Below are positions 1-64,000 of a stretch of 64,000 bases of DNA, one piece after another. The DNA is from a virus. The first letter of the stretch is position 1. Each line of letters begins with the position of its first letter. The position numbers and the translations under genes were made by a program. The DNA lies in the IMG/VR virus record IMGVR_UViG_3300045988_069781, positions 32,001 to 96,000 of that record, one strand, 5' to 3'. The notes under the pieces were generated by a model that saw only the letters and a list, made by a program, of their open reading frames with translations, did no database searches and had not been told where the DNA came from.

Positions 1-79
1 TTTTCCTAAACCAATCCTCGTTATTAGGTAAAATTTCTTTTTGTTTATGTATTGCTACAACAATACGCATTTGATTCAT
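1..79 (-). CDS. hypothetical protein, N-terminal fragment (gene runs off the window start)
   Basis: ATG at 79-77 (minus) opens MNQMRIVVAIHKQKEILPNNEDWFRK with no stop before position 1. Divergent from 108..587. Confidence 0.3.
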   Translation of the reverse strand, partial: MNQMRIVVAIHKQKEILPNNEDWFRK

Positions 80-107
80 AACTATTTGCATTGTAGTTGT
101 AGATACA

Positions 108-587
108 ATGCCGTCATCAAATGTCAAATTTAAAACAATCCAAAAAATGAAAGGAATTGTGTTAACTGTGATGCCAGATGCATCACAACATGTAGAAGTA
201 AAAATACCTAATAGTATTACTCCTGCACAGTTTGATGCGATTATGAATCGTATTAAACACGACTTCTTTACGACAGTAAAACCACAAGCTGATGCTGATT
301 CATTAGTTGTTACAACTTATGATGAAAGTGAAGCAAATGCTATACTGTCAAATGCAACATCTATTAATGCTGCAAAAGTATTAATTGACGTTGTAGGTAA
401 TCCTCAAGACTCTGATTGGAGTGGAAGATTCTTTACACTCTATGGTAACGGAGATCCAAAAGTAGCACAAGCAATCTTATTCTTAAAACAGAATATGGAT
501 GCTTCAGCACAGAATTATCTTAAATCTAACGGTTTAGGATGGTTATGTGACTTCTTAGGTCTTGGTATAACCAAATTTAGATCCTAA
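108..587 (+). CDS. hypothetical protein
   Basis: 159-aa ATG ORF from the track. No motif recognised. Confidence 0.6.
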   Translation: MPSSNVKFKTIQKMKGIVLTVMPDASQHVEVKIPNSITPAQFDAIMNRIKHDFFTTVKPQADADSLVVTTYDESEANAILSNATSINAAKVLIDVVGNPQDSDWSGRFFTLYGNGDPKVAQAILFLKQNMDASAQNYLKSNGLGWLCDFLGLGITKFRS

Positions 588-709
588 TGGGAAAGACATT
601 TAAAGACATGAAAGCATCCAAATCTTTACGAGAAAATAAAAATTCTCATAAGAAGCGGATGCTTCCTTACAAGAGAGAGAATAAAAAATATGATGAAACT
701 CGCCAGTAA
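587..709 (+). CDS. small Lys/Arg-rich hypothetical protein (40 aa)
   Basis: Hand-translated MGKTFKDMKASKSLRENKNSHKKRMLPYKRENKKYDETRQ. The ATG overlaps the upstream stop (TAATG). Below the ORF-track cutoff. Confidence 0.3.
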   Translation: MGKTFKDMKASKSLRENKNSHKKRMLPYKRENKKYDETRQ

Positions 710-892
710 CATCAAATATTTTTATTATATGGTGGTTATCCCCAAGAAAGTGTAAAAGTCCAGAGTCCTAAGACAAATCAAAGCTATATGAAGATATATA
801 GTACGTCAATAAAGTAGTTGGGATATTGTCGAAATAAGTTAAATGAATAAGGCAAACACTTTCTTTTTATTTGCATCTTAAAATAATCAAAT

Positions 893-1114
893 ATGAAAAG
901 TAAAACGAAATTATTTTTGTGGTTATATGTGCCACAAAATAGTAAAGTACAGTTTGATCCTTACAAGAGTTCTGTAACTCGAGTAGAAGTAGAATGCACT
1001 TTCAAAAAAGTGATACGTGGTAAGCATTCACCAGTTGTAGAGTATAATTATACTCATCCACGACTTAATAAAAAGCTTACAGGTATAGTACCTATGGCTT
1101 TGTGGGAGGCATAA
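893..1114 (+). CDS. hypothetical protein
   Basis: 73-aa ORF, tightly followed by the next gene. Confidence 0.45.
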   Translation: MKSKTKLFLWLYVPQNSKVQFDPYKSSVTRVEVECTFKKVIRGKHSPVVEYNYTHPRLNKKLTGIVPMALWEA

Positions 1115-1115
1115 T

Positions 1116-1301
1116 ATGATAAAAGAGATTATAGAATATATAGTATTCTTTATATGGATCTTTGGCTTTGTTATGTCATATGCGTTTGGTAATGTTCCTG
1201 CGATACTATATATCGTAATCTCTCTTATCATATTGTGTCGTATTCACATACGAGGTTTAAAGAAACTATTTTTATTAATAATTAAATCAATTAAAGACTA
1301 A
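1116..1301 (+). CDS. small membrane protein
   Basis: 61 aa with two hydrophobic helices (IVFFIWIFGFVMSYAF, VPAILYIVISLIILC). Starts 1 nt after the previous stop. Confidence 0.5.
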   Translation: MIKEIIEYIVFFIWIFGFVMSYAFGNVPAILYIVISLIILCRIHIRGLKKLFLLIIKSIKD

Positions 1302-1306
1302 AAAGT

Positions 1307-1666
1307 ATGAGTTGGAGTGATAAAATTGGAGAATCAATTCTCTACAGCTTTGGTAAAGATCCACCAGAACAAAGAAAGAAAGAGATCAAGAAAAAGATAC
1401 GAGAAGAATTAAGTAAAAATCCAACATTATCTAACATTCTAAGACAAAATAAAGCTGAAGGTAAATTCATAAAAGAATTTACTAATCAACTTATGAAACG
1501 TACTTCTAATTCTAGAGATATAGGTGATACAATTAATTATATTATAAACCGTGATCCTTATCCAATAAATACTGCGTTATGTTGGTGTGATACTAGTCAA
1601 GGTCATGATTATTGGAGTATGCTTGATTCAATCGTATCAGCAAATCTAAGAAAAACAAAATTTTAA
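1307..1666 (+). CDS. hypothetical protein
   Basis: 119-aa ORF packed 5 nt after the previous gene. Confidence 0.55.
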   Translation: MSWSDKIGESILYSFGKDPPEQRKKEIKKKIREELSKNPTLSNILRQNKAEGKFIKEFTNQLMKRTSNSRDIGDTINYIINRDPYPINTALCWCDTSQGHDYWSMLDSIVSANLRKTKF

Positions 1667-1701
1667 ACACTTATTTATTAACACTTTAAATTATCAAAAT
1701 T

Positions 1702-2100
1702 ATGAGCGAAATTAAAGACGAAATTCGTAACGGTAGAATTATCAACAAAGAAGTAGTAACTGCAGCAGCTGAAGAACTGGCTAAGAAACGTAATGCGAAA
1801 CTAACGAAGGAAATGATGCGCATTGCCGTTGACTCGGAGTTTGAACGTAAGAATGCGTTATTGAATTTGCAGCGCAATCGTGATGAAGAAGATCCGATCA
1901 AGGCTTGTTTGAAAGCTAAAGAAGCAAATGAAATTGCAGTAAAAGAAGGAAAAATGACGCCGGAAGAATTTCGTGAAGCCAATCGTAAAGCTGATGACGA
2001 AAAATCCAAAGCTTTACGTAGTATTTCTGATGAATACTACACTCTGCGTAACCAGTTGCAGAAGCAGTGCTATGACGTCCTGAATGACTGGGATGATTAA
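1702..2100 (+). CDS. hypothetical charged coiled-coil-type protein
   Basis: 132-aa ORF rich in K/E/R. The antisense ORF 1686..2009 is its low-complexity mirror. Confidence 0.6.
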   Translation: MSEIKDEIRNGRIINKEVVTAAAEELAKKRNAKLTKEMMRIAVDSEFERKNALLNLQRNRDEEDPIKACLKAKEANEIAVKEGKMTPEEFREANRKADDEKSKALRSISDEYYTLRNQLQKQCYDVLNDWDD

Positions 2101-2116
2101 TAGCAACTCCAAACCT

Positions 2117-2430
2117 GTGCCGATAAGTCCTGTAAAGCTTATTAATTAGTATTAATGTCTTTACATTTGTAGAGACACTAATACTAGTTAGTGCCGAAAG
2201 TTATTAAACCGAATAGATTTAGTAGGTAATTAAGTTGAATTAACAACTTCCCTCAAGTGCTATATGCCGTAGGGTGGAAAAACAATGTGCCACTGATCAT
2301 GTGCCGAAGATCATTACTATTGTTTTAGCTATTGTACTTTATGTCCTGCATAAAAACAATAGGCTCTACTTGTAGAGTTTTATAGTAATGGTTATCAAAA
2401 CACATATAGAAATTGTGCTTTATGCCGAAG
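2117..2430 (+). repeat. cluster of (G/A)TGCCGAAAG-type motifs
   Basis: GTGCCGATAAG 2117, GTGCCGAAAG 2191, ATGCCGTAGG 2264, GTGCCACTGA 2287, GTGCCGAAGA 2301, ATGCCGAAG 2422. The first three are about 73-74 nt apart. ORF-free region. Confidence 0.6.
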
Positions 2431-2552
2431 TTTTATTTTTAATATATAGTATAAATATTAAGTAAATCATATTACCATGCTACTTCTAATTTATATGATT
2501 TTTAAAATATTTATACAAACTTCAATTTCTATCAGTCTATCAAAGGCACAGA

Positions 2553-2708
2553 ATCCTAAGTAATATAATGCTTTGTGCTTAAATATTATTTATAAAAGAC
2601 GGAAATGCGTAAAAAGTCACATTCTAATGAAAGCGTCTTTAGACAGTAGAACATAGAATCCGATAACTTACGGTCGCTTTATAAAATATATTTAGTATTA
2701 CTTAGGAT
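2553..2708 (+). ncRNA. candidate structured RNA closed by a 13-bp long-range helix
   Basis: ATCCTAAGTAATA (2553-2565) is the perfect reverse complement of TATTACTTAGGAT (2696-2708). An inner 7-bp helix pairs AAAGACG 2596-2602 with CGTCTTT 2634-2640. No ORF. Strand not established. Confidence 0.35.
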
Positions 2709-2730
2709 AAACTCTTAAAATTCATTAATT

Positions 2731-2862
2731 ATGGATTGGACAAGAGAAGACTTAGAAAATAAGTCAAAAGAAGAACTTATAGATATCATTATGAATATTC
2801 AGGAAGATTTAGAGTATTTTCCAGATCTTTATGATAGTCCATATGATGACTATAAGGAATAG
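2731..2862 (+). CDS. small acidic hypothetical protein (43 aa)
   Basis: Hand-translated MDWTREDLENKSKEELIDIIMNIQEDLEYFPDLYDSPYDDYKE, followed by an imperfect hairpin. Below the ORF-track cutoff. Confidence 0.4.
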   Translation: MDWTREDLENKSKEELIDIIMNIQEDLEYFPDLYDSPYDDYKE

Positions 2863-2936
2863 AGAGTAAGAAGAGAAATCTCCTTACTTTCACGACCTTT
2901 TGGTTCATATTATTAAAATTATTAAAAGTAGATATT

Positions 2937-3018
2937 CACAGTATAAGAACTGTACTGTGTCTTATTAGGCTTATTAATCATTGTTAGGACGAGGGTTCGA
3001 TTCCCTCCAGCTCCACGC
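2937..3018 (+). ncRNA. tmRNA-like acceptor piece (T arm plus 3' acceptor strand) of a permuted two-piece tmRNA-like gene
   Basis: GGAC-GAGGG-TTCGATT-CCCTC-CAGCTCC-A (2987-3015) has the same layout as the 3' end of bacterial SsrA (E. coli ...GGACGCGGGUUCAACUCCCGCCAGCUCCACCA). No complementary 5' strand lies upstream; the partner is downstream at 3105. Confidence 0.6.
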
Positions 3019-3104
3019 TCACAAGAGCTACAAGGGAAAACAAAACTAGGATTTTTGATCGTGTTGACCGTGCGCCAAGTTTTTAAATTTTAGAACGGTC
3101 AAAA

Positions 3105-3240
3105 GGGGCTGCATGGTTTTGACTAGCAATTAGAGAGATAAGATAGGTTCATGTGTGTTTAAATGGCAACTATTCGTTTGTCACTGATTATTCTTACGTA
3201 GCGTAAGAATATGATGCGTGCTAAATACGAAAGTTAGGGA
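3105..3240 (+). ncRNA. tmRNA-like coding piece (5' acceptor strand, P2 strand, candidate tag frame)
   Basis: GGGGCTG-CA-TGGTTTTGAC (3105-3123) resembles the SsrA 5' end. It pairs with CAGCTCC 3008-3014, including a G3:U wobble. TAGCAAT 3124-3130 pairs with ATTGTTA 2980-2986. GATAAGATA 3137-3145 pairs with TGTCTTATT 2958-2966. The candidate tag frame 3165-3206 reads GNYSFVTDYSYVA-stop, and its stop lies in a 9-bp hairpin at 3190-3210. Confidence 0.55.
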
Positions 3241-3309
3241 TACTCTTTAGTTCAACAGGTTAGAATCGTGATTTATCACGGAATGTGGGTTCGAGTCCCA
3301 CAAGAGTAA
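3241..3309 (+). tRNA. tRNA-like gene with a truncated anticodon arm (anticodon not assignable)
   Basis: Acceptor TACTCTT/AAGAGTA (7 bp). D arm GTTC-AACAGGTTA-GAAT. T arm GTGGG-TTCGAGT-CCCAC. Only GTGATTTATCAC (12 nt) sits where a 17-nt anticodon arm should be. Confidence 0.55.
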
Positions 3310-3345
3310 CAATTAACTTATGTTTAATTTCTTAAAAGTAATCAG

Positions 3346-3723
3346 ATGAAAAAGATGACTTTAAGCCAATTGCATGGTAATCTAAAGACTTTCAGTAAAG
3401 AATTTATAGGAGCTGGAAGTAGAAATAGTGTAGTTGGATTGTATCGGAAACTTATTGAGTTAGGAGCAATTCCATCCAGTAAGGAAAAGGATAATAGTCT
3501 TATTAGCTCTAAGCAAAAGATTGTTATTCTATGTGTTAACGATGGAATTAGAAGTAAATTTGCTCGTATCTCATTACATGAAAGATCATGGTGGGATTAT
3601 TGGCATAACAAAGCACACAAGCATTGTAAGCCAGCTTATATTACTTATAACGTACCAAAACAAATGGGTACAGTAATAAGTAATTTAAATATTAAAGAAT
3701 TAGAAACCCTAATCCCAGAGTAA
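3346..3723 (+). CDS. hypothetical protein
   Basis: 125-aa ORF, first of a tightly packed run. Confidence 0.6.
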   Translation: MKKMTLSQLHGNLKTFSKEFIGAGSRNSVVGLYRKLIELGAIPSSKEKDNSLISSKQKIVILCVNDGIRSKFARISLHERSWWDYWHNKAHKHCKPAYITYNVPKQMGTVISNLNIKELETLIPE

Positions 3724-3724
3724 T

Positions 3725-3919
3725 ATGGAACTATCTTATTGGATTTATTTTAAACCAGGTGAAAAAGATAAGCTTAAACAAATTATCGATGAAAATCCTA
3801 ATCCTTTAATGGCAAATATTGCTATTCAAGAGGAATTTGGTGTATCACTCACCGAAGCTGAGAAAATTATTGAGGTGTATAACAATAAAATTAATAAAAC
3901 ATGTCATCAAGAATCATAA
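3725..3919 (+). CDS. hypothetical protein
   Basis: 64-aa ORF starting 1 nt after the previous stop. Confidence 0.5.
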   Translation: MELSYWIYFKPGEKDKLKQIIDENPNPLMANIAIQEEFGVSLTEAEKIIEVYNNKINKTCHQES

Positions 3920-4335
3920 CACTTGATAAACCTGGTGTATATGTAGCAGAACATAATGCTACTAAAAAACAATACTTAGTAAGTATTACGGGACAATTAC
4001 CCATGTTACGAGTTGCTAACATCCTTGATTTATCTAACTTTACTTTTGGACTTAATTCAACAGTAACTGCTGTAGATAAGTTAAAGGAAGATATGCAGAA
4101 TGCTCCAAATGACTATACTTATTCTCCTCTTCAGGTTAAACTGGAAAGAAAAGCTGAAGAAGTAAAAGAGGATATTCTTGATTTATCCAGATATTCAACA
4201 TTAGCTGAAAACAAGGATAAATTACTGGAAATGGATGATAATATGGCGGTTATTAACATATGTAAAGACGAAGGTCTTGACGTAGCTACTGCCACTGAGA
4301 TTTGGAAACAATTCAAATTATCATTACGACCGTGA
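3901..4335 (+). CDS. hypothetical protein
   Basis: 144-aa ORF overlapping the neighbour by 19 nt. Confidence 0.6.
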   Translation: MSSRIITLDKPGVYVAEHNATKKQYLVSITGQLPMLRVANILDLSNFTFGLNSTVTAVDKLKEDMQNAPNDYTYSPLQVKLERKAEEVKEDILDLSRYSTLAENKDKLLEMDDNMAVINICKDEGLDVATATEIWKQFKLSLRP

Positions 4336-4835
4336 ATGCAGATGAAGTAAAGAAATATATTTACGATAGATCTGCAAAGCTATCACAGCAGTTTATTGAC
4401 TTCATTAAACATGAAGGTGTTCCTGATTATTTATTACCATTGTTTGATGATAATAATGGTTATAGATGTGATTGGAACATAATAGGTGGAGAAGAAGCAA
4501 AAGAATATTTTAAACCTTATTATAAACCAATAAGTAATAAATTTATTCTTAGCTTAGAACAAAGAAAAAATGTACAAACCTGGTTATCTAGAGTTAGTAC
4601 TAAACTTTTTCTACCTGAATTGATGGTAGGAAGTACTATCGCAACCGATAAAGTACAGTTACGAATAGCTACTTCTTTAATCGACAAATTAAACATTCCA
4701 AGACAATATCGGGATTATCTATTTGATAATACTATATATTGCTTTTGGATTCGTAAACGAGCGTATAGTAATTTCTTTTGGCAAGAAATAGTACAGCTTC
4801 CGTTTGCGCCAGATTATCGTTTAAATATTAAATGA
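4302..4835 (+). CDS. hypothetical protein (start may be GTG 4332, overlapping the upstream stop as GTGA)
   Basis: 177-aa ORF with an alternative in-frame GTG at 4332. Confidence 0.6.
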   Translation: METIQIIITTVNADEVKKYIYDRSAKLSQQFIDFIKHEGVPDYLLPLFDDNNGYRCDWNIIGGEEAKEYFKPYYKPISNKFILSLEQRKNVQTWLSRVSTKLFLPELMVGSTIATDKVQLRIATSLIDKLNIPRQYRDYLFDNTIYCFWIRKRAYSNFFWQEIVQLPFAPDYRLNIK

Positions 4836-4842
4836 TAATAGG

Positions 4843-4868
4843 GTAAGAGAGATTGGGTTCTCTCTTAC
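4843..4868 (+). terminator. 10-bp stem hairpin downstream of 4302..4835
   Basis: GTAAGAGAGA (4843-4852), loop TTGGGT, TCTCTCTTAC (4859-4868). No clear U tract. Confidence 0.45.
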
Positions 4869-4886
4869 TCACTAATCCGTAGGCCT

Positions 4887-5453
4887 ATGAAAGAAGAAGA
4901 AAAGATTCTAATTGAAAAGGCGAAGCACGGTGATGAAAAGGCCTTTAAGCAATTGTATGATAATTATTATCGTTTAATACGATATATTATCTATGATGCG
5001 ATAAAAGATGAAGAAGCAACAGCTGATTTATTATCTGTTACTTTTACTAAGGCCTTCAAACGTCTCGATTATTTTGTTGAAACTATTTCTTTTGAAGCAT
5101 GGTTAAAAACTATTGCAGTAAATACAGTCATTGACTATATTAGAAAGAATAAGAACCAACAAGATAATATCTCTATAGATAATGAGAATAATGCAATTCA
5201 AATATCTAGTGATAACGATCCCGAAACTGATTTAATTAAATCAGAGTCAATAGATATTCTTAGAATTGCATTAACTCGACTTAGAGCCAAATATAGGAAC
5301 CTTCTAGAACTCAGATATTTTGGTAATCTAAGTTATGAAGAGTTAAGTGCTGAGCTTGGTATACCAGTTGGAACTGTAAAGTCTGACTTAAACAAAGCTA
5401 AGCATAGACTCAAGTATTATTTTCAAAAAATTTCAAAAACTAACAAAACATGA
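4887..5453 (+). CDS. ECF-type sigma-70 family RNA polymerase sigma factor
   Basis: Region 2-like segment YDNYYRLIRYIIYDAIKDEEATADLLSVTFTKAF...FEAWLKTIAVNTVIDYIRK. Region 4 HTH LRAKYRNLLELRYFGNLSYEELSAELGIPVGTVKSDLNKAKHRL. Confidence 0.8.
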   Translation: MKEEEKILIEKAKHGDEKAFKQLYDNYYRLIRYIIYDAIKDEEATADLLSVTFTKAFKRLDYFVETISFEAWLKTIAVNTVIDYIRKNKNQQDNISIDNENNAIQISSDNDPETDLIKSESIDILRIALTRLRAKYRNLLELRYFGNLSYEELSAELGIPVGTVKSDLNKAKHRLKYYFQKISKTNKT

Positions 5454-5827
5454 CAACATTCATTGTATCTATGCTAGTAATTATCGGTATTGTTGCAATT
5501 GCACGATATTACGGTAGTTCGTCAATGGCAAGCAATTTATTGCTTACTTTGGCATTTTCTGTTGTCGTGGGTCTTGGTATTCAATTTGCTACTAAGGGAA
5601 ACCATAGTAAAAAAGAAAGTACCAAGATTGAAAATTCCATTGCAGTTAGTAATCCTGTATCCACACAGTCTGTTTGTACAGTGTTGGAACCTGTAAAAAC
5701 TAGCCATTCTGGGGCTGTGAGTCAGGTACAGGATTATAAAACTGTAGTAAAGGAGTTTCCACGATTAAATTCCAAAAAGCTTGCGTATACTGAACGTATA
5801 GCTCCACCATTCCCAGATTCATCCTAG
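5450..5827 (+). CDS. membrane protein translationally coupled to the sigma factor gene
   Basis: ATGA start/stop overlap with 4887..5453. Two N-terminal hydrophobic helices. No classical anti-sigma domain recognised. Confidence 0.6.
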   Translation: MTTFIVSMLVIIGIVAIARYYGSSSMASNLLLTLAFSVVVGLGIQFATKGNHSKKESTKIENSIAVSNPVSTQSVCTVLEPVKTSHSGAVSQVQDYKTVVKEFPRLNSKKLAYTERIAPPFPDSS

Positions 5828-5913
5828 ATGAATATAACGGGATCACATTATTAGCTTTATAAAATAATTTATTAACTTTTAATATTCGAAAAGGCGAATT
5901 AAACATTATCAAA

Positions 5914-7311
5914 ATGGAAAATAATAAGAATAAAGGTCAGAAGACTGACGATAAAATAAAGAAAACTACTGCCGCTCCTGCGGCTGCACCGGCTGTACAA
6001 GCTAAGAAAGAACAGCCGAAGACTGGATTAAAGGAAGATAAAACTCCTAAACCCGCAGCTCCTACAGCTCCTAAGAAAAAAGAGGAAAAGGAGACAAAAA
6101 AGCCTACTACTGATGCTACTGGTACAGTAGAAAATATAGCAGCAGAAGAAGTAAAGAAACCTATAGTTTCTCCGTTAGAATCGCCTAAAGTAGATTCTCT
6201 GATTTCACTTATGGGCCCTAATGATCTGATGGATGCGAATCATGCTGCAGAATTCTTATCGGCGCTTGAGCGTCGTACTGCCCGGATGGATCGTAGTAAA
6301 CCTATTACGATTCAGATGGAATCCATGCTAGATTATAATATGATGTGGTATGCTGTACGTTTGTCTGTACAATCATTTGCACAGAAACGTGAATGCAATA
6401 TGCTTACACCAAACGATGAACTTATTGTTCAGCAAGCTATTGATACAGCTGCGTCTATGGGTGTTGCTCTTGAAGCTCATCCTACAGATGATCCTAATCA
6501 GATGCGTCTTGAGTTTAAGGATATTTCTCCTGAAACAAAAGCAGCAGCTGATGCAGAGAATGCCGCATCAGGTTTAGCTTCAACAGTTAAACCACCTAAA
6601 CATGTAAAACTTACCGAGGAACAAATGAATCCTCTGAACTGGAAGAATGATGATGAAGCAAAAGCTGCAATCACTCAAGATCTTCAAGAATCAGGAGAAA
6701 CCCCATCTAACAAATTCTTACGCATCTTGGGTAAAATCAAGACATATCGTGAGAATACTACGGAAGATCCCGTTCAGAAGGGAATCTGGAGTAGTGCTAA
6801 CTTGGGAGCTCTTGCAAAAGAATATTTCAACATCATTGGTAAGAAAGGTATTGTTGTACTCTCTGGACTTATGTCTTCTACCACAGCTTCATTGAAGTTA
6901 GGTCAGACTATGATCTTTGCACATTCTCTCTTACGGAAGAATATGAAAGGTCTGAATGATCAAGATGTAGTAGACCTGATTAAAGCGTTTATTGAAGTAA
7001 TGCACGCAGATCCTGCACAGCCTATCGAACAAGATCCTTGTGTAGTAAAGGGTATTTTGGCTCCAACTCGTGATACGTTTGTACGCATTGCGTTGCAAAA
7101 GCCGGCAAAAGATGAACTAATGGATTGGTTCAAGAAGATTATGGGACCGTTTTATGACATCTATAAAGATGAAGTAGGTTCTAAATCTGATGAAGATTTT
7201 GCTCTGAAAGCAGCAAACAAAATGATCGAAATACGTAACATGTATGTAGATAAAGAAGCTGCATTCCCACTCTTCACAAAAGAAGATTTTAAGGCTGTAA
7301 TGGGTAAATAA
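5914..7311 (+). CDS. hypothetical protein with a Lys/Pro/Ala/Thr-rich N-terminal tail
   Basis: 465-aa ORF. The first ~80 aa are a low-complexity basic AKP-type segment. Confidence 0.7.
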   Translation: MENNKNKGQKTDDKIKKTTAAPAAAPAVQAKKEQPKTGLKEDKTPKPAAPTAPKKKEEKETKKPTTDATGTVENIAAEEVKKPIVSPLESPKVDSLISLMGPNDLMDANHAAEFLSALERRTARMDRSKPITIQMESMLDYNMMWYAVRLSVQSFAQKRECNMLTPNDELIVQQAIDTAASMGVALEAHPTDDPNQMRLEFKDISPETKAAADAENAASGLASTVKPPKHVKLTEEQMNPLNWKNDDEAKAAITQDLQESGETPSNKFLRILGKIKTYRENTTEDPVQKGIWSSANLGALAKEYFNIIGKKGIVVLSGLMSSTTASLKLGQTMIFAHSLLRKNMKGLNDQDVVDLIKAFIEVMHADPAQPIEQDPCVVKGILAPTRDTFVRIALQKPAKDELMDWFKKIMGPFYDIYKDEVGSKSDEDFALKAANKMIEIRNMYVDKEAAFPLFTKEDFKAVMGK

Positions 7312-7324
7312 CCTATTATATCAA

Positions 7325-7708
7325 ATGAAAGGTAAATTTGCTTATTTAGCAGTATTCGTTGTAGGTCTTATTATGTCCTACAATACTAACATTTTCAAAC
7401 CCGAAAGTGTTACGGCAACAGAAACCATTAAAACGGTTCAGTTACCCCCAATTCCAGGTAATTTTAAACTTAACCTGGATTTAGAGACAGGTAAAAGTAT
7501 CGTGGAAAGTAATATACCCGTTACAAGTACTGATATAACTGTCAATCACCCCACGAAAATCGTGGAAAAGGTAGTGTATAAAAAATCTAAACCCAAAGTA
7601 GTATATGAAACAAAAACTGAGGTACAAACGAGACCGGTAATGTTTACTCTACCAACTCCCCGCTCTCACAAATTTGTACCTGAGTATCCTAAAAGTGTAG
7701 AGAAATGA
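7325..7708 (+). CDS. hypothetical protein with an N-terminal signal/anchor helix
   Basis: 127-aa ORF with N-terminus KFAYLAVFVVGLIMSY. Confidence 0.6.
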   Translation: MKGKFAYLAVFVVGLIMSYNTNIFKPESVTATETIKTVQLPPIPGNFKLNLDLETGKSIVESNIPVTSTDITVNHPTKIVEKVVYKKSKPKVVYETKTEVQTRPVMFTLPTPRSHKFVPEYPKSVEK

Positions 7709-7803
7709 AGCAAAAAATAACTAAAACTAATATAGTATCATTAATTGGTATTATTTTATTCTACTTATTTTGTTTATTTTTTGCTTATTGTATTAGTGAT
7801 TAA
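7705..7803 (+). CDS. small hydrophobic peptide (32 aa)
   Basis: ATGA overlap with the previous stop. MKQKITKTNIVSLIGIILFYLFCLFFAYCISD. Below the ORF-track cutoff. Confidence 0.3.
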   Translation: MKQKITKTNIVSLIGIILFYLFCLFFAYCISD

Positions 7804-9750
7804 CTGTGTGCTTACCGTAGAATGGCACCGGGGAAAACGAGTCTCTCCCCCGTAGTAAGAAGCAGGGCGATTCTATAATAGTGGTATTGTAGCTGTACAC
7901 TTTAAAAGCAACAAGACAGCATATATATATTAGGAATATCAAAGGCCAAGAGGATTCGTATATATAGATAAGTAATACAGGATATGAGAATATGATAACA
8001 GCTAACACTGTGATTCAAAAGGTAATATGATAGCTTACTGTGGATTTATTACTTTATCCATGAAACATCAGTAAGAAAATGGGATAGCGTGCTAAACCCA
8101 TAAAATCTCAGAGAACCGTCTGGCGGAGATTTAAAAAACGCGATCTAGGTCAGCAGACACGAAGACAAATTCAGCAAAGGTATCGGCATCCTAAAGTAAA
8201 TATAGTTATGAGATGTATTTATGAGTGTATTGAAGTCTACACAAAGGAGAAACCTATGTCCGTGGGTACAATCATGTACGAAATCAAGAAGGGACTAAAC
8301 ACGAGTTGCCCCTTAGTTAAACATCCAAAAGTTTACTAAGTTATGACTCCTGACTAACGTTCTTGGGTGTGTCCAAAACATCCATTCTGAATCTATTACT
8401 GGAAGGTGTAGATAGGATAAAATGCTACTGTAGTGTTCTCTATAAGGTACCAAATGGTTTAAATTGGAACGTATACTTAATTGTATATAAAAGTAGATAT
8501 GAAGGCAGAGAGATTAATCGAGGGTGCTATTAGGTGCTACGTGAAGAAGTAAAACGGTACAATTCCGTAATCTTTTATTCTTGGAAGTAAAGGATAATAG
8601 TCTGTATTATTACTTTGGAACATATGGCTGAGAGGCTATGATCCATACAATGAACTTTAAATTCATTAAATATAATAAGAATTCGAGACTTTTATTATAT
8701 TTAAGTATGATAGATTATCCGGATTAGGTGCCAAACCTATACTTAATAGAACGATTAATACAAATGTGTCAGTGTTTGCTTCAAGTTATGACACAATAAT
8801 ATATGGAAAGAAGCAGGTTGTAAAAGTGTCCTATAACACTAACTACAGAATAACGACATCCTTTAGCAAGATGGTTACTTCGCAAGAAGTGAGAGGGATC
8901 TCAATAATTTACGTTATCGAAAAGTTAAATACGCCGGTAGAAACACCGTTACCTGAGAAGAAAGGTAGAAGTACAATCAGATCTCAGTCGGCTTTCCGAG
9001 AGATAAAAGGTGAAAGTCGGGCTAATGTATAGTCAATGGGCTAAATTCAAGTCTGTTAATCCAGAGAAACGTAAATGTTATGATATTTACCTGAATCCAA
9101 CGATTCATCACTGGCCCGAGAGTTAACGTCACTCTTAAACAAAAGCGAGGATAATATGTTTAACCTAAGTAGTGGCTACGCCCACGAAATAACAAATCCA
9201 GGGGAGTCCCCGCTAGGGATAGTAGAATCTGCTGTTGTATAGTAGTATATGTTTCCTGACTGCGTCCTTGGCAAGCCAACCGTTATTGCTAAATAAAACT
9301 AATAGAGTATATTGCGCAACAATATACGTTCATTAGAAAGCGTTTCATGAATCTTCATAGACTGGATACCTGTCGTGCGGAAAGAGTAGTGAAAAGTAGG
9401 TGGAAGTCCTCAATATTCGTGCTTGTAAAACAATCCTATGGACGGTTATATAATAATATATATTGTTATATGTAATTCCGTATAGGAAACTTAAAACCGT
9501 TGCTGCATTTGTAGGGCAGAACTAGTTAAGTAACGTTAGAAAACGACCGTATCTGTAACGGATTCGATAAAGTGGTAAATATTAACTTCTGGGTAATTAT
9601 AAGTTACATGACAGGCCAATCTGCATGTGCAACTGTCTTGCAAACAGTTATTTGTATTTGTGATTACTTGCTGAGATTAACCCCGAGACGCCGGGAAATA
9701 CTAAGTTAATATGATGAGCAATAGTTCCTTTCTCTTAAGCGTAAGAGAAT
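7804..9750 (+). ncRNA. large ORF-free, GC-elevated region; candidate giant structured RNA locus (strand not established)
   Basis: The only ORFs of 60 aa or more across 7804-10189 are two that look spurious. Hand-counted G+C is 31/60 at 7801-7860, 27/60 at 8101-8160 and 27/60 at 9361-9420, against 14/60 in coding 14101-14160. Many tetraloop hairpins are present. Confidence 0.4.
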
Positions 9751-10189
9751 TGTAAAATCTAAAGTAATGGTATTATAATATGTATATTAAATGTCTTAGA
9801 TCTCATTAGTCTAAAGAAAAAGCTGTACAGTATCAATAGTATGATAAGCTATTAATTTATTATATGTAGACACTCGTATAAATAATATTAATTCTGGTAT
9901 CCGAACTACTTTGTAGAAACAAGGAATGCAGAAAGGAAGAGGAAGTATCTACCTTGATTTCGATGTAAGTAAATCATTAATATGAAGATTATGCGTTTAA
10001 AACGAAAATATTTATACTTTGTAAAGGATTGTACTTGAATGTACGTAGACGATTAGACATATCCTCTATATAATAAAATCTATACAAAGAGAGCAAAACT
10101 CGTTAATTTAAACTCATAAAATATGTAAATCAATTGTTTAACATCTCCGTAGGTGGAATCAACCACGGAATCAAAAAAGGAATTTAAAA

Positions 10190-10729
10190 ATGGATAAATC
10201 AGTTGTTTTGGCATCACAGTGTGGTGCATCATTAGGTAAATATATTCTCACTATAGAGAAGAACTCAGTAGATCCGAACTATTCACGGAAAGTACAGAAC
10301 AATGAATTACGGACTAGTCAGCAGATTAATCTGTATTCAATCAAACCTATTAAGGTTAAACTTGCTCAGGAAGTAGAAAGTGCCGAAGGTACTAAGTTTG
10401 TAGAATATAATGGCGATTCAAAGTTACGGCTTCAGATTTCCGGTATTAACGACATTACGGACATTATCCCGAAGCCCAACGCCGAAAGTGTAAAGAATGC
10501 GATTACTCGGTTTGAAGCAACAGGTGAGATTACAATCTTTATTGATTATCCGGCATTGACAAAAGAAATCGTTGCTCTGAATATGGAGTCACGGGCTAAG
10601 CTTACAGCATTTGTCAATGAACAGATGCGGTTCATTAAAACATTTGAAACTGCAAACGAAACTGAAATTGCTGCTTGTAAAACAGCAATGGCCGCTGAAG
10701 GTATCGAAATTAATAATTATTTCGGATAA
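10190..10729 (+). CDS. hypothetical protein
   Basis: 179-aa ATG ORF. Confidence 0.65.
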   Translation: MDKSVVLASQCGASLGKYILTIEKNSVDPNYSRKVQNNELRTSQQINLYSIKPIKVKLAQEVESAEGTKFVEYNGDSKLRLQISGINDITDIIPKPNAESVKNAITRFEATGEITIFIDYPALTKEIVALNMESRAKLTAFVNEQMRFIKTFETANETEIAACKTAMAAEGIEINNYFG

Positions 10730-10737
10730 AGTAAACT

Positions 10738-11229
10738 ATGAGTACGCCTTTAACGAAAGAAGCGTTCCTAGACCTTCAGCATATGTTTGCTGATAAAGAC
10801 TTTATATCTTTGCTATTCATGGATGAGAAAGAAATAGCTAGATATATTCATGTCGAAAAAGACGGTAGTGTAACGTTAGGCAGAACAAAATATAAATTTA
10901 TCAATAGACTCTTTAAAGATGAGAAAGTATTGAGTACTAATGATATTTGTTTACGGCTTATTAAAGTCATTACTGGAAAAGGAGGGACGCGAAACAATGA
11001 AGCTTTTGATTGTCTTGTAAAAGATTTTACTAAAGCTTTAGATAAGGGAGATTACTCCTATGCTATTACTCGGATATTTATTGGTTATCGCTTAGGATAT
11101 CTAAACGATGTTGCAGCAATGCATACTTCTTCGGAAAAAGGTGAGGTAAGACTTTCGGATAAGCGAGTATTGGTACAAGATGGTTTTGGAGATTTCTATG
11201 CGATTAAAATAGGTAAGTATCCTAGTTAA
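10738..11229 (+). CDS. hypothetical protein
   Basis: 163-aa ORF starting 8 nt after the previous stop. Confidence 0.65.
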   Translation: MSTPLTKEAFLDLQHMFADKDFISLLFMDEKEIARYIHVEKDGSVTLGRTKYKFINRLFKDEKVLSTNDICLRLIKVITGKGGTRNNEAFDCLVKDFTKALDKGDYSYAITRIFIGYRLGYLNDVAAMHTSSEKGEVRLSDKRVLVQDGFGDFYAIKIGKYPS

Positions 11230-11320
11230 TTAAAGTTGACTATTCTAAAGTAATAAGAGTATTAAATGTATAATAGCAGATGTAACGCAACAATACAGAA
11301 AATATAATTATTACTTTTCA

Positions 11321-11371
11321 AGATATAACAAAGGACTTGCAGATGTAAGTCAAGTCCTTTCTATTATATCT
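11321..11371 (+). terminator. long composite hairpin downstream of 10738..11229
   Basis: AAAGGACTTG 11330-11339 pairs with CAAGTCCTTT 11351-11360 (10 bp). The stem is extended by AGATATAA 11321-11328 pairing with TTATATCT 11364-11371. Confidence 0.5.
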
Positions 11372-11527
11372 TATAAGGCTATGATAATGTATCTAAGGAT
11401 ACTAAGTGAAGGAAAGCTTCAAGAATAAGACGAAGATGTCATATCGGGATGAACATAGCCACAAAGTACAGGTAGTTGATCATATTCAAGTATACTTTTA
11501 TGTTTAATCAATTAAAATCAAAAGTAT

Positions 11528-12031
11528 ATGAAGAAAATTAAATCAACTGAAATTATTGAAAATCGTAAGAAGTATGACAAAGAGATTAAAAAGATGTGGA
11601 ATATTATTCGTACTGAAAATTTAATCGATAAGAATGCTACACGAAATTACGATATGAAAGCGTTGTTGGATACGATTACAGAAATGTCCAATAATCGAAT
11701 TCAGACCAAGCTGGATTCAATTGCTATTAATCTAGGCTTTAAGAGTCGTAAAGACTTTCCTAAAGAAAGTATCTATCCTATTATTTATACTCTATCTGAA
11801 AAGAATGAGTATCTAGTTCAGTTGGGATCTATTCCGACTATTAATCCTGGTTTGAAAGCTAAACTTGGTAAAAAGAAATTGTTTAAAACTGAAGAAATCA
11901 CTGCAGATTATATCACTAAATTAAAGAATAAACTGCAGCTAGAAATCAATGCTCTGAAGAAGAAGCTTGAAGATTTCAACAGTAATGCTGAAATAGATAT
12001 ATCTACTGCATATATGTATCTAGCAGCATAA
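11528..12031 (+). CDS. hypothetical coiled-coil protein
   Basis: 167-aa ORF. Confidence 0.65.
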   Translation: MKKIKSTEIIENRKKYDKEIKKMWNIIRTENLIDKNATRNYDMKALLDTITEMSNNRIQTKLDSIAINLGFKSRKDFPKESIYPIIYTLSEKNEYLVQLGSIPTINPGLKAKLGKKKLFKTEEITADYITKLKNKLQLEINALKKKLEDFNSNAEIDISTAYMYLAA

Positions 12032-12038
12032 GGTAAAC

Positions 12039-12163
12039 TGGTCTCCGTAAGTTATTTTAAAGTAGTCCAAGTATCTCTATTTTATAATTGTGATATATTC
12101 TAATAGCATAAAATAAAATTAAAATAATGAGTGGCAAGTGGGGTTCGAATCCCCGGAGATCAA
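12039..12163 (+). tRNA. tRNA-like element with T arm and acceptor closure but a 125-nt body
   Basis: TGGGG-TTCGAAT-CCCCG (12139-12155). GAGATCA (12156-12162) pairs with TGGTCTC (12039-12045), 7 bp with one G:U. No canonical D or anticodon arm could be found in between. Confidence 0.35.
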
Positions 12164-12206
12164 CAAGTCTCGAAATATTAATATTAACATTTTAAAAAGT
12201 AAAGTC

Positions 12207-13547
12207 ATGAAAAAAGATATCAAATCTCAAACAATTGACAATTCTACCAAAAAGTATCCGGTAGAAAGCAAAACATGGAAGTCTGATGTATATCAGGCTT
12301 TGAAATTAGGTTATAAAGTAGAAGCTTTAAACGAAGAGCAAGCTGAATATATTAAGAAGATTGAAACTAAGCTTGCAGAAAAGGCTGCAAAAGCCAAAGT
12401 AAAAGAAGAGATGAAACAAACTCTTCTGAAAAAGATGTCAGATATAATGAAAGCTAAAAAAGCAGCAATTGTATCTGCAGCTAATGATCTAGCTGATAGA
12501 ATTATTCTTCGTGCTATCGAGAAAGAAGAGCAGAAGAAAAAATTCGATGAAGTCGATAAGAAAATTAAGGATAAGGTCAAGAAAGACAGAATGGCAATAG
12601 CCGAAAAGAAATGTAAACGTAAAGCAGAATTACGTAATAAGACTATTCCTAGTCCTGAAGCTATAGCTAATGCTAAGAAACAACAAGATTTTCTTGCAAA
12701 AGCTCATGCTGTTAAACGTGAAGAGATTGAAGCTCGTCTTAACAAGAAAGAAGAATTTATGAATCAATCTATAGAAGAGCGAAATAAAAAACATGAAGAA
12801 CGTGTTAAACGTGATACAGAATATGCTCTTAAACGATTACATCATAAAGAGATCAAACTTAAACGTACTACAAAGGCTGAGAGAATTGAAGCAATTAAGG
12901 CTAAAAAAGAAGCTGGTAAAGCAGCTTTTAATGCTGAAATGAAACGTCAAGCTTCAGAAATTGCAGCAGACCGTCAAGGTTATGCCAATCGCGTAGAGAA
13001 ACGTAGACGTACTGAAACAGAGCGTCTTGCAAGGATTGCAGAGCGTAGAAAACTACGTAAAGATAAGATTTTTACAGAACATCTTAAACAACAAAAGATT
13101 CAACAATTGAATCTTAAACGTTTTATAGAATCTGAAAAAGCTCGTCTAGCACGAAAAGAAGAAAAACGTGTTAAGTATCTTACTACGGGTGGAATAAAAA
13201 TTCCTAAAGTAAAGAACAATGTTGCTGTAGATAAAACTAGAGCAGAAGAATATATTAAAGCTGCAGAAGTAAAAATGAAGGATGAAAAAGTACGTTATTT
13301 AATACGTATTGCATCAATTGCTTCATCAGAAATTATAAGTGATTCTGTTTGTGCATTCATTTGTAAACCAGAAGAACTTAACAAACGTATGAAAGAAGCT
13401 CATAACAAACACATGAAAGAAGAACCTGATACATATGTAGGTATTTATGCTTACTCTGGCATCGGTAAAGATCAGAAATGTGTAAGTGAAATGCTAAACG
13501 ATAAATTTAAAGATCGTAGTAGACTTTCTAAAAGCAATGCAGCATAA
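12207..13547 (+). CDS. Lys/Glu/Arg-rich coiled-coil protein
   Basis: ATG at 12207. The track start at 12138 is a GTG reading through the tRNA-like T arm. Confidence 0.7.
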   Translation: MKKDIKSQTIDNSTKKYPVESKTWKSDVYQALKLGYKVEALNEEQAEYIKKIETKLAEKAAKAKVKEEMKQTLLKKMSDIMKAKKAAIVSAANDLADRIILRAIEKEEQKKKFDEVDKKIKDKVKKDRMAIAEKKCKRKAELRNKTIPSPEAIANAKKQQDFLAKAHAVKREEIEARLNKKEEFMNQSIEERNKKHEERVKRDTEYALKRLHHKEIKLKRTTKAERIEAIKAKKEAGKAAFNAEMKRQASEIAADRQGYANRVEKRRRTETERLARIAERRKLRKDKIFTEHLKQQKIQQLNLKRFIESEKARLARKEEKRVKYLTTGGIKIPKVKNNVAVDKTRAEEYIKAAEVKMKDEKVRYLIRIASIASSEIISDSVCAFICKPEELNKRMKEAHNKHMKEEPDTYVGIYAYSGIGKDQKCVSEMLNDKFKDRSRLSKSNAA

Positions 13548-13582
13548 TTATTACAGGGGTGCGACTGTTCAACGCACAATCT

Positions 13583-13654
13583 AGCGGGATGGCGCAAAGG
13601 TAGCGCGTAGCTTTCACGAGGCTGAGGTTGATAGTTCGAATCTATCTCCCGCAA
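13583..13654 (+). tRNA. tRNA-Val (anticodon CAC)
   Basis: Cloverleaf by hand. Acceptor AGCGGGA/TCCCGCA (A1:A72 mismatch). D arm GCGC-AAAGGTA-GCGC. Anticodon arm TAGCT-TTCACGA-GGCTG. Variable loop AGGTT. T arm GATAG-TTCGAAT-CTATC. Confidence 0.8.
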
Positions 13655-13965
13655 GGTCACTAAAGTAGATACTTCCACGTAGTGTGACTGGATTAAAACT
13701 AAAATCTACTTAAAATAAATAATATGAAATCAGAACCAGAACAAATCGCAGAAGAAAAAGGATATACAATAACAGATAAAGGTATTGTAAGAAATTAGGA
13801 TAAATATATCTAAATACGCTAATATGAAATATGATGAGAATTTAATAAAATCTATAAAAGAAGATAGATATAAAGGAATGTGTTATAAGGAATTAATTAC
13901 GAAATATAATATTAAAAATAAAAGTTCTTTATCATATATTCTAAATTGCAGATAACCATAGTACT

Positions 13966-15885
13966 ATGAAAATTAAAGGAAAGACTTGTGTAGTCTTTGA
14001 TATTGAAGTTTTAAAGAACGTATTTACTTGTACTTGTAAGAATACTGAAACAAAACAAATTACAGTATTTGAAATATCTCCAAGAAGAGTAGATATAGAA
14101 GATTTAGCTCTTACATTCTTCTATGAAGATTTCTATTTTGTAGGTTATAATAATATACATTATGATAATCCTATACTAAACTATATTATAATGTTATATA
14201 GAGAACATTATTTTAATAGATATAGTACTAGAGAATTAACTGAATCAATATTTAGAATGAGTCAATTAGTAATTGATAAAAATTCTGATTTTGATTTATG
14301 GAAAGAGTATAAATACGCTAGAAACTTCTTATCAATAGATCTATTAACAATGCTATATTCTAAAGCTTTACGAGTATCTTTAAAAGAGATGCAAGTAACA
14401 ATGCAATATAAGAATGTAGAAGAATTCGTAGTAGATTGGCATCAAGACCTTCCTGAAAAGGATATAGATAGATTAATATCATATAATATAAATGATGTAG
14501 AATCTACCGAAGAATTACTATATAGATGTAAAGATCTATTAGAATTGCGTATAGAAACTGAAAAAGATTTTGGATTACCTTGCTTAAGTTTAGATCGAGT
14601 AAATCTAGGAGATAGATTACTTCAATTAAAAGTAATGGAAAAGACAGGATTAAATAAGAAGCAATTAGAGAATATGAAATCTCCAGCTAATTATGTAGAT
14701 CTTGAAAAAGTAATATTTCCTTGGATAAAATTTGAATCTCCAATATTGCAAAAAAAGTTAACTGATATGAAAAATCAGCATAATGTATCACCAGGTAGAA
14801 AAGGATATATAAATACTTTTATGTTTGGTGAAATGAAAGTAACTATTGGAGTAGGTGGAATTCATGGTGATAATGGTACTTGTATTATTAAACCAAATGA
14901 AGATGAATTATTATTAGATAGCGATGTTAACTCACTATACCCATCTCTTATGAGAATGTATCATCTTTATCCACCTAAGTTAAAGGATGTATTAGGACAA
15001 ATATTTCCACAAATTATTGATGATCGATTAGAATTTAAGAGGACTGGTCAAAAAAACAAAAACGAAACATATAAATACATGTTAAATGGTGTATCAGGTA
15101 AAATGCAAGATGAAACATCTTGGTTATTTTCACCATTTACTGTTATGCAAGTAAGAATTAATGGTCAATTATTACTTTTAATGCTCGCTGAAAGACTCTT
15201 AAAGTTAGGATGCAAATTATATCAGATTAATACTGATGGTATTTTATATAAGCTTAAAAAGTCTAAATATGAAGAATTACAGCAAGTATTAAAAGAATGG
15301 GAAAAGCTCACTATGCTTACTCTGGAAACTGAAGAATTTACTCAGTTTTATCAATTGGCAATTAATGATTATTTTGGAGTAGAACCTAATAATAAAATAA
15401 AAAAGAAAGGATTCTTTCTGACTGATATTGAATTAGGTAAAGGTTTAACTCCTAAAATTATACCTGAAGCAATTATAAATTACTTTGTACATAATATTCC
15501 AGTAGAAGATACAATTAAGTCTTGTAAAGATATATGTAAATTCTTACAAGCTGAAAAAACTGGTAAACAATGGACAGTTGAGTATAATGAACAAATTCAA
15601 CAAAGAATTAATCGTTTCTATGTTAGTAATAGTGGATATTATTTATGGAAATGGAAATTAGATGATACTGGTAGAAAGTCTTATCAAATAATGTTAAAAG
15701 ATCATGGAGTAAGATTACATAATAAATTTTATTCTGATGAGGATCTTCAATGGAAATACTCTCAAGGAGAGACATTCCAAAGTATTTATGATATAGATTA
15801 TCAATATTATATTAATCAGTGTATAAAAGTAATTGAAAAATTAAAACCAAAGCAGTTAAATCTGTTTAATTTTGACGAATATTAA
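13966..15885 (+). CDS. family B DNA polymerase with 3'-5' exonuclease domain
   Basis: Exo I VVFDIEV, Exo II YNNIHYDNPIL, Exo III YNINDVEST. Pol motif A DSDVNSLYPSLM, motif B KYMLNGVSGKM, motif C INTDGILY. Confidence 0.85.
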   Translation: MKIKGKTCVVFDIEVLKNVFTCTCKNTETKQITVFEISPRRVDIEDLALTFFYEDFYFVGYNNIHYDNPILNYIIMLYREHYFNRYSTRELTESIFRMSQLVIDKNSDFDLWKEYKYARNFLSIDLLTMLYSKALRVSLKEMQVTMQYKNVEEFVVDWHQDLPEKDIDRLISYNINDVESTEELLYRCKDLLELRIETEKDFGLPCLSLDRVNLGDRLLQLKVMEKTGLNKKQLENMKSPANYVDLEKVIFPWIKFESPILQKKLTDMKNQHNVSPGRKGYINTFMFGEMKVTIGVGGIHGDNGTCIIKPNEDELLLDSDVNSLYPSLMRMYHLYPPKLKDVLGQIFPQIIDDRLEFKRTGQKNKNETYKYMLNGVSGKMQDETSWLFSPFTVMQVRINGQLLLLMLAERLLKLGCKLYQINTDGILYKLKKSKYEELQQVLKEWEKLTMLTLETEEFTQFYQLAINDYFGVEPNNKIKKKGFFLTDIELGKGLTPKIIPEAIINYFVHNIPVEDTIKSCKDICKFLQAEKTGKQWTVEYNEQIQQRINRFYVSNSGYYLWKWKLDDTGRKSYQIMLKDHGVRLHNKFYSDEDLQWKYSQGETFQSIYDIDYQYYINQCIKVIEKLKPKQLNLFNFDEY

Positions 15886-15930
15886 CAAAAACTATCATAC
15901 TCTAGAACAGATGAATTAAATTAATTCATT

Positions 15931-16491
15931 ATGATACTAGAAATAGATACAAGTCTATTAAAAAAAATAGACAATCTTTCATTAAGTCAGCTAGTATTTT
16001 TAAATCTTGTATTAGACAATAATCAAAAATCTATCAAAGAGGTCAAAGACATCGTTAGCCAGGTCAGCGACAATGATATACAAGATTTAATCGACAGAGG
16101 ATTTCTTATCAGAGAAGAAAAAGCTAAAAAAGTTTCTTATAAAGAAACCGAACTATTAGTAAACATTATTACTGGTAATGCAGATTTATTTGAAGAATTT
16201 AAAAAGCATTATCCTATAGTAGTAGTAAGACCTGATGGTACTAAAGGCTTTTTACAAGGTAATTCAAAGAAATGTAGAACTTTATATAATAAGATCGTTA
16301 AAAACGATATTATTTTACATAATCATATTATTCAATGTTTAGAGAAAGAAGTATCGGATAAACTTATGAGTGGTAAAATAGGTTATATGAAGACTATGTG
16401 GAAATGGCTTACTAATTCTGAATGGGAAATTTATGAAGAACAAATTAATGAACCAATAAAAGATAATCTCTATGGAACAGAACTTATCTAG
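15931..16491 (+). CDS. hypothetical protein
   Basis: 186-aa ORF between the polymerase and the helicase. Confidence 0.65.
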   Translation: MILEIDTSLLKKIDNLSLSQLVFLNLVLDNNQKSIKEVKDIVSQVSDNDIQDLIDRGFLIREEKAKKVSYKETELLVNIITGNADLFEEFKKHYPIVVVRPDGTKGFLQGNSKKCRTLYNKIVKNDIILHNHIIQCLEKEVSDKLMSGKIGYMKTMWKWLTNSEWEIYEEQINEPIKDNLYGTELI

Positions 16492-17428
16492 TCCCTTACC
16501 ATTTAAACATATATCCGTAGCTGCTGATGAAGCAGTTACCTATATAAAACAGCGTAAAAATCATGAAATTGAACCACTTAAAAGTAGGTGGAATAAATTT
16601 AATTTTATGTGCTGTGGTGGTATTGAACCAGGATGTGTTTATACTATAGTAGGAGCTTCTGGTACTGGTAAATCATCATTTGTAAATACGCTTGAAACTG
16701 ATTTAATTGAACTTAATCCTGATAAGGAATTAGTTGTATTATCATTTTCTTTTGAAATGCTCTCTAGTAGACAAGTAGGAAGAAAACTATCTAATAAGTT
16801 GCGTCACACAACTTCAGAGCTATATAGTGCATCAGAAGATGTTTCTGATAGTTTGCTACAGGATATTGAAAAAGAAGTAGAAGTTATTAAACAATATCCT
16901 ATCTATTATGTAGATGAATTAGCTACAGTAAGTAAGATAGAAGATACTATAACATATTTTCAAAATACGATTGCAAAAGATAAATGGCTTATCATATTTC
17001 TAGATCATACATTATTGGTCGAAGGAAATGACACTAATGATGAGCGAAAAATTATAGCAGCATTAGAAAGAGTATTTATTAGAGCTAAGAAAGTTGGTAA
17101 AACAAGTATAATTCAACTTTCTCAAATGAATCGTAATATTGAAATGCCTGAAAGGATTATAAATCCATCAAGTCATTATCCTATGAGAAGTGACTTATCA
17201 TCCTCAGATTCTGTATTTCAAGGCAGTGACGTTATAGCAGTTTTATCAAGACCTGAAACATTGGGTATTACTGCATACGGACCGTCACGATTACCTGTAC
17301 AAAATAAAGTATATCTACACTTTTTAAAAGTTAGAGAAGGCAAATTAGCCATACTTGAATATGAGAACGATCTGCAATATAACAACTTAATTGAAGTAGA
17401 TAGATCTGAGAATAAACCACAGTATTAA
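16472..17428 (+). CDS. DnaB-like replicative helicase (RecA-fold ATPase domain)
   Basis: Walker A GASGTGKSS, SFEM, Walker B IIFLDHTLL, IIQLSQMNR. Confidence 0.75.
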   Translation: MEQNLSSPLPFKHISVAADEAVTYIKQRKNHEIEPLKSRWNKFNFMCCGGIEPGCVYTIVGASGTGKSSFVNTLETDLIELNPDKELVVLSFSFEMLSSRQVGRKLSNKLRHTTSELYSASEDVSDSLLQDIEKEVEVIKQYPIYYVDELATVSKIEDTITYFQNTIAKDKWLIIFLDHTLLVEGNDTNDERKIIAALERVFIRAKKVGKTSIIQLSQMNRNIEMPERIINPSSHYPMRSDLSSSDSVFQGSDVIAVLSRPETLGITAYGPSRLPVQNKVYLHFLKVREGKLAILEYENDLQYNNLIEVDRSENKPQY

Positions 17429-17435
17429 TTTAATT

Positions 17436-17960
17436 TTGGCTAACATGACTACAACATTTTTGAATAAAAAGGGTAACAATAATAACTTTAACTTTAACAC
17501 TTACGATTTCTTGAATCCGTATTACGAGAAGATCAGTAAGAAAAAAGATGATAATTATATTGATAATCTTCTGACAAAAGCTTTTAAGAATTTAGTTCCT
17601 TGGGCAAAGAAAGAAGATAAGAAAGATAACATTTATATCATCTTCGGTGATGAACCGACGAAAAAATATACGTTTGAGAAGCCGAGTTTTACAATTACAA
17701 ATATTTCTCCTACTTCTCTGAATCTGGAATGGAATAAAGCAGCTACACATTTGTTGGAATGTGCATATTATGCTAATAATCCTACTTATGATTTTATTAT
17801 CTGTGATACACCGATTAAAATTCATGGTAATTATATTCAGGTAGGTTCGGAAATTATTCCGACATTTACTCGTTCTGATTTCTTTACAACTATGAAAAAA
17901 GAAGATCAGATTAACATTTATAATATTGCAGTAGAAATTAACGCTATTTTTGCTGCGTAA
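17436..17960 (+). CDS. hypothetical protein (TTG 17436 or ATG 17445 start)
   Basis: 174-aa ORF. Confidence 0.6.
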   Translation: MANMTTTFLNKKGNNNNFNFNTYDFLNPYYEKISKKKDDNYIDNLLTKAFKNLVPWAKKEDKKDNIYIIFGDEPTKKYTFEKPSFTITNISPTSLNLEWNKAATHLLECAYYANNPTYDFIICDTPIKIHGNYIQVGSEIIPTFTRSDFFTTMKKEDQINIYNIAVEINAIFAA

Positions 17961-17971
17961 TTATTAACAAA

Positions 17972-18035
17972 ACTTTTCAGATTCTTTCAAATTTTATCAA
18001 ATTCTTTCGTAACTTATCAAACTATATCTGAAAAG
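17972..18035 (+). promoter_or_regulatory. two 20-bp tandem repeats bracketed by a 10-bp inverted repeat
   Basis: ATTCTTTCAAATTTTATCAA (17981-18000) and ATTCTTTCGTAACTTATCAA (18001-18020) match at 16/20. CTTTTCAGAT 17973-17982 is the reverse complement of ATCTGAAAAG 18026-18035. Confidence 0.5.
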
Positions 18036-18051
18036 GTAAAATTATCTTAAT

Positions 18052-18795
18052 ATGATAGTATTACCTACAGAAAAAGTAAAAGCAAAAGTAAATAATCCTA
18101 GATTTTTGATTATTTACGGTCGACCTAAAACTGGTAAAACTAGTTGTGTAGCAGCTCTGGAAAATAATTTAATTATTGATCTAGAAGGTGGCTCTGAATT
18201 CTTAGATGCATTAGCAGTACAAGCAAGAACTGTTAATGATTTTGCTGATATTGCAAATGCAATTAGAGAAAAGATCAAAGAAACAGGTAAAAAGCCCTAT
18301 AAGTATATTACTATAGATAATGCTACACGACTAGAAGAGATATGTCTACCTTACGCAGGTACTCTCTATAAAGCTCAACCTCAAGGAAAATCTTGGCAAG
18401 GTACTGATATTAGATTGCTTCCACAAGGAGCAGGATATCAATATATTAGACTTGCTGTAAGAAAAGTTATCGATATGTTTAAAGAACTTACTGATAACTT
18501 AATTCTTATTGGTCATACTAAGGATAAAATGATTAATAAGAATGGTGAGGATATGACGGAAATGTCCTTAGATCTTGTAGGTAAACTAGGAGATATTATA
18601 TGTGGTGAAGCTGATGCAGTAGGTTTTATGTATCGAAAAGGTAATGAAACAATTATCAATTTCGATAGTAAAGATGAAACTACTAAAGGAGCAAGAGCAC
18701 CTCATTTGCGTGAGCAAAAAATAGTAATTGCAGAAAGCAATGAAAACAATGAATTAACATTTCATTGGGACAGAATTTATTTACCAGAAGTTTAA
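18052..18795 (+). CDS. AAA_24-type (Sak4-like) ATPase
   Basis: Walker A FLIIYGRPKTGKTS near the N-terminus. LILIGHTKD Walker B-like strand. Position in the replication and recombination module. Confidence 0.65.
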   Translation: MIVLPTEKVKAKVNNPRFLIIYGRPKTGKTSCVAALENNLIIDLEGGSEFLDALAVQARTVNDFADIANAIREKIKETGKKPYKYITIDNATRLEEICLPYAGTLYKAQPQGKSWQGTDIRLLPQGAGYQYIRLAVRKVIDMFKELTDNLILIGHTKDKMINKNGEDMTEMSLDLVGKLGDIICGEADAVGFMYRKGNETIINFDSKDETTKGARAPHLREQKIVIAESNENNELTFHWDRIYLPEV

Positions 18796-18815
18796 GTTAA
18801 CCAAAATTAAAGAAT

Positions 18816-19427
18816 ATGTATAGTTCCGAAAGAGCCAAGACTATTGTAAAGAAAGACGTAGCACACTTGTCAGCAGGTATTGAAGATAACGTAATGTTAA
18901 CTGCAGTAAGATTTGATAAATCTATTAATGGTAATAGTTTTATTGAATTTAAGTTTGAAAAAGAAGGTAAATTGCTGACGCATACTGAGTGGGAACCTTC
19001 TAAAAGATCTGACGAAACTGAAGAAAGTTTTCAGAATAAATGTGATAATCAATTTTCAAGAATTGAACAAATTTTGAAATGTTATTATCCTAATGCTGAA
19101 GATCGTAAGTTTATCGGCGAAAACTTCACTCAGTTTGCTCAATGGATAACAGAAATGCTTAATAAAGCAGATTTGACTACTCCGTTAAGAGTTAAAATTG
19201 TATATAATAATAGTGGTTATACTACACTACCAAAGTATGCAAAGTATACGTTTATTGAACCAATGTCTTTGGTAAACGAAAATAAATCCGTTATTGTAAA
19301 ATTAGGTATCGATCAATTCGAGAAGCCTATTGTAGCAGATTTAGAAAAATCTAATCCAAGTCCTTTCTCTATGGGAAGTTCTATGGATGAAAATAATAGC
19401 GCCGATCCTAATGGATTGCCGTTTTAA
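18816..19427 (+). CDS. SSB-like single-stranded DNA-binding protein (tentative)
   Basis: Follows the AAA_24 ATPase. The acidic C-terminal tail ends ...DENNSADPNGLPF, resembling the bacterial SSB C-terminal tip (DDDIPF). Confidence 0.45.
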   Translation: MYSSERAKTIVKKDVAHLSAGIEDNVMLTAVRFDKSINGNSFIEFKFEKEGKLLTHTEWEPSKRSDETEESFQNKCDNQFSRIEQILKCYYPNAEDRKFIGENFTQFAQWITEMLNKADLTTPLRVKIVYNNSGYTTLPKYAKYTFIEPMSLVNENKSVIVKLGIDQFEKPIVADLEKSNPSPFSMGSSMDENNSADPNGLPF

Positions 19428-19559
19428 GATATAAGCTATTCTGCAGATAGAACGAAGACTTCTCACGCTTAGCATATTAACAATAAGTTAATGATAGCGT
19501 ACCAGGAGAACCAGAACGTATGCTGGCACTGACCACACAGGGGGTAATATAAAGGTGGA

Positions 19560-19654
19560 GAAGAGTAAGCACATAAGCAGATGTGTGAATGGACCTAATA
19601 CAAATGCTAATTAGCATGTATTTAAATGGGGCGGTTCGAGTCCGCCACTCTTCA
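19560..19654 (+). tRNA. 95-nt tRNA-like gene lacking a canonical anticodon loop
   Basis: Acceptor GAAGAGT/ACTCTTC (7 bp perfect). T arm GGCGG-TTCGAGT-CCGCC. Hairpin GCACAT-AAGCAG-ATGTGT. A 10-bp bulged hairpin AATACA..TGCT-AATT-AGCA-TGTATT sits in the anticodon position. Confidence 0.5.
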
Positions 19655-19659
19655 CTTAT

Positions 19660-19828
19660 GGACAGAATATTACATAATTTAAATGAAAATTATATACTAA
19701 AGTAACAACACTGTAGGCTAGCAAGGTCTTGTGAAATATATATAGTTAGTAATGTATATTATGAGACTTTGGTTTAATATAATACAAACTGATCACTTGT
19801 ATCGTAGGTTCGATTCCTACTCTGTCCA
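19660..19828 (+). tRNA. 169-nt tRNA-like gene (acceptor and T arm with a large inserted body)
   Basis: GGACAGA (19660-19666) pairs perfectly with TCTGTCC (19821-19827). T arm GTAGG-TTCGATT-CCTAC. Starts 5 nt after the previous tRNA-like gene. Confidence 0.4.
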
Positions 19829-19849
19829 CTTTATTTAAATCTATATCAT

Positions 19850-20812
19850 ATGTATGACTCTACAAAAATAAAACAGCAAGATACTCCAATTACTTTGGAC
19901 TATATCTTATCAAAAGTCACAGAATATGATATTTACGCTAGATATATTGGACAATTTAAGATTGGTTTTATATATAATAGTCCATTTAGAGAAGATAAAA
20001 ATCCTTCATTTGGAATATTTAGAAGTAGAAAATCAGGTAAACTACTATTCAAAGATCATGGAAATGGTGAATGTGGAGATGTCGTTAAATTTGTAGAGCT
20101 TTATACAGGTCTAACAAATTATAATGACGTATTAAACAGAATAGTAGCTGATATGTCTATTACTAATAATACCAAACTTAAAAGTATAAAGCAATATGAA
20201 TCTAAAGATACTGTAATAGGTGTTGTTAGACAAGATTGGACAGATGTTGATAAACAATATTGGTCACAATTTGGCATTACTAAGGAAACATTAATTAAAT
20301 TTAATGTATCTAGTATAAAATATTATTTGTGTGATGGTATTGTTAAAGGTATATATAAAGATAATAATCCTATGTATGCTTATAAAGTATATGATCATTT
20401 CAAGATTTATAGACCATTAGCAGATAAATATACTAAATGGCGTAATAATTTAACTCCTTATGATATTCAAGGATATGAACAATTACCAGAAAAAGGTGAT
20501 TTATTAATTATTACTAAATCATTAAAAGATGTTATGTGTTTATATGAAATGGGATATACTGCAATATCACCATCTTCAGAAAGTACTTTTCTTACTCCAG
20601 ACATTATAGATGCTCTTAAGCTTCGATTTAAGCGTATTTTAATATGTTTCGATAGAGATATTTCTGGAGTAAAGAATATGCGTAAAATAAGCCTTAAAAC
20701 AGGCTTAAAAGGCTTTTTAGTACATAAAAAATGGAAAGCTAAAGATATATCAGATGCGATAAAACTAAACGGATTTGAAGTTATTAAAAATTGGTTAAAA
20801 GAAACATTATGA
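19850..20812 (+). CDS. DnaG-like DNA primase (Toprim domain)
   Basis: SPFREDKNPSFGIF...HGNGECGDVVKFV resembles the primase zinc-ribbon region, but the Cys ligands are replaced. Toprim-like LLIITKSLKDVM and ICFDRDISG. Confidence 0.65.
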   Translation: MYDSTKIKQQDTPITLDYILSKVTEYDIYARYIGQFKIGFIYNSPFREDKNPSFGIFRSRKSGKLLFKDHGNGECGDVVKFVELYTGLTNYNDVLNRIVADMSITNNTKLKSIKQYESKDTVIGVVRQDWTDVDKQYWSQFGITKETLIKFNVSSIKYYLCDGIVKGIYKDNNPMYAYKVYDHFKIYRPLADKYTKWRNNLTPYDIQGYEQLPEKGDLLIITKSLKDVMCLYEMGYTAISPSSESTFLTPDIIDALKLRFKRILICFDRDISGVKNMRKISLKTGLKGFLVHKKWKAKDISDAIKLNGFEVIKNWLKETL

Positions 20813-21387
20813 TATGGTTTACTTCAGATCTACATTTCTTTCATGATCGTATCTTAGAATTTCATCCAAAACGTAAAGAACTATTTGGAAATACTGTTGA
20901 AAAAGCTAAAGAAGCTATGATACAGTTATGGAATTCTAGAGTAAATAAGAAAGATACAGTGTATATTCTTGGTGATTTAGCATTTGGTGAAGTAGAAGAT
21001 AAAAAAAAACTATTTCAAAGACTAAATGGTAATAAAGTATTAATACTTGGTAATCATGATAAAATACCAGATCATTTAAAATGTTATTTTAATCATATTA
21101 CTCAAATTAAGAATATTAAGTTTAAGAAATCTGTATATAATTTCTTATATAAAGATTTAGAAGTGATAATGTGTCATTTTCCAATGTTGAGTTGGGAACA
21201 TAAAGATAAAGGATCTGTTATGATACATGGTCACTGTCATGGAAAAGTAGATCAAATAAATGTAGATTCTAAAGAATTAAGAGTAGATGTAGGTATAGAT
21301 GGAAATCTAGCTAACTATGACTTAATATCTTTAGAAAAACTTTCTAAATATTTAAATAAAATAGAAAAAGATGGTAACAACGTTTGA
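20809..21387 (+). CDS. calcineurin-like metallophosphoesterase
   Basis: SDLHFFHD, ILGDLAF, LGNHD and GHCHG motifs. ATG 20809 overlaps the primase stop (ATGA). The track start 20791 is TTG. Confidence 0.8.
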   Translation: MIWFTSDLHFFHDRILEFHPKRKELFGNTVEKAKEAMIQLWNSRVNKKDTVYILGDLAFGEVEDKKKLFQRLNGNKVLILGNHDKIPDHLKCYFNHITQIKNIKFKKSVYNFLYKDLEVIMCHFPMLSWEHKDKGSVMIHGHCHGKVDQINVDSKELRVDVGIDGNLANYDLISLEKLSKYLNKIEKDGNNV

Positions 21388-21464
21388 ATTAGCACTAATT
21401 GTATTTATTTCTAATCTTGGTGCTACTTTAGTCTGTGAAGGAATTGAAGCTATAATAATTGCTT

Positions 21465-21866
21465 ATGAAAACTACAAAAAGAAAAAGAAAGATCTCACAG
21501 AACAAGAAGATTAAAAATGCAACTCCTATAGTTCTTGATGGAATTAATTTCCGAAGTAAGTTAGAAAGTTATATGTATAAAAAGCTAGAAGAAGCAAAAA
21601 TCTATAATGAATATGAAAAAAATAGATTTGAACTAATTCCAGCTTTTACTTTTTTAGGTAAAAAGATTAGAGCAATAACATACTTACCAGATTTTGTTGG
21701 AAAAAATTTCATAATAGAATGTAAAGGATTTCCTAATGAAGCTTGGCCTCTTAGAGAAAAACTTTTTAAATATAAATTATATTTAACTAATGATTCACGA
21801 CAGTTTTTTATAGTACATAATCAAAAAGAAGTAGATGAATGTATTAGACGAATTCAAGAACTATAA
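21465..21866 (+). CDS. PD-(D/E)XK-type nuclease, DUF1064-like
   Basis: NKKIKNATPIVLDGINFRSKLE...YLPDFVGKNFIIECKG pattern. ATG at 21465; the track start 21459 is TTG. Confidence 0.5.
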   Translation: MKTTKRKRKISQNKKIKNATPIVLDGINFRSKLESYMYKKLEEAKIYNEYEKNRFELIPAFTFLGKKIRAITYLPDFVGKNFIIECKGFPNEAWPLREKLFKYKLYLTNDSRQFFIVHNQKEVDECIRRIQEL

Positions 21867-22161
21867 AAGAAAATTCATACAAATATCTCATAGAACTGCA
21901 ATATTAATGCATATATTCGAGAAAGCTAATGATGATTTTGAAGATATAATTCTAAGTGATCACGAAGAATATTATAAACAAAATCATAATATAAATATTT
22001 ATAAAGAAGCAGCAGATCAATTCTTCAAACAATTTGAAGGAAACGAATGTATTGCTTTTGTAGAATGTCTAAGAGATAAATGTAATGAAATAATTAAAGA
22101 ACACGATAAAAAGTGTAAAGAATTAAAACCAACAACTAATGAAAGTAACTGCGATAAGTGA
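21835..22161 (+). CDS. hypothetical protein
   Basis: 108-aa ORF. Confidence 0.55.
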   Translation: MNVLDEFKNYKRKFIQISHRTAILMHIFEKANDDFEDIILSDHEEYYKQNHNINIYKEAADQFFKQFEGNECIAFVECLRDKCNEIIKEHDKKCKELKPTTNESNCDK

Positions 22162-22831
22162 TATACACGGTAATTTAATTGATATAGAACCGTGTGATAT
22201 ATTATTAATTTGTGGAGATATCTCACCATTAGAAATTCAAAGAGATTATATACAAATGACCAAATGGATTTTTAATGAGTTTTATCATTGGATTATGACT
22301 TTGCCATGTGAAAGAGTAATACTTACTCCAGGTAATCATGATTTCTGGTTTGAGAAAATGATTACTCAATCACAAACATATTTATTTGATAAATTAACCA
22401 TTTTAATTAATGGAGAAACAAATATTTATTCAGATAAAGATGATAAATATTATAAGATATTTGGCACACCTTATTGTAAATCCTTTGGTTGTTGGGCATA
22501 TATGCCAGGGAATGAAAAATTACATATGTGTTATGAACAAATACCAAAAGATGTAGATATATTAATGTGTCATGATTCCCCACAGATAGGATATGTAGCT
22601 AATATTATGGAAGAAAAAAGCGAAGAATACCCTAATGGTAGACCTGCTGGTAATTCATATTTATTAGACGCAATCATTGATAAAAAACCAAGATATGTAT
22701 TATCCGGACATATACATTCCGGAGATCATACACTAACTATGTTTGAAAGTATAGGTACTGAATGTGCCAATGTAAGCATATTAGATGAATCTTATTCGAT
22801 TAATTATAAACCACTAACATTTGAACTATGA
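22139..22831 (+). CDS. calcineurin-like metallophosphoesterase (second copy)
   Basis: ISDIHGN, ICGDIS, TPGNHD and SGHIHSG motifs. Confidence 0.8.
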   Translation: MKVTAISDIHGNLIDIEPCDILLICGDISPLEIQRDYIQMTKWIFNEFYHWIMTLPCERVILTPGNHDFWFEKMITQSQTYLFDKLTILINGETNIYSDKDDKYYKIFGTPYCKSFGCWAYMPGNEKLHMCYEQIPKDVDILMCHDSPQIGYVANIMEEKSEEYPNGRPAGNSYLLDAIIDKKPRYVLSGHIHSGDHTLTMFESIGTECANVSILDESYSINYKPLTFEL

Positions 22832-22995
22832 TGAAGACTTACGAAAAGATTAACGTTAATTTGGATGAACAGAATATGAATGTAGTAGTAATGCAAGAAG
22901 AATTAAACATTATGTTAGAATGTGATGAATACAATGATATGATGTTTTATGCAGACGCTAGTAGATATGAAAATCTTAACTGTTTAGACGAATAA
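22828..22995 (+). CDS. small acidic hypothetical protein (55 aa)
   Basis: The ATG overlaps the upstream TGA. Fills the gap up to 22997. Below the ORF-track cutoff. Confidence 0.45.
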   Translation: MMKTYEKINVNLDEQNMNVVVMQEELNIMLECDEYNDMMFYADASRYENLNCLDE

Positions 22996-22996
22996 A

Positions 22997-23998
22997 ATGG
23001 ATATTTCTATACCTTATTATGAAGATATGAGTCGTATATCTAACAGTAATATCGGCTGGTTTTTAAAGAAAGGCCCTCGATATCTTAAAGATATGTTAGA
23101 TGGTACGGCAGAAAGCTTAAAAGCTAAATTTTTAGATAAAGGTACAATGATTCATGAATATATTCTTCAACCAGACGAATTTTGGAAAGATTATATTATA
23201 TTGGATTTTACAGTACCCAAAGTAAAACAACAAAAAGATTTGCTAGAATTTTATTCTACAGCAAAGCTAACAGATCCTCTTGCTTCAGAAGATGATATAT
23301 TACTTATGAGTTATAATACTGCATATAGTAATAATAAATCTATTGATAAAAGAATTAAAGAAGCAAAGGAATTAGTCGAATTATATAAAGACTATATAGA
23401 ATACTTTCAAAACAAAGATTCTAAAAAGATAATTTCATTTGCAGATTTAAATATGCTTAAAGCCATAAAAAAGAATATGGAAGAACACAAAAAGGCAAAT
23501 GAATTATTGTTTAAATTTCCAGAAACATTTGAAGTTCATAATGAGTTTCACATAAATTGGGAATATCCAAATGCTTCTCCTATGGGAGATTTAGCTTGTA
23601 AATCATTACTTGATAGAGTAATGATAGATCACACAAACAAAAAAATAATATTAGTAGATATTAAAACTACTGCCGATGTATACAATTTCAAACATTCTAT
23701 TGAAGAATTTGATTATTGTAGACAACTAGCTTACTATTGGTTAGCTATACATTGGTATTTTAAAAATGAACTAAACCTTAAAATTGAAGAGTATGAATAC
23801 GAATCTTATATTATTGCAGTACAAAGTCATGATGGGTATGAAGTTAGAGTCTTTAAAATCGATCCTAAAGGAATTGAGGAAAGGCTTGTAACAATTGATC
23901 TAGCAATTAAAAGAATAGCTTGGCATAAGGGTAATAACTTATGGAATCACACAAAAGAATACTATGATGATGATGGTGCTGAAGTAATATGCTTATAG
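22997..23998 (+). CDS. PD-(D/E)XK family exonuclease (RecB/Cas4-like fold, tentative)
   Basis: ILVDIKTT plus downstream CRQLAYY resemble the D..(D/E)xK..Q..Y core. Position in the replication and recombination module. Confidence 0.5.
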   Translation: MDISIPYYEDMSRISNSNIGWFLKKGPRYLKDMLDGTAESLKAKFLDKGTMIHEYILQPDEFWKDYIILDFTVPKVKQQKDLLEFYSTAKLTDPLASEDDILLMSYNTAYSNNKSIDKRIKEAKELVELYKDYIEYFQNKDSKKIISFADLNMLKAIKKNMEEHKKANELLFKFPETFEVHNEFHINWEYPNASPMGDLACKSLLDRVMIDHTNKKIILVDIKTTADVYNFKHSIEEFDYCRQLAYYWLAIHWYFKNELNLKIEEYEYESYIIAVQSHDGYEVRVFKIDPKGIEERLVTIDLAIKRIAWHKGNNLWNHTKEYYDDDGAEVICL

Positions 23999-24462
23999 AT
24001 AAATATACTAAACATAGTATATTTTCACTTCCTCAAATATTTGGTAATATTTTAAGTAAACGTGACTTGGATGATAGTGAATTTGTTAACATGTATATGA
24101 ACGATGTTAATAATCCACTCCTTTCAAGTCACGTTTTTTTAGTATTTCATAATATAAAGCCTTATTTGTTAAATGCTTTAAAGCAACATCATTTATTTCA
24201 TTGTAGTTATACTATAACTATGAGTAAGATTAAATATACAGTTCTAGCTTTTAATAGAGCTTACTGTATACACGTCATAACCAGAAAAATTGAGTATGGT
24301 TTATACAAATCACTTGGTTATGAAACAAAAATCAAGATATTGAATTTTTGGAATGCTGGAGTAAATGGTAAACTACATAAGTATTTGTTTGATGAAAATG
24401 CTAAAACGATAAAACCATTAAGTGAAAATATTACACTACAAGACACAATAAAGCCCCAATAG
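23989..24462 (+). CDS. hypothetical protein
   Basis: 157-aa ORF, last gene of the plus-strand module. Confidence 0.6.
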   Translation: MLIDKYTKHSIFSLPQIFGNILSKRDLDDSEFVNMYMNDVNNPLLSSHVFLVFHNIKPYLLNALKQHHLFHCSYTITMSKIKYTVLAFNRAYCIHVITRKIEYGLYKSLGYETKIKILNFWNAGVNGKLHKYLFDENAKTIKPLSENITLQDTIKPQ

Positions 24463-24516
24463 TATAATACTAAAGGGGCTTCTTATTGTTGCCTTTAAAA
24501 AATTTAGGGCCGTAGA

Positions 24517-27500
24517 CTAAAAGATTGAAATCAAATTATCATAATATTCTAACTTAGATCTTGGATCTCTTGCTTCATATATACTTCTTAAAGGAGTTGC
24601 CTTAATTAAGGATCGTTGTAATCGGTTCAGACCTCTATATGGTCCTTTATTTATTTCTTCTGTAGGATCTTGCAAAGCTACTGTAGTTAAATCACCCCAG
24701 TACTGTAACGTAGACCATGCCGCAGTAGGAGTATTAAGCATATTAAATACTTCAATAGGTAATACATTACCACGAGTTTCCAAAGAGGCTCTTAACGTAA
24801 GATATGCAGCTTCCTTTTTCCACCAGTTATCTCTGTCTTTATCCGCTATAGCACGTATTATGGAAGAAATCAACCAGAAACCTAAAGTAGAAAATAAAAA
24901 TTCATATGTAATTCTTTTTAAGCAACCTTTTTCATAATCATCTAATTCATCATAATGATCTTTGTACAGTTCTCTTAATTGATCTATTTTACTTTTGTCA
25001 AAGTAATGTCTTTTTATATATTCATAAGCTGCCGGTATTTGTGCCTCACTCCACACACCAGTAGAATAATTGAACTGTCTCTTAGTTAAGAATTTAGTTT
25101 GTAAGTTAACCAAGATAAAGTTACGATAAATAAGTAATAATTGACCAATCAAAGTAGAATGTAATTTTGATTTATCTAAATCAGTTAACTGAGTATCGAT
25201 TCTAGTAGCAATTTGTTTAGTAGTGTTCTTGATTCTATTTAAGGTTTTCTCATCCACTATCTTAGCATACTCTGGTCTTACTACTAATTGATTATCTTTA
25301 ACTTCAAAAGCATCAAAGAATGTGATGTTTAATGCTTTCCAGGCAGCTTTACCTTTTTTCTTATCTTTGAATTTTCTTAAGAACTGATTCTTATTTACAA
25401 ATTTACCAGTTTCAGGATCATACTTATTAAAGAAAGCAACAGATAAAGCTGATTTACCTTTAGTAATGATATCACCTATTTCGTGGCCAAAATACCAGTA
25501 ATGTTGATTCAAAGCCCTGAGTAATCGAGACTGATTTAATTTGCTAAATGTCTGTTCATTATCTCTAACTACACCTAAAAATTCAAGATAACACAATACC
25601 TTGTTTTTATTGTTAGCTTTACCTATATTTTTAATAGCATCTACATAAGCTGGTAACAAGGTTTTAGTTGCTTTAGCAAGTTCCTCATTTCCAAAGTAAA
25701 TACCAGACATTGCTTCCAATCTATTTTGAATCTTGTTTGTAATCAAACCTGTTAGAATAACATTAAGATTCTGAGATATACCTTGGATTCTTGTATATGC
25801 CGCTAAGTTATTTACTAATTTATCAATACTTAATTTAACGTGTTTGCCTTTTGGTAGTTTTATATCAACTTCTTTAGCATCTTTCTCCATGCCATAAACA
25901 AAACGATCCATTAAGTCTTTCATTTTGTCATAAGTTTTACTTTCTACTCCAGATATTCTACCACCCTTTTTATCTTTAAAATCCATTCTACTAACGAAAT
26001 CTAAAGCTAATTCTAATTCAGGAGCAGCTTCACTCATCTTTTCGTAGTTTACAGCCATTTTGTAGTAATGAATGATAGAACCTACTACATCGTTTGTAAT
26101 TGCATCAGGATTATCCAGCATTTTAATATATCTGGTAGGTATTAATTTAACTAAAGATCCATCAGATCTTTTAGCATTTTCTATCATATACCTATCATCA
26201 TCATCTTTTACTGTATATAAATCCTGTGCAGCGTAAGCTATACCTTTTAAGAAGTTATCTTTACTACGGATTTGAGTCCATGAACCACCTTCAATCTGAG
26301 GTAATTTGTATTTATTAGCGTATCTTAAGAATCCAATTTTAGAATTAGATAAATCCATAACATCCACTAAAGCGTCATATAATGCTTTTAATTTAGGATC
26401 ACTTGTAATCTTTTTATAAGCGGCGCTATTATCAAAGTATTTGGGATTTGGTATTACAGTTTCACCGCGATCTTCGTACTTAGTAAATCTAGGATCATAG
26501 AATGGAGATTCTCTATCAATTTCTGCCCAAGACCTATTAGGTATTCTTTCTACGTATTTTGATTTAAATTCATCCTTTGGAACTAATTTACGCCAGAAAG
26601 AAGCTGGTACAACGTCACCTCTAGAAGTGTATCTAGCATTTACAGAGAACCATGCGTTAAATGCTGCTTCACCCTGTTTTTCCATACGTTCAAATTCTTC
26701 ATAGAATTTAGGGTTGATATCCCACTTAGCTATTTCCATTACTCTAGATTTTTTTGATTTATCTCTGTTAGCAATAGCTTCATCGGATATCATTACGTCA
26801 TATGTATTTATCATAGACTTAACATTCTCAGGCATGGCATCAGTATTAAATGTACCGTCTTCTCTAGCATACAATTTCAAGAGATTCTTTCTAGCGTTTT
26901 CATACAATACTTGATTGTCAGATTTAATCGGATTAGAGGATAGCATTTTAACATCTTCCCAGAATTCTTCTTTAATTCTTTCAACAGAATTTCTCTGCTC
27001 CCATTTCTTGAATAATTCTGGAGAAAGATTCTTCTTAGCAACCGCTTTAGCTTTGTTGTACTTTTCCATATTGGGTTTATAGTTCAACTTAGTTCTAAGC
27101 TTTTCATTATATTGCTGCATTTCTCTAGCTATTTCCAAATCTAAACCAGCTTTTGTAGTACCATCTGCATAAAATGGGTTTGCTAAATTACGTCTACTAT
27201 TTTCTAATTCTTGTAATTTACCATAGTCTTCATCAGATAATAATTCTCTATGTATATCACCATTTTCATCTCTAGTGTTATTAAGAAGCAAATTAATTTC
27301 CATATTAATTGTATCTCTTCTTGTTCTAGCTTCTTCACTAAGACTGTTTGTTAATTCATAATACTCTGGTACAAATCTACGAATACTGTATTTAGCGTGC
27401 CATTTATTGTTTTCAGTATTCCAAATTTTTAACTGTTCTTTATTTAATAAACCCGGCACTTCTGATATATCTTTATCTCCGAAGCCTAATTTATCTGCTA

Positions 27501-28659
27501 AATCTCTTTGATATTTGAAAAGCTTCTGATAATGTTCACCGTAATTCAAATCTCTAGTCATAAACCCTGTTTTATGACCATCTTTTGTTTTCTCATGGAA
27601 ATAAGCCAATTTAGCTTTATCTACTTGATCTAATAGATTTAATAATTCTTTACCTTTGATTCTCTCTTCATCTGCCACAGCATTTTTAACAGCAATTATT
27701 TTATTCATCATAATTCTAACTAATTCACTATTTGAATACTGTGTACTGCCTATCCATTGATCCCACAAGTTAATATCCAAATCGCCTTCTTCTAGAATGT
27801 TTTTCAATTGATCTACAGTATAAGAACCGGCTTTGGTAGCTTCTTTTATGAAATTATCTTTGGCGATTATGTCAACTACATTATTGAAATTTCTAACAAG
27901 TTCTGCATAATTGCCCATGATTCTTTTTAACGCTACTTTTGTATCATTAATCAATTGTTCATTATTGAAATAATCAAAAGTAGTATCATCATCTAGCATA
28001 TTCTGCAAATTAGTAGCAATATTGTTATAGAATCCAATATAACCTTTTTTAATCAGATCCAATTCAGCATTAGAGATTTCATGATCATTACCGTATTTAG
28101 CAGCTTCTTTTACTTTGGATAATATTCTTAAAGTTTCATCTAATGCAGAATTGATATCTTGATCCATGTAATCTATGAATTCTAAAGTAGCTTTATCATT
28201 TTCTAATTGATTTAATCTAAATTCTAAAGCTCTCAATTCATCTAGTTTATTTGGATTTGTATATTTAGAATACTGGATATCTTTCATTCTACGATGAATA
28301 GAAGACATTAATTTGTCATACACATTATTTATAGTAGCTGGTACAAATGTAGGTTTATTAATAGTCTCATTGGCTTTTAAAACAACATCTACAGAAGATT
28401 CTCCTTTACTTACATTTTCCGGAGTAAACTGGTTGGAGAATACAATAGATTTGGCTTTAATTGCTTTTACAGCATCATTTTTATAATGCTTCAACAAGTC
28501 ATTAAATAGTTTAGAAGACTCTCCATTGGGAGTCTTATCTAAACCATAGCCATTGTTTTCTGAAAGAACATAATATGCGGCATTCTCACTACCTAATATT
28601 TCTGTATACTCTTTAAGTAAAGCTGCAACTTCTGGATTTTTAATATTTAAACACTGCAT
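24517..28659 (-). CDS. giant virion-associated (cargo or ejection-type) protein
   Basis: 1380-aa uninterrupted ORF directly downstream of the RNA polymerase gene. Function inferred from position only. Confidence 0.8.
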   Translation of the reverse strand: MQCLNIKNPEVAALLKEYTEILGSENAAYYVLSENNGYGLDKTPNGESSKLFNDLLKHYKNDAVKAIKAKSIVFSNQFTPENVSKGESSVDVVLKANETINKPTFVPATINNVYDKLMSSIHRRMKDIQYSKYTNPNKLDELRALEFRLNQLENDKATLEFIDYMDQDINSALDETLRILSKVKEAAKYGNDHEISNAELDLIKKGYIGFYNNIATNLQNMLDDDTTFDYFNNEQLINDTKVALKRIMGNYAELVRNFNNVVDIIAKDNFIKEATKAGSYTVDQLKNILEEGDLDINLWDQWIGSTQYSNSELVRIMMNKIIAVKNAVADEERIKGKELLNLLDQVDKAKLAYFHEKTKDGHKTGFMTRDLNYGEHYQKLFKYQRDLADKLGFGDKDISEVPGLLNKEQLKIWNTENNKWHAKYSIRRFVPEYYELTNSLSEEARTRRDTINMEINLLLNNTRDENGDIHRELLSDEDYGKLQELENSRRNLANPFYADGTTKAGLDLEIAREMQQYNEKLRTKLNYKPNMEKYNKAKAVAKKNLSPELFKKWEQRNSVERIKEEFWEDVKMLSSNPIKSDNQVLYENARKNLLKLYAREDGTFNTDAMPENVKSMINTYDVMISDEAIANRDKSKKSRVMEIAKWDINPKFYEEFERMEKQGEAAFNAWFSVNARYTSRGDVVPASFWRKLVPKDEFKSKYVERIPNRSWAEIDRESPFYDPRFTKYEDRGETVIPNPKYFDNSAAYKKITSDPKLKALYDALVDVMDLSNSKIGFLRYANKYKLPQIEGGSWTQIRSKDNFLKGIAYAAQDLYTVKDDDDRYMIENAKRSDGSLVKLIPTRYIKMLDNPDAITNDVVGSIIHYYKMAVNYEKMSEAAPELELALDFVSRMDFKDKKGGRISGVESKTYDKMKDLMDRFVYGMEKDAKEVDIKLPKGKHVKLSIDKLVNNLAAYTRIQGISQNLNVILTGLITNKIQNRLEAMSGIYFGNEELAKATKTLLPAYVDAIKNIGKANNKNKVLCYLEFLGVVRDNEQTFSKLNQSRLLRALNQHYWYFGHEIGDIITKGKSALSVAFFNKYDPETGKFVNKNQFLRKFKDKKKGKAAWKALNITFFDAFEVKDNQLVVRPEYAKIVDEKTLNRIKNTTKQIATRIDTQLTDLDKSKLHSTLIGQLLLIYRNFILVNLQTKFLTKRQFNYSTGVWSEAQIPAAYEYIKRHYFDKSKIDQLRELYKDHYDELDDYEKGCLKRITYEFLFSTLGFWLISSIIRAIADKDRDNWWKKEAAYLTLRASLETRGNVLPIEVFNMLNTPTAAWSTLQYWGDLTTVALQDPTEEINKGPYRGLNRLQRSLIKATPLRSIYEARDPRSKLEYYDNLISIF

Positions 28660-28661
28660 AA

Positions 28662-31600
28662 TTATTCACATTCTTTTTTACGTTGTTTACCCATTTTATC
28701 TAATTCCTCTGTAGCAGAATCATTTGCTGCTTGTTTCAAGTCAGCTGTAGTAGCAGATACAAATTCTTCATCTAAATCATAATCCTCTACTACTTGTTGT
28801 TTTGCTTTTTCTAAAGTCTGAACCATTACATAGTTCTTTGCTCTAGATACTGCCACATACTTCAATTCTTGTCTTACTTCTTGACCATTTTTATCATTAA
28901 ACCCAAAAGTATTTATACTACTGTCGTTAATTAAAACTTTACTATAAGTACCACCTTGAGATTTATGAATTGTGTGAGCATATCCGTAATCAAACGATTT
29001 TCTAAGCTTTAATCTACCGTTAGCGTCTTTGATATCTCGCATAGTGTGAATTTTATTTTGTATCCTATTAATTTTTTCAACAACAGATCTAGCTGCAGTC
29101 GGATTTCCCTCAGCTAACAATTGCTTACGCATACTCCACAAGGTCTGTATATATTCTTGAACTTTTATGATATTTTCATCTGTTTCAAAATTAGATACTA
29201 CATCAATAGTAAACGAAGAAGCAGAAGTATCTATTGCGTCTTTGAGAGTAACTTTATATCCTTCCATACTTATACTTTCTTTTCTGTCAGGATATGTTAA
29301 ATCAATTTGAATAGTAGTGGGTTTAACACTTTGCACTACGTAGTCTCCACTATTCATTAATTTGTATTTCTTTCTTAAAGAATCGTATTCTCTATTAGAA
29401 TAACCCATTACAAGTTCTCCTTCATACAATTGTGCTGGTCTCCTACCATACAGAATTTGTCTTATTGCAGAGTTATAAGCTTCTACAGAAGCATTTGTTG
29501 CAGCCAAGACTCTAAAATATAGAGGATCTTGTGAATCTTTCATTTCTTTTAATGAAGTTTTAACAAATTCTCTAATTCTAGTTTTGTCTGATGAATATTC
29601 AACTCCTTGACCATTAGGAGCAATGTCTGTTTCATAGCTAAAGCCTTCCCCATTTCTTACTCTAGTAGATTCTTTTAATATAGGATTATCTCCAGTTCTT
29701 TCTACTTTGGTTAACTGCAATTGTGCACCATCATTTCTAAATACTTTAGATATATTATTTGCTCTTACTGGTCTTAATTGACCTTTATCCCCCACGAATA
29801 TGATCTGAGCACCTTTTGCTGCAATTTGTTTAAGTAAGAAATCGTATAAACTATCTTGAATCATTGAAGCCTCATCAACTATAACTATTGAAGCATCTTC
29901 TATTTTAACAGCAGCTACTTGTTCAAATTTCAATTTGTGTAGATCAAATACATCTTCAGTAATATCAAAATCAGGACGCAATCCCAATAAACTTTGAAGT
30001 GTAAATACTTTTGCGTTTGGGGTTTTCTGTATAGTTACAGCGTTCGCTCTATGAGTTGGAGCTGAGAAAATAATATCTGCATGTATTCTACGCTTCAAAT
30101 ACTTATTAAATATACCCATAATAGTAGTCTTACCTGTACCAGCATAACCAGACAAAGTAATAGATGTATCATCTCCATTAACAAATGCTTCTAACTCTTT
30201 CAAAGCAGACTTCTGTTGGTCATTCAATTCAAAATCTAATTTAACTTCTAAACCATCATCAAAAGTATATACATATTTATCTTGTATTTGCTTAGTTTCT
30301 TCAACAGCTTGTTTTACTTCTTCTACTTTGGGTAAAGCTTCTGTTAAACCTACTTGACTGGCATATTGTTGAAGTTCAGTAAATGATGCGGCTTCACCGT
30401 TTCTCGATTGATAAGTCTTAGACCATAAATCAACATTTTCAGTAGCTACAGTCTGTAAAGCATTTTCATTGAATTCTCCAGCTTGGTTGAATATCTTAGT
30501 CTGTAAACTAGCTTTGACAGGAGTCAAATCTTGTACATAGGTTATAGCCTTAGATGGTGTAAAGTCTATGCCGGTAGGTACTACATTGTTATAACCTACA
30601 GAAGATTTCTTAAAGCCAAATTCAACAAGTACATTACCCTTATAACTTAAACCTTTCTTATTAATCAATTGATATACTGGTACTTTATTTTCATCTACAC
30701 CAATATATTTATATAAGAAAGTAGTTCTAGGGTCATTGTTCTTATCTAATTTAACCTTCTTATAAAGGTAATGTATAGGATCACCTGCTTCATTATAACC
30801 TACAATACCTCTGAATTTACTAGATTCATCATAGATTATAGAAGGTATTTCAACTTGTTCTCCTTTCTTATTAGTTACAAATAATCCACTACCATCATGA
30901 GCAACAGGTCTGTATACCGCTCTACCTTCTTCTTCAATAGTTTCATAGCTAGAATCCAATTTATAGTATTCAATAGCAGGAACTACGTGATCATTCCACC
31001 ACAGATTTCTAATTACTTCTTGTAAGTCTATCTGAGATATAACATTTTCTGGATGCTTTTCTAATTCTCTAATATAATCAAAATATCCTATTTCCTCTCT
31101 TATAGAGTTAGGAACATATCTAAATATATTGTTCTTACCGAAAGCATCTCCAGACGTATAGAAAGAATATATTGCAAGATCTTTAGCAAAGTCTCTTACT
31201 TCTTTATAATCACTTTCATAAAGTTCTTCCCAAGCACGAATTATTTCATTTTCTAAATTATTATCACCACTCTTATTGGGTTTATATGCAATGAAGTCAG
31301 GTCCTTGTAATTCTGCAGCATCTTCTTTAGGTCTACTAAAGATGTTGTTAATCAACACATTTGAAAAACTACCATCACTCCCAAGTAATGAAGGATATTT
31401 GCCTTGTAATATATCAGATTTAAGTCTATCCAATCTTCTAGAAATACTATCATTACCAAATAACATGCCACGGAATCCCATTTGATTATCTTTAACATAT
31501 TGATTAAAGAATTTAGTCTTATAGGATACTTCCATTGCTCTAGTGATATTGTTAATATATGTATCATCACTTACTGCATAGCCTTTGGTATAGTATTCAA

Positions 31601-32888
31601 TTAATGATCGTAAGGTTTCAAATTCTGGAGTAAGTCTAATCATGACATTCTGGAATGCATTTCTAGGAAATACTAATCCATCGATCATTTTCTTACCCAA
31701 GAATGTATTAGTAAACACTTTCAAAGGATTGTCGAAAACAGCCTGTTCAGTCATATACTGTTTCCATTTATCCAAGAATGCGCTTTGTAAACCAAAGTTA
31801 TTACCAAATCTCTTAGTATCAATTTGAGATAAGTTAGTTAATTCTGACAAACTCTTAGAAAATGGAGTTAATTCTTCATAAGCCTTAAGAATTAATAATT
31901 GATTATAGTACCAATCAAAAGTTTCAGTTTTCTGCAATTGTTTTCTAAGATGTGGTACAGTAAACATAGTTTTTCTTTGATTAGTACTTACACCTTTATC
32001 CTTAAGATAGTTCAGAAGATTCTCTTTCTTACCACCGGATAACTCTTTTGCTTTCTTATAGTAATCGTTCCAAATTTTAGTAAATGCTAATCTTTCAGGA
32101 TTTTTACCAGCAGGTATTTCAACACCATAAAAACCAGAATATTTATCATATTCAGTTGCATAGTCTTTTAATATCTGTTGAGGTAAGAAATAGAATGTAC
32201 TTTCACCTTTACCACTTCTAATTAAGAAGTTAGTCATGTTAAAAGTTAATTTACGTACATTCAAACGAATAATATATGGGTCTTTAGCTACGTCTACGTG
32301 AGCATTAATCAAAGCTGATAACCAGTCTAAAACATTGATCTTATTTGTATCTTCACTTTGAATGTGATGCAAATCACGTATACCATAATCATTCAATACT
32401 TTATTTGGTTTGAAATTCAATTTAACTAATTGAGTTAATACTTGATGAGCATTAGCTAACGCAAATGGACCAATACCAAACTTACCACCATTCAACTCAG
32501 CTTTAGTCCTACTCTGGAATGCTGGAGTAGAGAAATACAATTGAGATTTACTAGTTCTCTTACCTTGACCAGTTAATTTATCAACATCCTTAAGAATCTT
32601 ATCTTTCAGATAATCTGTCACAGTATCAAGAGGCTGTCTAGCTTCTGCAAAGTTCATAGGATTGCTAATTACTGACAAATACATATCAAGAAGCATGTTT
32701 TCATTTGCTTCTCTACTATTTGCTTCAAAATCAGTTTTACCATTGTATCTCTCATAAGCTTTTCTTACTACAGTTTCATCATCTAAACCAATAGCTTTCA
32801 ATCTCTGAACATACTGATCTTTTGTTTCGAACTTGATTCTATTACCATTATTGTCATAGTTATATCTTGCTATAAATAATTTATCAAT
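28662..32888 (-). CDS. virion RNA polymerase polyprotein, exon 2 (begins ...IDKLFIARYNY; C-terminal RecD-like SF1 helicase domain)
   Basis: The frame is open from 32888 to stop 28662 (1408 codons) with no ATG near its start. Helicase motifs GYAGTGKTT, IVDEASMI, FVGDKGQLRPV, HTIHKSQGGT and YVAVSRAK. Confidence 0.7.
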   Translation of the reverse strand: MDKLFIARYNYDNNGNRIKFETKDQYVQRLKAIGLDDETVVRKAYERYNGKTDFEANSREANENMLLDMYLSVISNPMNFAEARQPLDTVTDYLKDKILKDVDKLTGQGKRTSKSQLYFSTPAFQSRTKAELNGGKFGIGPFALANAHQVLTQLVKLNFKPNKVLNDYGIRDLHHIQSEDTNKINVLDWLSALINAHVDVAKDPYIIRLNVRKLTFNMTNFLIRSGKGESTFYFLPQQILKDYATEYDKYSGFYGVEIPAGKNPERLAFTKIWNDYYKKAKELSGGKKENLLNYLKDKGVSTNQRKTMFTVPHLRKQLQKTETFDWYYNQLLILKAYEELTPFSKSLSELTNLSQIDTKRFGNNFGLQSAFLDKWKQYMTEQAVFDNPLKVFTNTFLGKKMIDGLVFPRNAFQNVMIRLTPEFETLRSLIEYYTKGYAVSDDTYINNITRAMEVSYKTKFFNQYVKDNQMGFRGMLFGNDSISRRLDRLKSDILQGKYPSLLGSDGSFSNVLINNIFSRPKEDAAELQGPDFIAYKPNKSGDNNLENEIIRAWEELYESDYKEVRDFAKDLAIYSFYTSGDAFGKNNIFRYVPNSIREEIGYFDYIRELEKHPENVISQIDLQEVIRNLWWNDHVVPAIEYYKLDSSYETIEEEGRAVYRPVAHDGSGLFVTNKKGEQVEIPSIIYDESSKFRGIVGYNEAGDPIHYLYKKVKLDKNNDPRTTFLYKYIGVDENKVPVYQLINKKGLSYKGNVLVEFGFKKSSVGYNNVVPTGIDFTPSKAITYVQDLTPVKASLQTKIFNQAGEFNENALQTVATENVDLWSKTYQSRNGEAASFTELQQYASQVGLTEALPKVEEVKQAVEETKQIQDKYVYTFDDGLEVKLDFELNDQQKSALKELEAFVNGDDTSITLSGYAGTGKTTIMGIFNKYLKRRIHADIIFSAPTHRANAVTIQKTPNAKVFTLQSLLGLRPDFDITEDVFDLHKLKFEQVAAVKIEDASIVIVDEASMIQDSLYDFLLKQIAAKGAQIIFVGDKGQLRPVRANNISKVFRNDGAQLQLTKVERTGDNPILKESTRVRNGEGFSYETDIAPNGQGVEYSSDKTRIREFVKTSLKEMKDSQDPLYFRVLAATNASVEAYNSAIRQILYGRRPAQLYEGELVMGYSNREYDSLRKKYKLMNSGDYVVQSVKPTTIQIDLTYPDRKESISMEGYKVTLKDAIDTSASSFTIDVVSNFETDENIIKVQEYIQTLWSMRKQLLAEGNPTAARSVVEKINRIQNKIHTMRDIKDANGRLKLRKSFDYGYAHTIHKSQGGTYSKVLINDSSINTFGFNDKNGQEVRQELKYVAVSRAKNYVMVQTLEKAKQQVVEDYDLDEEFVSATTADLKQAANDSATEELDKMGKQRKKECE

Positions 32889-33164
32889 CGCTTGTACCCA
32901 CTGTTTCCAGTGGGGCTAGACTATATCTTCACTTTGATAGTGCTCCCCATTTCGCCTTTCGGCTACTCTACTTGCTTCTTCGATCATTTTTTGATCTATG
33001 CGTTCGATAGTCGTTGAACTTTCCCCTATACGGGGCTTAGCTGCTGATTGTCCAATCTCATTGTTTTTCAAACATTCGCACATATCTTTTCAGATTATGC
33101 TGTAGTAAATGAGCTCTAAGGGGTTTCCAGCAATTAAAGGAGTTTTACTTCAACTATGTTGTTA
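32889..33164 (-). mobile_element. group I self-splicing intron, ORF-less (boundaries +/- a few nt)
   Basis: Minus-strand RNA. Guide AGUUGAAGU (33147-33155) pairs with exon ACUUCGAUU, with U:G at GAU|U. GAAGAUAUAGUC core (32919-32930) pairs with GACUAU (33007-33012) as P7. GCC-GAAA-GGC (32954-32963). P9 CCCACUG-GAAA-CAGUGGG (32897-32914). Confidence 0.75.
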
Positions 33165-36100
33165 ATCGAAGTCTGACCCAGTAAGGGCTGTAAATTCATC
33201 AGGAAGAGTAATAGTATCACCAATCTGTTCAGGATAAACGTCCACCACTTTTAAAGCTGCTGTAGAAGCTTGACCCTGTGCAGGGATACGATAACCCATA
33301 GCTATTGCCTTTGTATCTGGACCAATTATATCGTGGTTTATTAACCACGCTTTAGCTTGACTGAAAGTCATTTTATCATAATTAGGTATGATGTGTTTCA
33401 ATAAGTTAATTGATATAACACAATCCATACTACCATCATTATTAACAAAATTAAGCTTTCTTACATGGTTGGCATCAGATGTTACAGCTAATCTATTATA
33501 TAAGATAGAAGACATCTGAATAAACATACCACCAGGTAGATTAGTATCTACTATGGCTTTATTCAACATTGATATAAGACCACTTTCAATCCAAGAATTA
33601 TCGGATAAACCTGAAATAGGAGCATTAGTGTTGCCATCTTCTACAGTAAGACCATTCAAAACATTATCGTTCATGTTTGAATTTTCTGCTTTTCTCTTAA
33701 GAATATTGGCAAACTTAACAATACTAGCTTGTGGATTATTGGCATCAATACCGAAGTCTTTTTCTATACTCTTTCTACCAAATTCAGTAATAGCATTATG
33801 TGCTCCATTGAAGTTATCAATAACCTCTTGTCCTGAGTAAGATACACCGTTGGGAGTAGTATATGTCCAAGCTGTTCTAATGTTACCCATAGCTGCTTTT
33901 TGAGCCTGAGATACAAACATCTGTCTATCTGCATGGTGTGGATCAGTTACTAGCTGACGTCTAAAATTAACTAAAGACTGTTTGTGAGTAGGCATATTCA
34001 TTAAACCTTCTACGTCTACCTTGGTATTTGATTTATCTGTGTAAATCTTAGATTTAACTTCTTCAACTCTTTGACCAACTTTAACTGCAGATTCAAACGC
34101 AAGCATGTGTATGTTTCTGGCTTGCATTACTTTTAATACTTCTCCCATATCCCCTGTAGAGAATATTCTATGAACTGGGAACATAGCCATTTTGTCAAAT
34201 ACGGGTATGTCTCTCTTTGCATTTACATCATAATGATCGCCGAAATACATTAACTTCAAAGGTTTTAATGTAACGGCTAAGGCTTCATTATAAGTATCTG
34301 CATCAGCTTCATAATCTGTTTCAGGGTTATTCAATATATCAAAAGCTTTAGCTACTTCAGGAGTCCATCCATCAATTCTTCTAACTAATTCTTTATAGAA
34401 TTCAGGAGAGATAAGTACTGTAGCATCCGTTTGGTTTACTTTGGTATAACCACCAAATTTACTATCAACTACAAGATTAGCAGCATCTTCAACGTCTTGG
34501 GGCAATGCTTCACCACTCTCATACATTGCAAGAGCTTCTTCTTGAGTCATATCATGCATTTCCTGTAACAGTCTTACTGCAGCTGACTTTTTAGCAAATT
34601 CATTGATTCTATCAAGCTGTCTACTAGGTATTACATTATCTGATAAAGTACCTACATTAACTTCAGTTAAGTTTGATAATTCATTACCTTCTCCATAATC
34701 TATTCTAGGAGTAACACCAGTTGACAATACCTCACGAAGACGTTTAATTTTATCTACAGGATCTTTATAATATGCAGGATCTTTAATAAATAACTTCTCA
34801 AATTCTATTACTGAGGATATAGTATTAGCAAAATAGTTTGCCATTAACTCTGTAGCAGCTAACTCTTTGCTGTATTTTGATACCTCTTGACGTTTTTTAT
34901 AGTGATTTTCTGCATCATCCAATGCCTTTTGAGGAAGCGCTAAGCTCTTTACACTAGCAAAATCCTTACCATTCCAATCAATTATACCTATTTCTTTTGC
35001 ATAATCCAATTCGTCTTTAAAAGCATCTGTTAAATATTCATTCATTAACAAAGCTTTATCAGAGTTACTCATCTTAGCCCAAGCTGCTTTTATTTGATTT
35101 ACTACGGATAATGCTAAGTCACTACCACCAATGTCTTCAGCAAGTTTAAGAGCTTCATTGAAATTAGAGAAATCATCTACAAATTCAATACCACCTAAAG
35201 TTGGTTGTTCTTTAAGTTTAAAGAACCCGTTGAAATATCTAAATCTGTAACCATTTCTATTACCAATATCATAGTTCTTTACTTTTTGTTCCTTTGTCAG
35301 ATTACCTTCATTCTTATAGTTGAATTCAATAGTATCTAATTCAGTTTCAAAGTAATTAATAAATCTGGTTAATACTTTGGCATTAAATTTAACTTGATTG
35401 TTAGTAGTATCTAAAGGTTGATTGAAATTGTTGATAGCTGTGCCATATAAAGTATTATATGTCTGAGAGTCACCCATAGTAGGTAAAACAATTCTACCTT
35501 TCTGAGTAAGTGTCATTTTAGCAATATAATCTTCCAATGGTGAGATTTCTGTATACTTACGTCCTTTATCACCACTACCCTGTTCCTTGAAATAAACCAA
35601 AGTTTCAACACCTATTTTACCAGATGCGGTAGGATTATTATAAAGATTTGTAAGTAAATAGGAACCTTTGAAATAATTAGGGTTAGCATTGTTACCAGTA
35701 TTATATAATACCTTAGTAAGAGCTTCTACTGTAGCTGGATCATTATCAAGATTCTGAACCATATCTGTTAAGTAGTTATGATCAGATATAGGATATAACA
35801 ACTTACCATCAGTAGACAATACAGACAACTCATCTGAGTTAGGATGTGTCATACCATACGTTTCAGACAATCTACCTAAGAATTTAGAATCATCATAGTA
35901 TCTGCTGATATGTCTATTAAATGTACCAGGTACATTACCAGATGGTTCAATTTTCAGTACATCTTTTAACTTATTACCAAATAAGAATGATAAACCAGCA
36001 TTACTACCATCAGTAAACAAATTTACTATTTGCTCTGCAGGATTTGGATCATAATATTCTTTAATCAAAAATGAATTTAATGTAGCCATATCTACAGATA

Positions 36101-39100
36101 TGCCGGCTCTACTTAAAAGCGACAATACATTATCTTTTATCTTGATAACATTAGCTTCTACATACTCTTTGTAAGTCTGACCATTCTTAAGCTTAGCGTT
36201 TGGTTTATTCTTATAGTTCTTGAGTAAGTTATTAATCTTGTGATAATCATCTAATAATAATTCTACATTAGTTTTATTATCAGTAGTTTTCAATGTATAA
36301 CTATCACCATCAAAATTTATTAACTCAGTCATTCTAAGTAAACCATAGTTCCAACCTTCGATTATATTCTTAGAAATCTTATTTGCATTCTCATCCTTTA
36401 CATACAAGTTAGTCTGATCATTACCATTAGTATTCTCAATCTTTTCAGACAAGATACCAATAAGTTTATGTTTAGCTTTTCTAAAGGTATTTCTAAATTG
36501 AGTCTGTAAATTCTCTCTAGCTATTACTTGGGCTTCTGATTCTCCTGGAACGGTCTTTGATATTTTATACAATTCTCTGTATAATGTGTCAAAGATAGGT
36601 AATGATTTTGCACATTTAGCACATTTATTCATCATACCTTCAAATGTGTTCTCTGAATGCAATTCATTGATTATAGTATTCCATGTAGAATCAAAATCAA
36701 CCATAAGAGGTAAACCTGTAACAGGACTTAATACCGTTCTAGTTTTCTGTACCTTTGCAACAGAACCATCTTCTTTTTTAACATCTGCCTCATAGAATTC
36801 TCTTTTAGGCATAGTAGCAATGAAGATCTTAATAGATGCTAAAGCATTATCTTTTACTGAGGTTTCTAATGACTCACGGATATATGTAGCCATTTGATCT
36901 CCTACAGCAGAACCTTCAGCCTTTTCATCTATTTCTTGGTCGATGTTTTCCTGTTTGTCTACAGCTCTGATTTGATATTCATTCAGTTTCCTTATAATTG
37001 CTGGTAAGAATACACTATCAAAGGTTTCATATATTTCTTTTCTAGCCTCCCCTTGTTCTTTGGTAATCTTTCCATTTTCTACAAGTTTATCTGTTAATGA
37101 AGGTTCTAATGCGCTCTTTAACAAACTATAATTTAAACCTGTTAAATCATCTCGCATCTTTATGTTATTCAAAGTAAACAAAGAAGCAACTAATGAATTA
37201 ACACTTTCTTTAAATTGTGTATTTGTGATATTCTTGAAATTGTGACCACCCAATTTAAATGGAGCTCCCGCACCTTTATAAGTATTTAAGAACTCCTGTA
37301 CAGCTGCAGAATTCTGTTTAGATCTACTATAATAACCTGTATTGATCCTATCAAAGATGTTGTCAATAGTAGTATCAGTTCTCCAAACCCATTTACTAAT
37401 AAAGTTTTTGATTGCTTTCCAAGCTCTTTTAACGATATTTAAATCAGGTTCAACTTTATTCAGCATATACTGCCTAAAGTCTTCTGCAAGAGCTTCTTCA
37501 ATGTCTTTATCAGTACCGATTAAACCAGTTCTATTTCTATAAGCTTCGTATATCTTACGACGTTCTTTGGGTGAAATAGTTAACAATGATATTCTATGAT
37601 ATGCTTCATGATATAAAGTACCTATTTCTGCGCCTTTCCACAGTAATGTAGAATCCTGCCTAACAAGACCCATAGCATACACATTGTTACCTAGTGATAT
37701 AGCATCATCTACTATTGTAAGAGAATCGCTTTGGAAACCTAATTTCTTTTTGAACCATTCTATTTCCTCGTTAGACACCTCTTTAGTTACTTTACCAGTA
37801 AGACGTCTCATAGGAATATCAATGTCATCGTCTTCTATAGCAAACGGGTCAATTGTGCCATTCTTGGTAATTTCATTAATCTTTTTTGATTCTTCTGTTA
37901 ATTCTTCTGGCTCTACTGCAGAAGTACCTGTAGGGATATTAGATACATTTTCAACCTTATTTTTAGTTTCTTCAACTGCCTTATCACTTTCTACTTTCTT
38001 AGATATGGTTTGAATATCATCCGCATAAGCAAAAGAATCTTTAAACAATTGATCCTGTAAATCACTTTGGATTAAATTGTTAGTAACAAACAAACCCATT
38101 GTATACATAGGCGTATGTTCTGCATTACCTAAGAAGTCTTCTCTACGTAATATTACGCCAGGAATAGCGTCTTCCCATATATAAGAACTGTTTTTTGTAA
38201 ACGCTTCTTTTAAGGAAGGTAAAGCATCACCTATAGGACTAAAGAAATTTTCTCTATTAGCTCTCCAGTGAAATCCCATTAAATCATTAATAAGATCTTC
38301 TTTGTCTTGAGAAGACATATTACCTACATGATAAGATTTTTCTCCTACTACCAGATCACCTTTATCATTTACATAAAGCTGTTTCTTCTTCATCCAATTG
38401 AAGGTAGGAATATCAGATGTAACTTTGGTTTTATCACCGAAACGAACCATAAAGTCAATCAATTCCCCAGCTACAATTTCTGTATTCTTATAATAAGACT
38501 CAGGAGAAGCTCCATAATTCAAAAGTAAATCTGCAAGAAATTCAGCTTGTTTTCTGTCAAATCTTTGTAAATTAACTTGTACAGGTATCTCTGAATTATT
38601 AAGTGTACTAGATTTGGGGGGATAGATAAATAACTGACCACTACCACCAGTACCATTCAATATTTCACCACCAGCGCCAAGAATCAAACTGTCAGAAATA
38701 ATACCATTACTGATACCAAAGGTTACATTTTCTGGAGTAATGTCATACACATTGGATGGAATTGCAAAACCTTTTACTTCTTGTACAGGTCTGAATACTG
38801 CCTTTTGACCATTTCTATTTACATTATATCTACCTCTAGTTCTACTGATAGTACTTGGTACAATAACTTCATTCTCTGTCTTATTTTCAATGGCAGTAAT
38901 GATTGCGTTTCTAAAAGATTTTAAGTCATTTATAGAAACTTCATTAGCTTGTTCAATTGTATTAAGCTCTTCTGCTGTAGCACTATTACGAATACCTGCA
39001 ATATCTACATCAAATTTAGTTCTAGCTCCTTTAGGAGTCTTAAGTGCTAAAGCATACTTACCAGTAGGATGTTCTACACTTAATATGATAGAGGCACTAT

Positions 39101-42100
39101 CATATGTAGTCTTATCACCCTTTTTGTATGGCTTACTACCTTTTTCAGTATAAGATTCATTGATAATAAATTCACAGAAACTATCTGTAAAGAAATTAGG
39201 ATCTTTGATTCTTTCTGCTAATTCTTTACCAGATTTATAACCCGGTAATATAGGAGTAGTAGAATCCGGGGAGAAGAACAGTGTATGTGATACGGTATCT
39301 TTAGCTAATTCTTCTACTTCTAAAGAATCTTCATATTCTCTAGATTCAGAATCCATATCTGTTTTACTGTCATGTTTCTGTTCAGTAGCTAATTTCTTTT
39401 TAGCCTGTTCAACTTTCTGTTCTACAGTAATATCCGGAGTAATAGTATCAACTGTTTGTGATACTTTCTTATCTTCATCTGTAGCAGCAGCTAAAGGATC
39501 TGCATCTGCATTGGCAGCTGCTCTCAAATCTTTATCTGTAGCAAAAGCAAACTCTTCATCCTCTTCTTCAACATCTTCTACTACTGGAGCTTTTGTCTTA
39601 CTTTCTTCTGCAATCCTTTTACGTTCTGCTTCAAATTCTGCAGCTAGTTCTTCCAAACTCTTTGTAGGAAATTCTTCATCACGTTTAGTTGCTGGTTCTG
39701 TTTTTTCTTCAGGCTGCATTTTAGGTGTTGCTTCAGGAGCAGTAGGTTCTGGTGCAGGTATTTCTGTGTTTACTTTGGATTTTGCTCTAGAATCCATTAC
39801 AGGAGATTGTGGTTTTTCAACTTCCTCTCTTTGTACTCCTGGAGCAATTTTACTTGCTGCTACAGTTTCATTGTTGTCTGTACCATTATCAGCTACTTCT
39901 TTTTCTGTAGAAGCAATATCTTGTTCAACAATCTGCTTGGCGTTATCTTCTGCAATTCTACTAGATTCATCTGAATTATTCAGGTAGTTCTCAATTCTCT
40001 TTTTGATATTATTTAATACCTTTTTCTTTGATTTATCTGTAGCTTTGTCAAAACTAGTAAGTTTGCCATCTTCCAGAGTATTACCGAATATCTCATTCAT
40101 TTTATGCTCTGCTACCAAAGCATCATGCTGAGCTAACATTAAGTTTGCATAGCTATCTACACCTGTCTGCATAACATGAGGAGCTGCTACAAAATCTGTA
40201 CTAAACTTTGTATCAGCAGCTACTTGAGCCAATTGACTATCAATGTTCTTAATAGCTTTAGGTATAGTCTTTAAAATAGATTTAGCTACAGAATTATCAC
40301 TATTAGTAATACCAAATTTAGTTTTACCATCTTCTGCTGGAGCTTCAATCGCATTCTTTAACTCCTGTAAAGCTTCTTTCTGTACATTCAACTTAGTCAA
40401 AGTAATAGCTGCTAGCTTTTCTTCTGGAGTGTAATTACTCAATAAAGCATCTTCAGAAAGATCTGCATACAATTTATTATCTGCATCCTGAGCTGCTTTT
40501 GCATTGTTTACAGCTTCTTGTAAATCTAATTGAGCTACATGCTGTAAACCAATTAATGTATTATATTCTGTAGTACCTGCAGAATAACCTAATTGTTTAC
40601 CAATGTTCTTAGTAGTCTTAGACTTAGCTAAGTTAAATACATTATTCGCAGTTTTGATTTCAGCATTTATATCTTCCTCAGTAAGACCATCAGGCATATG
40701 ATATTTAAAATTCTCTAATACTTCAAGTACACTATCTTTGTAATTGAGCATAGATTTTGATGCTTTATCAGCATATGTTACTGCTTTATTCATAGCATCT
40801 TTCTTAGCCATATTATCTGCTACCATATCTCTAACAAAAGTGTTGGCAACAAAGTCTTTACGCATATCAATACCAGCATGATACGCAGTAGTAGGACCAC
40901 CTAAGTACATACCTAATGCGAAACCACCCTTTACATCATTCCAGAATTGAGGATCATTGGCTAATTCTGATTCAGTATCTATTCCTGATAAAATTTTTGC
41001 AGTACGGTAATTAGCTTCGGCTAACCCAAGTAATGATGAAAATACACCAGAAGAATTTTTATCGTACTGATTGTGAATATAATCGTAATCAAATATATCC
41101 TGATCACCTTCTTCAAAAGCTTCAACAGTAGCAGCAAAACCCATACGAGCTAGAGCTTTAGCACCCTTGCTCAACATATTCATTTTGGGACTATTGTAAG
41201 CTAATCTAGCATTAAATCCGGTGTAAGCATCAATAAGCTTATTATAATTCTTAGTAGCAGTATCAGATAATTTAACTAAAGGCTTTAATGCGCTAGCTAT
41301 AGGTTTAGTTATAATTTTACCCATAGCTTTACCTAATGGGGCAAATATCAAAGCTGATTGTGCAGCATCCATTGCAGACAAAGCCATGTTATTATTGTAA
41401 ACATTTTCTAAGCCATTATCTGCTGAATCTTTTAAAGAGTTTAGAACTTCATCGGAAATTTTAATCTCTCCAGATAAAGTTCTATCTATAATTTCATCAT
41501 CTGAAATCTTTGTAACATCTATATTAGGATTCTGTTGTTTCAATTGATCTCTACCCATTTGAACATAGTCTTGGATAGATACACCTTTACTTTCAAGATC
41601 TTTTTCAATCTTAGAACGATATGCTCCATACACTTGCGCCAATGATTCTCTATGTCTACTATAGATATTACCTGCTAAACTTAGTGCTGTAGCAGCAATA
41701 GCTGAGCTCCAACCAATAAGATTAGATGCTGCACCAATACCAGGAACTGCATTCAAAGCGCCAGTAGTAGCATAATGTCTACCAAGATATAAAGCACCTG
41801 TTGCTAATGCGTCAGCTACATAGGATTCAACAGTAGACATTGATGAACCTGTTAAACCAGGTCCGGCGTATAATACATAATCAGAATCATAGAAAGGCTT
41901 ATCTTGAGCTTTCTGTTCTTTTATTTGAAATCTAGCAGAAGGTTTGTATCTTTCAGATCTAGATGTGATAGAATCATAATAATCTTGAATGCTCTTATTT
42001 ACTTCGGATTGTTCGTTTACCCACCAATCTCTTACCCCATTTAAGTATTCAATTCTCTTATCAACATCTGTACCTTCTGAATCATTGTACTTTGCTAATA

Positions 42101-42587
42101 TCGTGTTATACTTTTCAGAATTGGCTTCTAAATTGTTTTTAAGAATTTCATATTGCTGTAAGGTATTTTGATATTCTTGAGAGCTCTTATCCATAGTAGG
42201 TAAGACGCTTTCAAGATTCAAAAGCATTTTCTTATCATTTAAATATTGTAATTCATAATCAATATCTTCAATAACAGGATTAATGTCTTTTACTAATTTA
42301 GCTCTTTCAGACATCAGATTAATTTGATCTCTATTATTAGCAAAAGTAGTCCAAGCATCCCTTAAATAACTCTTATCCTTTAGTGTTTCTTCTGGAGTTT
42401 CTTTATTTAACAGATACGCATATTCATAATCATCTAATGGAGTTGTTTCTAAGTTCCTATCATAACCTGTTTTAATATTAGTGATAGGAGAATACTGAGC
42501 ATTGACCGTATCCATAGCCTTACCTAATAAGGCTGCTTTGCTAGGTGTATTGTCAGTAGGATATTGACCTAATATAGATTTTTCCAT
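33165..42587 (-). CDS. virion RNA polymerase polyprotein, exon 1 (3141 codons, ends ...TALTGSDFD)
   Basis: Giant ORF. The C-terminus GYRIPAQGQAST...ITLPDEFTALTGSDFD parallels NRxP...NADFDGD of two-barrel RNA polymerases. An internal HEAYH zincin-type motif is present. TAA 33164-33162 is assigned to the intron. Confidence 0.7.
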
Positions 42588-42590
42588 ATA

Positions 42591-44426
42591 TTATTGTAAT
42601 AAACTGTTTATTAAACTATCATAAGCATCAGTAAATGATTGCTCATAATTATCATTCTGTAATTTTGAACCACCATGAATATCATTAACTTCTTGATCAA
42701 ATGTCATTCTAGTCATACCATGTGGATCAATCGGCTCCATTGTATCAAATGTAAAATATTCACCAGTTAATGGTACATTCCCACCATAAGCATCATTGTA
42801 ATCTTTTTTATCAATAGGCTTGACATTTAAACCTGTTTCTGCAGATATACCCATTGAATTACTAACCATAGATTTAAAACTATCTACATCATATCCAGCA
42901 TTCTTAATAGCTTGTAAAGGTATTCTTACACTTACTCTCTGCATTAATTGAGGAATGCCATCTACCACTGATGACATGATTCTACCTCTAGGAGTTTTGA
43001 TAACGTCTTTGAATACTCCAGATTTTAAATCTTCCGCAAAGTTTCTTTCTAATCCATTTGTAGTTTCTACATTGTATTTAATAGAAGGAACCTTCATGAT
43101 TTTATTTACAAAATCAGTAGCTAATATTAAACCACCTGTGTCTGGTGTAACATATCCTTTAGTTACTGAACCGCCTAAATTAATATCAATTTCATTAGAA
43201 CTCTTAACTTTATTGTAACTATTAAGAATCATACCAGAAGAAGGGTATGTAATATCGTTCAGTACTCTAGTAGCTGCATCGTAATACTGAGGTAATTTAT
43301 CAGCTCTTACTCCAGTTTTAGGAAATATTTCTCCAGCTTTGGTTGCAAACAGGTTAGCAATATCATTAGCAGTTGCATCTGACATTTCTTTTCCATAATC
43401 CTTTACTAAGGAATTATATTCTTTTGGAGTAATAGTACCGGCCATTAATGCTGATGCAGCTTCTTGGAATTTATTAGTTACAAATCTAGTTTGTGAATAT
43501 ACTGGACTATTTTCTAACTGACGTTTTTCAAATACTACTGCATCATTATATAGCTTTTTATAAGCGTCAGGGTAATCTACAGATTCTTTTTCTGTACCTT
43601 TCTTCTTTAATTTAGCAGTTTCTAATGCTTGCTTATATTTCAACGCTTGCATAGCATAAGGATCTACAGTAGGACTTTTACGAATATATTCTTGATTATC
43701 TGTATAAGCTCTTTGCATGAAAGCATTAGCTGCATCTTCTTCTGTTGATCCGGGATGATTTCTCATCCACGTTTGCATATGCATTTGTGCTTGCGGAGTA
43801 GATAGTATTCCACTTCTATTGGCATCCAGTATGTCTTTAATTTGCTGTCCTGTAACACCGGTCCAAATAAATCCACCTTCTCTACCAAGATAGCTATCCT
43901 TCAAATTATTTACATATTCATTAGTTAAGTCTTTTATAGAAGAATAAGCTAAAGGAACTTCATTAAATAATCCTGAAGTAGTAGTATCCCAGTTAGTAAA
44001 ATCTCTATCATGCCATAGTGAATTATATTTGTCGTGCAACATTAAAATTTGAACTTGCTTTGCATATTCATCAAAATTGGCAGCATTCTGTTTTAATGCA
44101 GAAAGTTTAGCTCTATCTACATTATTTATTGCGGATTGTAGAGCCATTTGCCATTCCATACTCTTTATTGCTTCTGGATTCTTAGCAGCTTGATCAATAA
44201 TCGGAAGTACTTTACCTCTAGTTTCTGCATCCCACGTTTGCATATCTTTCATAGACCTAGAACGAAATTCAGCCCATGAGTTTGCAGCAGTTCTATAATC
44301 TGCTAAAGCTTTGTCAACTCTTTCATTTGCCTGCTTACCCAATGTGTATAATTGTTCAAAAGGAATTGGAACATAGGTGTCTATAAATTGAGCTTGTGCA
44401 GGATTGTCATATCTATTTACTGCCAT
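42591..44426 (-). CDS. virion structural protein (function unknown)
   Basis: 611-aa ORF in the tightly packed structural operon. Confidence 0.75.
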   Translation of the reverse strand: MAVNRYDNPAQAQFIDTYVPIPFEQLYTLGKQANERVDKALADYRTAANSWAEFRSRSMKDMQTWDAETRGKVLPIIDQAAKNPEAIKSMEWQMALQSAINNVDRAKLSALKQNAANFDEYAKQVQILMLHDKYNSLWHDRDFTNWDTTTSGLFNEVPLAYSSIKDLTNEYVNNLKDSYLGREGGFIWTGVTGQQIKDILDANRSGILSTPQAQMHMQTWMRNHPGSTEEDAANAFMQRAYTDNQEYIRKSPTVDPYAMQALKYKQALETAKLKKKGTEKESVDYPDAYKKLYNDAVVFEKRQLENSPVYSQTRFVTNKFQEAASALMAGTITPKEYNSLVKDYGKEMSDATANDIANLFATKAGEIFPKTGVRADKLPQYYDAATRVLNDITYPSSGMILNSYNKVKSSNEIDINLGGSVTKGYVTPDTGGLILATDFVNKIMKVPSIKYNVETTNGLERNFAEDLKSGVFKDVIKTPRGRIMSSVVDGIPQLMQRVSVRIPLQAIKNAGYDVDSFKSMVSNSMGISAETGLNVKPIDKKDYNDAYGGNVPLTGEYFTFDTMEPIDPHGMTRMTFDQEVNDIHGGSKLQNDNYEQSFTDAYDSLINSLLQ

Positions 44427-44428
44427 AA

Positions 44429-46306
44429 TTATACTGTTAAACTATCAACTAAACTATTTACTGCACCATATCTTAAGAAATTCTGTAAGTAAGGTAATAT
44501 CTGACGATCTCTACGTGCCTGATTACGCATCTTTTCTTTAGTCTGAGACCATTGACCCAATTGACCAGCAGCAGTGGCACCAAAATTTCTTGCAGCAGCT
44601 CTATTACGAGCGTTTAAGTCATTAGTAAGTACAGTATTCTGTACATATTGTTGACCTAAATTGTTCATCATATTTGCGTATTCGCCTAAATATTGATTAT
44701 TAGCATTATCTCTATTAGCGTATACTGAAGCATTCTGAGCATATTCCCCAGTAGCTAATTGATTTCCATATGCTAAATTCATACCCGTGTTAGGATTGAG
44801 TTTAGCCATGTTATTACGAGCGATTGCTCTAGATCTTCTATTAGCTGCAAGAGTGGGTTCTATATTAACTCTACGACTAGCCATAGCTCTATTAATAGCC
44901 CCAGTATAAGGATTAAGGACTTGATCTTCTGTTTCAGGTCTACGTCTACTTTGAATCCAATTATACAGTATAGGAGATAAACCAGACAGACTGCCAAAGT
45001 TAGATGAAGACTTACCAGGTGTTTTAATCTCATCTGGTGTTAATGTAGGGTTAAATTCTTCAATATTTAACAATGGAGCATAAATAGGATCAGATGTTAA
45101 AGACGGATTAAAATCTTCAACATCCAGTAAAGGAGCTTGATTAAGAGAGTTAGTGGCTTTAGCAGACTTACTTGCTGGGGTAGGTTTCCTAACAGATTTA
45201 ACTTTTGTTATGGGTGCTGCACCAGGTAATGATACTTCAGGGAGATCGTATAAAGGTTCATTTACACCTACAGGTATTGTCTCCCCAGTAATAGGGTTTA
45301 CGCCTTGTGTAGGTACAGCTTCTCCATAAGGGGCTGCAGTCATACTAGAATTAGTAGAATTCCAATACTTTCTACTACCTAAACCACCTCGTTGATTTAA
45401 ACCATTTATGTCGAATGCTTCATTCATTGCACTATTGGCAGTTGTAGCTTTTGTTGGTTCTGTAAAGAACTTTTTTAAAGCATCAGCATAAATACCAAAA
45501 GCTTCACCACTCAATAAAGGTATTTCTTTACCCAGTTTTCTAGATTTACCATCTGCATATGCCGGTATTCCTTTTACTTTGGGTTTGACACCTTTTTTAG
45601 CTTTAACTGCTTCTTGTTCTGTAAGCAATTGTTCATACATTGCATTTGCATTTATCTGATTTAATCTATCAGCATTGCGAGCAAATCTATCTTTTCCTTT
45701 ACTTCCTTTAGTCATATTAACTAATTTTTTACCTTCTTGTGCAAATGTTTTATTTGTACCCGGTCTTTTAATTTTATCAGATAAAACAGAATCAAGATTA
45801 GAAGCATTTACTAAATGATTATCTGTACCTGGTTTACTATTAGGTACTTGTTCAATATTACCAAAATCGTCTCTTATTACTTCATTATTATCTACATAAG
45901 CTAAATCTGGTAATATACCACCATTTTCAAAAGTGTAAGCTAGAGAATTATCATCCCAATATTCTTGTTCAAGTGTGGCTGCGTTACCTTTCCCCATTGC
46001 TATTTCTTTAGCATTTGCTTTAATACGTTTTTGCTTATTAATTGCATTCTTTCTAAAGATACCTGATACAAGGTTTCCAACACCACCTACAACTCCACCT
46101 ACCGCTGTACCAATACCAGGAAGAATAGCAGAACCTACAGAAGCACCTTTGGCAGCACCTCCTAGAGTACTGCCAGCAATATCTGCACCAGATCCTTCTT
46201 CTGTAAAGCCTTGTAAACCAGCTCCCAATATAGAAGCAATTTCTAAACCTTGATCTATACCAAAAGCGTAAGCTGGAACTTTCTTTTTATTTATTTTCTT
46301 TTTCAT
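44429..46306 (-). CDS. virion protein with a glycine-rich hydrophobic N-terminal region
   Basis: 625-aa ORF. Contains a GAGLQGF...GGAAKGASVGSAILPGIGTAVGGVVGGVGNLVSGIF glycine-zipper-like segment. Confidence 0.75.
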   Translation of the reverse strand: MKKKINKKKVPAYAFGIDQGLEIASILGAGLQGFTEEGSGADIAGSTLGGAAKGASVGSAILPGIGTAVGGVVGGVGNLVSGIFRKNAINKQKRIKANAKEIAMGKGNAATLEQEYWDDNSLAYTFENGGILPDLAYVDNNEVIRDDFGNIEQVPNSKPGTDNHLVNASNLDSVLSDKIKRPGTNKTFAQEGKKLVNMTKGSKGKDRFARNADRLNQINANAMYEQLLTEQEAVKAKKGVKPKVKGIPAYADGKSRKLGKEIPLLSGEAFGIYADALKKFFTEPTKATTANSAMNEAFDINGLNQRGGLGSRKYWNSTNSSMTAAPYGEAVPTQGVNPITGETIPVGVNEPLYDLPEVSLPGAAPITKVKSVRKPTPASKSAKATNSLNQAPLLDVEDFNPSLTSDPIYAPLLNIEEFNPTLTPDEIKTPGKSSSNFGSLSGLSPILYNWIQSRRRPETEDQVLNPYTGAINRAMASRRVNIEPTLAANRRSRAIARNNMAKLNPNTGMNLAYGNQLATGEYAQNASVYANRDNANNQYLGEYANMMNNLGQQYVQNTVLTNDLNARNRAAARNFGATAAGQLGQWSQTKEKMRNQARRDRQILPYLQNFLRYGAVNSLVDSLTV

Positions 46307-46307
46307 A

Positions 46308-49300
46308 TTATATCAATGAATATCTGTATGCTGTACTAATATAAGGAACTTTAAATGTATTACCACCATTACAATCATACTTATAATGACAGATTAAATA
46401 TTTCCCTTTCATTCTATCTCTATAGGATTTGTTTACTAACTCTTCAGCTTCATTTAATTCTCTACTACTACGAGGAACACAGAATTTATAAGTATCTTCT
46501 CTATAATCTATATCATCCTGAGTAAGAGTGAAACTAGTTTGCCTTTTAGTTTCAAAGTATATGTTATCAAAGTTAGTATCGTAAGTAAAGTCACCACCAT
46601 ATTCGACATTATCAAATGTTTTAGTTTGAGGGTACTTATCATTTACTATAAATCTAACATAAGATATCTTATCTTTACCAGTAAACATATCTAATTCATT
46701 ACCTGAGTTATACTTATATACAGCTAAATTCTTATATATCATTAGTTTATCTGTAAATTCAGCATACCAATCAGGTCTATAAGTATAGAATGAAGTAAAA
46801 GCTCCAACTTGTTCATTAAATACTAAAGTCTTATCTTCTAGAGTAAGAAGAACTTCATTATATTTTTTATCATATACAGATATAGGATCATTTGTAATTA
46901 TATCCTTATTATCGTGTAAATAAGATTGTACACCTTTTAATTTAGATACAGTACGTAATTGATTATCAAAACCACATATTTCATTTCTATCAGCATCATA
47001 CCAGTATACTGTACTATCTGATTGTGTTGCAGTTCTTAATTGATTCTCTTTAGAACCGTTCTTGGTAGTAAAGTAATCAAATCTAGTTAATACACCACCA
47101 GTACCTAACGTAAGTGCACCTGCATTATTATCTTGGATAAGAGAACGTTCATTTACAGCAAGTGTGCCAAAAGCGTCAGTTTGCCAGAACAACAAGTTAT
47201 TTTTAAATAACTTTAAATTGTTTATAGAACCAAATCTGGTATCAACATCTAAGTAATTAGCAACCCTGAATTTAGTCCACGAATCAGTTACTTCCAAGTT
47301 AGTCTTAGGTTCTGAGTTCATTACTCTGGTGTCTGTATGTAAATTATCTATACTATATATTGATTTACTAACATAGTTTTTAGCTCTAGGTTGAGCAGAA
47401 TAAGCATCATTATAAGCATATAATGGCGTATTCTGAACATATATAGAACCTACTTGTACTATATCATTCTCTACAAAGTGATTTGCATAGCCTGTACCAG
47501 ACTCATAAGTCTTAGCTGTACCTACGGTATCCGTTCTCAATGAGAGATTAATAGAAGATTCTAACGGTATATAAGCACCATTATATGCTCTAATTCTTTC
47601 ATTATCTGGTTGTTCATAATTATCACTAGCATTATGATATGCAAACATACAATTAGCATAATCTAATACACCAACGTATGTATCACCACCAAATACGTTT
47701 ACTTTAGTATTACTATTGTCTTTCGCATTGACATAAGATCCTGTACTTATATATACAGAGTTCTGTCTTGTAGCATAACTATTACCACCATAAGGTGTTA
47801 CAGATTGTCTTAAATTGGCAATGAGAATTGCATTAGCGCTTTCTGGTCCAGCAGCTAATTCTGGTACTTCACCAATCATGGTATTACGAGAAGTCATATC
47901 TATACTCTGGAATATTGCACATATACCATGAGGTCCTACCTTTCTGACATTGTTATCATCATAATCAGTGGCTCTAGATACATCACCATATACCCAGTTA
48001 TAGTACACCATACTACCCACATTAGTAGCTTTGGTTTTCCAAGCGTCATCGTCTAAGTCAAACGGTTCAGTATTAGTGGCAATAGTAATATCCTGAATAG
48101 TTGCTGAGTTATAACCGCCCGTAGTGACCTTATTATAATACTTAGCTAATGTAGCATCATACCAAGATTCTGCACCCATATAAATAGCATTATCGGCATC
48201 AGAGCCTTTCATAGAATCTCCAAAAGCACCTACACGAGTATATGCCCAACCACTGTTCTTAGCCCAGCTATTACCGGTATTAGTTGTTACATTCTTTAAA
48301 TCATGTTTTGAAGCCTTTGCTCCAACTAATACTTTAGCTTTTTCTCCTTCTGGTTTAACTCTATCATTAGCTGGTGTACCATTACCCATGTCAGGATCTG
48401 GAGTAATAGAAGATCTTAGACGATAAATGCCTTTAATCTCTGTAGCTCTACCTGCTACTTCAGCAGCATTCTCTCTATTTACACATATCTCTGGCGATAT
48501 AAACAAGAAATACTCACTAGCATTCTGACTACTGAAATCAAATGCGTGTGCATATTTATTATTCTGTGATACCAAACCATGTGAAGTGGAGTAAGTAAGA
48601 TATGGAAAAGCAGTTAATTGATTTGTATTATCATAATTACAAACACAACTAACAGCTCCTTGCATCAATATTGTCCTATCTGAAATAGTTCTTTCACATC
48701 TTACAATCTCATAACCAGTAATCTTCTTACTTTGGATTAAATCACTTGGTATATTAATTGTGAATTGTACACCTAATGGATGTGTAACTACTTCTAGACT
48801 ATTAGTAGTACTACCACCAATATCTACTCGCATACCTGAAGTAAAGATGTTGTAACCAGGTGCACTAGCTTTAGGCATTCTTATATCTGCAATCCAGTGT
48901 GCAGAAGATGCTACATTTTCTTCATTGTAAAATACAATAGCAAAACGATATATTTCATCTCTCATATAACCCCTTGCCATTGATTCTACTTCACTATTAC
49001 TATAGTTTAATACTTTAGCAGTAGCATCAGCAAAAGATAAAGACCCTGCATCTGACCAGGAACCATCTTCCTCAATGTTATATAAATCTAGAGTAGATGT
49101 AGAACGTGCTTTAGAGTTTAATGAGAAAGAATCTTCAGCGAAACCTGTTCTAGATGTAGGGGCATCACTTTCAATTAGATTTGTTTTTATAAATCTATAT
49201 GAAATATTTTTACCTATACCGCCATATACATACTTACCTGTAGCATCTGGAGCATATAAATACTGACTAGTATCATCATAGTTTGCAGGACAAATACAGT

Positions 49301-50432
49301 CGTGATTAGTTGGTATATCTTTAGTACTTATTTCTGAAGTAGAAAATGTTATAGAATCTTGTCCAGATGTAGAAGTTAATAATATTTGACCATTCTTATT
49401 ACATCTATATGCTCTAGCATCAAATTCATCATCACTAATATCCCAGGTTTGTTCAGTGATATTAGCCGCAAATAACATATTGTCTTTAGATTCTATTACT
49501 TTGGGAGTAAACAAATAAGTACTTAAACCATTGAATTCTTCTAGAGTAAGCTCATCAATAACTGAACCACCTTTATCTTCATACACTAAAGTATTATTTG
49601 AAATACTTATTTCATCTATTACTGTGATAACTGGTTCTGCAGTATTACTAGAGTAATATAGAGAGATTATTCTAGCTCTACTAAAAGAGTTAGTATCAAC
49701 AGTAGTCTGTAGTTTAATGGACCTATTAGTAGTTTCTTCTTTAGAACTACCATAGATATCTTGGCTGTTAGTATTTTCTAAACTTCTAGATACTGTAATA
49801 ATTGGAGATAAAACAGATATGGACGTTTCAGATGTTCTGGGATTAAACAATTGATAACAATATTGATACTTACCTGCTTTCAATCCACCTGTACCTAAAC
49901 CTTTAAAGAATAAAGGTGGTAATTGACTCTTTGGTGATATGTTTAAAGAGTCTACATTAAGATTAGGATGAGTTGTAGCTACATTCAATACTCTAATCTG
50001 ATGTACACCATCACACCAGTATATCTTAACTAAATCGTCAGATTCCCATTTACAAACACTACTAACAGCATAATGACCATCTATAATAGGAATATCCAAT
50101 GCTACATTGGACGCTACTGTAGTCACTATAGGTTCAGTTTCAGATGCACCAAAATCGTATCTATAGATATTGAAGTTACTACCTTTCTTAGTAAACACAA
50201 TTGCCCAATCCCTAATTGTATTTGTATGGACTATTGTTTCACCATTCAAAGTCAATGTAGGATTGAGCTTACGAACGCCTTCAATATTCTGCATTACTCC
50301 AGTAGAACTATTATCATTGGCAATAATACGTATATTTTCTGCCCATTGATACTGGTCTGAACTTATGACTGAATAATCTAAGTCACAATTCATACCCTTT
50401 GTCCACGTGTTTGTTTGTCTTTGTGCATTCAT
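46308..50432 (-). CDS. large tail-associated structural protein
   Basis: 1374-aa uninterrupted ORF. Function inferred from position only. Confidence 0.8.
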   Translation of the reverse strand: MNAQRQTNTWTKGMNCDLDYSVISSDQYQWAENIRIIANDNSSTGVMQNIEGVRKLNPTLTLNGETIVHTNTIRDWAIVFTKKGSNFNIYRYDFGASETEPIVTTVASNVALDIPIIDGHYAVSSVCKWESDDLVKIYWCDGVHQIRVLNVATTHPNLNVDSLNISPKSQLPPLFFKGLGTGGLKAGKYQYCYQLFNPRTSETSISVLSPIITVSRSLENTNSQDIYGSSKEETTNRSIKLQTTVDTNSFSRARIISLYYSSNTAEPVITVIDEISISNNTLVYEDKGGSVIDELTLEEFNGLSTYLFTPKVIESKDNMLFAANITEQTWDISDDEFDARAYRCNKNGQILLTSTSGQDSITFSTSEISTKDIPTNHDCICPANYDDTSQYLYAPDATGKYVYGGIGKNISYRFIKTNLIESDAPTSRTGFAEDSFSLNSKARSTSTLDLYNIEEDGSWSDAGSLSFADATAKVLNYSNSEVESMARGYMRDEIYRFAIVFYNEENVASSAHWIADIRMPKASAPGYNIFTSGMRVDIGGSTTNSLEVVTHPLGVQFTINIPSDLIQSKKITGYEIVRCERTISDRTILMQGAVSCVCNYDNTNQLTAFPYLTYSTSHGLVSQNNKYAHAFDFSSQNASEYFLFISPEICVNRENAAEVAGRATEIKGIYRLRSSITPDPDMGNGTPANDRVKPEGEKAKVLVGAKASKHDLKNVTTNTGNSWAKNSGWAYTRVGAFGDSMKGSDADNAIYMGAESWYDATLAKYYNKVTTGGYNSATIQDITIATNTEPFDLDDDAWKTKATNVGSMVYYNWVYGDVSRATDYDDNNVRKVGPHGICAIFQSIDMTSRNTMIGEVPELAAGPESANAILIANLRQSVTPYGGNSYATRQNSVYISTGSYVNAKDNSNTKVNVFGGDTYVGVLDYANCMFAYHNASDNYEQPDNERIRAYNGAYIPLESSINLSLRTDTVGTAKTYESGTGYANHFVENDIVQVGSIYVQNTPLYAYNDAYSAQPRAKNYVSKSIYSIDNLHTDTRVMNSEPKTNLEVTDSWTKFRVANYLDVDTRFGSINNLKLFKNNLLFWQTDAFGTLAVNERSLIQDNNAGALTLGTGGVLTRFDYFTTKNGSKENQLRTATQSDSTVYWYDADRNEICGFDNQLRTVSKLKGVQSYLHDNKDIITNDPISVYDKKYNEVLLTLEDKTLVFNEQVGAFTSFYTYRPDWYAEFTDKLMIYKNLAVYKYNSGNELDMFTGKDKISYVRFIVNDKYPQTKTFDNVEYGGDFTYDTNFDNIYFETKRQTSFTLTQDDIDYREDTYKFCVPRSSRELNEAEELVNKSYRDRMKGKYLICHYKYDCNGGNTFKVPYISTAYRYSLI

Positions 50433-51376
50433 TATATAGTAGCATTATAAATTATTTGACGTTCCCCAGTATGACTATAAAAAGAATTATGGTCTCTAAA
50501 TTCAGGTACAATTTTATTCCAATTGTTTTTTATAGATTCTAGACCATCTTCATTAGGCATTAATGCTTCAGCATATGCTTGATTCCTATAGAAATTCCAA
50601 GATCTACGAATATCATAATACACTTCCCTATTCATTCTGCCATTAAGATACTCTGGGTATTTCATTTTCATTGTAACATACCAGTAAATAGCTTCTTTAT
50701 AAGACATTAAGTCTGGTATCAACGGATAACTTTCTTCATCAGTAGGTATAGCACTGTATGATAACTTTAAGTAACCATTAGGTACATTAGTCATTATAAA
50801 ACCTGGTTTCACGGTATATTGAAAACCTAAACTAGGATTTGTGGAGCTTATAGAATTTAAACTGTGAATATCATAAGTATGCAAATTAATTAAATTTGAT
50901 AAGATAGTTCTAAGATTTTGATTACTATTAATCATTTCAATAGCTTCAGTCTTATCAATATTTCCGTACATATCAACCACCAGATTCACCAAAGTATCAT
51001 TCTGAATGATCATTTCCGGAGTAAGACATTCACAGTTTTTATTTTCACAGCAATTGTCACCACATCCCCAAACAGCAAATGATCCTGTTGCTTTCCTCAT
51101 AGGAAACCAAGGACCATTGCAATTAAATGAGTATGCCACTTGATGCAATTGATGTAGATCACAAGGCAGTGGAGCTTGATGACAATTGATCTTTACTGCG
51201 GGAACTCCCTCAACACCGGTAACTTTAGGTATAAATTGAGTAATAGCACCTATTTGTTCAATAGCTTCTCCACACCATTCTGTGATATCACTAATCTTAG
51301 TGTCATCTTCTTTGAGATCTAGGTCTGCTATGATCTTTGCTATTACAGTCTTTACAGATGTTAATTTTGTAATCAT
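50432..51376 (-). CDS. structural protein with a Cys-rich segment
   Basis: 314-aa ORF containing WGCGDNCCENKNCEC. 1-nt overlap with the downstream gene. Confidence 0.7.
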   Translation of the reverse strand: MITKLTSVKTVIAKIIADLDLKEDDTKISDITEWCGEAIEQIGAITQFIPKVTGVEGVPAVKINCHQAPLPCDLHQLHQVAYSFNCNGPWFPMRKATGSFAVWGCGDNCCENKNCECLTPEMIIQNDTLVNLVVDMYGNIDKTEAIEMINSNQNLRTILSNLINLHTYDIHSLNSISSTNPSLGFQYTVKPGFIMTNVPNGYLKLSYSAIPTDEESYPLIPDLMSYKEAIYWYVTMKMKYPEYLNGRMNREVYYDIRRSWNFYRNQAYAEALMPNEDGLESIKNNWNKIVPEFRDHNSFYSHTGERQIIYNATI

Positions 51377-51385
51377 ATTGTATAA

Positions 51386-51844
51386 TTATAATTCGATGTA
51401 ATCTCTTACATGCTGCTTTAATATTTGTGCCAGACGTCTCTTATTATCCCTAGTCATTATCAGTTGATATTTTGTTTTATTCTTAGTAAGCATATTCTGT
51501 TTATTCCAATAATAACGATACTTATATCCCCCAGTATGTTCATTCAAATGGTATATGATCTTATCATACTTCTTACTTTCAGCATAATCCATTCTCAAAC
51601 TTTTACCAGTATATTCTTTAGGTTTATGCTTTACTATGGATAATGTACCCATTCTACAAGGTAATCTGACTTCTTTTCCGTTTTCAATTATCTCGTCTCT
51701 TAAGTATCTAAAGTAATCTGAAACAATTTGTCTAAATACTTTATAAGAAACCTGATATAATGGATTGTCTTCTACGTAATTACAATAACTATCATAGAAA
51801 TCAGCAATCGTATAAGCTTTTCTATTGTATTTAGTTTCTTGCAT
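51386..51844 (-). CDS. small basic protein, possibly HU/IHF-like DNA-binding protein (tentative)
   Basis: 152-aa ORF. Its position between tail genes matches the IHF-like gene of crAss-like phages. No decisive motif. Confidence 0.4.
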   Translation of the reverse strand: MQETKYNRKAYTIADFYDSYCNYVEDNPLYQVSYKVFRQIVSDYFRYLRDEIIENGKEVRLPCRMGTLSIVKHKPKEYTGKSLRMDYAESKKYDKIIYHLNEHTGGYKYRYYWNKQNMLTKNKTKYQLIMTRDNKRRLAQILKQHVRDYIEL

Positions 51845-52487
51845 TCAGGTCGTTGTTAACGTCGTTTGTACTATTGTTTGTGGTGTCACTAGGGACTCGT
51901 AACATGATATTCAATTCTCTTTCAAATATCATCTGTTTAATTATAGGTATCATATTTGCTGGTACCGGATATGGAGTATCATCTCTATCAAAACACTCAC
52001 CAGCTTGGGTAGGATCTTCTAATATACCTTCTATTTTAACATATTCTAAGTGTTCAGGACCAAGTATATACAGATGATTACCTTTTATATAAGCAATGTA
52101 ATCACTGCAAGTATATTTTCTACTTACTTGATATTTAGCTTTGGTTTCTGTACCTAATTGAATTAAATCACCATTCATATCTTTTACAGCAACCAAACCT
52201 AAACCAAAATGTAAGTCAATAAAATTAGGTATCTCTTCATCTGATTTGTAGTTATAACCACCAGTACAATTACTTACTTTGGATATGTGTAAAGGCCCAA
52301 TAGTTTGTATATACTCTGGATTTATATCTCTACCCTTATCTAGATCCTGTTTAATTAAATATGCTCTATATTGATGTATCCATTGCTCTATCTGTATGCG
52401 GGATAAGTTCTCAGATTCACTGATATTGTTATCACGTATAATTAAAAGGATATCATCTATAATAGTATTCAATGAATTAAATGTCAT
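51831..52487 (-). CDS. structural protein (function unknown)
   Basis: ATG at 52487. The track start 52523 is TTG. Confidence 0.65.
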   Translation of the reverse strand: MTFNSLNTIIDDILLIIRDNNISESENLSRIQIEQWIHQYRAYLIKQDLDKGRDINPEYIQTIGPLHISKVSNCTGGYNYKSDEEIPNFIDLHFGLGLVAVKDMNGDLIQLGTETKAKYQVSRKYTCSDYIAYIKGNHLYILGPEHLEYVKIEGILEDPTQAGECFDRDDTPYPVPANMIPIIKQMIFERELNIMLRVPSDTTNNSTNDVNNDLNARN

Positions 52488-52761
52488 AATCTTCAGTATT
52501 TGCACTCCATTTATCTGAAGCAATTAAACTATTGAATTCTGTTGTTGCAGCTTCATATACTGGAAAAGGATAATTCGCAGTATTATTATTTTCATCTTCT
52601 TCCAGTGTCATTACAGGCGGAAACAACGTATCATAATGCTCGATATGAAGCATAACTTCTGTTCCATCTGTACTCATTCTTGGACTGTCTATACCTAATT
52701 TTTTCTTTATTTCTTCCGGTATAGTATCAAACAGTTCTCTTGGAATTACTATATATCTCAT
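52477..52761 (-). CDS. hypothetical protein
   Basis: 94-aa ORF. Confidence 0.6.
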   Translation of the reverse strand: MRYIVIPRELFDTIPEEIKKKLGIDSPRMSTDGTEVMLHIEHYDTLFPPVMTLEEDENNNTANYPFPVYEAATTEFNSLIASDKWSANTEDYDI

Positions 52762-52762
52762 C

Positions 52763-54865
52763 TTATTTTGATTTTAGGGTTTGTAAATAGTTGTAGGCTT
52801 TGATACAGTCGTCTTTGGAGAGGATCTGATTATTATAGATACCTAAATTCTTAAAAGCTATTTGTGCATAATTATTTAAGTTAAATCCTATATTCAAACC
52901 TGATTTAACGATCTTAAAATTTTGATCTGCGGTATATTCATACTCAACCCAATTTCGATCATATAATCTACCATCTGAGCAAATAGCATGCAATGATTTA
53001 GTTCCAAAACTTTGTAAACTACGTGGATTATTAATAGATATAAGCAATCCATTAGCAGTGTTATACAGATAAACATTTTGAGCTTTTACAATGCCACAAT
53101 TGATCTGAACATTTGATAACAATTCCCAATCTCCAACAATCGTCCAATCTTCGTTCATTGTAAAACTAGAGCTCTGAACTTTATCATCCACCCCATCAGT
53201 AACTAGATAGCCTTCGTATTCGGGGATTTGCTCAACTAAAACATCTACTTCTTGTGAAGAATTATAACATATACCATTTATCGAAGTTGCAGCATACTGT
53301 TTTTGGAAAGTATATATACCATCCTTGATTATTTTAATATAATCACCACTTTTATTTGCATTTCCAACTATACAGCTATCCCCTTCTTTCATACCTGTGA
53401 TACGTATCTTCCAGGCAGCAGAATTAGATGTATTTGATAAAACCAAAACATTACCGCTATTCCCAGTTCCGATTATTCTAAACGAATCTTTTTTTACATC
53501 TGTGGGCTTAACTACATTATCTCTAAGATCAAATGAGTTGAAATTATATGCATACAACCCATACCCACTCCCTTCTGCAAACCCAAAATTAGACAGTACA
53601 AGATCATTACCATTACCCGTAATATTTGTAATGGTAGCCCTGTCTGTGTCTTCGTTGGTTTTGCCGGTGACTGTCCATGCTTGGTCGGGAAAGAGCCAGG
53701 GATATTCCTGTTTGTAATAGTCTTGGATTTTTTGGAGTTCTTCTTCGGTGGCATCGTGATCGAGGATACAAATTTCCCAAACGGCTGCGTTGACATAATA
53801 GCTTCTGCTCCCCATTCTCCCTACATAAAAAATATCAACTCCTTTTTCTAAAGAACCAATATTTATAGCTTTACCATTATATGAAGTAGATGTTTGATAT
53901 GTGAAAGGCATAGAAAGCGTACCTGATTCAACGGTAGTATAGCCACCAAAGCTGAACGAACTTTTAGAACCCCTGTTAAAATCCTCAAAGACAAAAGCGC
54001 CATCAGTCCTATTGTTTCCATTCGTCATCAAACCATAAAATAGATTATCGTTAGGTGTGGTTATCCATTGTCTTAAAACCACAACCGTATATCCCTTTTC
54101 CTTAGTCAAAATAGGGAAATTCTCACAAACACCATAATCGTCTACTCCGTCAGAAACGAGTGCGCCGGGGTAGAGGGGAAGTTGTTCGATGGTAATATTG
54201 CAATCTATAGGATAGGTTTGGGACATCACTTTCCACTTCATATTATATCTACTATCGTAATCATACGACGGCAAAGTATATATACCATCGTTCTTTATTT
54301 CTATCCATAATTCTTTCCCATCATTAAATACACCATAATGCAAATATATATCATCCGTTAATCCTTTTATCAATACTTTGTACTCAACAGATTTAAGGCT
54401 TGCCCTTGTTTCAAATAACGCATTATTTGTTTTAGCACTTGTAATATGGATTGTATTATCAGTAACTTCACCTGTACCAAATGTCCCTTGAGTAATATAA
54501 TTTGCCCAAATGCTAGAATCACCCCAGTTTAATTTATATCCACCTACTCCGGACATCCCACCCCAAAGGAAGTTCTTCATTTGCAAGTCATGTCCATTAC
54601 CTGTCTTATCTACCCACACAGGATTTTCTTTCATCTGCTCATTAGTAAGACCGGAAGCGGAATATCTTGCAATCATACCAGGAATAGATGGGAAATCATC
54701 ATCGTCGCCTTCTGAAGTAGGGGTATAAAGACCATATTTACGTTGAGCTTGTTCTTCCATTAATTTCCTGTATTGCTCATACCAAGACTTATAATCTAAT
54801 ACAGGACCTGCTACACTTATAAGCTTATCTGTATCTTCTACATGTGTTTCATAATGTTTCTTCAT
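52763..54865 (-). CDS. tail fibre or receptor-binding protein with two LamG-like (concanavalin-type lectin) modules
   Basis: Internal duplication: ...ITIEQLPLYPGALVSDGVDDYGV... and ...LVEQIPEYEGYLVTDGVDDKVQ... The DGVDD signature is typical of Laminin_G_3 domains. Confidence 0.6.
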   Translation of the reverse strand: MKKHYETHVEDTDKLISVAGPVLDYKSWYEQYRKLMEEQAQRKYGLYTPTSEGDDDDFPSIPGMIARYSASGLTNEQMKENPVWVDKTGNGHDLQMKNFLWGGMSGVGGYKLNWGDSSIWANYITQGTFGTGEVTDNTIHITSAKTNNALFETRASLKSVEYKVLIKGLTDDIYLHYGVFNDGKELWIEIKNDGIYTLPSYDYDSRYNMKWKVMSQTYPIDCNITIEQLPLYPGALVSDGVDDYGVCENFPILTKEKGYTVVVLRQWITTPNDNLFYGLMTNGNNRTDGAFVFEDFNRGSKSSFSFGGYTTVESGTLSMPFTYQTSTSYNGKAINIGSLEKGVDIFYVGRMGSRSYYVNAAVWEICILDHDATEEELQKIQDYYKQEYPWLFPDQAWTVTGKTNEDTDRATITNITGNGNDLVLSNFGFAEGSGYGLYAYNFNSFDLRDNVVKPTDVKKDSFRIIGTGNSGNVLVLSNTSNSAAWKIRITGMKEGDSCIVGNANKSGDYIKIIKDGIYTFQKQYAATSINGICYNSSQEVDVLVEQIPEYEGYLVTDGVDDKVQSSSFTMNEDWTIVGDWELLSNVQINCGIVKAQNVYLYNTANGLLISINNPRSLQSFGTKSLHAICSDGRLYDRNWVEYEYTADQNFKIVKSGLNIGFNLNNYAQIAFKNLGIYNNQILSKDDCIKAYNYLQTLKSK

Positions 54866-54867
54866 AC

Positions 54868-55329
54868 TTATAAGTTATTTATTGTTATTGTTATTTGTTC
54901 TTTATTATCCATCGCCTTCTGAAGTAGGGGTATAAGCTTGTTATAAGCTACAGTAGAATTAGATATCCAATCTTCTTTCATCCCATCCCAAGTACCTACC
55001 AGTATACATCCACTTGAATCTTTGGCGCTAGAATTGCCCGTATGAATACGTATACCTAAGAAGTGAGGTACATTAAGTATCTCAGGCATAATACGCTTAA
55101 AACGGTTAGAATAGCTTAATTTCACCTCATACGTACCAGCAGGTACAGCAGTATCCCCATACACCTTTTCCTTGCATTTACATGCAATTCCTTTAGGTGT
55201 ATTAGGACATACTTCAGGTAATGGTCTTACTGGATCTTCAAGTGTATCCGATATATACGCACCATCTACATATAACTCCCCAATAGTATATTCATTAGTA
55301 CGAAATATTCTATCTAATCTGAGTTTCAT
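54868..55329 (-). CDS. DUF5675-like protein, candidate cell-wall-active enzyme
   Basis: TIGELYVDG...TLEDPVR...AVPAGTYEVKLSYSNRFKRIMPEILNVPHFLGIRIHTGNSSAKDSSGCILVG pattern. Adjacent to holin-like genes. Confidence 0.45.
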   Translation of the reverse strand: MKLRLDRIFRTNEYTIGELYVDGAYISDTLEDPVRPLPEVCPNTPKGIACKCKEKVYGDTAVPAGTYEVKLSYSNRFKRIMPEILNVPHFLGIRIHTGNSSAKDSSGCILVGTWDGMKEDWISNSTVAYNKLIPLLQKAMDNKEQITITINNL

Positions 55330-55844
55330 TATGCAGCAGGTGTTTCTAATGCAGCAACTCTCTTTTCTAAACCGTTTACTTTAAGAGTTAATGCAGCGAT
55401 TAATTCTCTTACTTCAGAATCATTATAATTAGTCAAACCAGCAAGTCTATTCTTTTCCTCAGTAGTATAATCGTTAGTGGATAAACCTTTACCGGTTTGT
55501 CTATCTACTTTACCTTCAATAAGTTTCGCATGTGTATTAATAACATCAATTAATTCAGGTAAACTATCCATAATTTCAGGAGCATCTCCAATTAAAGCAT
55601 CAATCTTAGCTTCAATTTCATTTTCACGTCCAGTTGCCCTACTTATTTCAGAAGTAAGATCACTTCTTAGATCTTTAATATCTGATGTGGCTGTATTATT
55701 TACATAAACCCAATCCTTACCATTAAAATATTTCAAATCACCACCGTTAGGATTAGATGCTAAATCAGCCCAATACTTAACAGATGCAGGATTAGGTTTA
55801 ATTGTACTCCCTAATATATCGTATTTATTATTATATGTATTCAT
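55329..55844 (-). CDS. coiled-coil fibre protein
   Basis: Contains the GKGLSTNDYTTEEKNRL motif common in phage fibre proteins and long heptad-like segments. Confidence 0.55.
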   Translation of the reverse strand: MNTYNNKYDILGSTIKPNPASVKYWADLASNPNGGDLKYFNGKDWVYVNNTATSDIKDLRSDLTSEISRATGRENEIEAKIDALIGDAPEIMDSLPELIDVINTHAKLIEGKVDRQTGKGLSTNDYTTEEKNRLAGLTNYNDSEVRELIAALTLKVNGLEKRVAALETPAA

Positions 55845-55860
55845 AAGTTATTAAAATAAA

Positions 55861-55886
55861 AAAGGTTGACTATTTAGTCAACCTTT
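55861..55886 (-). terminator. intrinsic terminator after 55892..56092
   Basis: AAAGGTTGAC / GTCAACCTTT 10-bp stem, loop of 6 nt, followed on the minus strand by TTTTATTTTAAT. Confidence 0.65.
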
Positions 55887-55891
55887 GTGTT

Positions 55892-56092
55892 TTAGATTTC
55901 AATTTGTTTCTCCTCAGCTTGAGGAACCTTTTCATTAACCTCTGGACGAACAGTAGTTACGTTTTGTAAAAGTTGCTTAAGCTCTTTCACTTCAGCTTTT
56001 AATTCATCAAGTTCTTTGAAATCTTTTGTCACATTGGTTGTTATGTCCGGAGTTGTATTAAGTAATTTTAAGATGTCTTCACATCTCCTCAT
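55892..56092 (-). CDS. small coiled-coil protein
   Basis: 66-aa ORF. Confidence 0.5.
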   Translation of the reverse strand: MRRCEDILKLLNTTPDITTNVTKDFKELDELKAEVKELKQLLQNVTTVRPEVNEKVPQAEEKQIEI

Positions 56093-56196
56093 CTCTTCAT
56101 CGTATTTTAATACGCTTTTCTTTTTAACTTTGCAGTCATTAAATGCATAGTTTCAATTTATTTATTGATTAATATTAAATTGAAATATTTTGCAAA

Positions 56197-56796
56197 TTAC
56201 TTTGTAATTTTGATAACTCGAGTATCTAATACTCTTATTAAATCATTAGAATTGATAATTTTGTAAGATTCGACTTTATCTTTTTTAAAGTCAAAATGTA
56301 TTAACCGTTGAAACCAGTTTTTATATTTCTTTCTATATACTTTTTCTTCGGTTATAAATAAATCTTGATGATTATATATTTCTGGAATACAGGTTATAAC
56401 TGAATCCATTCTATTTATTTTGATTGTAGTCAATGGATTTGACTGAAGTTCTACATTGAAGTTTCTATCTATAGGTATTGTCTTTACTATAGTGTCTGTT
56501 AATACTGTGGACATACTCATTACTTCTTTTAACTTCTTGTTCTTTATTTTAAGTTGATCTTGTGTTTTTGATAACTCTTGTATTAAACTATCTTTAGAAT
56601 GTTTGAAATCTTCTATACTAAGTTTTAATACTCTATTTTCATTTTGTTTATTACTTAGGATCGATTGATAAGATTCAATATTATTACGAGCATCTCCCAA
56701 CTCTTCATCCAGTTTATTTACTTTGTTTCTTAAGACATAATTGGATATTCCTAAGTAAGTTATAATGGTTATTATCAATACTCTAAGATAATTCAT
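56197..56796 (-). CDS. membrane-anchored coiled-coil protein (spanin-like, tentative)
   Basis: N-terminal TM segment LRVLIITIITYLGISNYVL followed by a coiled coil. Immediately downstream of the holin-like gene. Confidence 0.4.
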   Translation of the reverse strand: MNYLRVLIITIITYLGISNYVLRNKVNKLDEELGDARNNIESYQSILSNKQNENRVLKLSIEDFKHSKDSLIQELSKTQDQLKIKNKKLKEVMSMSTVLTDTIVKTIPIDRNFNVELQSNPLTTIKINRMDSVITCIPEIYNHQDLFITEEKVYRKKYKNWFQRLIHFDFKKDKVESYKIINSNDLIRVLDTRVIKITK

Positions 56797-56797
56797 A

Positions 56798-57343
56798 TCA
56801 TTTAATCTTTTTTACTAATTTCTTAATCTTTGGTAAATCTTCTTTGTCAATTGTGATATCTAAATATTTCTCACCTTTCTTCTTAATAAACTTGCTGAAT
56901 ATTTTCCACGGTCCAGTAGGATCTAATGTTTGCAAATTCTCTACCATTGACCATAGTTCTACACCAGCAACGAGACCAGCAAAGCCTTCAACTAAATGTG
57001 CATCAACAGATATTAATATGTATTCATCTACTAGATGACCACAGCTTATCATTAATGAACTAAAACAAAGCTTTTTAACAGTTGACCAAATTTTTCTAGA
57101 TTGGATTTTTTTTCCATTGTTTAATGAAACACGAATGCCTAATATCATATCAATGATTATCAGTATTCCTACTGCAACAATAGGTAACCAAATAGGCAAA
57201 AAGAAAGTACTCATAGCACCAGCTAAAGTAGTACTAATGCATGTAAAAAATTTAATTGGACCATCATTTATTAGTTCTTTAAAATAATTCACTGTAGAAA
57301 CACTTGAGGCTTTTATTATAATATCATTTATATATCTAAACAT
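56798..57343 (-). CDS. holin (Phage_holin_4_1-like)
   Basis: Multiple TM helices. IIDMILGIRVS..GKKIQSRKIWSTVKK and GVELWSMVENLQTL match the pattern of that holin family as recalled from memory. Confidence 0.55.
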   Translation of the reverse strand: MFRYINDIIIKASSVSTVNYFKELINDGPIKFFTCISTTLAGAMSTFFLPIWLPIVAVGILIIIDMILGIRVSLNNGKKIQSRKIWSTVKKLCFSSLMISCGHLVDEYILISVDAHLVEGFAGLVAGVELWSMVENLQTLDPTGPWKIFSKFIKKKGEKYLDITIDKEDLPKIKKLVKKIK

Positions 57344-57361
57344 GATTGAAGATTCGTAAAA

Positions 57362-57407
57362 CTTTGAAAAAACAAAACGCTAGACAATCTAAAAGAATGC
57401 TAGCGTT
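57362..57407 (-). terminator. intrinsic terminator after the fibre gene 57516..58754
   Basis: AACGCTAG (57376-57383) pairs with CTAGCGTT (57400-57407), an 8-bp stem. A minus-strand TTGTTTTTTCAAAGT tail follows. A second hairpin TCCTCTT/AAGAGGA lies at 57470-57486. Confidence 0.65.
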
Positions 57408-57515
57408 CTGAAAATTATATGATACTTAGAGCTTGATATATAAAGTAAACGATTGTGTCTAACAAAGGTTCCTCTTTGTAAGAGGACTATTACATACCTA
57501 ATAGCGGTTATTAAA

Positions 57516-58754
57516 TTATCTTTCTTTGAAGGGAAGAAGGGTAAAAGGTAAAACTGTATACCCGTCATCTTTACCTGGTTGAGTAGAAGCCCCGTTCGGC
57601 CAATAAAGTACCGCGTTATTATAAGCCCCATACTGGGTGCAAGTTTGAATAGATACACTTCCCCATAAAGGAAGACCCAACGTGTTCAAAATATCTTCCA
57701 CTTGTGTTTTGTAAGAATATAAAGTGGTTAACTCACCGAATGAAGGTAAATAACCAAACTGTTCGTTCTCAAACATATATGTTTTAACGTATTTTGCCGC
57801 AGGCGCATTGCTGGGATTTAATTGAAGCAGTATTGCATTGGTATAAATGAAACCATGTGTTGCTCTATATATGTTTTGAGTTCCTACACCACTACCTAAC
57901 ATTGGTACATTGGAAATCAAAGTACCTTGACCCCCAAAAGCATAACTTGCAGCACTTTTACTTGTCGACACCATAAACGAATTAGTATCGGTTGAAATGC
58001 CTATACCACATACATCAGATGTTCCTTTACCAGACGATACCCATTCTTCTTTTGTGTAACGATTATCGTCTTTATCATAGATATACACACCATTTGGAAC
58101 AGGATTGTATTCATAGGTACAGAAAGGACGAACATTAAAAATAGAAGTTTTAGTTGCGTCATACTGTACTGCAGAGTTCCAACCGACATAACAAGCTTGT
58201 CTTTCGTCACTTTGAGTTGAAGTCCAGTACGAATTACCTTCAATAGCCATTCCGCCAGCCGCACTAATAGAAGCTTCTATCATTACTTTATTTAATCGAG
58301 CTACATTCCATTGTCCACAAGAAGGCAAGAACCAAGAATAGGCACCAAATCCTTCTGTAGAATAAGCCGAACATTTATGAGCTGCCGTGCTCTGTGTCGG
58401 TAGTGCCAATACGATTTTTTGAGAATTTGTCTTGCCTGCAAAATCACAAAGAGCTAAAGATTCACTTTTTTCAGTTACTATACCCGAAATAAGTTCACTT
58501 GTTTGCGCCCAGGGTGACGTGTCTACCTCTCGCAAAGCAATAAAATCAAAATCCTTACTTCTTACATCAGTGATAACCCCAACACATGTTTTAGTACTAT
58601 CTAATTCAGCAGACCACGTTTTGTCACTATATACAAAATCACCGATTCCAGGACGCGGAAGAGGCTCTACTGGCCACACTTTAGTACTACCCAAATACAT
58701 AGCTTTTACTTCGGTAGTACCAACATATGCATTTTTAATATCTTTATTAGTCAT
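57516..58754 (-). CDS. putative tail fibre or receptor-binding protein
   Basis: 412-aa ORF within the fibre gene block. Function inferred from position. Confidence 0.55.
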   Translation of the reverse strand: MTNKDIKNAYVGTTEVKAMYLGSTKVWPVEPLPRPGIGDFVYSDKTWSAELDSTKTCVGVITDVRSKDFDFIALREVDTSPWAQTSELISGIVTEKSESLALCDFAGKTNSQKIVLALPTQSTAAHKCSAYSTEGFGAYSWFLPSCGQWNVARLNKVMIEASISAAGGMAIEGNSYWTSTQSDERQACYVGWNSAVQYDATKTSIFNVRPFCTYEYNPVPNGVYIYDKDDNRYTKEEWVSSGKGTSDVCGIGISTDTNSFMVSTSKSAASYAFGGQGTLISNVPMLGSGVGTQNIYRATHGFIYTNAILLQLNPSNAPAAKYVKTYMFENEQFGYLPSFGELTTLYSYKTQVEDILNTLGLPLWGSVSIQTCTQYGAYNNAVLYWPNGASTQPGKDDGYTVLPFTLLPFKER

Positions 58755-58756
58755 AG

Positions 58757-59755
58757 TTAACCTATTATTATATAAAGGGTATTAGAATCTTTAACAGTAA
58801 GTTTATCGTATGCCACTTGATTCAATTTTATTATATTAGTTACAGTGTCACTGGTTACAGGTACACCTACGGAATTTATGTATGAAAGCGCATAACCTTT
58901 TGAAGAATCGCTTATAATGAGAGCTACTTGACCAACCTTTTTTGAACTCATAATGGAGTAATAATAGTCATAAAAAGTAATATTGGATACTATATTTATA
59001 TTATTACTTGTATCATAATTTAAAAACGCTCCTAAAATAGGCTCATTTGTACCAGATGATCCAAATTTACCTGGTTCTGCTTTATCATAATTTATAAAAT
59101 ACATGTAATCATTACTTGGAGTTATCTTACCATCAAAAGCAGATACAATAGCATTATACTCTTGTACTGTAACTGTAGTTTTGCTCTTATCCTCAAACTT
59201 AATAGCATTAATAGCATCAAGAATATTATTCTGAGTTTCTTGTGGTAATACTCCGCTACTGGTTGTTATTGCTTTGTATTTACCGTTGTCGGAGAGGTAT
59301 TTTGTACCGGAGCCAGTATTTTGTAAACTTTGTTGATTAGATACCAAAGTATAGGTCTTGTTACTCTTATTAAGAGTAACGGTTACTATGTTCAATTGTA
59401 TATGGCCATTATCGGGTTTTACCACTAAAAAATCTGATGCAATACTATATGCTTCATCAGAATTATCAATTGTTATCGGACCAAAGCCATCAGGGTCCGT
59501 CGCAATTCTTGCTGTTGTTATTCCTTTATTTACTACATCAACTACCTTTTGATAATTTTCCTCAGATAATGTACCACTTTCATTTGGAAATAAAGTTACT
59601 AAATCAAGATACTGATTGCTAGCTATAATCTCTGACCATTGTTTATCTTTCCTACCATATGTCTTACCATCTGAAGGTGCATCAGGAAATTCTTCTATAC
59701 CGTAATTGGGTAGTTTTACCCACTCTCCATCTTTCTTTATTTTTATTGTACCCAT
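58757..59755 (-). CDS. putative tail fibre protein
   Basis: N-terminal FPDAPSDGKTYGRKDKQW shares the AP.DGK.Y.R....W motif with the DGR target (TEAPKDGKQYARQNGTW). Confidence 0.6.
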   Translation of the reverse strand: MGTIKIKKDGEWVKLPNYGIEEFPDAPSDGKTYGRKDKQWSEIIASNQYLDLVTLFPNESGTLSEENYQKVVDVVNKGITTARIATDPDGFGPITIDNSDEAYSIASDFLVVKPDNGHIQLNIVTVTLNKSNKTYTLVSNQQSLQNTGSGTKYLSDNGKYKAITTSSGVLPQETQNNILDAINAIKFEDKSKTTVTVQEYNAIVSAFDGKITPSNDYMYFINYDKAEPGKFGSSGTNEPILGAFLNYDTSNNINIVSNITFYDYYYSIMSSKKVGQVALIISDSSKGYALSYINSVGVPVTSDTVTNIIKLNQVAYDKLTVKDSNTLYIIIG

Positions 59756-59756
59756 A

Positions 59757-60401
59757 TTATACTAAAGTTACATAGTTATCTACTAAACTTGACAAATCAT
59801 GTGAAAGTGGCATTTCACTATTCCTAATACATAAATACACTTTACTGTTCTGTGTATAGTATTTATCCTTAAATAATTCCATAGGTGGTATATAAGGTAT
59901 TGGATCTTCTAATGTACCAGCATGATCTTTATCAACCACTTTATATAAAGATGCTGTATCTACTCCAGGAATCCAATTCTCTTGTAAAGTATGATTCTGT
60001 ATTACCTCATATAGTACATCTGAATTATCTGTTACTACTCTAAATCTAAAACCCTTAGTAACAGAAGTACCATAAGAAGCATCTCCTTTTCCCCATACAG
60101 GATAAAGTGTTTTCATTTCTAAAGCTTTATCCGCAGTAAGTGAAGAAGCGTTAATTATAGTTCTAATAAAATTAATAGCTTGTGCTTGTTCATTATCAAA
60201 CTGTCCTGTATCAACTATTTTCTTTATTTCGTCATAAGATGGATAATGATTAAATACATGTTCATTGTATTTATAATGAATAATATCATCTTCAGTTTCC
60301 TTATCCTTATCTACTTGAACGTCCCATCTTACTGCCCATTCATTTAAACCTAAGTATTCAACAGAAATAGGGATGCTATTACTATGTACAATTCTTGTCA
60401 T
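59757..60401 (-). CDS. hypothetical protein downstream of the DGR reverse transcriptase
   Basis: 214-aa ORF overlapping the RT stop by 20 nt. Confidence 0.6.
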   Translation of the reverse strand: MTRIVHSNSIPISVEYLGLNEWAVRWDVQVDKDKETEDDIIHYKYNEHVFNHYPSYDEIKKIVDTGQFDNEQAQAINFIRTIINASSLTADKALEMKTLYPVWGKGDASYGTSVTKGFRFRVVTDNSDVLYEVIQNHTLQENWIPGVDTASLYKVVDKDHAGTLEDPIPYIPPMELFKDKYYTQNSKVYLCIRNSEMPLSHDLSSLVDNYVTLV

Positions 60402-61413
60402 AACCTAATAATAAAATTTTAAGTTCTTTTATATTATTTGTTCCTGTGAATTTCTTCCACAAATTAAAGCAATTACCATATCTACACCATCCCCAGTAAG
60501 AAGATAGAGACCTGAATTTCTTATTAAAATTAATGTATTTAGTTTTCCTATAGAACTTCTTTTTCATATCCTTTCTTAATTTCATATAACTGTGTCTAAA
60601 AACATAGCCTAAGAAATCAATTCCTCTATCATCTACAGGATATATTTGCCAATCATGTTTCACTTCTAATTCAAGATGTGAGATCATGTATTCTTGTATC
60701 TTTTGTAATGCTTGATGTAATTCTTCTTTATTGGAAGAAAGTAGAACCATATCATCACGATATCTGAAGTAATGTTTAATCTTTAACTCCTGCTTTACCC
60801 ATCTATCAAACCATGTTAAATAAAGATTAGCAGCAAATTGTGATATATAATTACCAATAGGTAATCCTTTATCTGTAGAATAAATTATCTCAGATATTAA
60901 ATTTAGAAACCTTTTATCTTTGAATATTCTATTAAATAGATCCATCATAATCTTTTGATCTACAGAAGGAAAGAACTTCTTTACATCTAGTTTCAAACAA
61001 TATTTAGTATTTTTTGGATCTGTTTTTAATGCATGTTTCAATCTTTTTACTGCTAAGTGAATACCTCTACCTTTGATACAACTATAAGTATCTGAAGTAA
61101 ATCGCTTAACTAAATAAGGTTCTATGACATTCATTATAGCGTGATGAGCTATACGGTCTGGAAAGTAAGGTAATCTGTATATTTCTCTTTCTTTATGACC
61201 TCTATCAGCAATAATAGTATAGATATCATATTCAGATGTTTTATAAGTACCTTCGATAAACATCCTTTGTAATTTTAATAAATTCTCATGTGAATGTTTA
61301 TCAAATTTAGCAATACCATAACGTTTAGATTTGTTAAGTCTTGCTTTCTTATCTGCTAGAACAAGATTGTTAAAATCGATAATTCTATTGAAAATATTAC
61401 CAATGCGTTTCAT
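60382..61413 (-). CDS. diversity-generating retroelement (DGR) reverse transcriptase
   Basis: RT motifs LKLDVKKFFPSV, GLPIGNYISQFAANLYL (the I/LGxxxSQ DGR hallmark), YRDDMVLL (YxDD) and IDFLGYVF. A TR lies directly upstream. Confidence 0.9.
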   Translation of the reverse strand: MKRIGNIFNRIIDFNNLVLADKKARLNKSKRYGIAKFDKHSHENLLKLQRMFIEGTYKTSEYDIYTIIADRGHKEREIYRLPYFPDRIAHHAIMNVIEPYLVKRFTSDTYSCIKGRGIHLAVKRLKHALKTDPKNTKYCLKLDVKKFFPSVDQKIMMDLFNRIFKDKRFLNLISEIIYSTDKGLPIGNYISQFAANLYLTWFDRWVKQELKIKHYFRYRDDMVLLSSNKEELHQALQKIQEYMISHLELEVKHDWQIYPVDDRGIDFLGYVFRHSYMKLRKDMKKKFYRKTKYINFNKKFRSLSSYWGWCRYGNCFNLWKKFTGTNNIKELKILLLGYDKNCT

Positions 61414-61534
61414 TGCTATTTTGGTGTTAGGACCCGTTCGTCCAATACTACTAGGGTCCCTTCAAAGCACCTGTTATTTTTCACCAAGGGGTGAGGCTGA
61501 TCTAATTTATACAATAAAAAACTTCCAAAATTTC

Positions 61535-61630
61535 ACTGTGAACTGATATTCGAATTCGAATTCGATGAATCATAATTAGCATTCGAATAGAAGACTCTGC
61601 AATCAGACTCATTGTCTGAATTACCTGACT
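61535..61630 (-). repeat. DGR template repeat (TR)
   Basis: Aligns gap-free with 61783-61878 (offset 248). It is Asn-codon-rich (AAT) on the minus strand. Confidence 0.9.
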
Positions 61631-61708
61631 TACTTTTTAATACATCTTCATCTAATCAAACCATTCTTTTAGATCCCGCCTTTGTTAATACTCTAGTTTA
61701 TTATAGGT

Positions 61709-64000
61709 TTATCCATTAAACCCAGGCTCTAACGCCAAAAATTCATCTTTTGTTTTAACTACGATCTTACCATAAAAACCTAACCGCGAACCGATAGCCG
61801 AATGCGAATACGAGGAAGCACAATAAGCATACGAACAGAAGACCCCGCAAACAGACCCAGAGTCCGAATAACCCGACCGCGCAAAAACTCTGTTATCTGT
61901 ATTATGATAGTAATAGTCTGCATAATATGTAGTATCTGATCCTCCTGTAGTGTTGCTTGGCATAACATCAGCGTATTCTCCGTGAGTAATGCCAACAATC
62001 CAACCATTAGAAGAGGAAGCAGTAGTATTAGATTCATCAGGGCCAACAATTTGTCTTACGTTTGTATATCCTGCAGATGTTAAACCTGAAATATCGGTAT
62101 TTACTTTAAGACCTCCATCGTACACTATCCATTTTCTAGCAATAACATTGATCCCTTGTACGAATTCAAATTTACCATAGTAACAATCCTCAAGACCTAA
62201 GAAATTACTACTATTATTAAACGTTCCATCCCTATTACCTAACGGTATTGTGTTACCTGTCACACTACTCCAAGAACGTGTACCACCAGAACAGGGTATA
62301 CTACCATTATCTGTACTTATATTAGTATTACCATATTTAGCACAGAATAAATTAGCAATAGTTTTATGGGCTCTGTAATCAATTAATCCCCAGTTACTCC
62401 CATTAGCTTGTGCTTGATTGAAAAAAGTTTCTATAGTTTGGTCTCCTGTACTAACAGATGATTTCCTACTGGTTAATTTGCCATCACTATTATATGCTTC
62501 AAACACACCAATTAAACATTCTCTCTCCTCTTTATAATTCTCATTAATCTTTTTTTCAGATATATATAATTTATATTTGTTTACTGCTGCACCAGAGTTA
62601 TCCATTCTATAATAATACTTAGGGAAATGAACCATATAATATACATAATGGTAAGCTCCAGTAGGTTCAACAGTAGAACCATCTTCCCATTTATTACTAT
62701 CTGTTGAACCAAGATAAGCAATAGCAGCAGAACCATCATTCTGAGGTAATGCTAAACATCTTTTAAATTTACTAGTAAGGTTAGTAATGATATCTAAATT
62801 ACCACCTCTTTCTAGTGTGGTGGTACTTGTGGTTTCGTCAAATTGGACCCACATAGCGTGTGTTTCTTCATTGATCTGTTCCCAATCAAGAGTGACCTCT
62901 TTCACATCATTCAAACTACTTATTTGAATAGTTTGAATCTCTGGAGTTATGTATCCTGCTATGGGTTTAGGTTCAATAGTCCAAGTTTCAGTAGTTGGTA
63001 ATATAAATGTATTTTCATCAGTATCCCTTGTAACCAAAGTGTAGGTACTTTCCTTTGGTACAGTATTAGAATACACATATACGTCTGCTAAACCGCTAAT
63101 ATCTTTTGCTAATTTTATTTTCAATTTAGCTCCTCGATACATTAATGTTTTTTCTTCAGCTACTCCATTTGCTGTAGAAGTTATAGAATCTGGTGTGACC
63201 CATTTCCTAAAATTAGGAGAACTAAAAACAGATACTTCAGTACCCTCAATAGTATATTGAGCACCAGTTGGAATTTTTACAGTATAGGTACGATTACCAG
63301 AAAGTGTTTTAGTTACATAACCTGATAACTTTACATCAACCTTATTAGAAAGTAATTCAGGATGATTGCTAGTAACATTAATTGTTACAATTGTGGTATT
63401 ATAAGTTAATGTTATAATCCTAATATTACCTGCTTCTGCAATAAATGTTTGAGATTGTGGTTTAGCATAATCAGTTACATCACTACAAGTAATAGTATAT
63501 GTAGTATTTACTGGAATTGTGGCAGTAAGTTCAGTTCCTTCCCATGTAAGTACTTTAGAAGTTTCATCATAAGCTATAGTAATAGTAACACCATTAATGT
63601 TAGAATCTGATAACTGATTACTTGCAACAGTTATTTTAACAGTTTCATCTTTAGGTGCTGCTTCTACTTCTACCCATGTTCCATTCTGTCTAGCATACTG
63701 TTTACCATCTTTAGGTGCTTCTGTAACTACTAATTCATCAAAAGTATTGTCTGATAAGTCAACCCATATTTCTTGTTCGCCATCAGGTTGTGTACCTTCG
63801 CTTATATATACTTCATCAGATATATCTGTTTTTAAAGCATACTCGTTGCCATGTTTACCATCAAGTAAATCGGCATCTAAACCACTACCAACTCCATCCA
63901 CTGTCTTTACTTTGGATAATACATCTGTAGCAGTATATGCAGAAGAATCTAATTTTGTATTAACCTGAGTAGTAGTAGCATAACCTTTTGCAGTTAATTC
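61709..64000 (-). CDS. DGR target: tail fibre or receptor-binding protein with a C-terminal variable lectin-type domain (5' end outside the window)
   Basis: The frame stays open from 64000 to stop 61709. The track start at 63901 is an internal GTG. GLDADLLDGKH fibre motif, repeated Ig-like modules, and the VR encodes ...RSGYSDSGSVCGVFCSYAYCASSYSHSAIGSRLGF. Confidence 0.85.
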   Translation of the reverse strand, partial: ELTAKGYATTTQVNTKLDSSAYTATDVLSKVKTVDGVGSGLDADLLDGKHGNEYALKTDISDEVYISEGTQPDGEQEIWVDLSDNTFDELVVTEAPKDGKQYARQNGTWVEVEAAPKDETVKITVASNQLSDSNINGVTITIAYDETSKVLTWEGTELTATIPVNTTYTITCSDVTDYAKPQSQTFIAEAGNIRIITLTYNTTIVTINVTSNHPELLSNKVDVKLSGYVTKTLSGNRTYTVKIPTGAQYTIEGTEVSVFSSPNFRKWVTPDSITSTANGVAEEKTLMYRGAKLKIKLAKDISGLADVYVYSNTVPKESTYTLVTRDTDENTFILPTTETWTIEPKPIAGYITPEIQTIQISSLNDVKEVTLDWEQINEETHAMWVQFDETTSTTTLERGGNLDIITNLTSKFKRCLALPQNDGSAAIAYLGSTDSNKWEDGSTVEPTGAYHYVYYMVHFPKYYYRMDNSGAAVNKYKLYISEKKINENYKEERECLIGVFEAYNSDGKLTSRKSSVSTGDQTIETFFNQAQANGSNWGLIDYRAHKTIANLFCAKYGNTNISTDNGSIPCSGGTRSWSSVTGNTIPLGNRDGTFNNSSNFLGLEDCYYGKFEFVQGINVIARKWIVYDGGLKVNTDISGLTSAGYTNVRQIVGPDESNTTASSSNGWIVGITHGEYADVMPSNTTGGSDTTYYADYYYHNTDNRVFARSGYSDSGSVCGVFCSYAYCASSYSHSAIGSRLGFYGKIVVKTKDEFLALEPGFNG
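61783..61878 (-). repeat. DGR variable repeat (VR) at the 3' end of the fibre gene
   Basis: 96 aligned positions against the TR give 73 identities and 23 mismatches. Every mismatch is at a plus-strand T of the TR, which is an A on the coding strand. Confidence 0.9.

Follow-up and report, generated by a model that had tools for sequence, protein, structure and literature searches.

The segment at positions 2937-3240 of the window, i.e. of the whole 64,000-nucleotide stretch of viral DNA analysed here, is very probably, judging from its sequence and that of its relatives, a circularly permuted (two-piece) and functional tmRNA gene carried by a crAss-like phage of the Suoliviridae. The window belongs to a Crassvirales/Suoliviridae phage of the human gut and is about 97% identical over the locus to the genome cr55_1. 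A phage-borne permuted two-piece tmRNA had been proposed at this place from the letters alone, and all the strings quoted in that sequence-only reading are present where it had located them. The proposal was borne out by two independent detectors. ARAGORN, run for permuted genes, calls a tmRNA* (permuted) at 2926-3297 with a tag identical to the one first read. The Rfam model RF04321 (tmRNA_permuted) matches 2958-3206 with 58.0 bits (E=1.2e-8 when all 64 kb of the window are searched with 4227 families), above its gathering score of 47. The two-piece tmRNA call is far beyond chance. Most of the relatives tested also exceed the RF04321 threshold, nine homologues scoring 47.1-62.4 bits, while cr52_1 and cr60_1 stay below it with 41.3 and 40.3 bits. 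Within the set of lineage models (RF01849, RF01850 and RF01851), the alpha and cyano tmRNA models have no match in the window, even at E values up to 5, and the beta_tmRNA model reaches 35.9 bits against a gathering score of 84 and covers the tRNA-like domain only.

The gene is organized as an acceptor piece, a variable intervening segment and a coding piece, followed directly by a tRNA-shaped element. The acceptor piece comprises, in order, a 5' stem-loop, the 3' strands of helix P2, the T arm, the acceptor 3' strand and the discriminator A. The coding piece comprises the acceptor 5' strand with G3, a D-loop analogue, the 5' strands of P2, a linker of about 20 nt, a 13-codon tag frame and a short tail. 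Together, the two pieces of the phage RNA amount to about 215 nt. The individual features are as follows.

2937-2959, plus strand: 5' stem-loop of the acceptor piece, CACAGTA, loop TAAGAACTG, TACTGTG; 5 of 7 pairs compensatory in 20 Boorivirinae
2970-2975, plus strand: 3' strand of P2b, CTTATT; partner GATAAG at 3137-3142
2980-2986, plus strand: 3' strand of P2a, ATTGTTA; partner TAGCAAT at 3124-3130
2987-3015, plus strand: 3' half of the tRNA-like domain, GGAC-GAGGG-TTCGATT-CCCTC-CAGCTCC-A (ARAGORN, RF04321 alignment)
2991-3007, plus strand: T arm, GAGGG-TTCGATT-CCCTC; one compensatory pair across Suoliviridae
3008-3014, plus strand: acceptor 3' strand, CAGCTCC; stem with three compensatory pairs across Suoliviridae
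A3015, plus strand: discriminator; CCA unencoded (C3016, then GC)
3016-3104, plus strand: intervening segment, termed cassette a; 89 nt, presumably excised
3017-3028, plus strand: proximal hairpin of cassette a, GCTC-ACAA-GAGC
3064-3071 with 3095-3102, plus strand: distal stem of cassette a, TTGACCGT / ACGGTCAA
3105-3123, plus strand: 5' half of the tRNA-like domain, GGGGCTG-CA-TGGTTTTGAC (ARAGORN, RF04321)
3105-3111, plus strand: acceptor 5' strand, GGGGCTG; 7/7 pairing with 3008-3014
3112-3123, plus strand: D-loop analogue, CATGGTTTTGAC; aligns to the RF04321 consensus
3124-3142, plus strand: 5' strands of P2, namely P2a TAGCAAT (3124-3130), an internal loop and P2b GATAAG (3137-3142)
3165-3206, plus strand: tag reading frame from the GGC resume codon at 3165 to TAA at 3204-3206, encoding GNYSFVTDYSYVA followed by the stop (ARAGORN)
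3190-3210, plus strand: helix-5-like hairpin, ATTCTTACG-TAG-CGTAAGAAT; stop codon 3204-3206 in the 3' strand
3217-3240, plus strand: 3' tail of the coding piece, hairpin CGTG-CTAAA-TACG (3217-3229), then AAAGTTAGGGA
3241-3310, plus strand: tRNA-shaped element; Rfam tRNA 49 bits versus 29, ARAGORN 'tRNA-??? (tt)'

In order to follow these elements through evolution, 96 homologous permuted loci were collected and two alignments were built, the first (A1) consisting of 20 Boorivirinae relatives and the second (A2) of 22 distinct sequences from three Suoliviridae subfamilies. In A1, 98.6% of the cells are paired, compared with 93.8% after shuffling and 41-47% when the partners are slid, and 8 pairs are compensatory. 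In A2, 99.2% of the cells are paired versus 88.2% after shuffling, with compensatory changes at 9 of 18 pairs, three of them in the acceptor stem that joins the two halves; as the relatives were gathered by exact-match patterns, the T arm and acceptor are partly fixed by the collection. Across the 96-locus set, the acceptor stem, the T arm and helix P2 stay paired via compensatory changes, and G3:U70 does not vary. Purifying selection acts both on the pairing that joins the two pieces and on the tag frame. The compensatory changes sit on a few deep branches and represent few independent events. The structure was judged by covariation rather than by RNAcofold, which, applied to the two pieces, reproduces the acceptor stem and T arm without P2.

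The tRNA-like domain is complete in its two halves. The 7/7 acceptor pairing first read in the window, including its G3:U wobble, is confirmed, and the stem covaries at 3 of 7 pairs with 100% of the cells paired (GGGGCTG/CAGCTCC, GGGGCAT/ATGCTCC and GGGGTTG/CAACTCC among the 22 distinct sequences); a further variant, GGGGTAT/ATACTCC, is seen in relatives. The alanine identity elements are present as G3:U70 (G3107:T3012) and A73 (A3015), the former being invariant in 22/22 distinct sequences. A T arm with a loop of the GGGTTCGAnTCCC type is present and aligns to the RF04321 consensus, and the D-loop analogue stands in place of the D and anticodon arms. The 3' 29-mer of this domain is identical to that of Bacteroidota ssrA genes, the 3' ends of ssrA genes are common att sites (PMC11915505), and tRNA-Ala genes share the GGGGCAT...ATGCTCCA acceptor. 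The locus could on these grounds be taken for host ssrA fragments at a prophage att site, or for a decayed tRNA-Ala or tRNA array resembling a tmRNA. Such an origin is extremely improbable: the locus has its two halves in permuted order, joined by covarying pairs, together with a conserved tag frame, the gene is conserved over three phage subfamilies, and exact-pattern scans for the Boorivirinae type found no matching arrangement in 185,579 bacterial and archaeal genomes. The ssrA copy beside an integrase, which the sequence-only reading had named as the sign of an att-site relic, was looked for as well; the annotation of cr55_1, the near-identical genome, contains no integrase.

Helix P2 was recovered in a modified form. 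Its inner pairing, TAGCAAT 3124-3130 with ATTGTTA 2980-2986, stands as first proposed, while the outer partner placed at 2958-2966 had to be replaced by CTTATT at 2970-2975. The discarded pairing of GATAAGATA (3137-3145) with TGTCTTATT (2958-2966) is complementary here but shows a C.A mismatch in 8/20 relatives and no compensatory change. The compensatory changes in P2 that had been called for in related phages were found in both alignments. In P2a, 8 sequences show two compensatory pairs, one in which U-A is replaced by C-G and one in which G-C is replaced by A-U, and 94% of the cells are paired in A1. P2b is 100% paired, with one compensatory pair in A1 and 5 of 6 pairs compensatory in A2, and its strand CTTATT has its homologue in the GCTTAT motif found in the one-piece tmRNAs of Bacteroidota. 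Upstream of P2, the stem-loop at 2937-2959 would form the 5'-end structure of the acceptor piece; it cannot be a terminator preceding a separate promoter, since P2b begins 11 nt further on. In the more distant relatives cr52_1, cr114_1 and cr60_1, the same position is occupied by a hairpin unrelated in sequence. Pseudoknot 1, or a substitute for it, matters for the E. coli tmRNA. Here, P2b is separated from the resume codon by 22 nt (3143-3164), and a canonical pseudoknot 1 would hardly fit into the roughly 20 nt available between P2 and that codon; a search of the phage tmRNA found no pseudoknot. Pairing of the TAAGAACTG loop with GGTTC (3147-3150 region) was considered as a candidate and rejected: both strands are invariant in Boorivirinae, but the loop is wholly different in cr52_1, cr114_1 and cr60_1.

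The tag frame running from GGC 3165 to TAA was confirmed, as ARAGORN returns the same tag. The frame has no start codon and encodes a non-polar C-terminus. The tag family follows the consensus GN-x(1-2)-[FY]V[TM]DY[ST]-x(1-3)-A with a length of 13-15 amino acids; its conserved codons vary synonymously only (AAT/AAC, ACT/ACA, GAT/GAC and TAT/TAC) and its insertions and deletions are whole codons. The placement of the stop codon in a helix-5-like hairpin is equally backed by the relatives: upon folding, the stop lies inside a hairpin in 33/33 distinct tag regions whose hairpin sequences differ, and the outer stem covaries with synonymous changes of the D-Y codons (GACT/AGTC versus GATTAC/GTAAATC). 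The earlier suggestion that an atypical tag retargets or subverts host trans-translation found no support, the tags keeping a host-like ending, [N/D]-Y-x-x-(x)-A, or in some cases RLVA or RLAA.

These results also bear on whether the RNA might act without its tag, as a decoy whose tRNA-like domain would soak up host SmpB, and perhaps AlaRS, and thereby shut down host trans-translation, the tag frame remaining untranslated. There are precedents for such a molecule, as that of mycobacteriophage DS6A consists of little beyond the tRNA-like domain and a similar molecule strongly inhibits the E. coli tmRNA (PMC4131195, PMC11915505). In one crAss-like contig (L127), the form present is reduced to the tRNA-like domain and measures about 100 nt, and the phage RNA lacks a recognisable pseudoknot 1. 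The conservation described above runs against the decoy and makes it highly improbable: the tag frame is maintained at the amino-acid level, with only synonymous third-position changes in the conserved codons and whole-codon indels, and the resume context and the stop within its hairpin are conserved too. Such a pattern is expected only if ribosomes read the frame.

The intervening segment is the least constant part of the locus. The hairpin reported within it was confirmed as the distal stem of cassette a, TTGACCGT at 3064-3071 pairing with ACGGTCAA at 3095-3102. This stem covaries (TTAACCGT/ACGGTTAA and TCTACCGT/ACGGTAGA) around a conserved loop. The fold z-score of cassette a is -0.56, and it has no Rfam match to a known ribozyme or RNA family at E values up to 5. 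Its core was found in 27 viral contigs. An existence of cassette a outside tmRNA genes was considered and rejected: 16/16 newly fetched loci place it between tmRNA halves and the other 11 are known permuted-tmRNA loci. Relatives with near-identical flanks carry unrelated inserts of 46-433 nt in the same slot, including in some of them a true tRNA-His and RAGATH-7-assoc (109.8 bits). Most inserts finish with a hairpin located 2-5 nt before G1, and the fold z-scores are unremarkable for most of them. The interchangeable inserts, their closing hairpins and the covarying stem and conserved loop of cassette a would suit a tRNA-punctuated processing platform, whose main product would be the intervening RNA or the 3' tRNA-like RNA instead of a tmRNA. 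We regard this as highly improbable. It is the tmRNA parts that are conserved while the inserts are exchanged, cassette a shows no sign of independent existence at any locus checked, and the folds of most inserts do not stand out; a platform could moreover supplement a tmRNA function but not replace it.

The element at 3241-3310 has the shape of a tRNA, with cloverleaf acceptor, D and T arms and 10 of 16 pairs compensatory, yet it does not look like a decoding tRNA. It lacks a 7-nt anticodon loop with U33 and a readable anticodon: the 'anticodon' loop is shortened to 4 nt (CGTGA-TTTA-TCACG) or is a 6-nt loop, ATTTAT, and the Rfam tRNA alignment deletes it. In relatives, this loop measures 4-8 nt or the whole arm is absent, a 7-nt UUU loop being possible in one subgroup only, and the elements are called Lys, Ile, Leu, '???' or a bare minihelix. 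The element probably serves as a handle for RNase P / RNase Z and thereby defines where the coding piece ends on its 3' side. The RNase P site that had been suggested for the downstream tRNA-like gene fits these observations, as a tRNA-shaped element starts 134-150 nt after G1 in 56/73 distinct relatives, whatever its apparent identity. No such 3' element was detected in the other 17/73, and the idea of a processing handle is consequently not universal. In vertebrates, MALAT1-mascRNA provides a tRNA-like 3'-end processing element directly downstream of a non-coding RNA, whose 3' end is made by RNase P; the putative handle at 3241-3310 resembles it by analogy only, without homology. The tail preceding the element is nearly invariant in Boorivirinae, and an analogous CGGC...GTCG hairpin is found in Loutivirinae and Uncouvirinae.

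The genomic context was also examined. No ORF of at least 40 aa overlaps 2863-3345, and the neighbouring genes are all on the same strand as the tmRNA gene. No smpB gene is present among the 102 annotated features of cr55_1 and none was found by Pfam in 10 neighbouring ORFs. A sigma-70-type scan, whose coverage excludes Bacteroidota and phage promoters, found nothing above shuffled expectation at the tmRNA gene. The hairpin GTAAGAAGA-GAAA-TCTCCTTAC (2865-2890) was rejected as a repeated phage promoter or regulatory motif, being present in the window as a single copy at or below chance. Stop-codon recoding was similarly discarded as a reason for extra ribosome rescue, as TAG/TGA readthrough barely lengthens the ORFs and no suppressor tRNA was found. 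In RefSeq, five sister genomes of the Suoliviridae already bear features named 'transfer-messenger RNA, SsrA', and the earlier statement that permuted tmRNAs are not established for Bacteroidota phages does not hold to that extent; as far as publications are concerned it stands, a full-text literature search having found no paper discussing the tmRNA of crAss-like phages. Phages are not listed separately in the supplement of the tmRNA database. The locus looks like a member of a phage-born lineage of permuted tmRNA genes for which no published description was found. In cr55_1 and cr1_1 the tmRNA was missed because of an intron. Annotation is inconsistent across pipelines: the gene of Kehishuvirus tikkala is labeled 'hypothetical protein' and the 3' element tRNA-Lys.

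Two-piece tmRNAs are described as working in Caulobacter and other alpha-proteobacteria in the passages of PMC9004378 and PMC11915505 that cite Keiler et al. 2000. The mechanism proposed for the permuted tmRNA gene is modelled on these molecules, every step after transcription being deduced from them, and can be summarized as follows. The locus would be transcribed rightward in a single precursor with the surrounding early or middle genes. Host RNase P would cleave 5' of G3105 and 5' of T3241 and so produce both ends of the coding piece, while host 3' processing would trim the acceptor piece to A3015 or C3016 and the CCA-adding enzyme would complete CCA. The two pieces would be held together by the acceptor stem and P2, and charged by host AlaRS via G3:U70 and A73. 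Host SmpB and EF-Tu would then carry the RNA to stalled ribosomes; as no smpB is annotated in cr55_1, host factors must be used at this step. Resumption at GGC 3165 would append A-GNYSFVTDYSYVA, a tag with a non-polar C-terminus. One may speculate that the phage gains extra ribosome rescue while host mRNA is destroyed or RNA is cut by defence nucleases, and that ribosomes are freed and truncated proteins recycled.

Crassvirales rank among the most abundant viruses in the human gut, and many of them carry their own ribosome-rescue RNA, in one piece in Steigviridae and in two pieces in Suoliviridae, of which no phage is known to have been cultured. An origin of the two-piece form inside phages would add one more independent permutation of the tmRNA gene. 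Intermediates for it are on hand in the one-piece relatives, the alleles with an intron and the forms reduced to the tRNA-like domain, and the way in which such permutations arise would therefore be testable. At about 215 nt and without a recognisable pseudoknot 1, the RNA would define a very small tag-encoding tmRNA. A broader reading, unlikely as a whole, is that of a fourth two-piece lineage derived from a one-piece phage tmRNA and used beyond mere ribosome rescue, with a strongly conserved, non-host FVTDY tag block conferring a phage-chosen fate and a slot expressing other small RNAs. The fate could consist of delivery to a particular adaptor or protease, or of protection from degradation; the RNAs expressed from the intervening segment would be tRNA-His, RAGATH-7-assoc or cassette a.

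The two-piece tmRNAs of the alpha, beta and cyano lineages (RF01849, RF01850 and RF01851, merged in RF04321) share with the phage gene the gene order, a tRNA-like domain made of two RNAs, G3:U70 and a tag frame whose stop codon lies within a helix. The phage gene nevertheless reaches none of the three lineage models. Its tag opens with G, read from a GGC resume codon as is the case in Bacteroidota, whereas tags of the three lineages begin with A; unlike theirs, it appears to have no room for pseudoknot 1 and its coding piece is followed by a tRNA-shaped element. This permuted type was, in addition, found in phage contigs only, the two exact-pattern scans, specific for the Boorivirinae type, revealing no bacterial source in the 185,579 bacterial and archaeal species genomes.

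Among phages, two-piece tmRNAs are known from marine myophages, i.e. Melnitz, pelagimyophages and cyanophages (PMC9004378). Theirs are likewise phage-borne permuted ssrA genes found by ARAGORN, located among early genes of lytic phages without integrase (PMC9004378). They group, however, with the alpha or the cyano lineage, following their present or former hosts (PMC9004378), whereas the crAss gene matches the Bacteroidota tRNA-like domain and, unlike them, carries no glutamine riboswitch. Capture of a permuted host gene cannot simply account for it, because the Bacteroidota tmRNA is one-piece.

The gene is similar to one-piece tmRNAs of Bacteroidota and crAss type and not to the permuted alpha, beta or cyano lineages. 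Bacteroidota-type one-piece tmRNAs possess the identical 29-nt T-arm and acceptor 3' end and share the unencoded CCA, with a C alone following the discriminator, the GCTTAT motif of P2b and the UAACU-GGC resume context; the 5' end GGGGCTG..TGGxTTTGAC is also common to both. The SsrA tags of Bacteroides and other Bacteroidota, GETNYALAA and GENNYALAA (bioRxiv 10.1101/2025.03.18.644028), resemble the phage tags in their [N/D]-Y core and Ala C-terminus but lack the conserved extra FVTDY block. The Bacteroidota gene is unpermuted and measures about 390-400 nt with pseudoknot-sized regions, compared with about 215 nt in two pieces for the phage RNA. We infer that the permutation took place in phages, starting from a one-piece tmRNA of Bacteroidota or crAss type, as an event separate from those of the alpha, beta and cyano lineages. 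Within the same phage order, the one-piece tmRNAs of Steigviridae (cr106_1, and Kehishuvirus 'tikkala' on Bacteroides cellulosilyticus) have the acceptor GGGGCAT/ATGCTCC, which is that of the permuted genes of Loutivirinae and Uncouvirinae, and their tags begin with GNTY.. or DNTY.. in resume-codon surroundings very similar to those of the permuted genes. They differ from the latter by their standard gene order, their length of 300-390 nt and their shorter tags (DNTYRVAA and AEVDYTPVRMAA).

The sequence-only reading had proposed a circularly permuted tmRNA gene in the window, and every sequence element listed for it was found at its position. The locus is composed of the following parts:

2937-2959: stem-loop CACAGTA[TAAGAACTG]TACTGTG, with compensatory changes at 5 of 7 pairs among 20 Boorivirinae sequences
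2987-3015: 3' half of the tRNA-like domain, made of GGAC, the T arm GAGGG-TTCGATT-CCCTC, the acceptor strand CAGCTCC and the discriminator A
3105-3123: 5' half of the tRNA-like domain, GGGGCTG-CA-TGGTTTTGAC, about 90 nt downstream of the 3' half
3165 (GGC) to 3204-3206 (TAA): tag frame encoding GNYSFVTDYSYVA
3190-3210: 9-bp hairpin containing the stop codon
3241-3310: tRNA-like gene

The acceptor piece, which holds the T arm, spans 2937-3015 and measures about 82 nt with its CCA; the coding piece, which holds the tag frame, spans 3105-3240 (136 nt), dimensions that make this a minimal tmRNA. Distant relatives carry a hairpin of unrelated sequence at the site of the 5' stem-loop. ARAGORN calls a permuted gene (tmRNA*) at 2926-3297 with the tag peptide already read from the sequence, and the Rfam model for permuted tmRNA, RF04321, scores 58.0 bits over 2958-3206, above its gathering score of 47 (E=1.2e-8 when the entire window is searched with all 4227 Rfam families). 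No ORF of at least 40 aa overlaps 2863-3345 on either strand. The resemblance of the locus to tmRNA is not a matter of chance.

The proposed pairing was compared among relatives retrieved by two exact-pattern scans of IMG/VR and RefSeq relatives, which yielded 96 permuted loci and 75 distinct coding pieces. In a gap-free alignment of 20 Boorivirinae sequences, the structure is 98.6% paired, versus 93.8% in column shuffles and 41-47% with slid partners, and eight pairs display compensatory changes. Stronger results were obtained with 22 distinct sequences covering three subfamilies, where 99.2% of the cells are paired versus 88.2% in shuffles. The compensatory changes fall on few deep branches and thus represent few independent events. 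In this second alignment, the acceptor stem formed between the separated halves is compensatory at 3 of 7 pairs (GGGGCTG/CAGCTCC, GGGGCAT/ATGCTCC and GGGGTTG/CAACTCC), G3:U70 is invariant and the T arm shows one compensatory pair; T arm and acceptor are partly fixed by the search patterns, cr50_1, cr52_1, cr114_1 and cr60_1 having been found by BLAST instead. A fourth acceptor combination, GGGGTAT/ATACTCC, was seen in loci fetched later. The outer strands of helix P2 (P2b) are compensatory at 5 of 6 pairs. One helix of the initial proposal had to be redrawn: GATAAGATA (3137-3145) had been paired with TGTCTTATT (2958-2966), a pairing that contains a C.A mismatch in 8 of the 20 Boorivirinae sequences and no compensatory pair, and in Loutivirinae and Uncouvirinae the partner segment reads TTGACTGTT, with no complementarity at all. 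Two P2b partners are possible in the window because the near-repeat CTTATTA occurs twice in the acceptor piece. The partner CTTATT at 2970-2975 is 100% paired and compensatory among relatives; its counterpart in the one-piece tmRNAs of Bacteroidota is the motif GCTTAT, whose partner there is GTAAGC.

The tag frame follows a family consensus, GN-x(1-2)-[FY]-V-[TM]-D-Y-[ST]-x(1-3)-A, of 13-15 residues. Its conserved codons differ only by synonymous third positions (AAT/AAC, ACT/ACA, GAT/GAC, TAT/TAC, TCA/TCG) and its length varies by whole codons, which together are the signature of a frame read by ribosomes. An RNA acting as a pure decoy, made of the tRNA-like domain alone, is disfavored by this signature. 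The comparison of the stop hairpin with helix 5 of SsrA holds: each of the 33 distinct tag regions has a hairpin whose 3' strand contains the stop codon, and synonymous changes in the D-Y codons are matched by covariation (GACT/AGTC versus GATTAC/GTAAATC) in the outer stem, where these codons pair with bases following the stop. The native Bacteroides tag, GETNYALAA, is a strong degron (bioRxiv 10.1101/2025.03.18.644028). Compared with it, the phage tags retain an [N/D]-Y core, still end in small or non-polar residues (..SYVA, ..RLVA, ..RLAA, ..ALGAA) and contain an additional, conserved FVT block. Retargeting of proteins by the phage tag is speculative. With the exception of this idea and of the P2b partner, the original interpretation is supported. 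The identity of the locus as a genuine permuted tmRNA gene is close to certain, and its full functional account is highly probable. The main structural doubt concerns the functioning of the RNA without pseudoknot 1: P2b and the resume codon lie just 22 nt apart, versus about 50 nt of pseudoknot 1 in host genes, and no pseudoknot was found in the phage tmRNA. A candidate loop pairing did not hold up when relatives were compared.

The tRNA-shaped element at 3241-3310 is not a normal decoding tRNA. Its acceptor, D and T arms covary (compensatory at 10 of 16 pairs), its identity could not be assigned by ARAGORN and its anticodon loop is deleted in the Infernal alignment; the 'anticodon' arm consists of 5 bp and a loop of 4 nt or, alternatively, 6 nt. 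Among relatives the loop measures 4-8 nt, one subgroup permitting a 7-nt UUU loop called as tRNA-Lys. In some, the element has neither D nor anticodon arm and is reduced to an acceptor/T minihelix of 42-54 nt, and others carry a tRNA-Ile or tRNA-Leu at this position. The element begins 134-150 nt after G1, the first nucleotide of the coding piece, in 56 of 73 distinct sequences and is absent from the remaining 17; in permuted tmRNAs on unrelated environmental phage contigs (at least L004, L038 and L063) a rho-independent terminator stands there instead. Shape and position are thus conserved and identity is not, which is consistent with a handle for RNase P / RNase Z whose cleavage would give the coding piece its 3' end.

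The intervening segment behaves as an exchangeable slot, judging from the unrelated inserts of 46-433 nt that lie between near-identical halves in relatives. These include the following:

L071 1562-1634: tRNA-His(GTG) of the cr114_1 type, 63 bits
L068 818-939: RAGATH-7-associated RNA, 109.8 bits, starting directly after the acceptor end
L067: insert containing ORFs

A tRNA within the intervening sequence was called unique to one case in the tmRNA database paper (PMC11915505). The 89-nt insert of the window (3016-3104) has no Rfam match and an unremarkable folding energy. Its distal hairpin covaries, with a loop conserved across two subfamilies. Its core is present in 27 viral contigs, lying inside a permuted tmRNA gene in 16 of 16 newly fetched loci, the other 11 being permuted-tmRNA loci already known. 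It ends 3-4 nt before G1 in most newly fetched loci, and most other inserts place a terminal hairpin 2-5 nt before this mature 5' G; such a hairpin could be an RNase P leader structure or could cap a released RNA at its 3' end.

At this locus, the window shares 95-97% identity with two uncultured phages of the human gut, cr55_1 and cr1_1 (Crassvirales, Suoliviridae, Boorivirinae). A RefSeq 'transfer-messenger RNA, SsrA' feature exists at the homologous site in five sister genomes of three subfamilies, namely cr10_1 and cr50_1 (Boorivirinae), cr52_1 and cr60_1 (Loutivirinae) and cr114_1 (Uncouvirinae), all five of which receive a permuted call from ARAGORN. A full-text literature search found no paper discussing tmRNA in crAss-like phages; the gene is therefore present in databases but undescribed. 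It sits within a non-coding stretch of about 1.2 kb in a rightward early or middle module, followed by small ORFs, a repressor-like protein and an ECF-type sigma factor. Neither smpB nor an integrase is annotated in the near-identical cr55_1; the RNA must consequently use the SmpB, AlaRS, EF-Tu, RNase P and CCA-adding enzyme of the host, and an att-site relic is excluded. No sign of stop-codon recoding was seen. The surroundings contain further elements:

2120-2299 (+): RAGATH-22, just at threshold (120.5 versus 120.3 bits), scoring 155-194 bits in several relatives
2300-2730: also non-coding
2865-2890 (+): hairpin GTAAGAAGA-GAAA-TCTCCTTAC followed by TTTCAC, single copy in the window
4887-5453 (+): the phage ECF-type sigma factor (Sigma70_r2 and r4), 1.6 kb 3' of the tmRNA
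13582-13655 (+): tRNA-Val(CAC), immediately 5' of the DNA polymerase gene

Ribozyme-associated RNAs thus occur in the upstream non-coding region of the window and of relatives (L002 699-825 and 1678-1856; L070-L072), and sister phages have RAGATH-9, RAGATH-20 and a Hatchet ribozyme (101 bits) there. The 2865-2890 hairpin is conserved just 5' of the tmRNA in many relatives, in the form GTAAGGAGA-GNGA-TCTCCTTAC, and its counterpart in cr10_1 lies only about 15 nt before the 5' stem-loop. It could terminate transcription of the upstream ORF 2731-2862, or act in processing or regulation.

In cr55_1 (NC_055869), a 705-nt group I intron (3103-3807; RF00028, 58.7 bits; -1 U, omega G) with an HNH endonuclease ORF encoded on its other strand interrupts the permuted tmRNA at T-loop position 7. 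It is responsible for the tmRNA being missed by ARAGORN and RefSeq; its removal in silico restores the tmRNA* call, with tag GNTMFVTDYSCVA. The intron is also found in cr1_1 and probably in L205, and no 'permuted plus intron' form is listed in the 2025 tmRNA database (PMC11915505). The window holds the allele without it. Another group I intron (32897-33240 (-); RF00028, 78.6 bits) lies in the window between ORFs 28662-32801 (1379 aa) and 33162-42587 (3141 aa). As these ORFs together match a single 13.7-kb gene of cr55_1, this intron belongs to the window only, and the tmRNA intron, of the two, to cr55_1 only.

One-piece tmRNAs with GENNYALAA/GETNYALAA tags on other contigs have exactly the same 29-nt T-arm and acceptor end. 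Further features shared by the phage gene and such Bacteroidota-type genes are an unencoded CCA, the discriminator being followed by just a C, a 5' end reading GGGGCTG..TGGxTTTGAC, the P2b motif and the UAACU-GGC resume context. Among the models of permuted lineages, beta reaches 35.9 bits, where its gathering score is 84, with a match confined to the tRNA-like domain, and the Rfam alpha and cyano models give no match. Standard one-piece tmRNAs of 300-390 nt are present in Steigviridae crAss-like phages, including cr106_1 and Kehishuvirus 'tikkala', which is cultured on Bacteroides cellulosilyticus (L095 661-977; L089 10336-10723; L082; L085; OQ198717 87750-88042). Their acceptor is GGGGCAT/ATGCTCC, their resume regions closely resemble those of Suoliviridae and their tags are DNTYRVAA, GNTYRAAA and AEVDYTPVRMAA. 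The region is annotated as hypothetical proteins in the tikkala record. A form of about 100 nt, the tRNA-like domain alone with no tag, was observed on contig L127. Neither the permuted arrangement nor the coding piece turned up in two pattern scans that covered 185,579 species genomes of bacteria and archaea. With moderate confidence, the permutation occurred within crAss-like phages from a Bacteroidota-type one-piece gene; if so, it is independent of the three bacterial permuted lineages.

Other permuted tmRNAs with the same 29-nt 3' end were observed on environmental, non-gut viral contigs (L004, L017, L018, L031, L044, L048, L063, L038, L046, L015 and L042), with differing tags such as GKTINFSNAPLRAVA, GKVVSMFSPELRAVA and ANANDYALAA. 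Permuted tmRNAs may be more widespread among phages of Bacteroidota. In assemblies of Bacteroidota, which themselves have one-piece tmRNA, the tmRNA database lists 48 sporadic 'permuted' instances, 18 alpha, 23 beta and 7 cyano by best model (PMC11915505 Supplementary Table 2). Contigs of crAss-like phages binned into MAGs may account for some of them. Beta is the model that partly matches the Suoliviridae permuted genes.

Two-piece tmRNAs of phages are a known kind, and the Suoliviridae gene is itself already in databases. ARAGORN classed 53 of 133 unique phage tmRNAs as two-piece, 50 of these 53 being marine or aquatic, and such genes were already known from marine myophages (PMC9004378). 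The 2025 tmRNA database holds 79 phage sequences and recognises alpha, beta and cyano as the only permuted types (PMC11915505). The Suoliviridae lineage is set apart by the absence of pseudoknot 1, by an origin that is probably within phages, by a tRNA-like domain of Bacteroidota or crAss type, by the tRNA-shaped 3' element after the gene and by an exchangeable intervening slot.

Follow-up and report, generated by a model that had tools for sequence, protein, structure and literature searches.

The window, i.e., the whole stretch of 64,000 nucleotides that was analysed, belongs to a Culoivirus (Suoliviridae, the 'delta' crAss-like phages). Its largest stretch without ORFs of 100 aa or more measures 2,481 nt against a median gap of 71 nt, which agrees with an earlier note that had singled out 7804-10189 among gaps mostly shorter than 100 nt. 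The surroundings of this gap are:

2958-3206: permuted tmRNA (Rfam cmscan)
3241-3310 and 13582-13655: nearest tRNAs (ARAGORN)
4887..5453, + strand: ECF-type sigma factor gene (Pfam Sigma70_r2, Sigma70_r4, Sigma70_ECF; PHROG 1740)
7705..7803, + strand: small 32-aa hydrophobic ORF, the upstream boundary of the gap
10190..10729, + strand: 179-aa gene, the downstream syntenic boundary, with 18-46% aa identity across subfamilies
13966-15885: DNA polymerase gene
32897-33240: group I intron (Rfam cmscan at gathering threshold)

All five Suoliviridae subfamilies have an unannotated gap of 2.0-2.5 kb flanked by the same genes. In every lineage the genes on both sides are complete and separate, the upstream one with its own stop and the downstream one with its own start. 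A small ORF similar to that at 7705-7803 was seen in cr50_1 and cr10_1. A Pfam and PHROG search of the flanking proteins returned no family except the sigma factor, whose gene is a constant upstream neighbour. Other subfamilies have a tRNA about 1.3 kb downstream, past two genes. Suoliviridae are abundant human-gut phages.

The locus is non-coding. A scan from ATG, GTG or TTG to stop found no ORF above 88 aa on either strand of 7804-10189, as had been claimed, and from stop to stop no frame exceeds 117 codons. Two ORFs listed there had been suspected of being spurious, and the 88/117-codon frame is broken in relatives that are 92-97% identical. Nor is there the periodicity of codons, in line with what was first noticed: substitutions relative to close relatives fall 50/49/60 on the three phases of the gap, compared to 31/20/116 and 12/7/48 in neighbouring genes. 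With stop codons reassigned, the longest frames in the window's copy are only 121 (TAG), 117 (TGA) and 157 (TAA) codons, none of them convincing; frames are similarly short in five homologous representatives, and no ORFs were found under any code at the locus across 20 family clusters. The earlier note had named a translation table that opens long ORFs, and intact coding genes at this position in relatives, as outcomes that would speak against an RNA. Neither was found, and the gap is ORF-free across five subfamilies. Minus-strand CDSs annotated inside the gap of two Oafivirinae genomes are interrupted by stops in their relatives, and spurious protein genes have been placed over the locus in several GenBank records.

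A region of this kind could in principle be coding or mobile DNA that has decayed or gone unrecognised, such as a pseudogene tract, a gene that is recoded, or remnants of introns that lack ORFs. Yutin et al. (2021, PMC7886860) noted that certain crAss-like genomes contain regions in which no proteins can be recognised, and also described numerous introns and the reassignment of stop codons; the window itself has a group I intron elsewhere. This reading is extremely improbable and effectively refuted: no reassignment opens ORFs in six subfamily representatives, intron models give no match at a threshold as loose as E<=10, the genes on either side are complete in all lineages, and decay cannot account for islands that are better conserved than genes, nor for the compensatory substitutions described below.

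Islands within the gap reach a column identity of 0.7-0.8 compared to 0.5-0.6 in the flanking coding sequence, and flanking proteins are 17-46% identical across subfamilies. Substitutions per site amount to 0.035-0.086 in the gap vs. 0.07-0.12 in two faster-evolving flanking genes. The nucleotide sequence of the locus is under purifying selection. The constrained core extends over about 7976-9450, possibly 7804-9650, which corresponds to some 1.5-1.85 kb, or about 1.7 kb. Of the extent originally proposed, 7804-10189, this core stands and the last ~540 nt prove to be a poorly conserved spacer.

Base composition and visible hairpins do not discriminate structured RNA here. The region had been described as far more GC-rich than coding sequence; 7804-9650 has a GC content of 0.367 against 0.322 for pooled coding sequence, a modest rise, and 5 of the 46 ORFs are GC-richer, those just upstream (6001-7200) having 0.39-0.42. 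The hand counts of G+C behind that description (31, 27, 27 and 14 of 60) are exact, and all six hairpins quoted with it are present, the last beginning one base earlier than was given. Hairpin richness and stability fail as a cue, as 200-nt windows scored against dinucleotide shuffles have a mean MFE z-score of -0.85 within 7801-9600 and of -2.0 in flanking coding sequence.

The element can be divided as follows, with the + strand as the predicted sense (see below):

7804..7975, +: 5' segment, which may be a leader or a set of peripheral hairpins, or may bear a promoter
7976..8200, +: domain 1, the best-conserved core (covariation, covariance model R1)
7982-7986/8024-8028, 7993-8001/8008-8017, 8034-8041/8068-8075, 8042-8045/8057-8060 and 8079-8083/8097-8101, +: domain 1 helices
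8103-8109/8126-8132, +: domain 1 helix that surrounds the invariant GAGAACCG..UGG.G
8084-8096, +: 13-nt loop of domain 1 with pseudoknots, 8087-8090 with 8138-8141 and 8091-8092 with 8174-8175
8256-8261/8292-8297 (nesting 8266-8269/8276-8279) and 8364-8370/8378-8384, +: hairpins between domains 1 and 2
8422..8869, +: domain 2, 448 nt, with long-range closing helix 8422-8426/8865-8869
8428-8444/8492-8508, +: domain 2 stem
8431-8438, +: invariant UAGUGUUC of domain 2
8624-8644, +: domain 2 island AUGGCUGAGAGGCUAUGAUCC
8725-8729/8735-8739, +: domain 2 hairpin
8815-8817/8830-8832 with 8825-8828/8837-8840, +: domain 2 H-type pseudoknot
8877..8890, +: lineage-specific hairpin ACUUC-GCAA-GAAGU, one of those quoted in the earlier note
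9100..9430, +: domain 3 (covariation)
9153-9164, +: domain 3 island AAUAUGUUUAAC
9272-9276/9421-9425, +: domain 3 helix enclosing hairpin 9307-9314/9320-9327, whose loop has a conserved GCAA
9397-9400/9408-9411, +: domain 3 hairpin (GGUGGAAGUCC)
9431..9650, +: 3' part of the conserved region, with helix 9440-9446/9485-9491; structure less certain
9529-9548, +: island AGUAACGUU..AAACGACC in the 3' part
9651..10148, +: variable AT-rich spacer of low identity and near-zero consensus energy
10149..10189, +: conserved motif GGUGGAAUCAACCACGGAAUCAA directly before the next gene

About 30 helices, obtained from RNAalifold plus controls and from APC-corrected mutual information, are kept by compensatory substitutions, including the closing helix of the 448-nt domain and three pseudoknot helices. 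In five tests overall 62-90% of cells were paired vs. 9-53% in slid controls and 0 of 500 shuffles reached the observed score in each, where both kinds of control ignore phylogeny, unlike R-scape. A lack of conservation and covariation had also been named as evidence against an RNA; the islands are conserved above the flanking genes, and pairing exceeds the slid and shuffled controls in every segment. Across 7965-8880 the paired fraction is 75-90% compared to 31-51% after sliding. For domain 1, 81% of cells pair on a MAFFT alignment (A4; 37-49% slid), with changes on both sides in 36 of 47 pairs (9-21 in controls; reached by 0 of 500 shuffles), and 90% on a CM alignment (A6; 36-51% slid). The pseudoknot pair 8088:8140, first picked up by a structure-agnostic mutual-information scan, occurs as CG17/AU2/UA2/GC1 and its helix is 100% paired. 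The hairpins at 8256..8384 are 82-91% paired with compensatory changes in most pairs, and helices 2-5 there are 75-100% paired on an independent alignment (A7). On A7 75% of the cells of domain 2 pair (31-45% slid) and 141 are changed on both sides (15-37 slid). The closing helix of this domain is found as UGCU/AGCA, UAUU/AAUA, UGUC/GACA, UACU/AGUA, UACC/GGUA and UAUC/GAUA; pair 8425:8866, 100% canonical, ranks among the top mutual-information pairs, and the domain 2 pseudoknot helices 12-14 are 87-96% paired.

In domain 3 the hairpin 9307-9314/9320-9327 has compensatory changes at all eight pairs, and the helix 9272-9276/9421-9425 occurs as CAAGC/GCUUG, CUUGG/CCAAG, ACUGC/GCAGU, AGUAC/GUACU and ACAGC/GCUGU; 62% of cells pair on alignment A8 (37-47% slid), a level reached by 0 of 500 shuffles. 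The 3' part (9431..9650) is 83% paired on a 39-sequence alignment (36-48% slid) and weak on the independent A8. Covariation is thus weaker and alignment-dependent in the 3' third, and a long-range helix proposed by alifold, 9144-9148/9600-9604, was discarded as unsupported on A8. By consensus folding energy, flanking coding sequence comes out at 0 and the element at -4 to -32 kcal/mol, given here as raw energies because column-shuffle z-scores are ill-behaved (shuffles have about zero energy). A naive all-against-all search for covarying columns was noisy and gave 10 antiparallel vs. 3 parallel stacks. It was also considered whether GAGAACCG and GGAAGUCC are RNase P or sarcin-ricin motifs, which was rejected as the segments pair locally by covariation and match no model.

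The periphery is less uniform. In the 5' segment, two helices (7828-7831/7844-7847 and 7848-7852/7881-7885) show compensatory changes and a paired fraction of 77-82%, and the sequence is conserved only within Boorivirinae; other subfamilies have different covarying hairpins here, with a loop GAAGAKAAAY recognised by eye. In an upstream promoter search the Bacteroidetes -7 motif TAnnTTTG was absent in 18 of 20 lineages. A motif GGAAT-N18-CGTATA at 7933-7962 is a candidate promoter for the phage ECF sigma factor. The hairpin at 8877-8890 is peripheral, as gaps make up 63% of its segment across the family. The last 540 nt (9651-10189) have a GC content of 0.288. In the spacer (9651..10148) column identity is 0.2-0.5 with many gaps, the substitution rate relative to close relatives is coding-like (0.07 per site), and consensus folding energy is zero or near zero (-0.8 kcal/mol or weaker). 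The spacer is probably outside the structured RNA and the likely site of its 3' end and of a downstream promoter. The region of GGUGGAAUCAACCACGGAAUCAA, which has a 12-nt tandem repeat at 10155-10183, is 93% identical over 44 nt to cr6_1, of a different subfamily, and probably serves the gene at 10190 as a regulatory or translation-initiation element.

This arrangement bears on whether the element could serve its neighbours in cis, as a structured 5' leader or regulator of the operon from 10190, or as a 3' UTR or processing platform of the sigma-factor operon. It shares the strand of both neighbours and begins a few nt past the upstream stop codon, a promoter or terminator of its own was not recognised, and a separately conserved motif immediately precedes the downstream start. 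A cis role is nevertheless unlikely, as about 500 nt of poorly conserved AT-rich spacer separate the core from the downstream gene and the RNA is conserved far above either neighbouring gene. To our knowledge a cis leader of ~1.7 kb with ~30 conserved helices and several pseudoknots is without precedent.

The choice of the + strand rests on an about 2:1 ratio of G-U to A-C and on context. At paired positions of domain 1, G-U occurs 83 times and A-C 44 times, a ratio that is only 127:95 over the whole element at pairs common to both strand predictions. The alifold energy is -147.6 on the + strand vs. -133.1 on the - strand, the conserved GCAA loop is on the + strand, and all neighbouring genes are +. 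Searches of the locus for promoter and terminator consensus sequences, and for repeats and tandem repeats, gave nothing above chance. It is very improbable that the element acts at the level of DNA or of an RNA/DNA hybrid, i.e., as an origin with a priming structured transcript (as ColE1 RNA II) or as a packaging site. Such a function would suit a position just upstream of the replication genes (DNA polymerase at 13966-15885), and single-stranded DNA could also yield hairpin covariation, but the locus has neither iterons nor AT-rich repeats, the cumulative GC skew has no inflection at the gap, one strand tolerates G-U about twice as often as A-C, and the pseudoknots, long-range tertiary pairs and size better fit a folded RNA. 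ColE1 RNA II, phage origin primer transcripts and phi29 pRNA, all plasmid- or phage-encoded structured RNAs that serve replication or packaging, are about 0.1-0.55 kb long with few hairpins; the locus, too, lies next to replication genes, but the lack of repeats and of a skew change gives no sign of an origin.

Each genome has a single copy of the putative RNA gene, always in the same place: on the strand of the ECF sigma gene and 2.3-2.6 kb downstream of it. Covariance model R1 (5' domain) matches 7976-8133 of the window at 142 bits (E 8e-32). It also matches 74 of 74 loci that had been picked solely by their sigma-factor gene and extend far enough downstream to be evaluated, in these always on the same strand, and four of four Oafivirinae genomes (E 4e-8 to 3e-15). 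In Oafivirinae the landmarks of domains 1, 2 and 3 are co-linear and the distance from domain 1 to domain 3 is 900-1,090 nt.

The earlier proposal of a giant structured RNA, possibly of a new class, is thus supported by synteny, sequence constraint, covariation and the lack of an Rfam match (see below). We consider it very probable that about 7976-9450, possibly 7804-9650, of the + strand encodes a very large, multi-domain, pseudoknotted ncRNA that is a signature gene of Suoliviridae. Its transcription would run rightward along with that of the early/middle block, where the ECF sigma factor, tmRNA, tRNAs and DNA polymerase are encoded, through read-through or a phage-specific promoter. Its domains would all lie on one transcript, as they are contiguous and keep the order and spacing of their landmarks even in the most divergent subfamily. 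It is also possible, if somewhat doubtful, that the locus is an array of independent adjacent structured RNAs of ~150-450 nt each, transcribed or processed separately. The long-range helices that have support enclose different domains, one spanning 8422-8869 and the other 9272-9425 inside domain 3, and a weak 3-bp helix, 7979-7981/8361-8363, is insufficient to establish closure of domain 1. No covarying helix was found to join domain 1 to domain 3. On the other hand the domains abut without spacers or promoter- or terminator-like signals between them, they are never found apart, each phage locus has one R1 match, order and spacing are constant across subfamilies, and rRNA, group II introns and other RNAs of several domains are likewise built of locally closed units.

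Comparison with known families gave no relative of this large ncRNA. A cmscan of 7600-10300 against the 4,227 families of Rfam 15, as the earlier note had suggested, returned a single spurious 16-bit match to RMST_3 at E<=10, and the gaps of five homologous loci gave no match at E<=1. No GOLLD, ROOL, OLE, HEARO, intron, RNase P, tmRNA or rRNA model matched in the gap, and ARAGORN found nothing there. GOLLD (RF01998) resembles the locus RNA in being large, multi-domain, pseudoknotted, borne by phages or prophages and found by comparative genomics. It is about 0.8 kb long, and the core described here, ~1.5-1.85 kb and confined to Suoliviridae crAss-like phages, is about twice that size. ROOL (RF03087), of ~0.6 kb, is likewise large and ornate with many conserved helices and known from gut and rumen metagenomes and phage contexts, but no sequence motif is shared with it. 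GOLLD and ROOL frequently adjoin tRNA genes in phage or prophage DNA, whereas the nearest tRNA genes here are 3.4-4.5 kb off. OLE, HEARO and raiA also have a highly conserved complex secondary structure; they are cellular or transposon-linked and at most ~0.6 kb, a size far exceeded by the phage-encoded locus RNA. Group I and II introns, which are common in crAss-like phages (PMC7886860), are comparable in size and consist of several locally closed domains, but no intron-encoded protein is present at the locus, and as the flanking genes are complete in every lineage there are no exons to join and nothing to splice. No ncRNA has been described at this locus in the literature searched, including a 2023 review of the order.

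GOLLD forms RNA-only multimers as seen by cryo-EM (PMC12286853). By analogy with GOLLD and ROOL as large 'ornate' phage-associated RNAs, we tentatively suggest that the locus RNA may act in trans, as a scaffold or as an RNA-protein or RNA-only assembly during infection, rather than by base-pairing to targets or as a cis leader. It is quite possible, though we would stop short of calling it probable, that one RNA molecule takes up the whole ~1.5-1.85 kb. It would then exceed every other structured RNA known from bacteria and their viruses apart from ribosomal RNAs and introns, and would have a catalytic or self-assembling RNA or RNP role of its own that is required by every member of the most species-rich human-gut crAss-like family. 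A pseudoknotted RNA of ~1.7 kb under strong constraint throughout the family would be about twice as large as the largest 'ornate' RNAs known so far from bacteria or phages, and a prospective target for cryo-EM. The locus also offers a highly conserved nucleotide marker for Suoliviridae, and it teaches that a gene-free stretch in a phage genome should be checked for RNA genes before it is dismissed.

In a DNA-pattern scan of bacterial genomes, chance matches in GC-rich genomes predominated. Among the matches listed, the covariance model confirmed three of 100 loci (L142-L241), a set to which 20 further loci from the scan do not belong. Two of the three confirmed loci are on short contigs (3.6 and 7.8 kb) and are probably stray phage DNA.

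The region without reading frames (hereafter the gap) extends from the stop codon of a 32-aa ORF at 7803 to an ATG at 10190, and the ORF listing of the window agrees with the earlier note that neither strand of 7804-10189 holds an ORF above 88 aa. The longest stop-to-stop frame in the gap is 117 codons, and reading through TAG, TGA or TAA opened nothing of note. As also claimed, the gap is unusual for the window: among stretches devoid of ORFs of 100 aa or more it is by far the largest, at 2,481 nt (median gap 71 nt). The window is 97.5% identical to the uncultured phage cr55_1 (Crassvirales, Suoliviridae, Boorivirinae, Culoivirus), and the element occupies a fixed syntenic position. The gene order, i.e., ECF sigma factor, small gene(s), a ~470-aa gene, a ~130-aa gene, an unannotated gap of 2.1-2.5 kb and two ~180-aa genes, is identical in cr55_1, cr1_1, cr50_1, cr10_1 (Boorivirinae), cr115_1 (Uncouvirinae), cr4_1 (Loutivirinae) and cr6_1 (Bearivirinae), and this order recurs in four Oafivirinae genomes (human airway, macaque, human gut, pig), where the gap measures 2.0-2.2 kb. 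The flanking proteins are 17-46% identical in amino acid sequence across subfamilies. The genes at 5914-7311 and 10190-10729 (+), which flank the RNA, are very fast-evolving and had no match among Pfam and PHROG families. Two small features lie at the borders:

7705-7803, + strand: 32-aa hydrophobic ORF (MKQKITKTNIVSLIGIILFYLFCLFFAYCISD), ending exactly at the start of the non-coding region
10149-10189, + strand: conserved motif (GGUGGAAUCAACCACGGAAUCAA), immediately preceding the 179-aa gene and kept across subfamilies

cr50_1 and cr10_1 have a similar small ORF in this position. The motif is 93% identical over 44 nt to that of cr6_1, contains a 12-nt tandem repeat (GGAAUCAAAAAA) and may be an operator or a signal for translation.

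The region is non-coding. When compared with relatives in which the neighbouring protein is 92-97% identical to that of the window, substitutions in flanking genes predominantly affected third codon positions (16/9/73, 11/6/48 and 31/20/116 by phase), whereas those in 7804-9650 were close to uniform (50/49/60), which bears out the lack of codon-like periodicity noticed earlier. The element is under purifying selection, with 0.035-0.086 substitutions per site in 7804-9650 against 0.07-0.12 in two faster-evolving flanking genes. In the same relatives the 88/117-codon frame at 8679-9032 is broken by stops or a frameshift. Under standard or reassigned codes no ORFs were found in the homologous gap of any of the first six representatives, and the gap is likewise ORF-free in each of the 20 sequence clusters retrieved from IMG/VR. 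Decayed or recoded coding DNA, for which intact genes in relatives or a suitable code would be expected, fits these data poorly and is very improbable. GenBank lists 'hypothetical protein' genes inside the homologous region of cr10_1 (L003, 3893-4078), a Bohxovirus (L341, 9824-10330, -) and cr7_1 (L343, 9861-10343, -); sister genomes carry stops where the two minus-strand frames would run, and these frames therefore look like spurious calls over RNA.

Composition and folding of the single sequence, on which the earlier note leaned, are less informative. Its four G+C counts were exact on recount but selective, and the region is not far more GC-rich than coding sequence: GC is 0.367 in 7804-9650 against 0.322 in pooled coding sequence, is exceeded in 5 of the 46 ORFs of the window, reaches 0.39-0.42 in genes immediately upstream and drops to 0.288 in the AT-rich final 540 nt of the gap. 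The quoted hairpins are present, but folding in this region is not unusually stable (mean MFE z-score -0.85 in the gap against -2.0 in flanking genes). Neither cue therefore distinguishes the gap from coding DNA, although the gap itself is real.

In a 20-cluster alignment the gap shows islands with a column identity of 0.7-0.8, against 0.5-0.6 in flanking genes, interspersed with indel-rich variable segments; structured RNAs typically look like this, their core being conserved and their peripheral helices variable. Invariant or near-invariant islands are ACAGGAU; AGCGUG..A.CCC; GAGAACCG..UGG.G; UAGUGUUC; AUGGCUGAG.GGCUAUGAUCC; GGAUUAGGUGC.AAACC; AACAUGUUUAAC; GGUGGAARUCC; and AGUAACGUU..AAACGACC. 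The family-wide core begins at ~7976, covarying hairpins in this genus reach back to ~7812, and in other subfamilies different covarying hairpins precede domain 1 (7976-8200). Compared with close relatives, substitutions are least frequent per site in ~7950-9450 and more frequent thereafter, and conservation declines beyond ~9650. No promoter or terminator bounding the element was recognisable. ECF sigma promoters have the consensus -35 GGAAC/AAC and -10 CGT, and the phage encodes its own ECF sigma factor at 4887-5453. GGAATA-N18-CGTATA at 7933-7962 (+), ~15 nt before the start of family-wide conservation, resembles such a promoter, with a spacing 1-2 nt above typical and no clear conservation in other subfamilies; it is a speculative candidate.

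Covariation and tertiary pairs are observed in the element. RNAalifold predicted 152 pairs in 32 helices from 39 non-redundant homologues, and the consensus folding energy was -4 to -32 kcal/mol in most 150-nt windows of 7881-9680 and zero in flanking coding sequence and in shuffled columns; in 8481-8705 and 8856-9230 divergent sequences aligned too poorly for this scoring. Pairing was counted on sequence-only MAFFT alignments, against slid controls:

7965-8200: 81% of cells paired (slid 37-49%); 36 of 47 pairs changed on both sides (slid 9-21)
8240-8880: 75% of cells paired (slid 31-45%); 141 doubly changed cells (slid 15-37)
9100-9625: 62% of cells paired (slid 37-47%); weaker, yet above controls

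None of 500 shuffles attained the observed covariation score in any of the three segments, the slid and shuffled controls leaving the kinship of the sequences unmodelled. Repetition of the slid control in Python on the 39-sequence alignment gave 83-92% against 28-59% in every segment, and long-range pairs as a group were 84% paired in that alignment. The helix 8422-8426/8865-8869 joins strands 443 nt apart and occurs as UGCU/AGCA, UAUU/AAUA, UGUC/GACA, UACU/AGUA, UACC/GGUA and UAUC/GAUA, and helix 9272-9276/9421-9425 has five different complementary versions. Both were recovered among the top pairs of a structure-agnostic, APC-corrected mutual-information scan of 65 sequences (effective number 20), which also revealed tertiary contacts. 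In the 13-nt loop 8084-8096, GCGU (8087-8090) pairs with ACGC (8138-8141); this helix is 100% paired, and its sole variable pair takes all four Watson-Crick forms (CG17, AU2, UA2, GC1). The loop makes a second contact, 8091-8092 with 8174-8175, and both helices of an H-type pseudoknot at 8815-8840 vary with changes on both sides. For the 3' third the predicted fold is uncertain.

The main rival, an array of adjacent smaller RNAs, is compatible with most of these data, and no helix was found that bridges domain 1 and domain 3 (9100-9430). The domains are, however, contiguous, co-linear in all subfamilies and never occur separately, and an array is possible but rather doubtful.

The RNA is favoured, with moderate strength, to lie on the + strand, because G-U outnumbers A-C at paired positions of domain 1 (83 vs 44) and among pairs predicted on both strands (127 vs 95), the consensus energy of the whole element is lower on + (-147.6 vs -133.1), a GCAA loop is conserved and all neighbours are on +. 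The evidence thus fits a family-specific, multi-domain, pseudoknotted non-coding RNA on this strand, and the giant structured RNA of the earlier note draws its support from synteny, purifying selection, covariation and tertiary pairs, not from GC or hairpin stability.

A DNA pattern from domain 1 matched at least 120 IMG/VR contigs. R1, a covariance model of 7976-8134 (162 positions, 38 pairs), matches the window at 7976-8133 (142 bits) and finds exactly one copy per phage locus. Among 79 loci fetched by the sigma-factor protein, to avoid ascertainment by the RNA itself, 74 had an R1 match on the sigma strand 2.3-2.6 kb downstream, and the other five all end short of the expected position. R1 also matches in 4/4 Oafivirinae genomes (E 4e-8 to 3e-15), where landmarks of domain 1, domain 2 (8422-8869; UAGUGUUC) and domain 3 (AACAUGUUUAAC-like) keep order and spacing. 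A scan of bacterial genomes with the DNA pattern gave mostly chance matches, R1 confirming 3 of the 100 loci searched among the matches listed (L165, L214, L232). One is a 3.6 kb 'Thauera sp. 2A1' contig with coverage 1.2, another a 7.8 kb MAG contig of 'uncultured Clostridium sp.'; two of the three being short contigs, they are probably stray phage DNA, contaminating or mis-binned.

The element is absent from Rfam. At the gathering thresholds of Rfam 15 nothing was found in the gap, though RAGATH-22, a permuted tmRNA, two tRNAs and a group I intron were found elsewhere in the window; at E<=10 the sole match in the gap was a 16-bit chance match, and at E<=1 the gaps of five homologous loci gave nothing. 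This is consistent with the new class suggested earlier, and the element is regarded as a family of its own, new among very large phage RNAs. An intron, RNase P RNA, tmRNA or rRNA fragment is ruled out by the lack of a covariance-model match in the gap. The Suoliviridae RNA at least looks like GOLLD and ROOL, large ornate phage-associated RNAs, but fails membership because no model matches, and it is not tRNA-adjacent. It is two to three times larger than these families. It is inferred to share a single transcription unit with the early/middle block, and a structural or scaffold role in trans, like that of GOLLD and ROOL, is proposed tentatively. A cis-acting leader or 3' platform fits the data poorly and is unlikely, and an origin or primer element, likewise a poor fit, is more improbable still. 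Searches of texts in PubMed Central and bioRxiv yielded no account of a large RNA in crAss-like phages, and the terms searched for non-coding RNA, tmRNA and intergenic regions were all absent from a 2023 review of Crassvirales; Yutin et al. (2021; PMC7886860) note no more than that some crAss-like genomes have regions without recognisable proteins.

Other RNA elements matched in the window are:

2120-2299, + strand: RAGATH-22 RNA (Rfam 120.5 bits, gathering 120.3, E 3.5e-23)
2926-3310 region, + strand: permuted (two-piece) tmRNA (Rfam 2958-3206, 58 bits; ARAGORN tmRNA* 2926-3297, tag peptide GNYSFVTDYSYVA)
32897-33240, - strand: group I intron (78.6 bits)

A tRNA-like gene with undetermined anticodon (3241-3310) overlaps the tmRNA*, and cr115_1, cr130_1, cr7_1 and cr273_1 have annotated tmRNA genes in the equivalent position. 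The + strand early block has an unusual concentration of RNA genes: RAGATH-22, the tmRNA, the tRNAs and the large RNA. The group I intron, which like the other matches lies outside the gap, separates the large minus-strand ORFs 28662-32801 and 33162-42587; these may therefore be the two exons of a single, very large gene.
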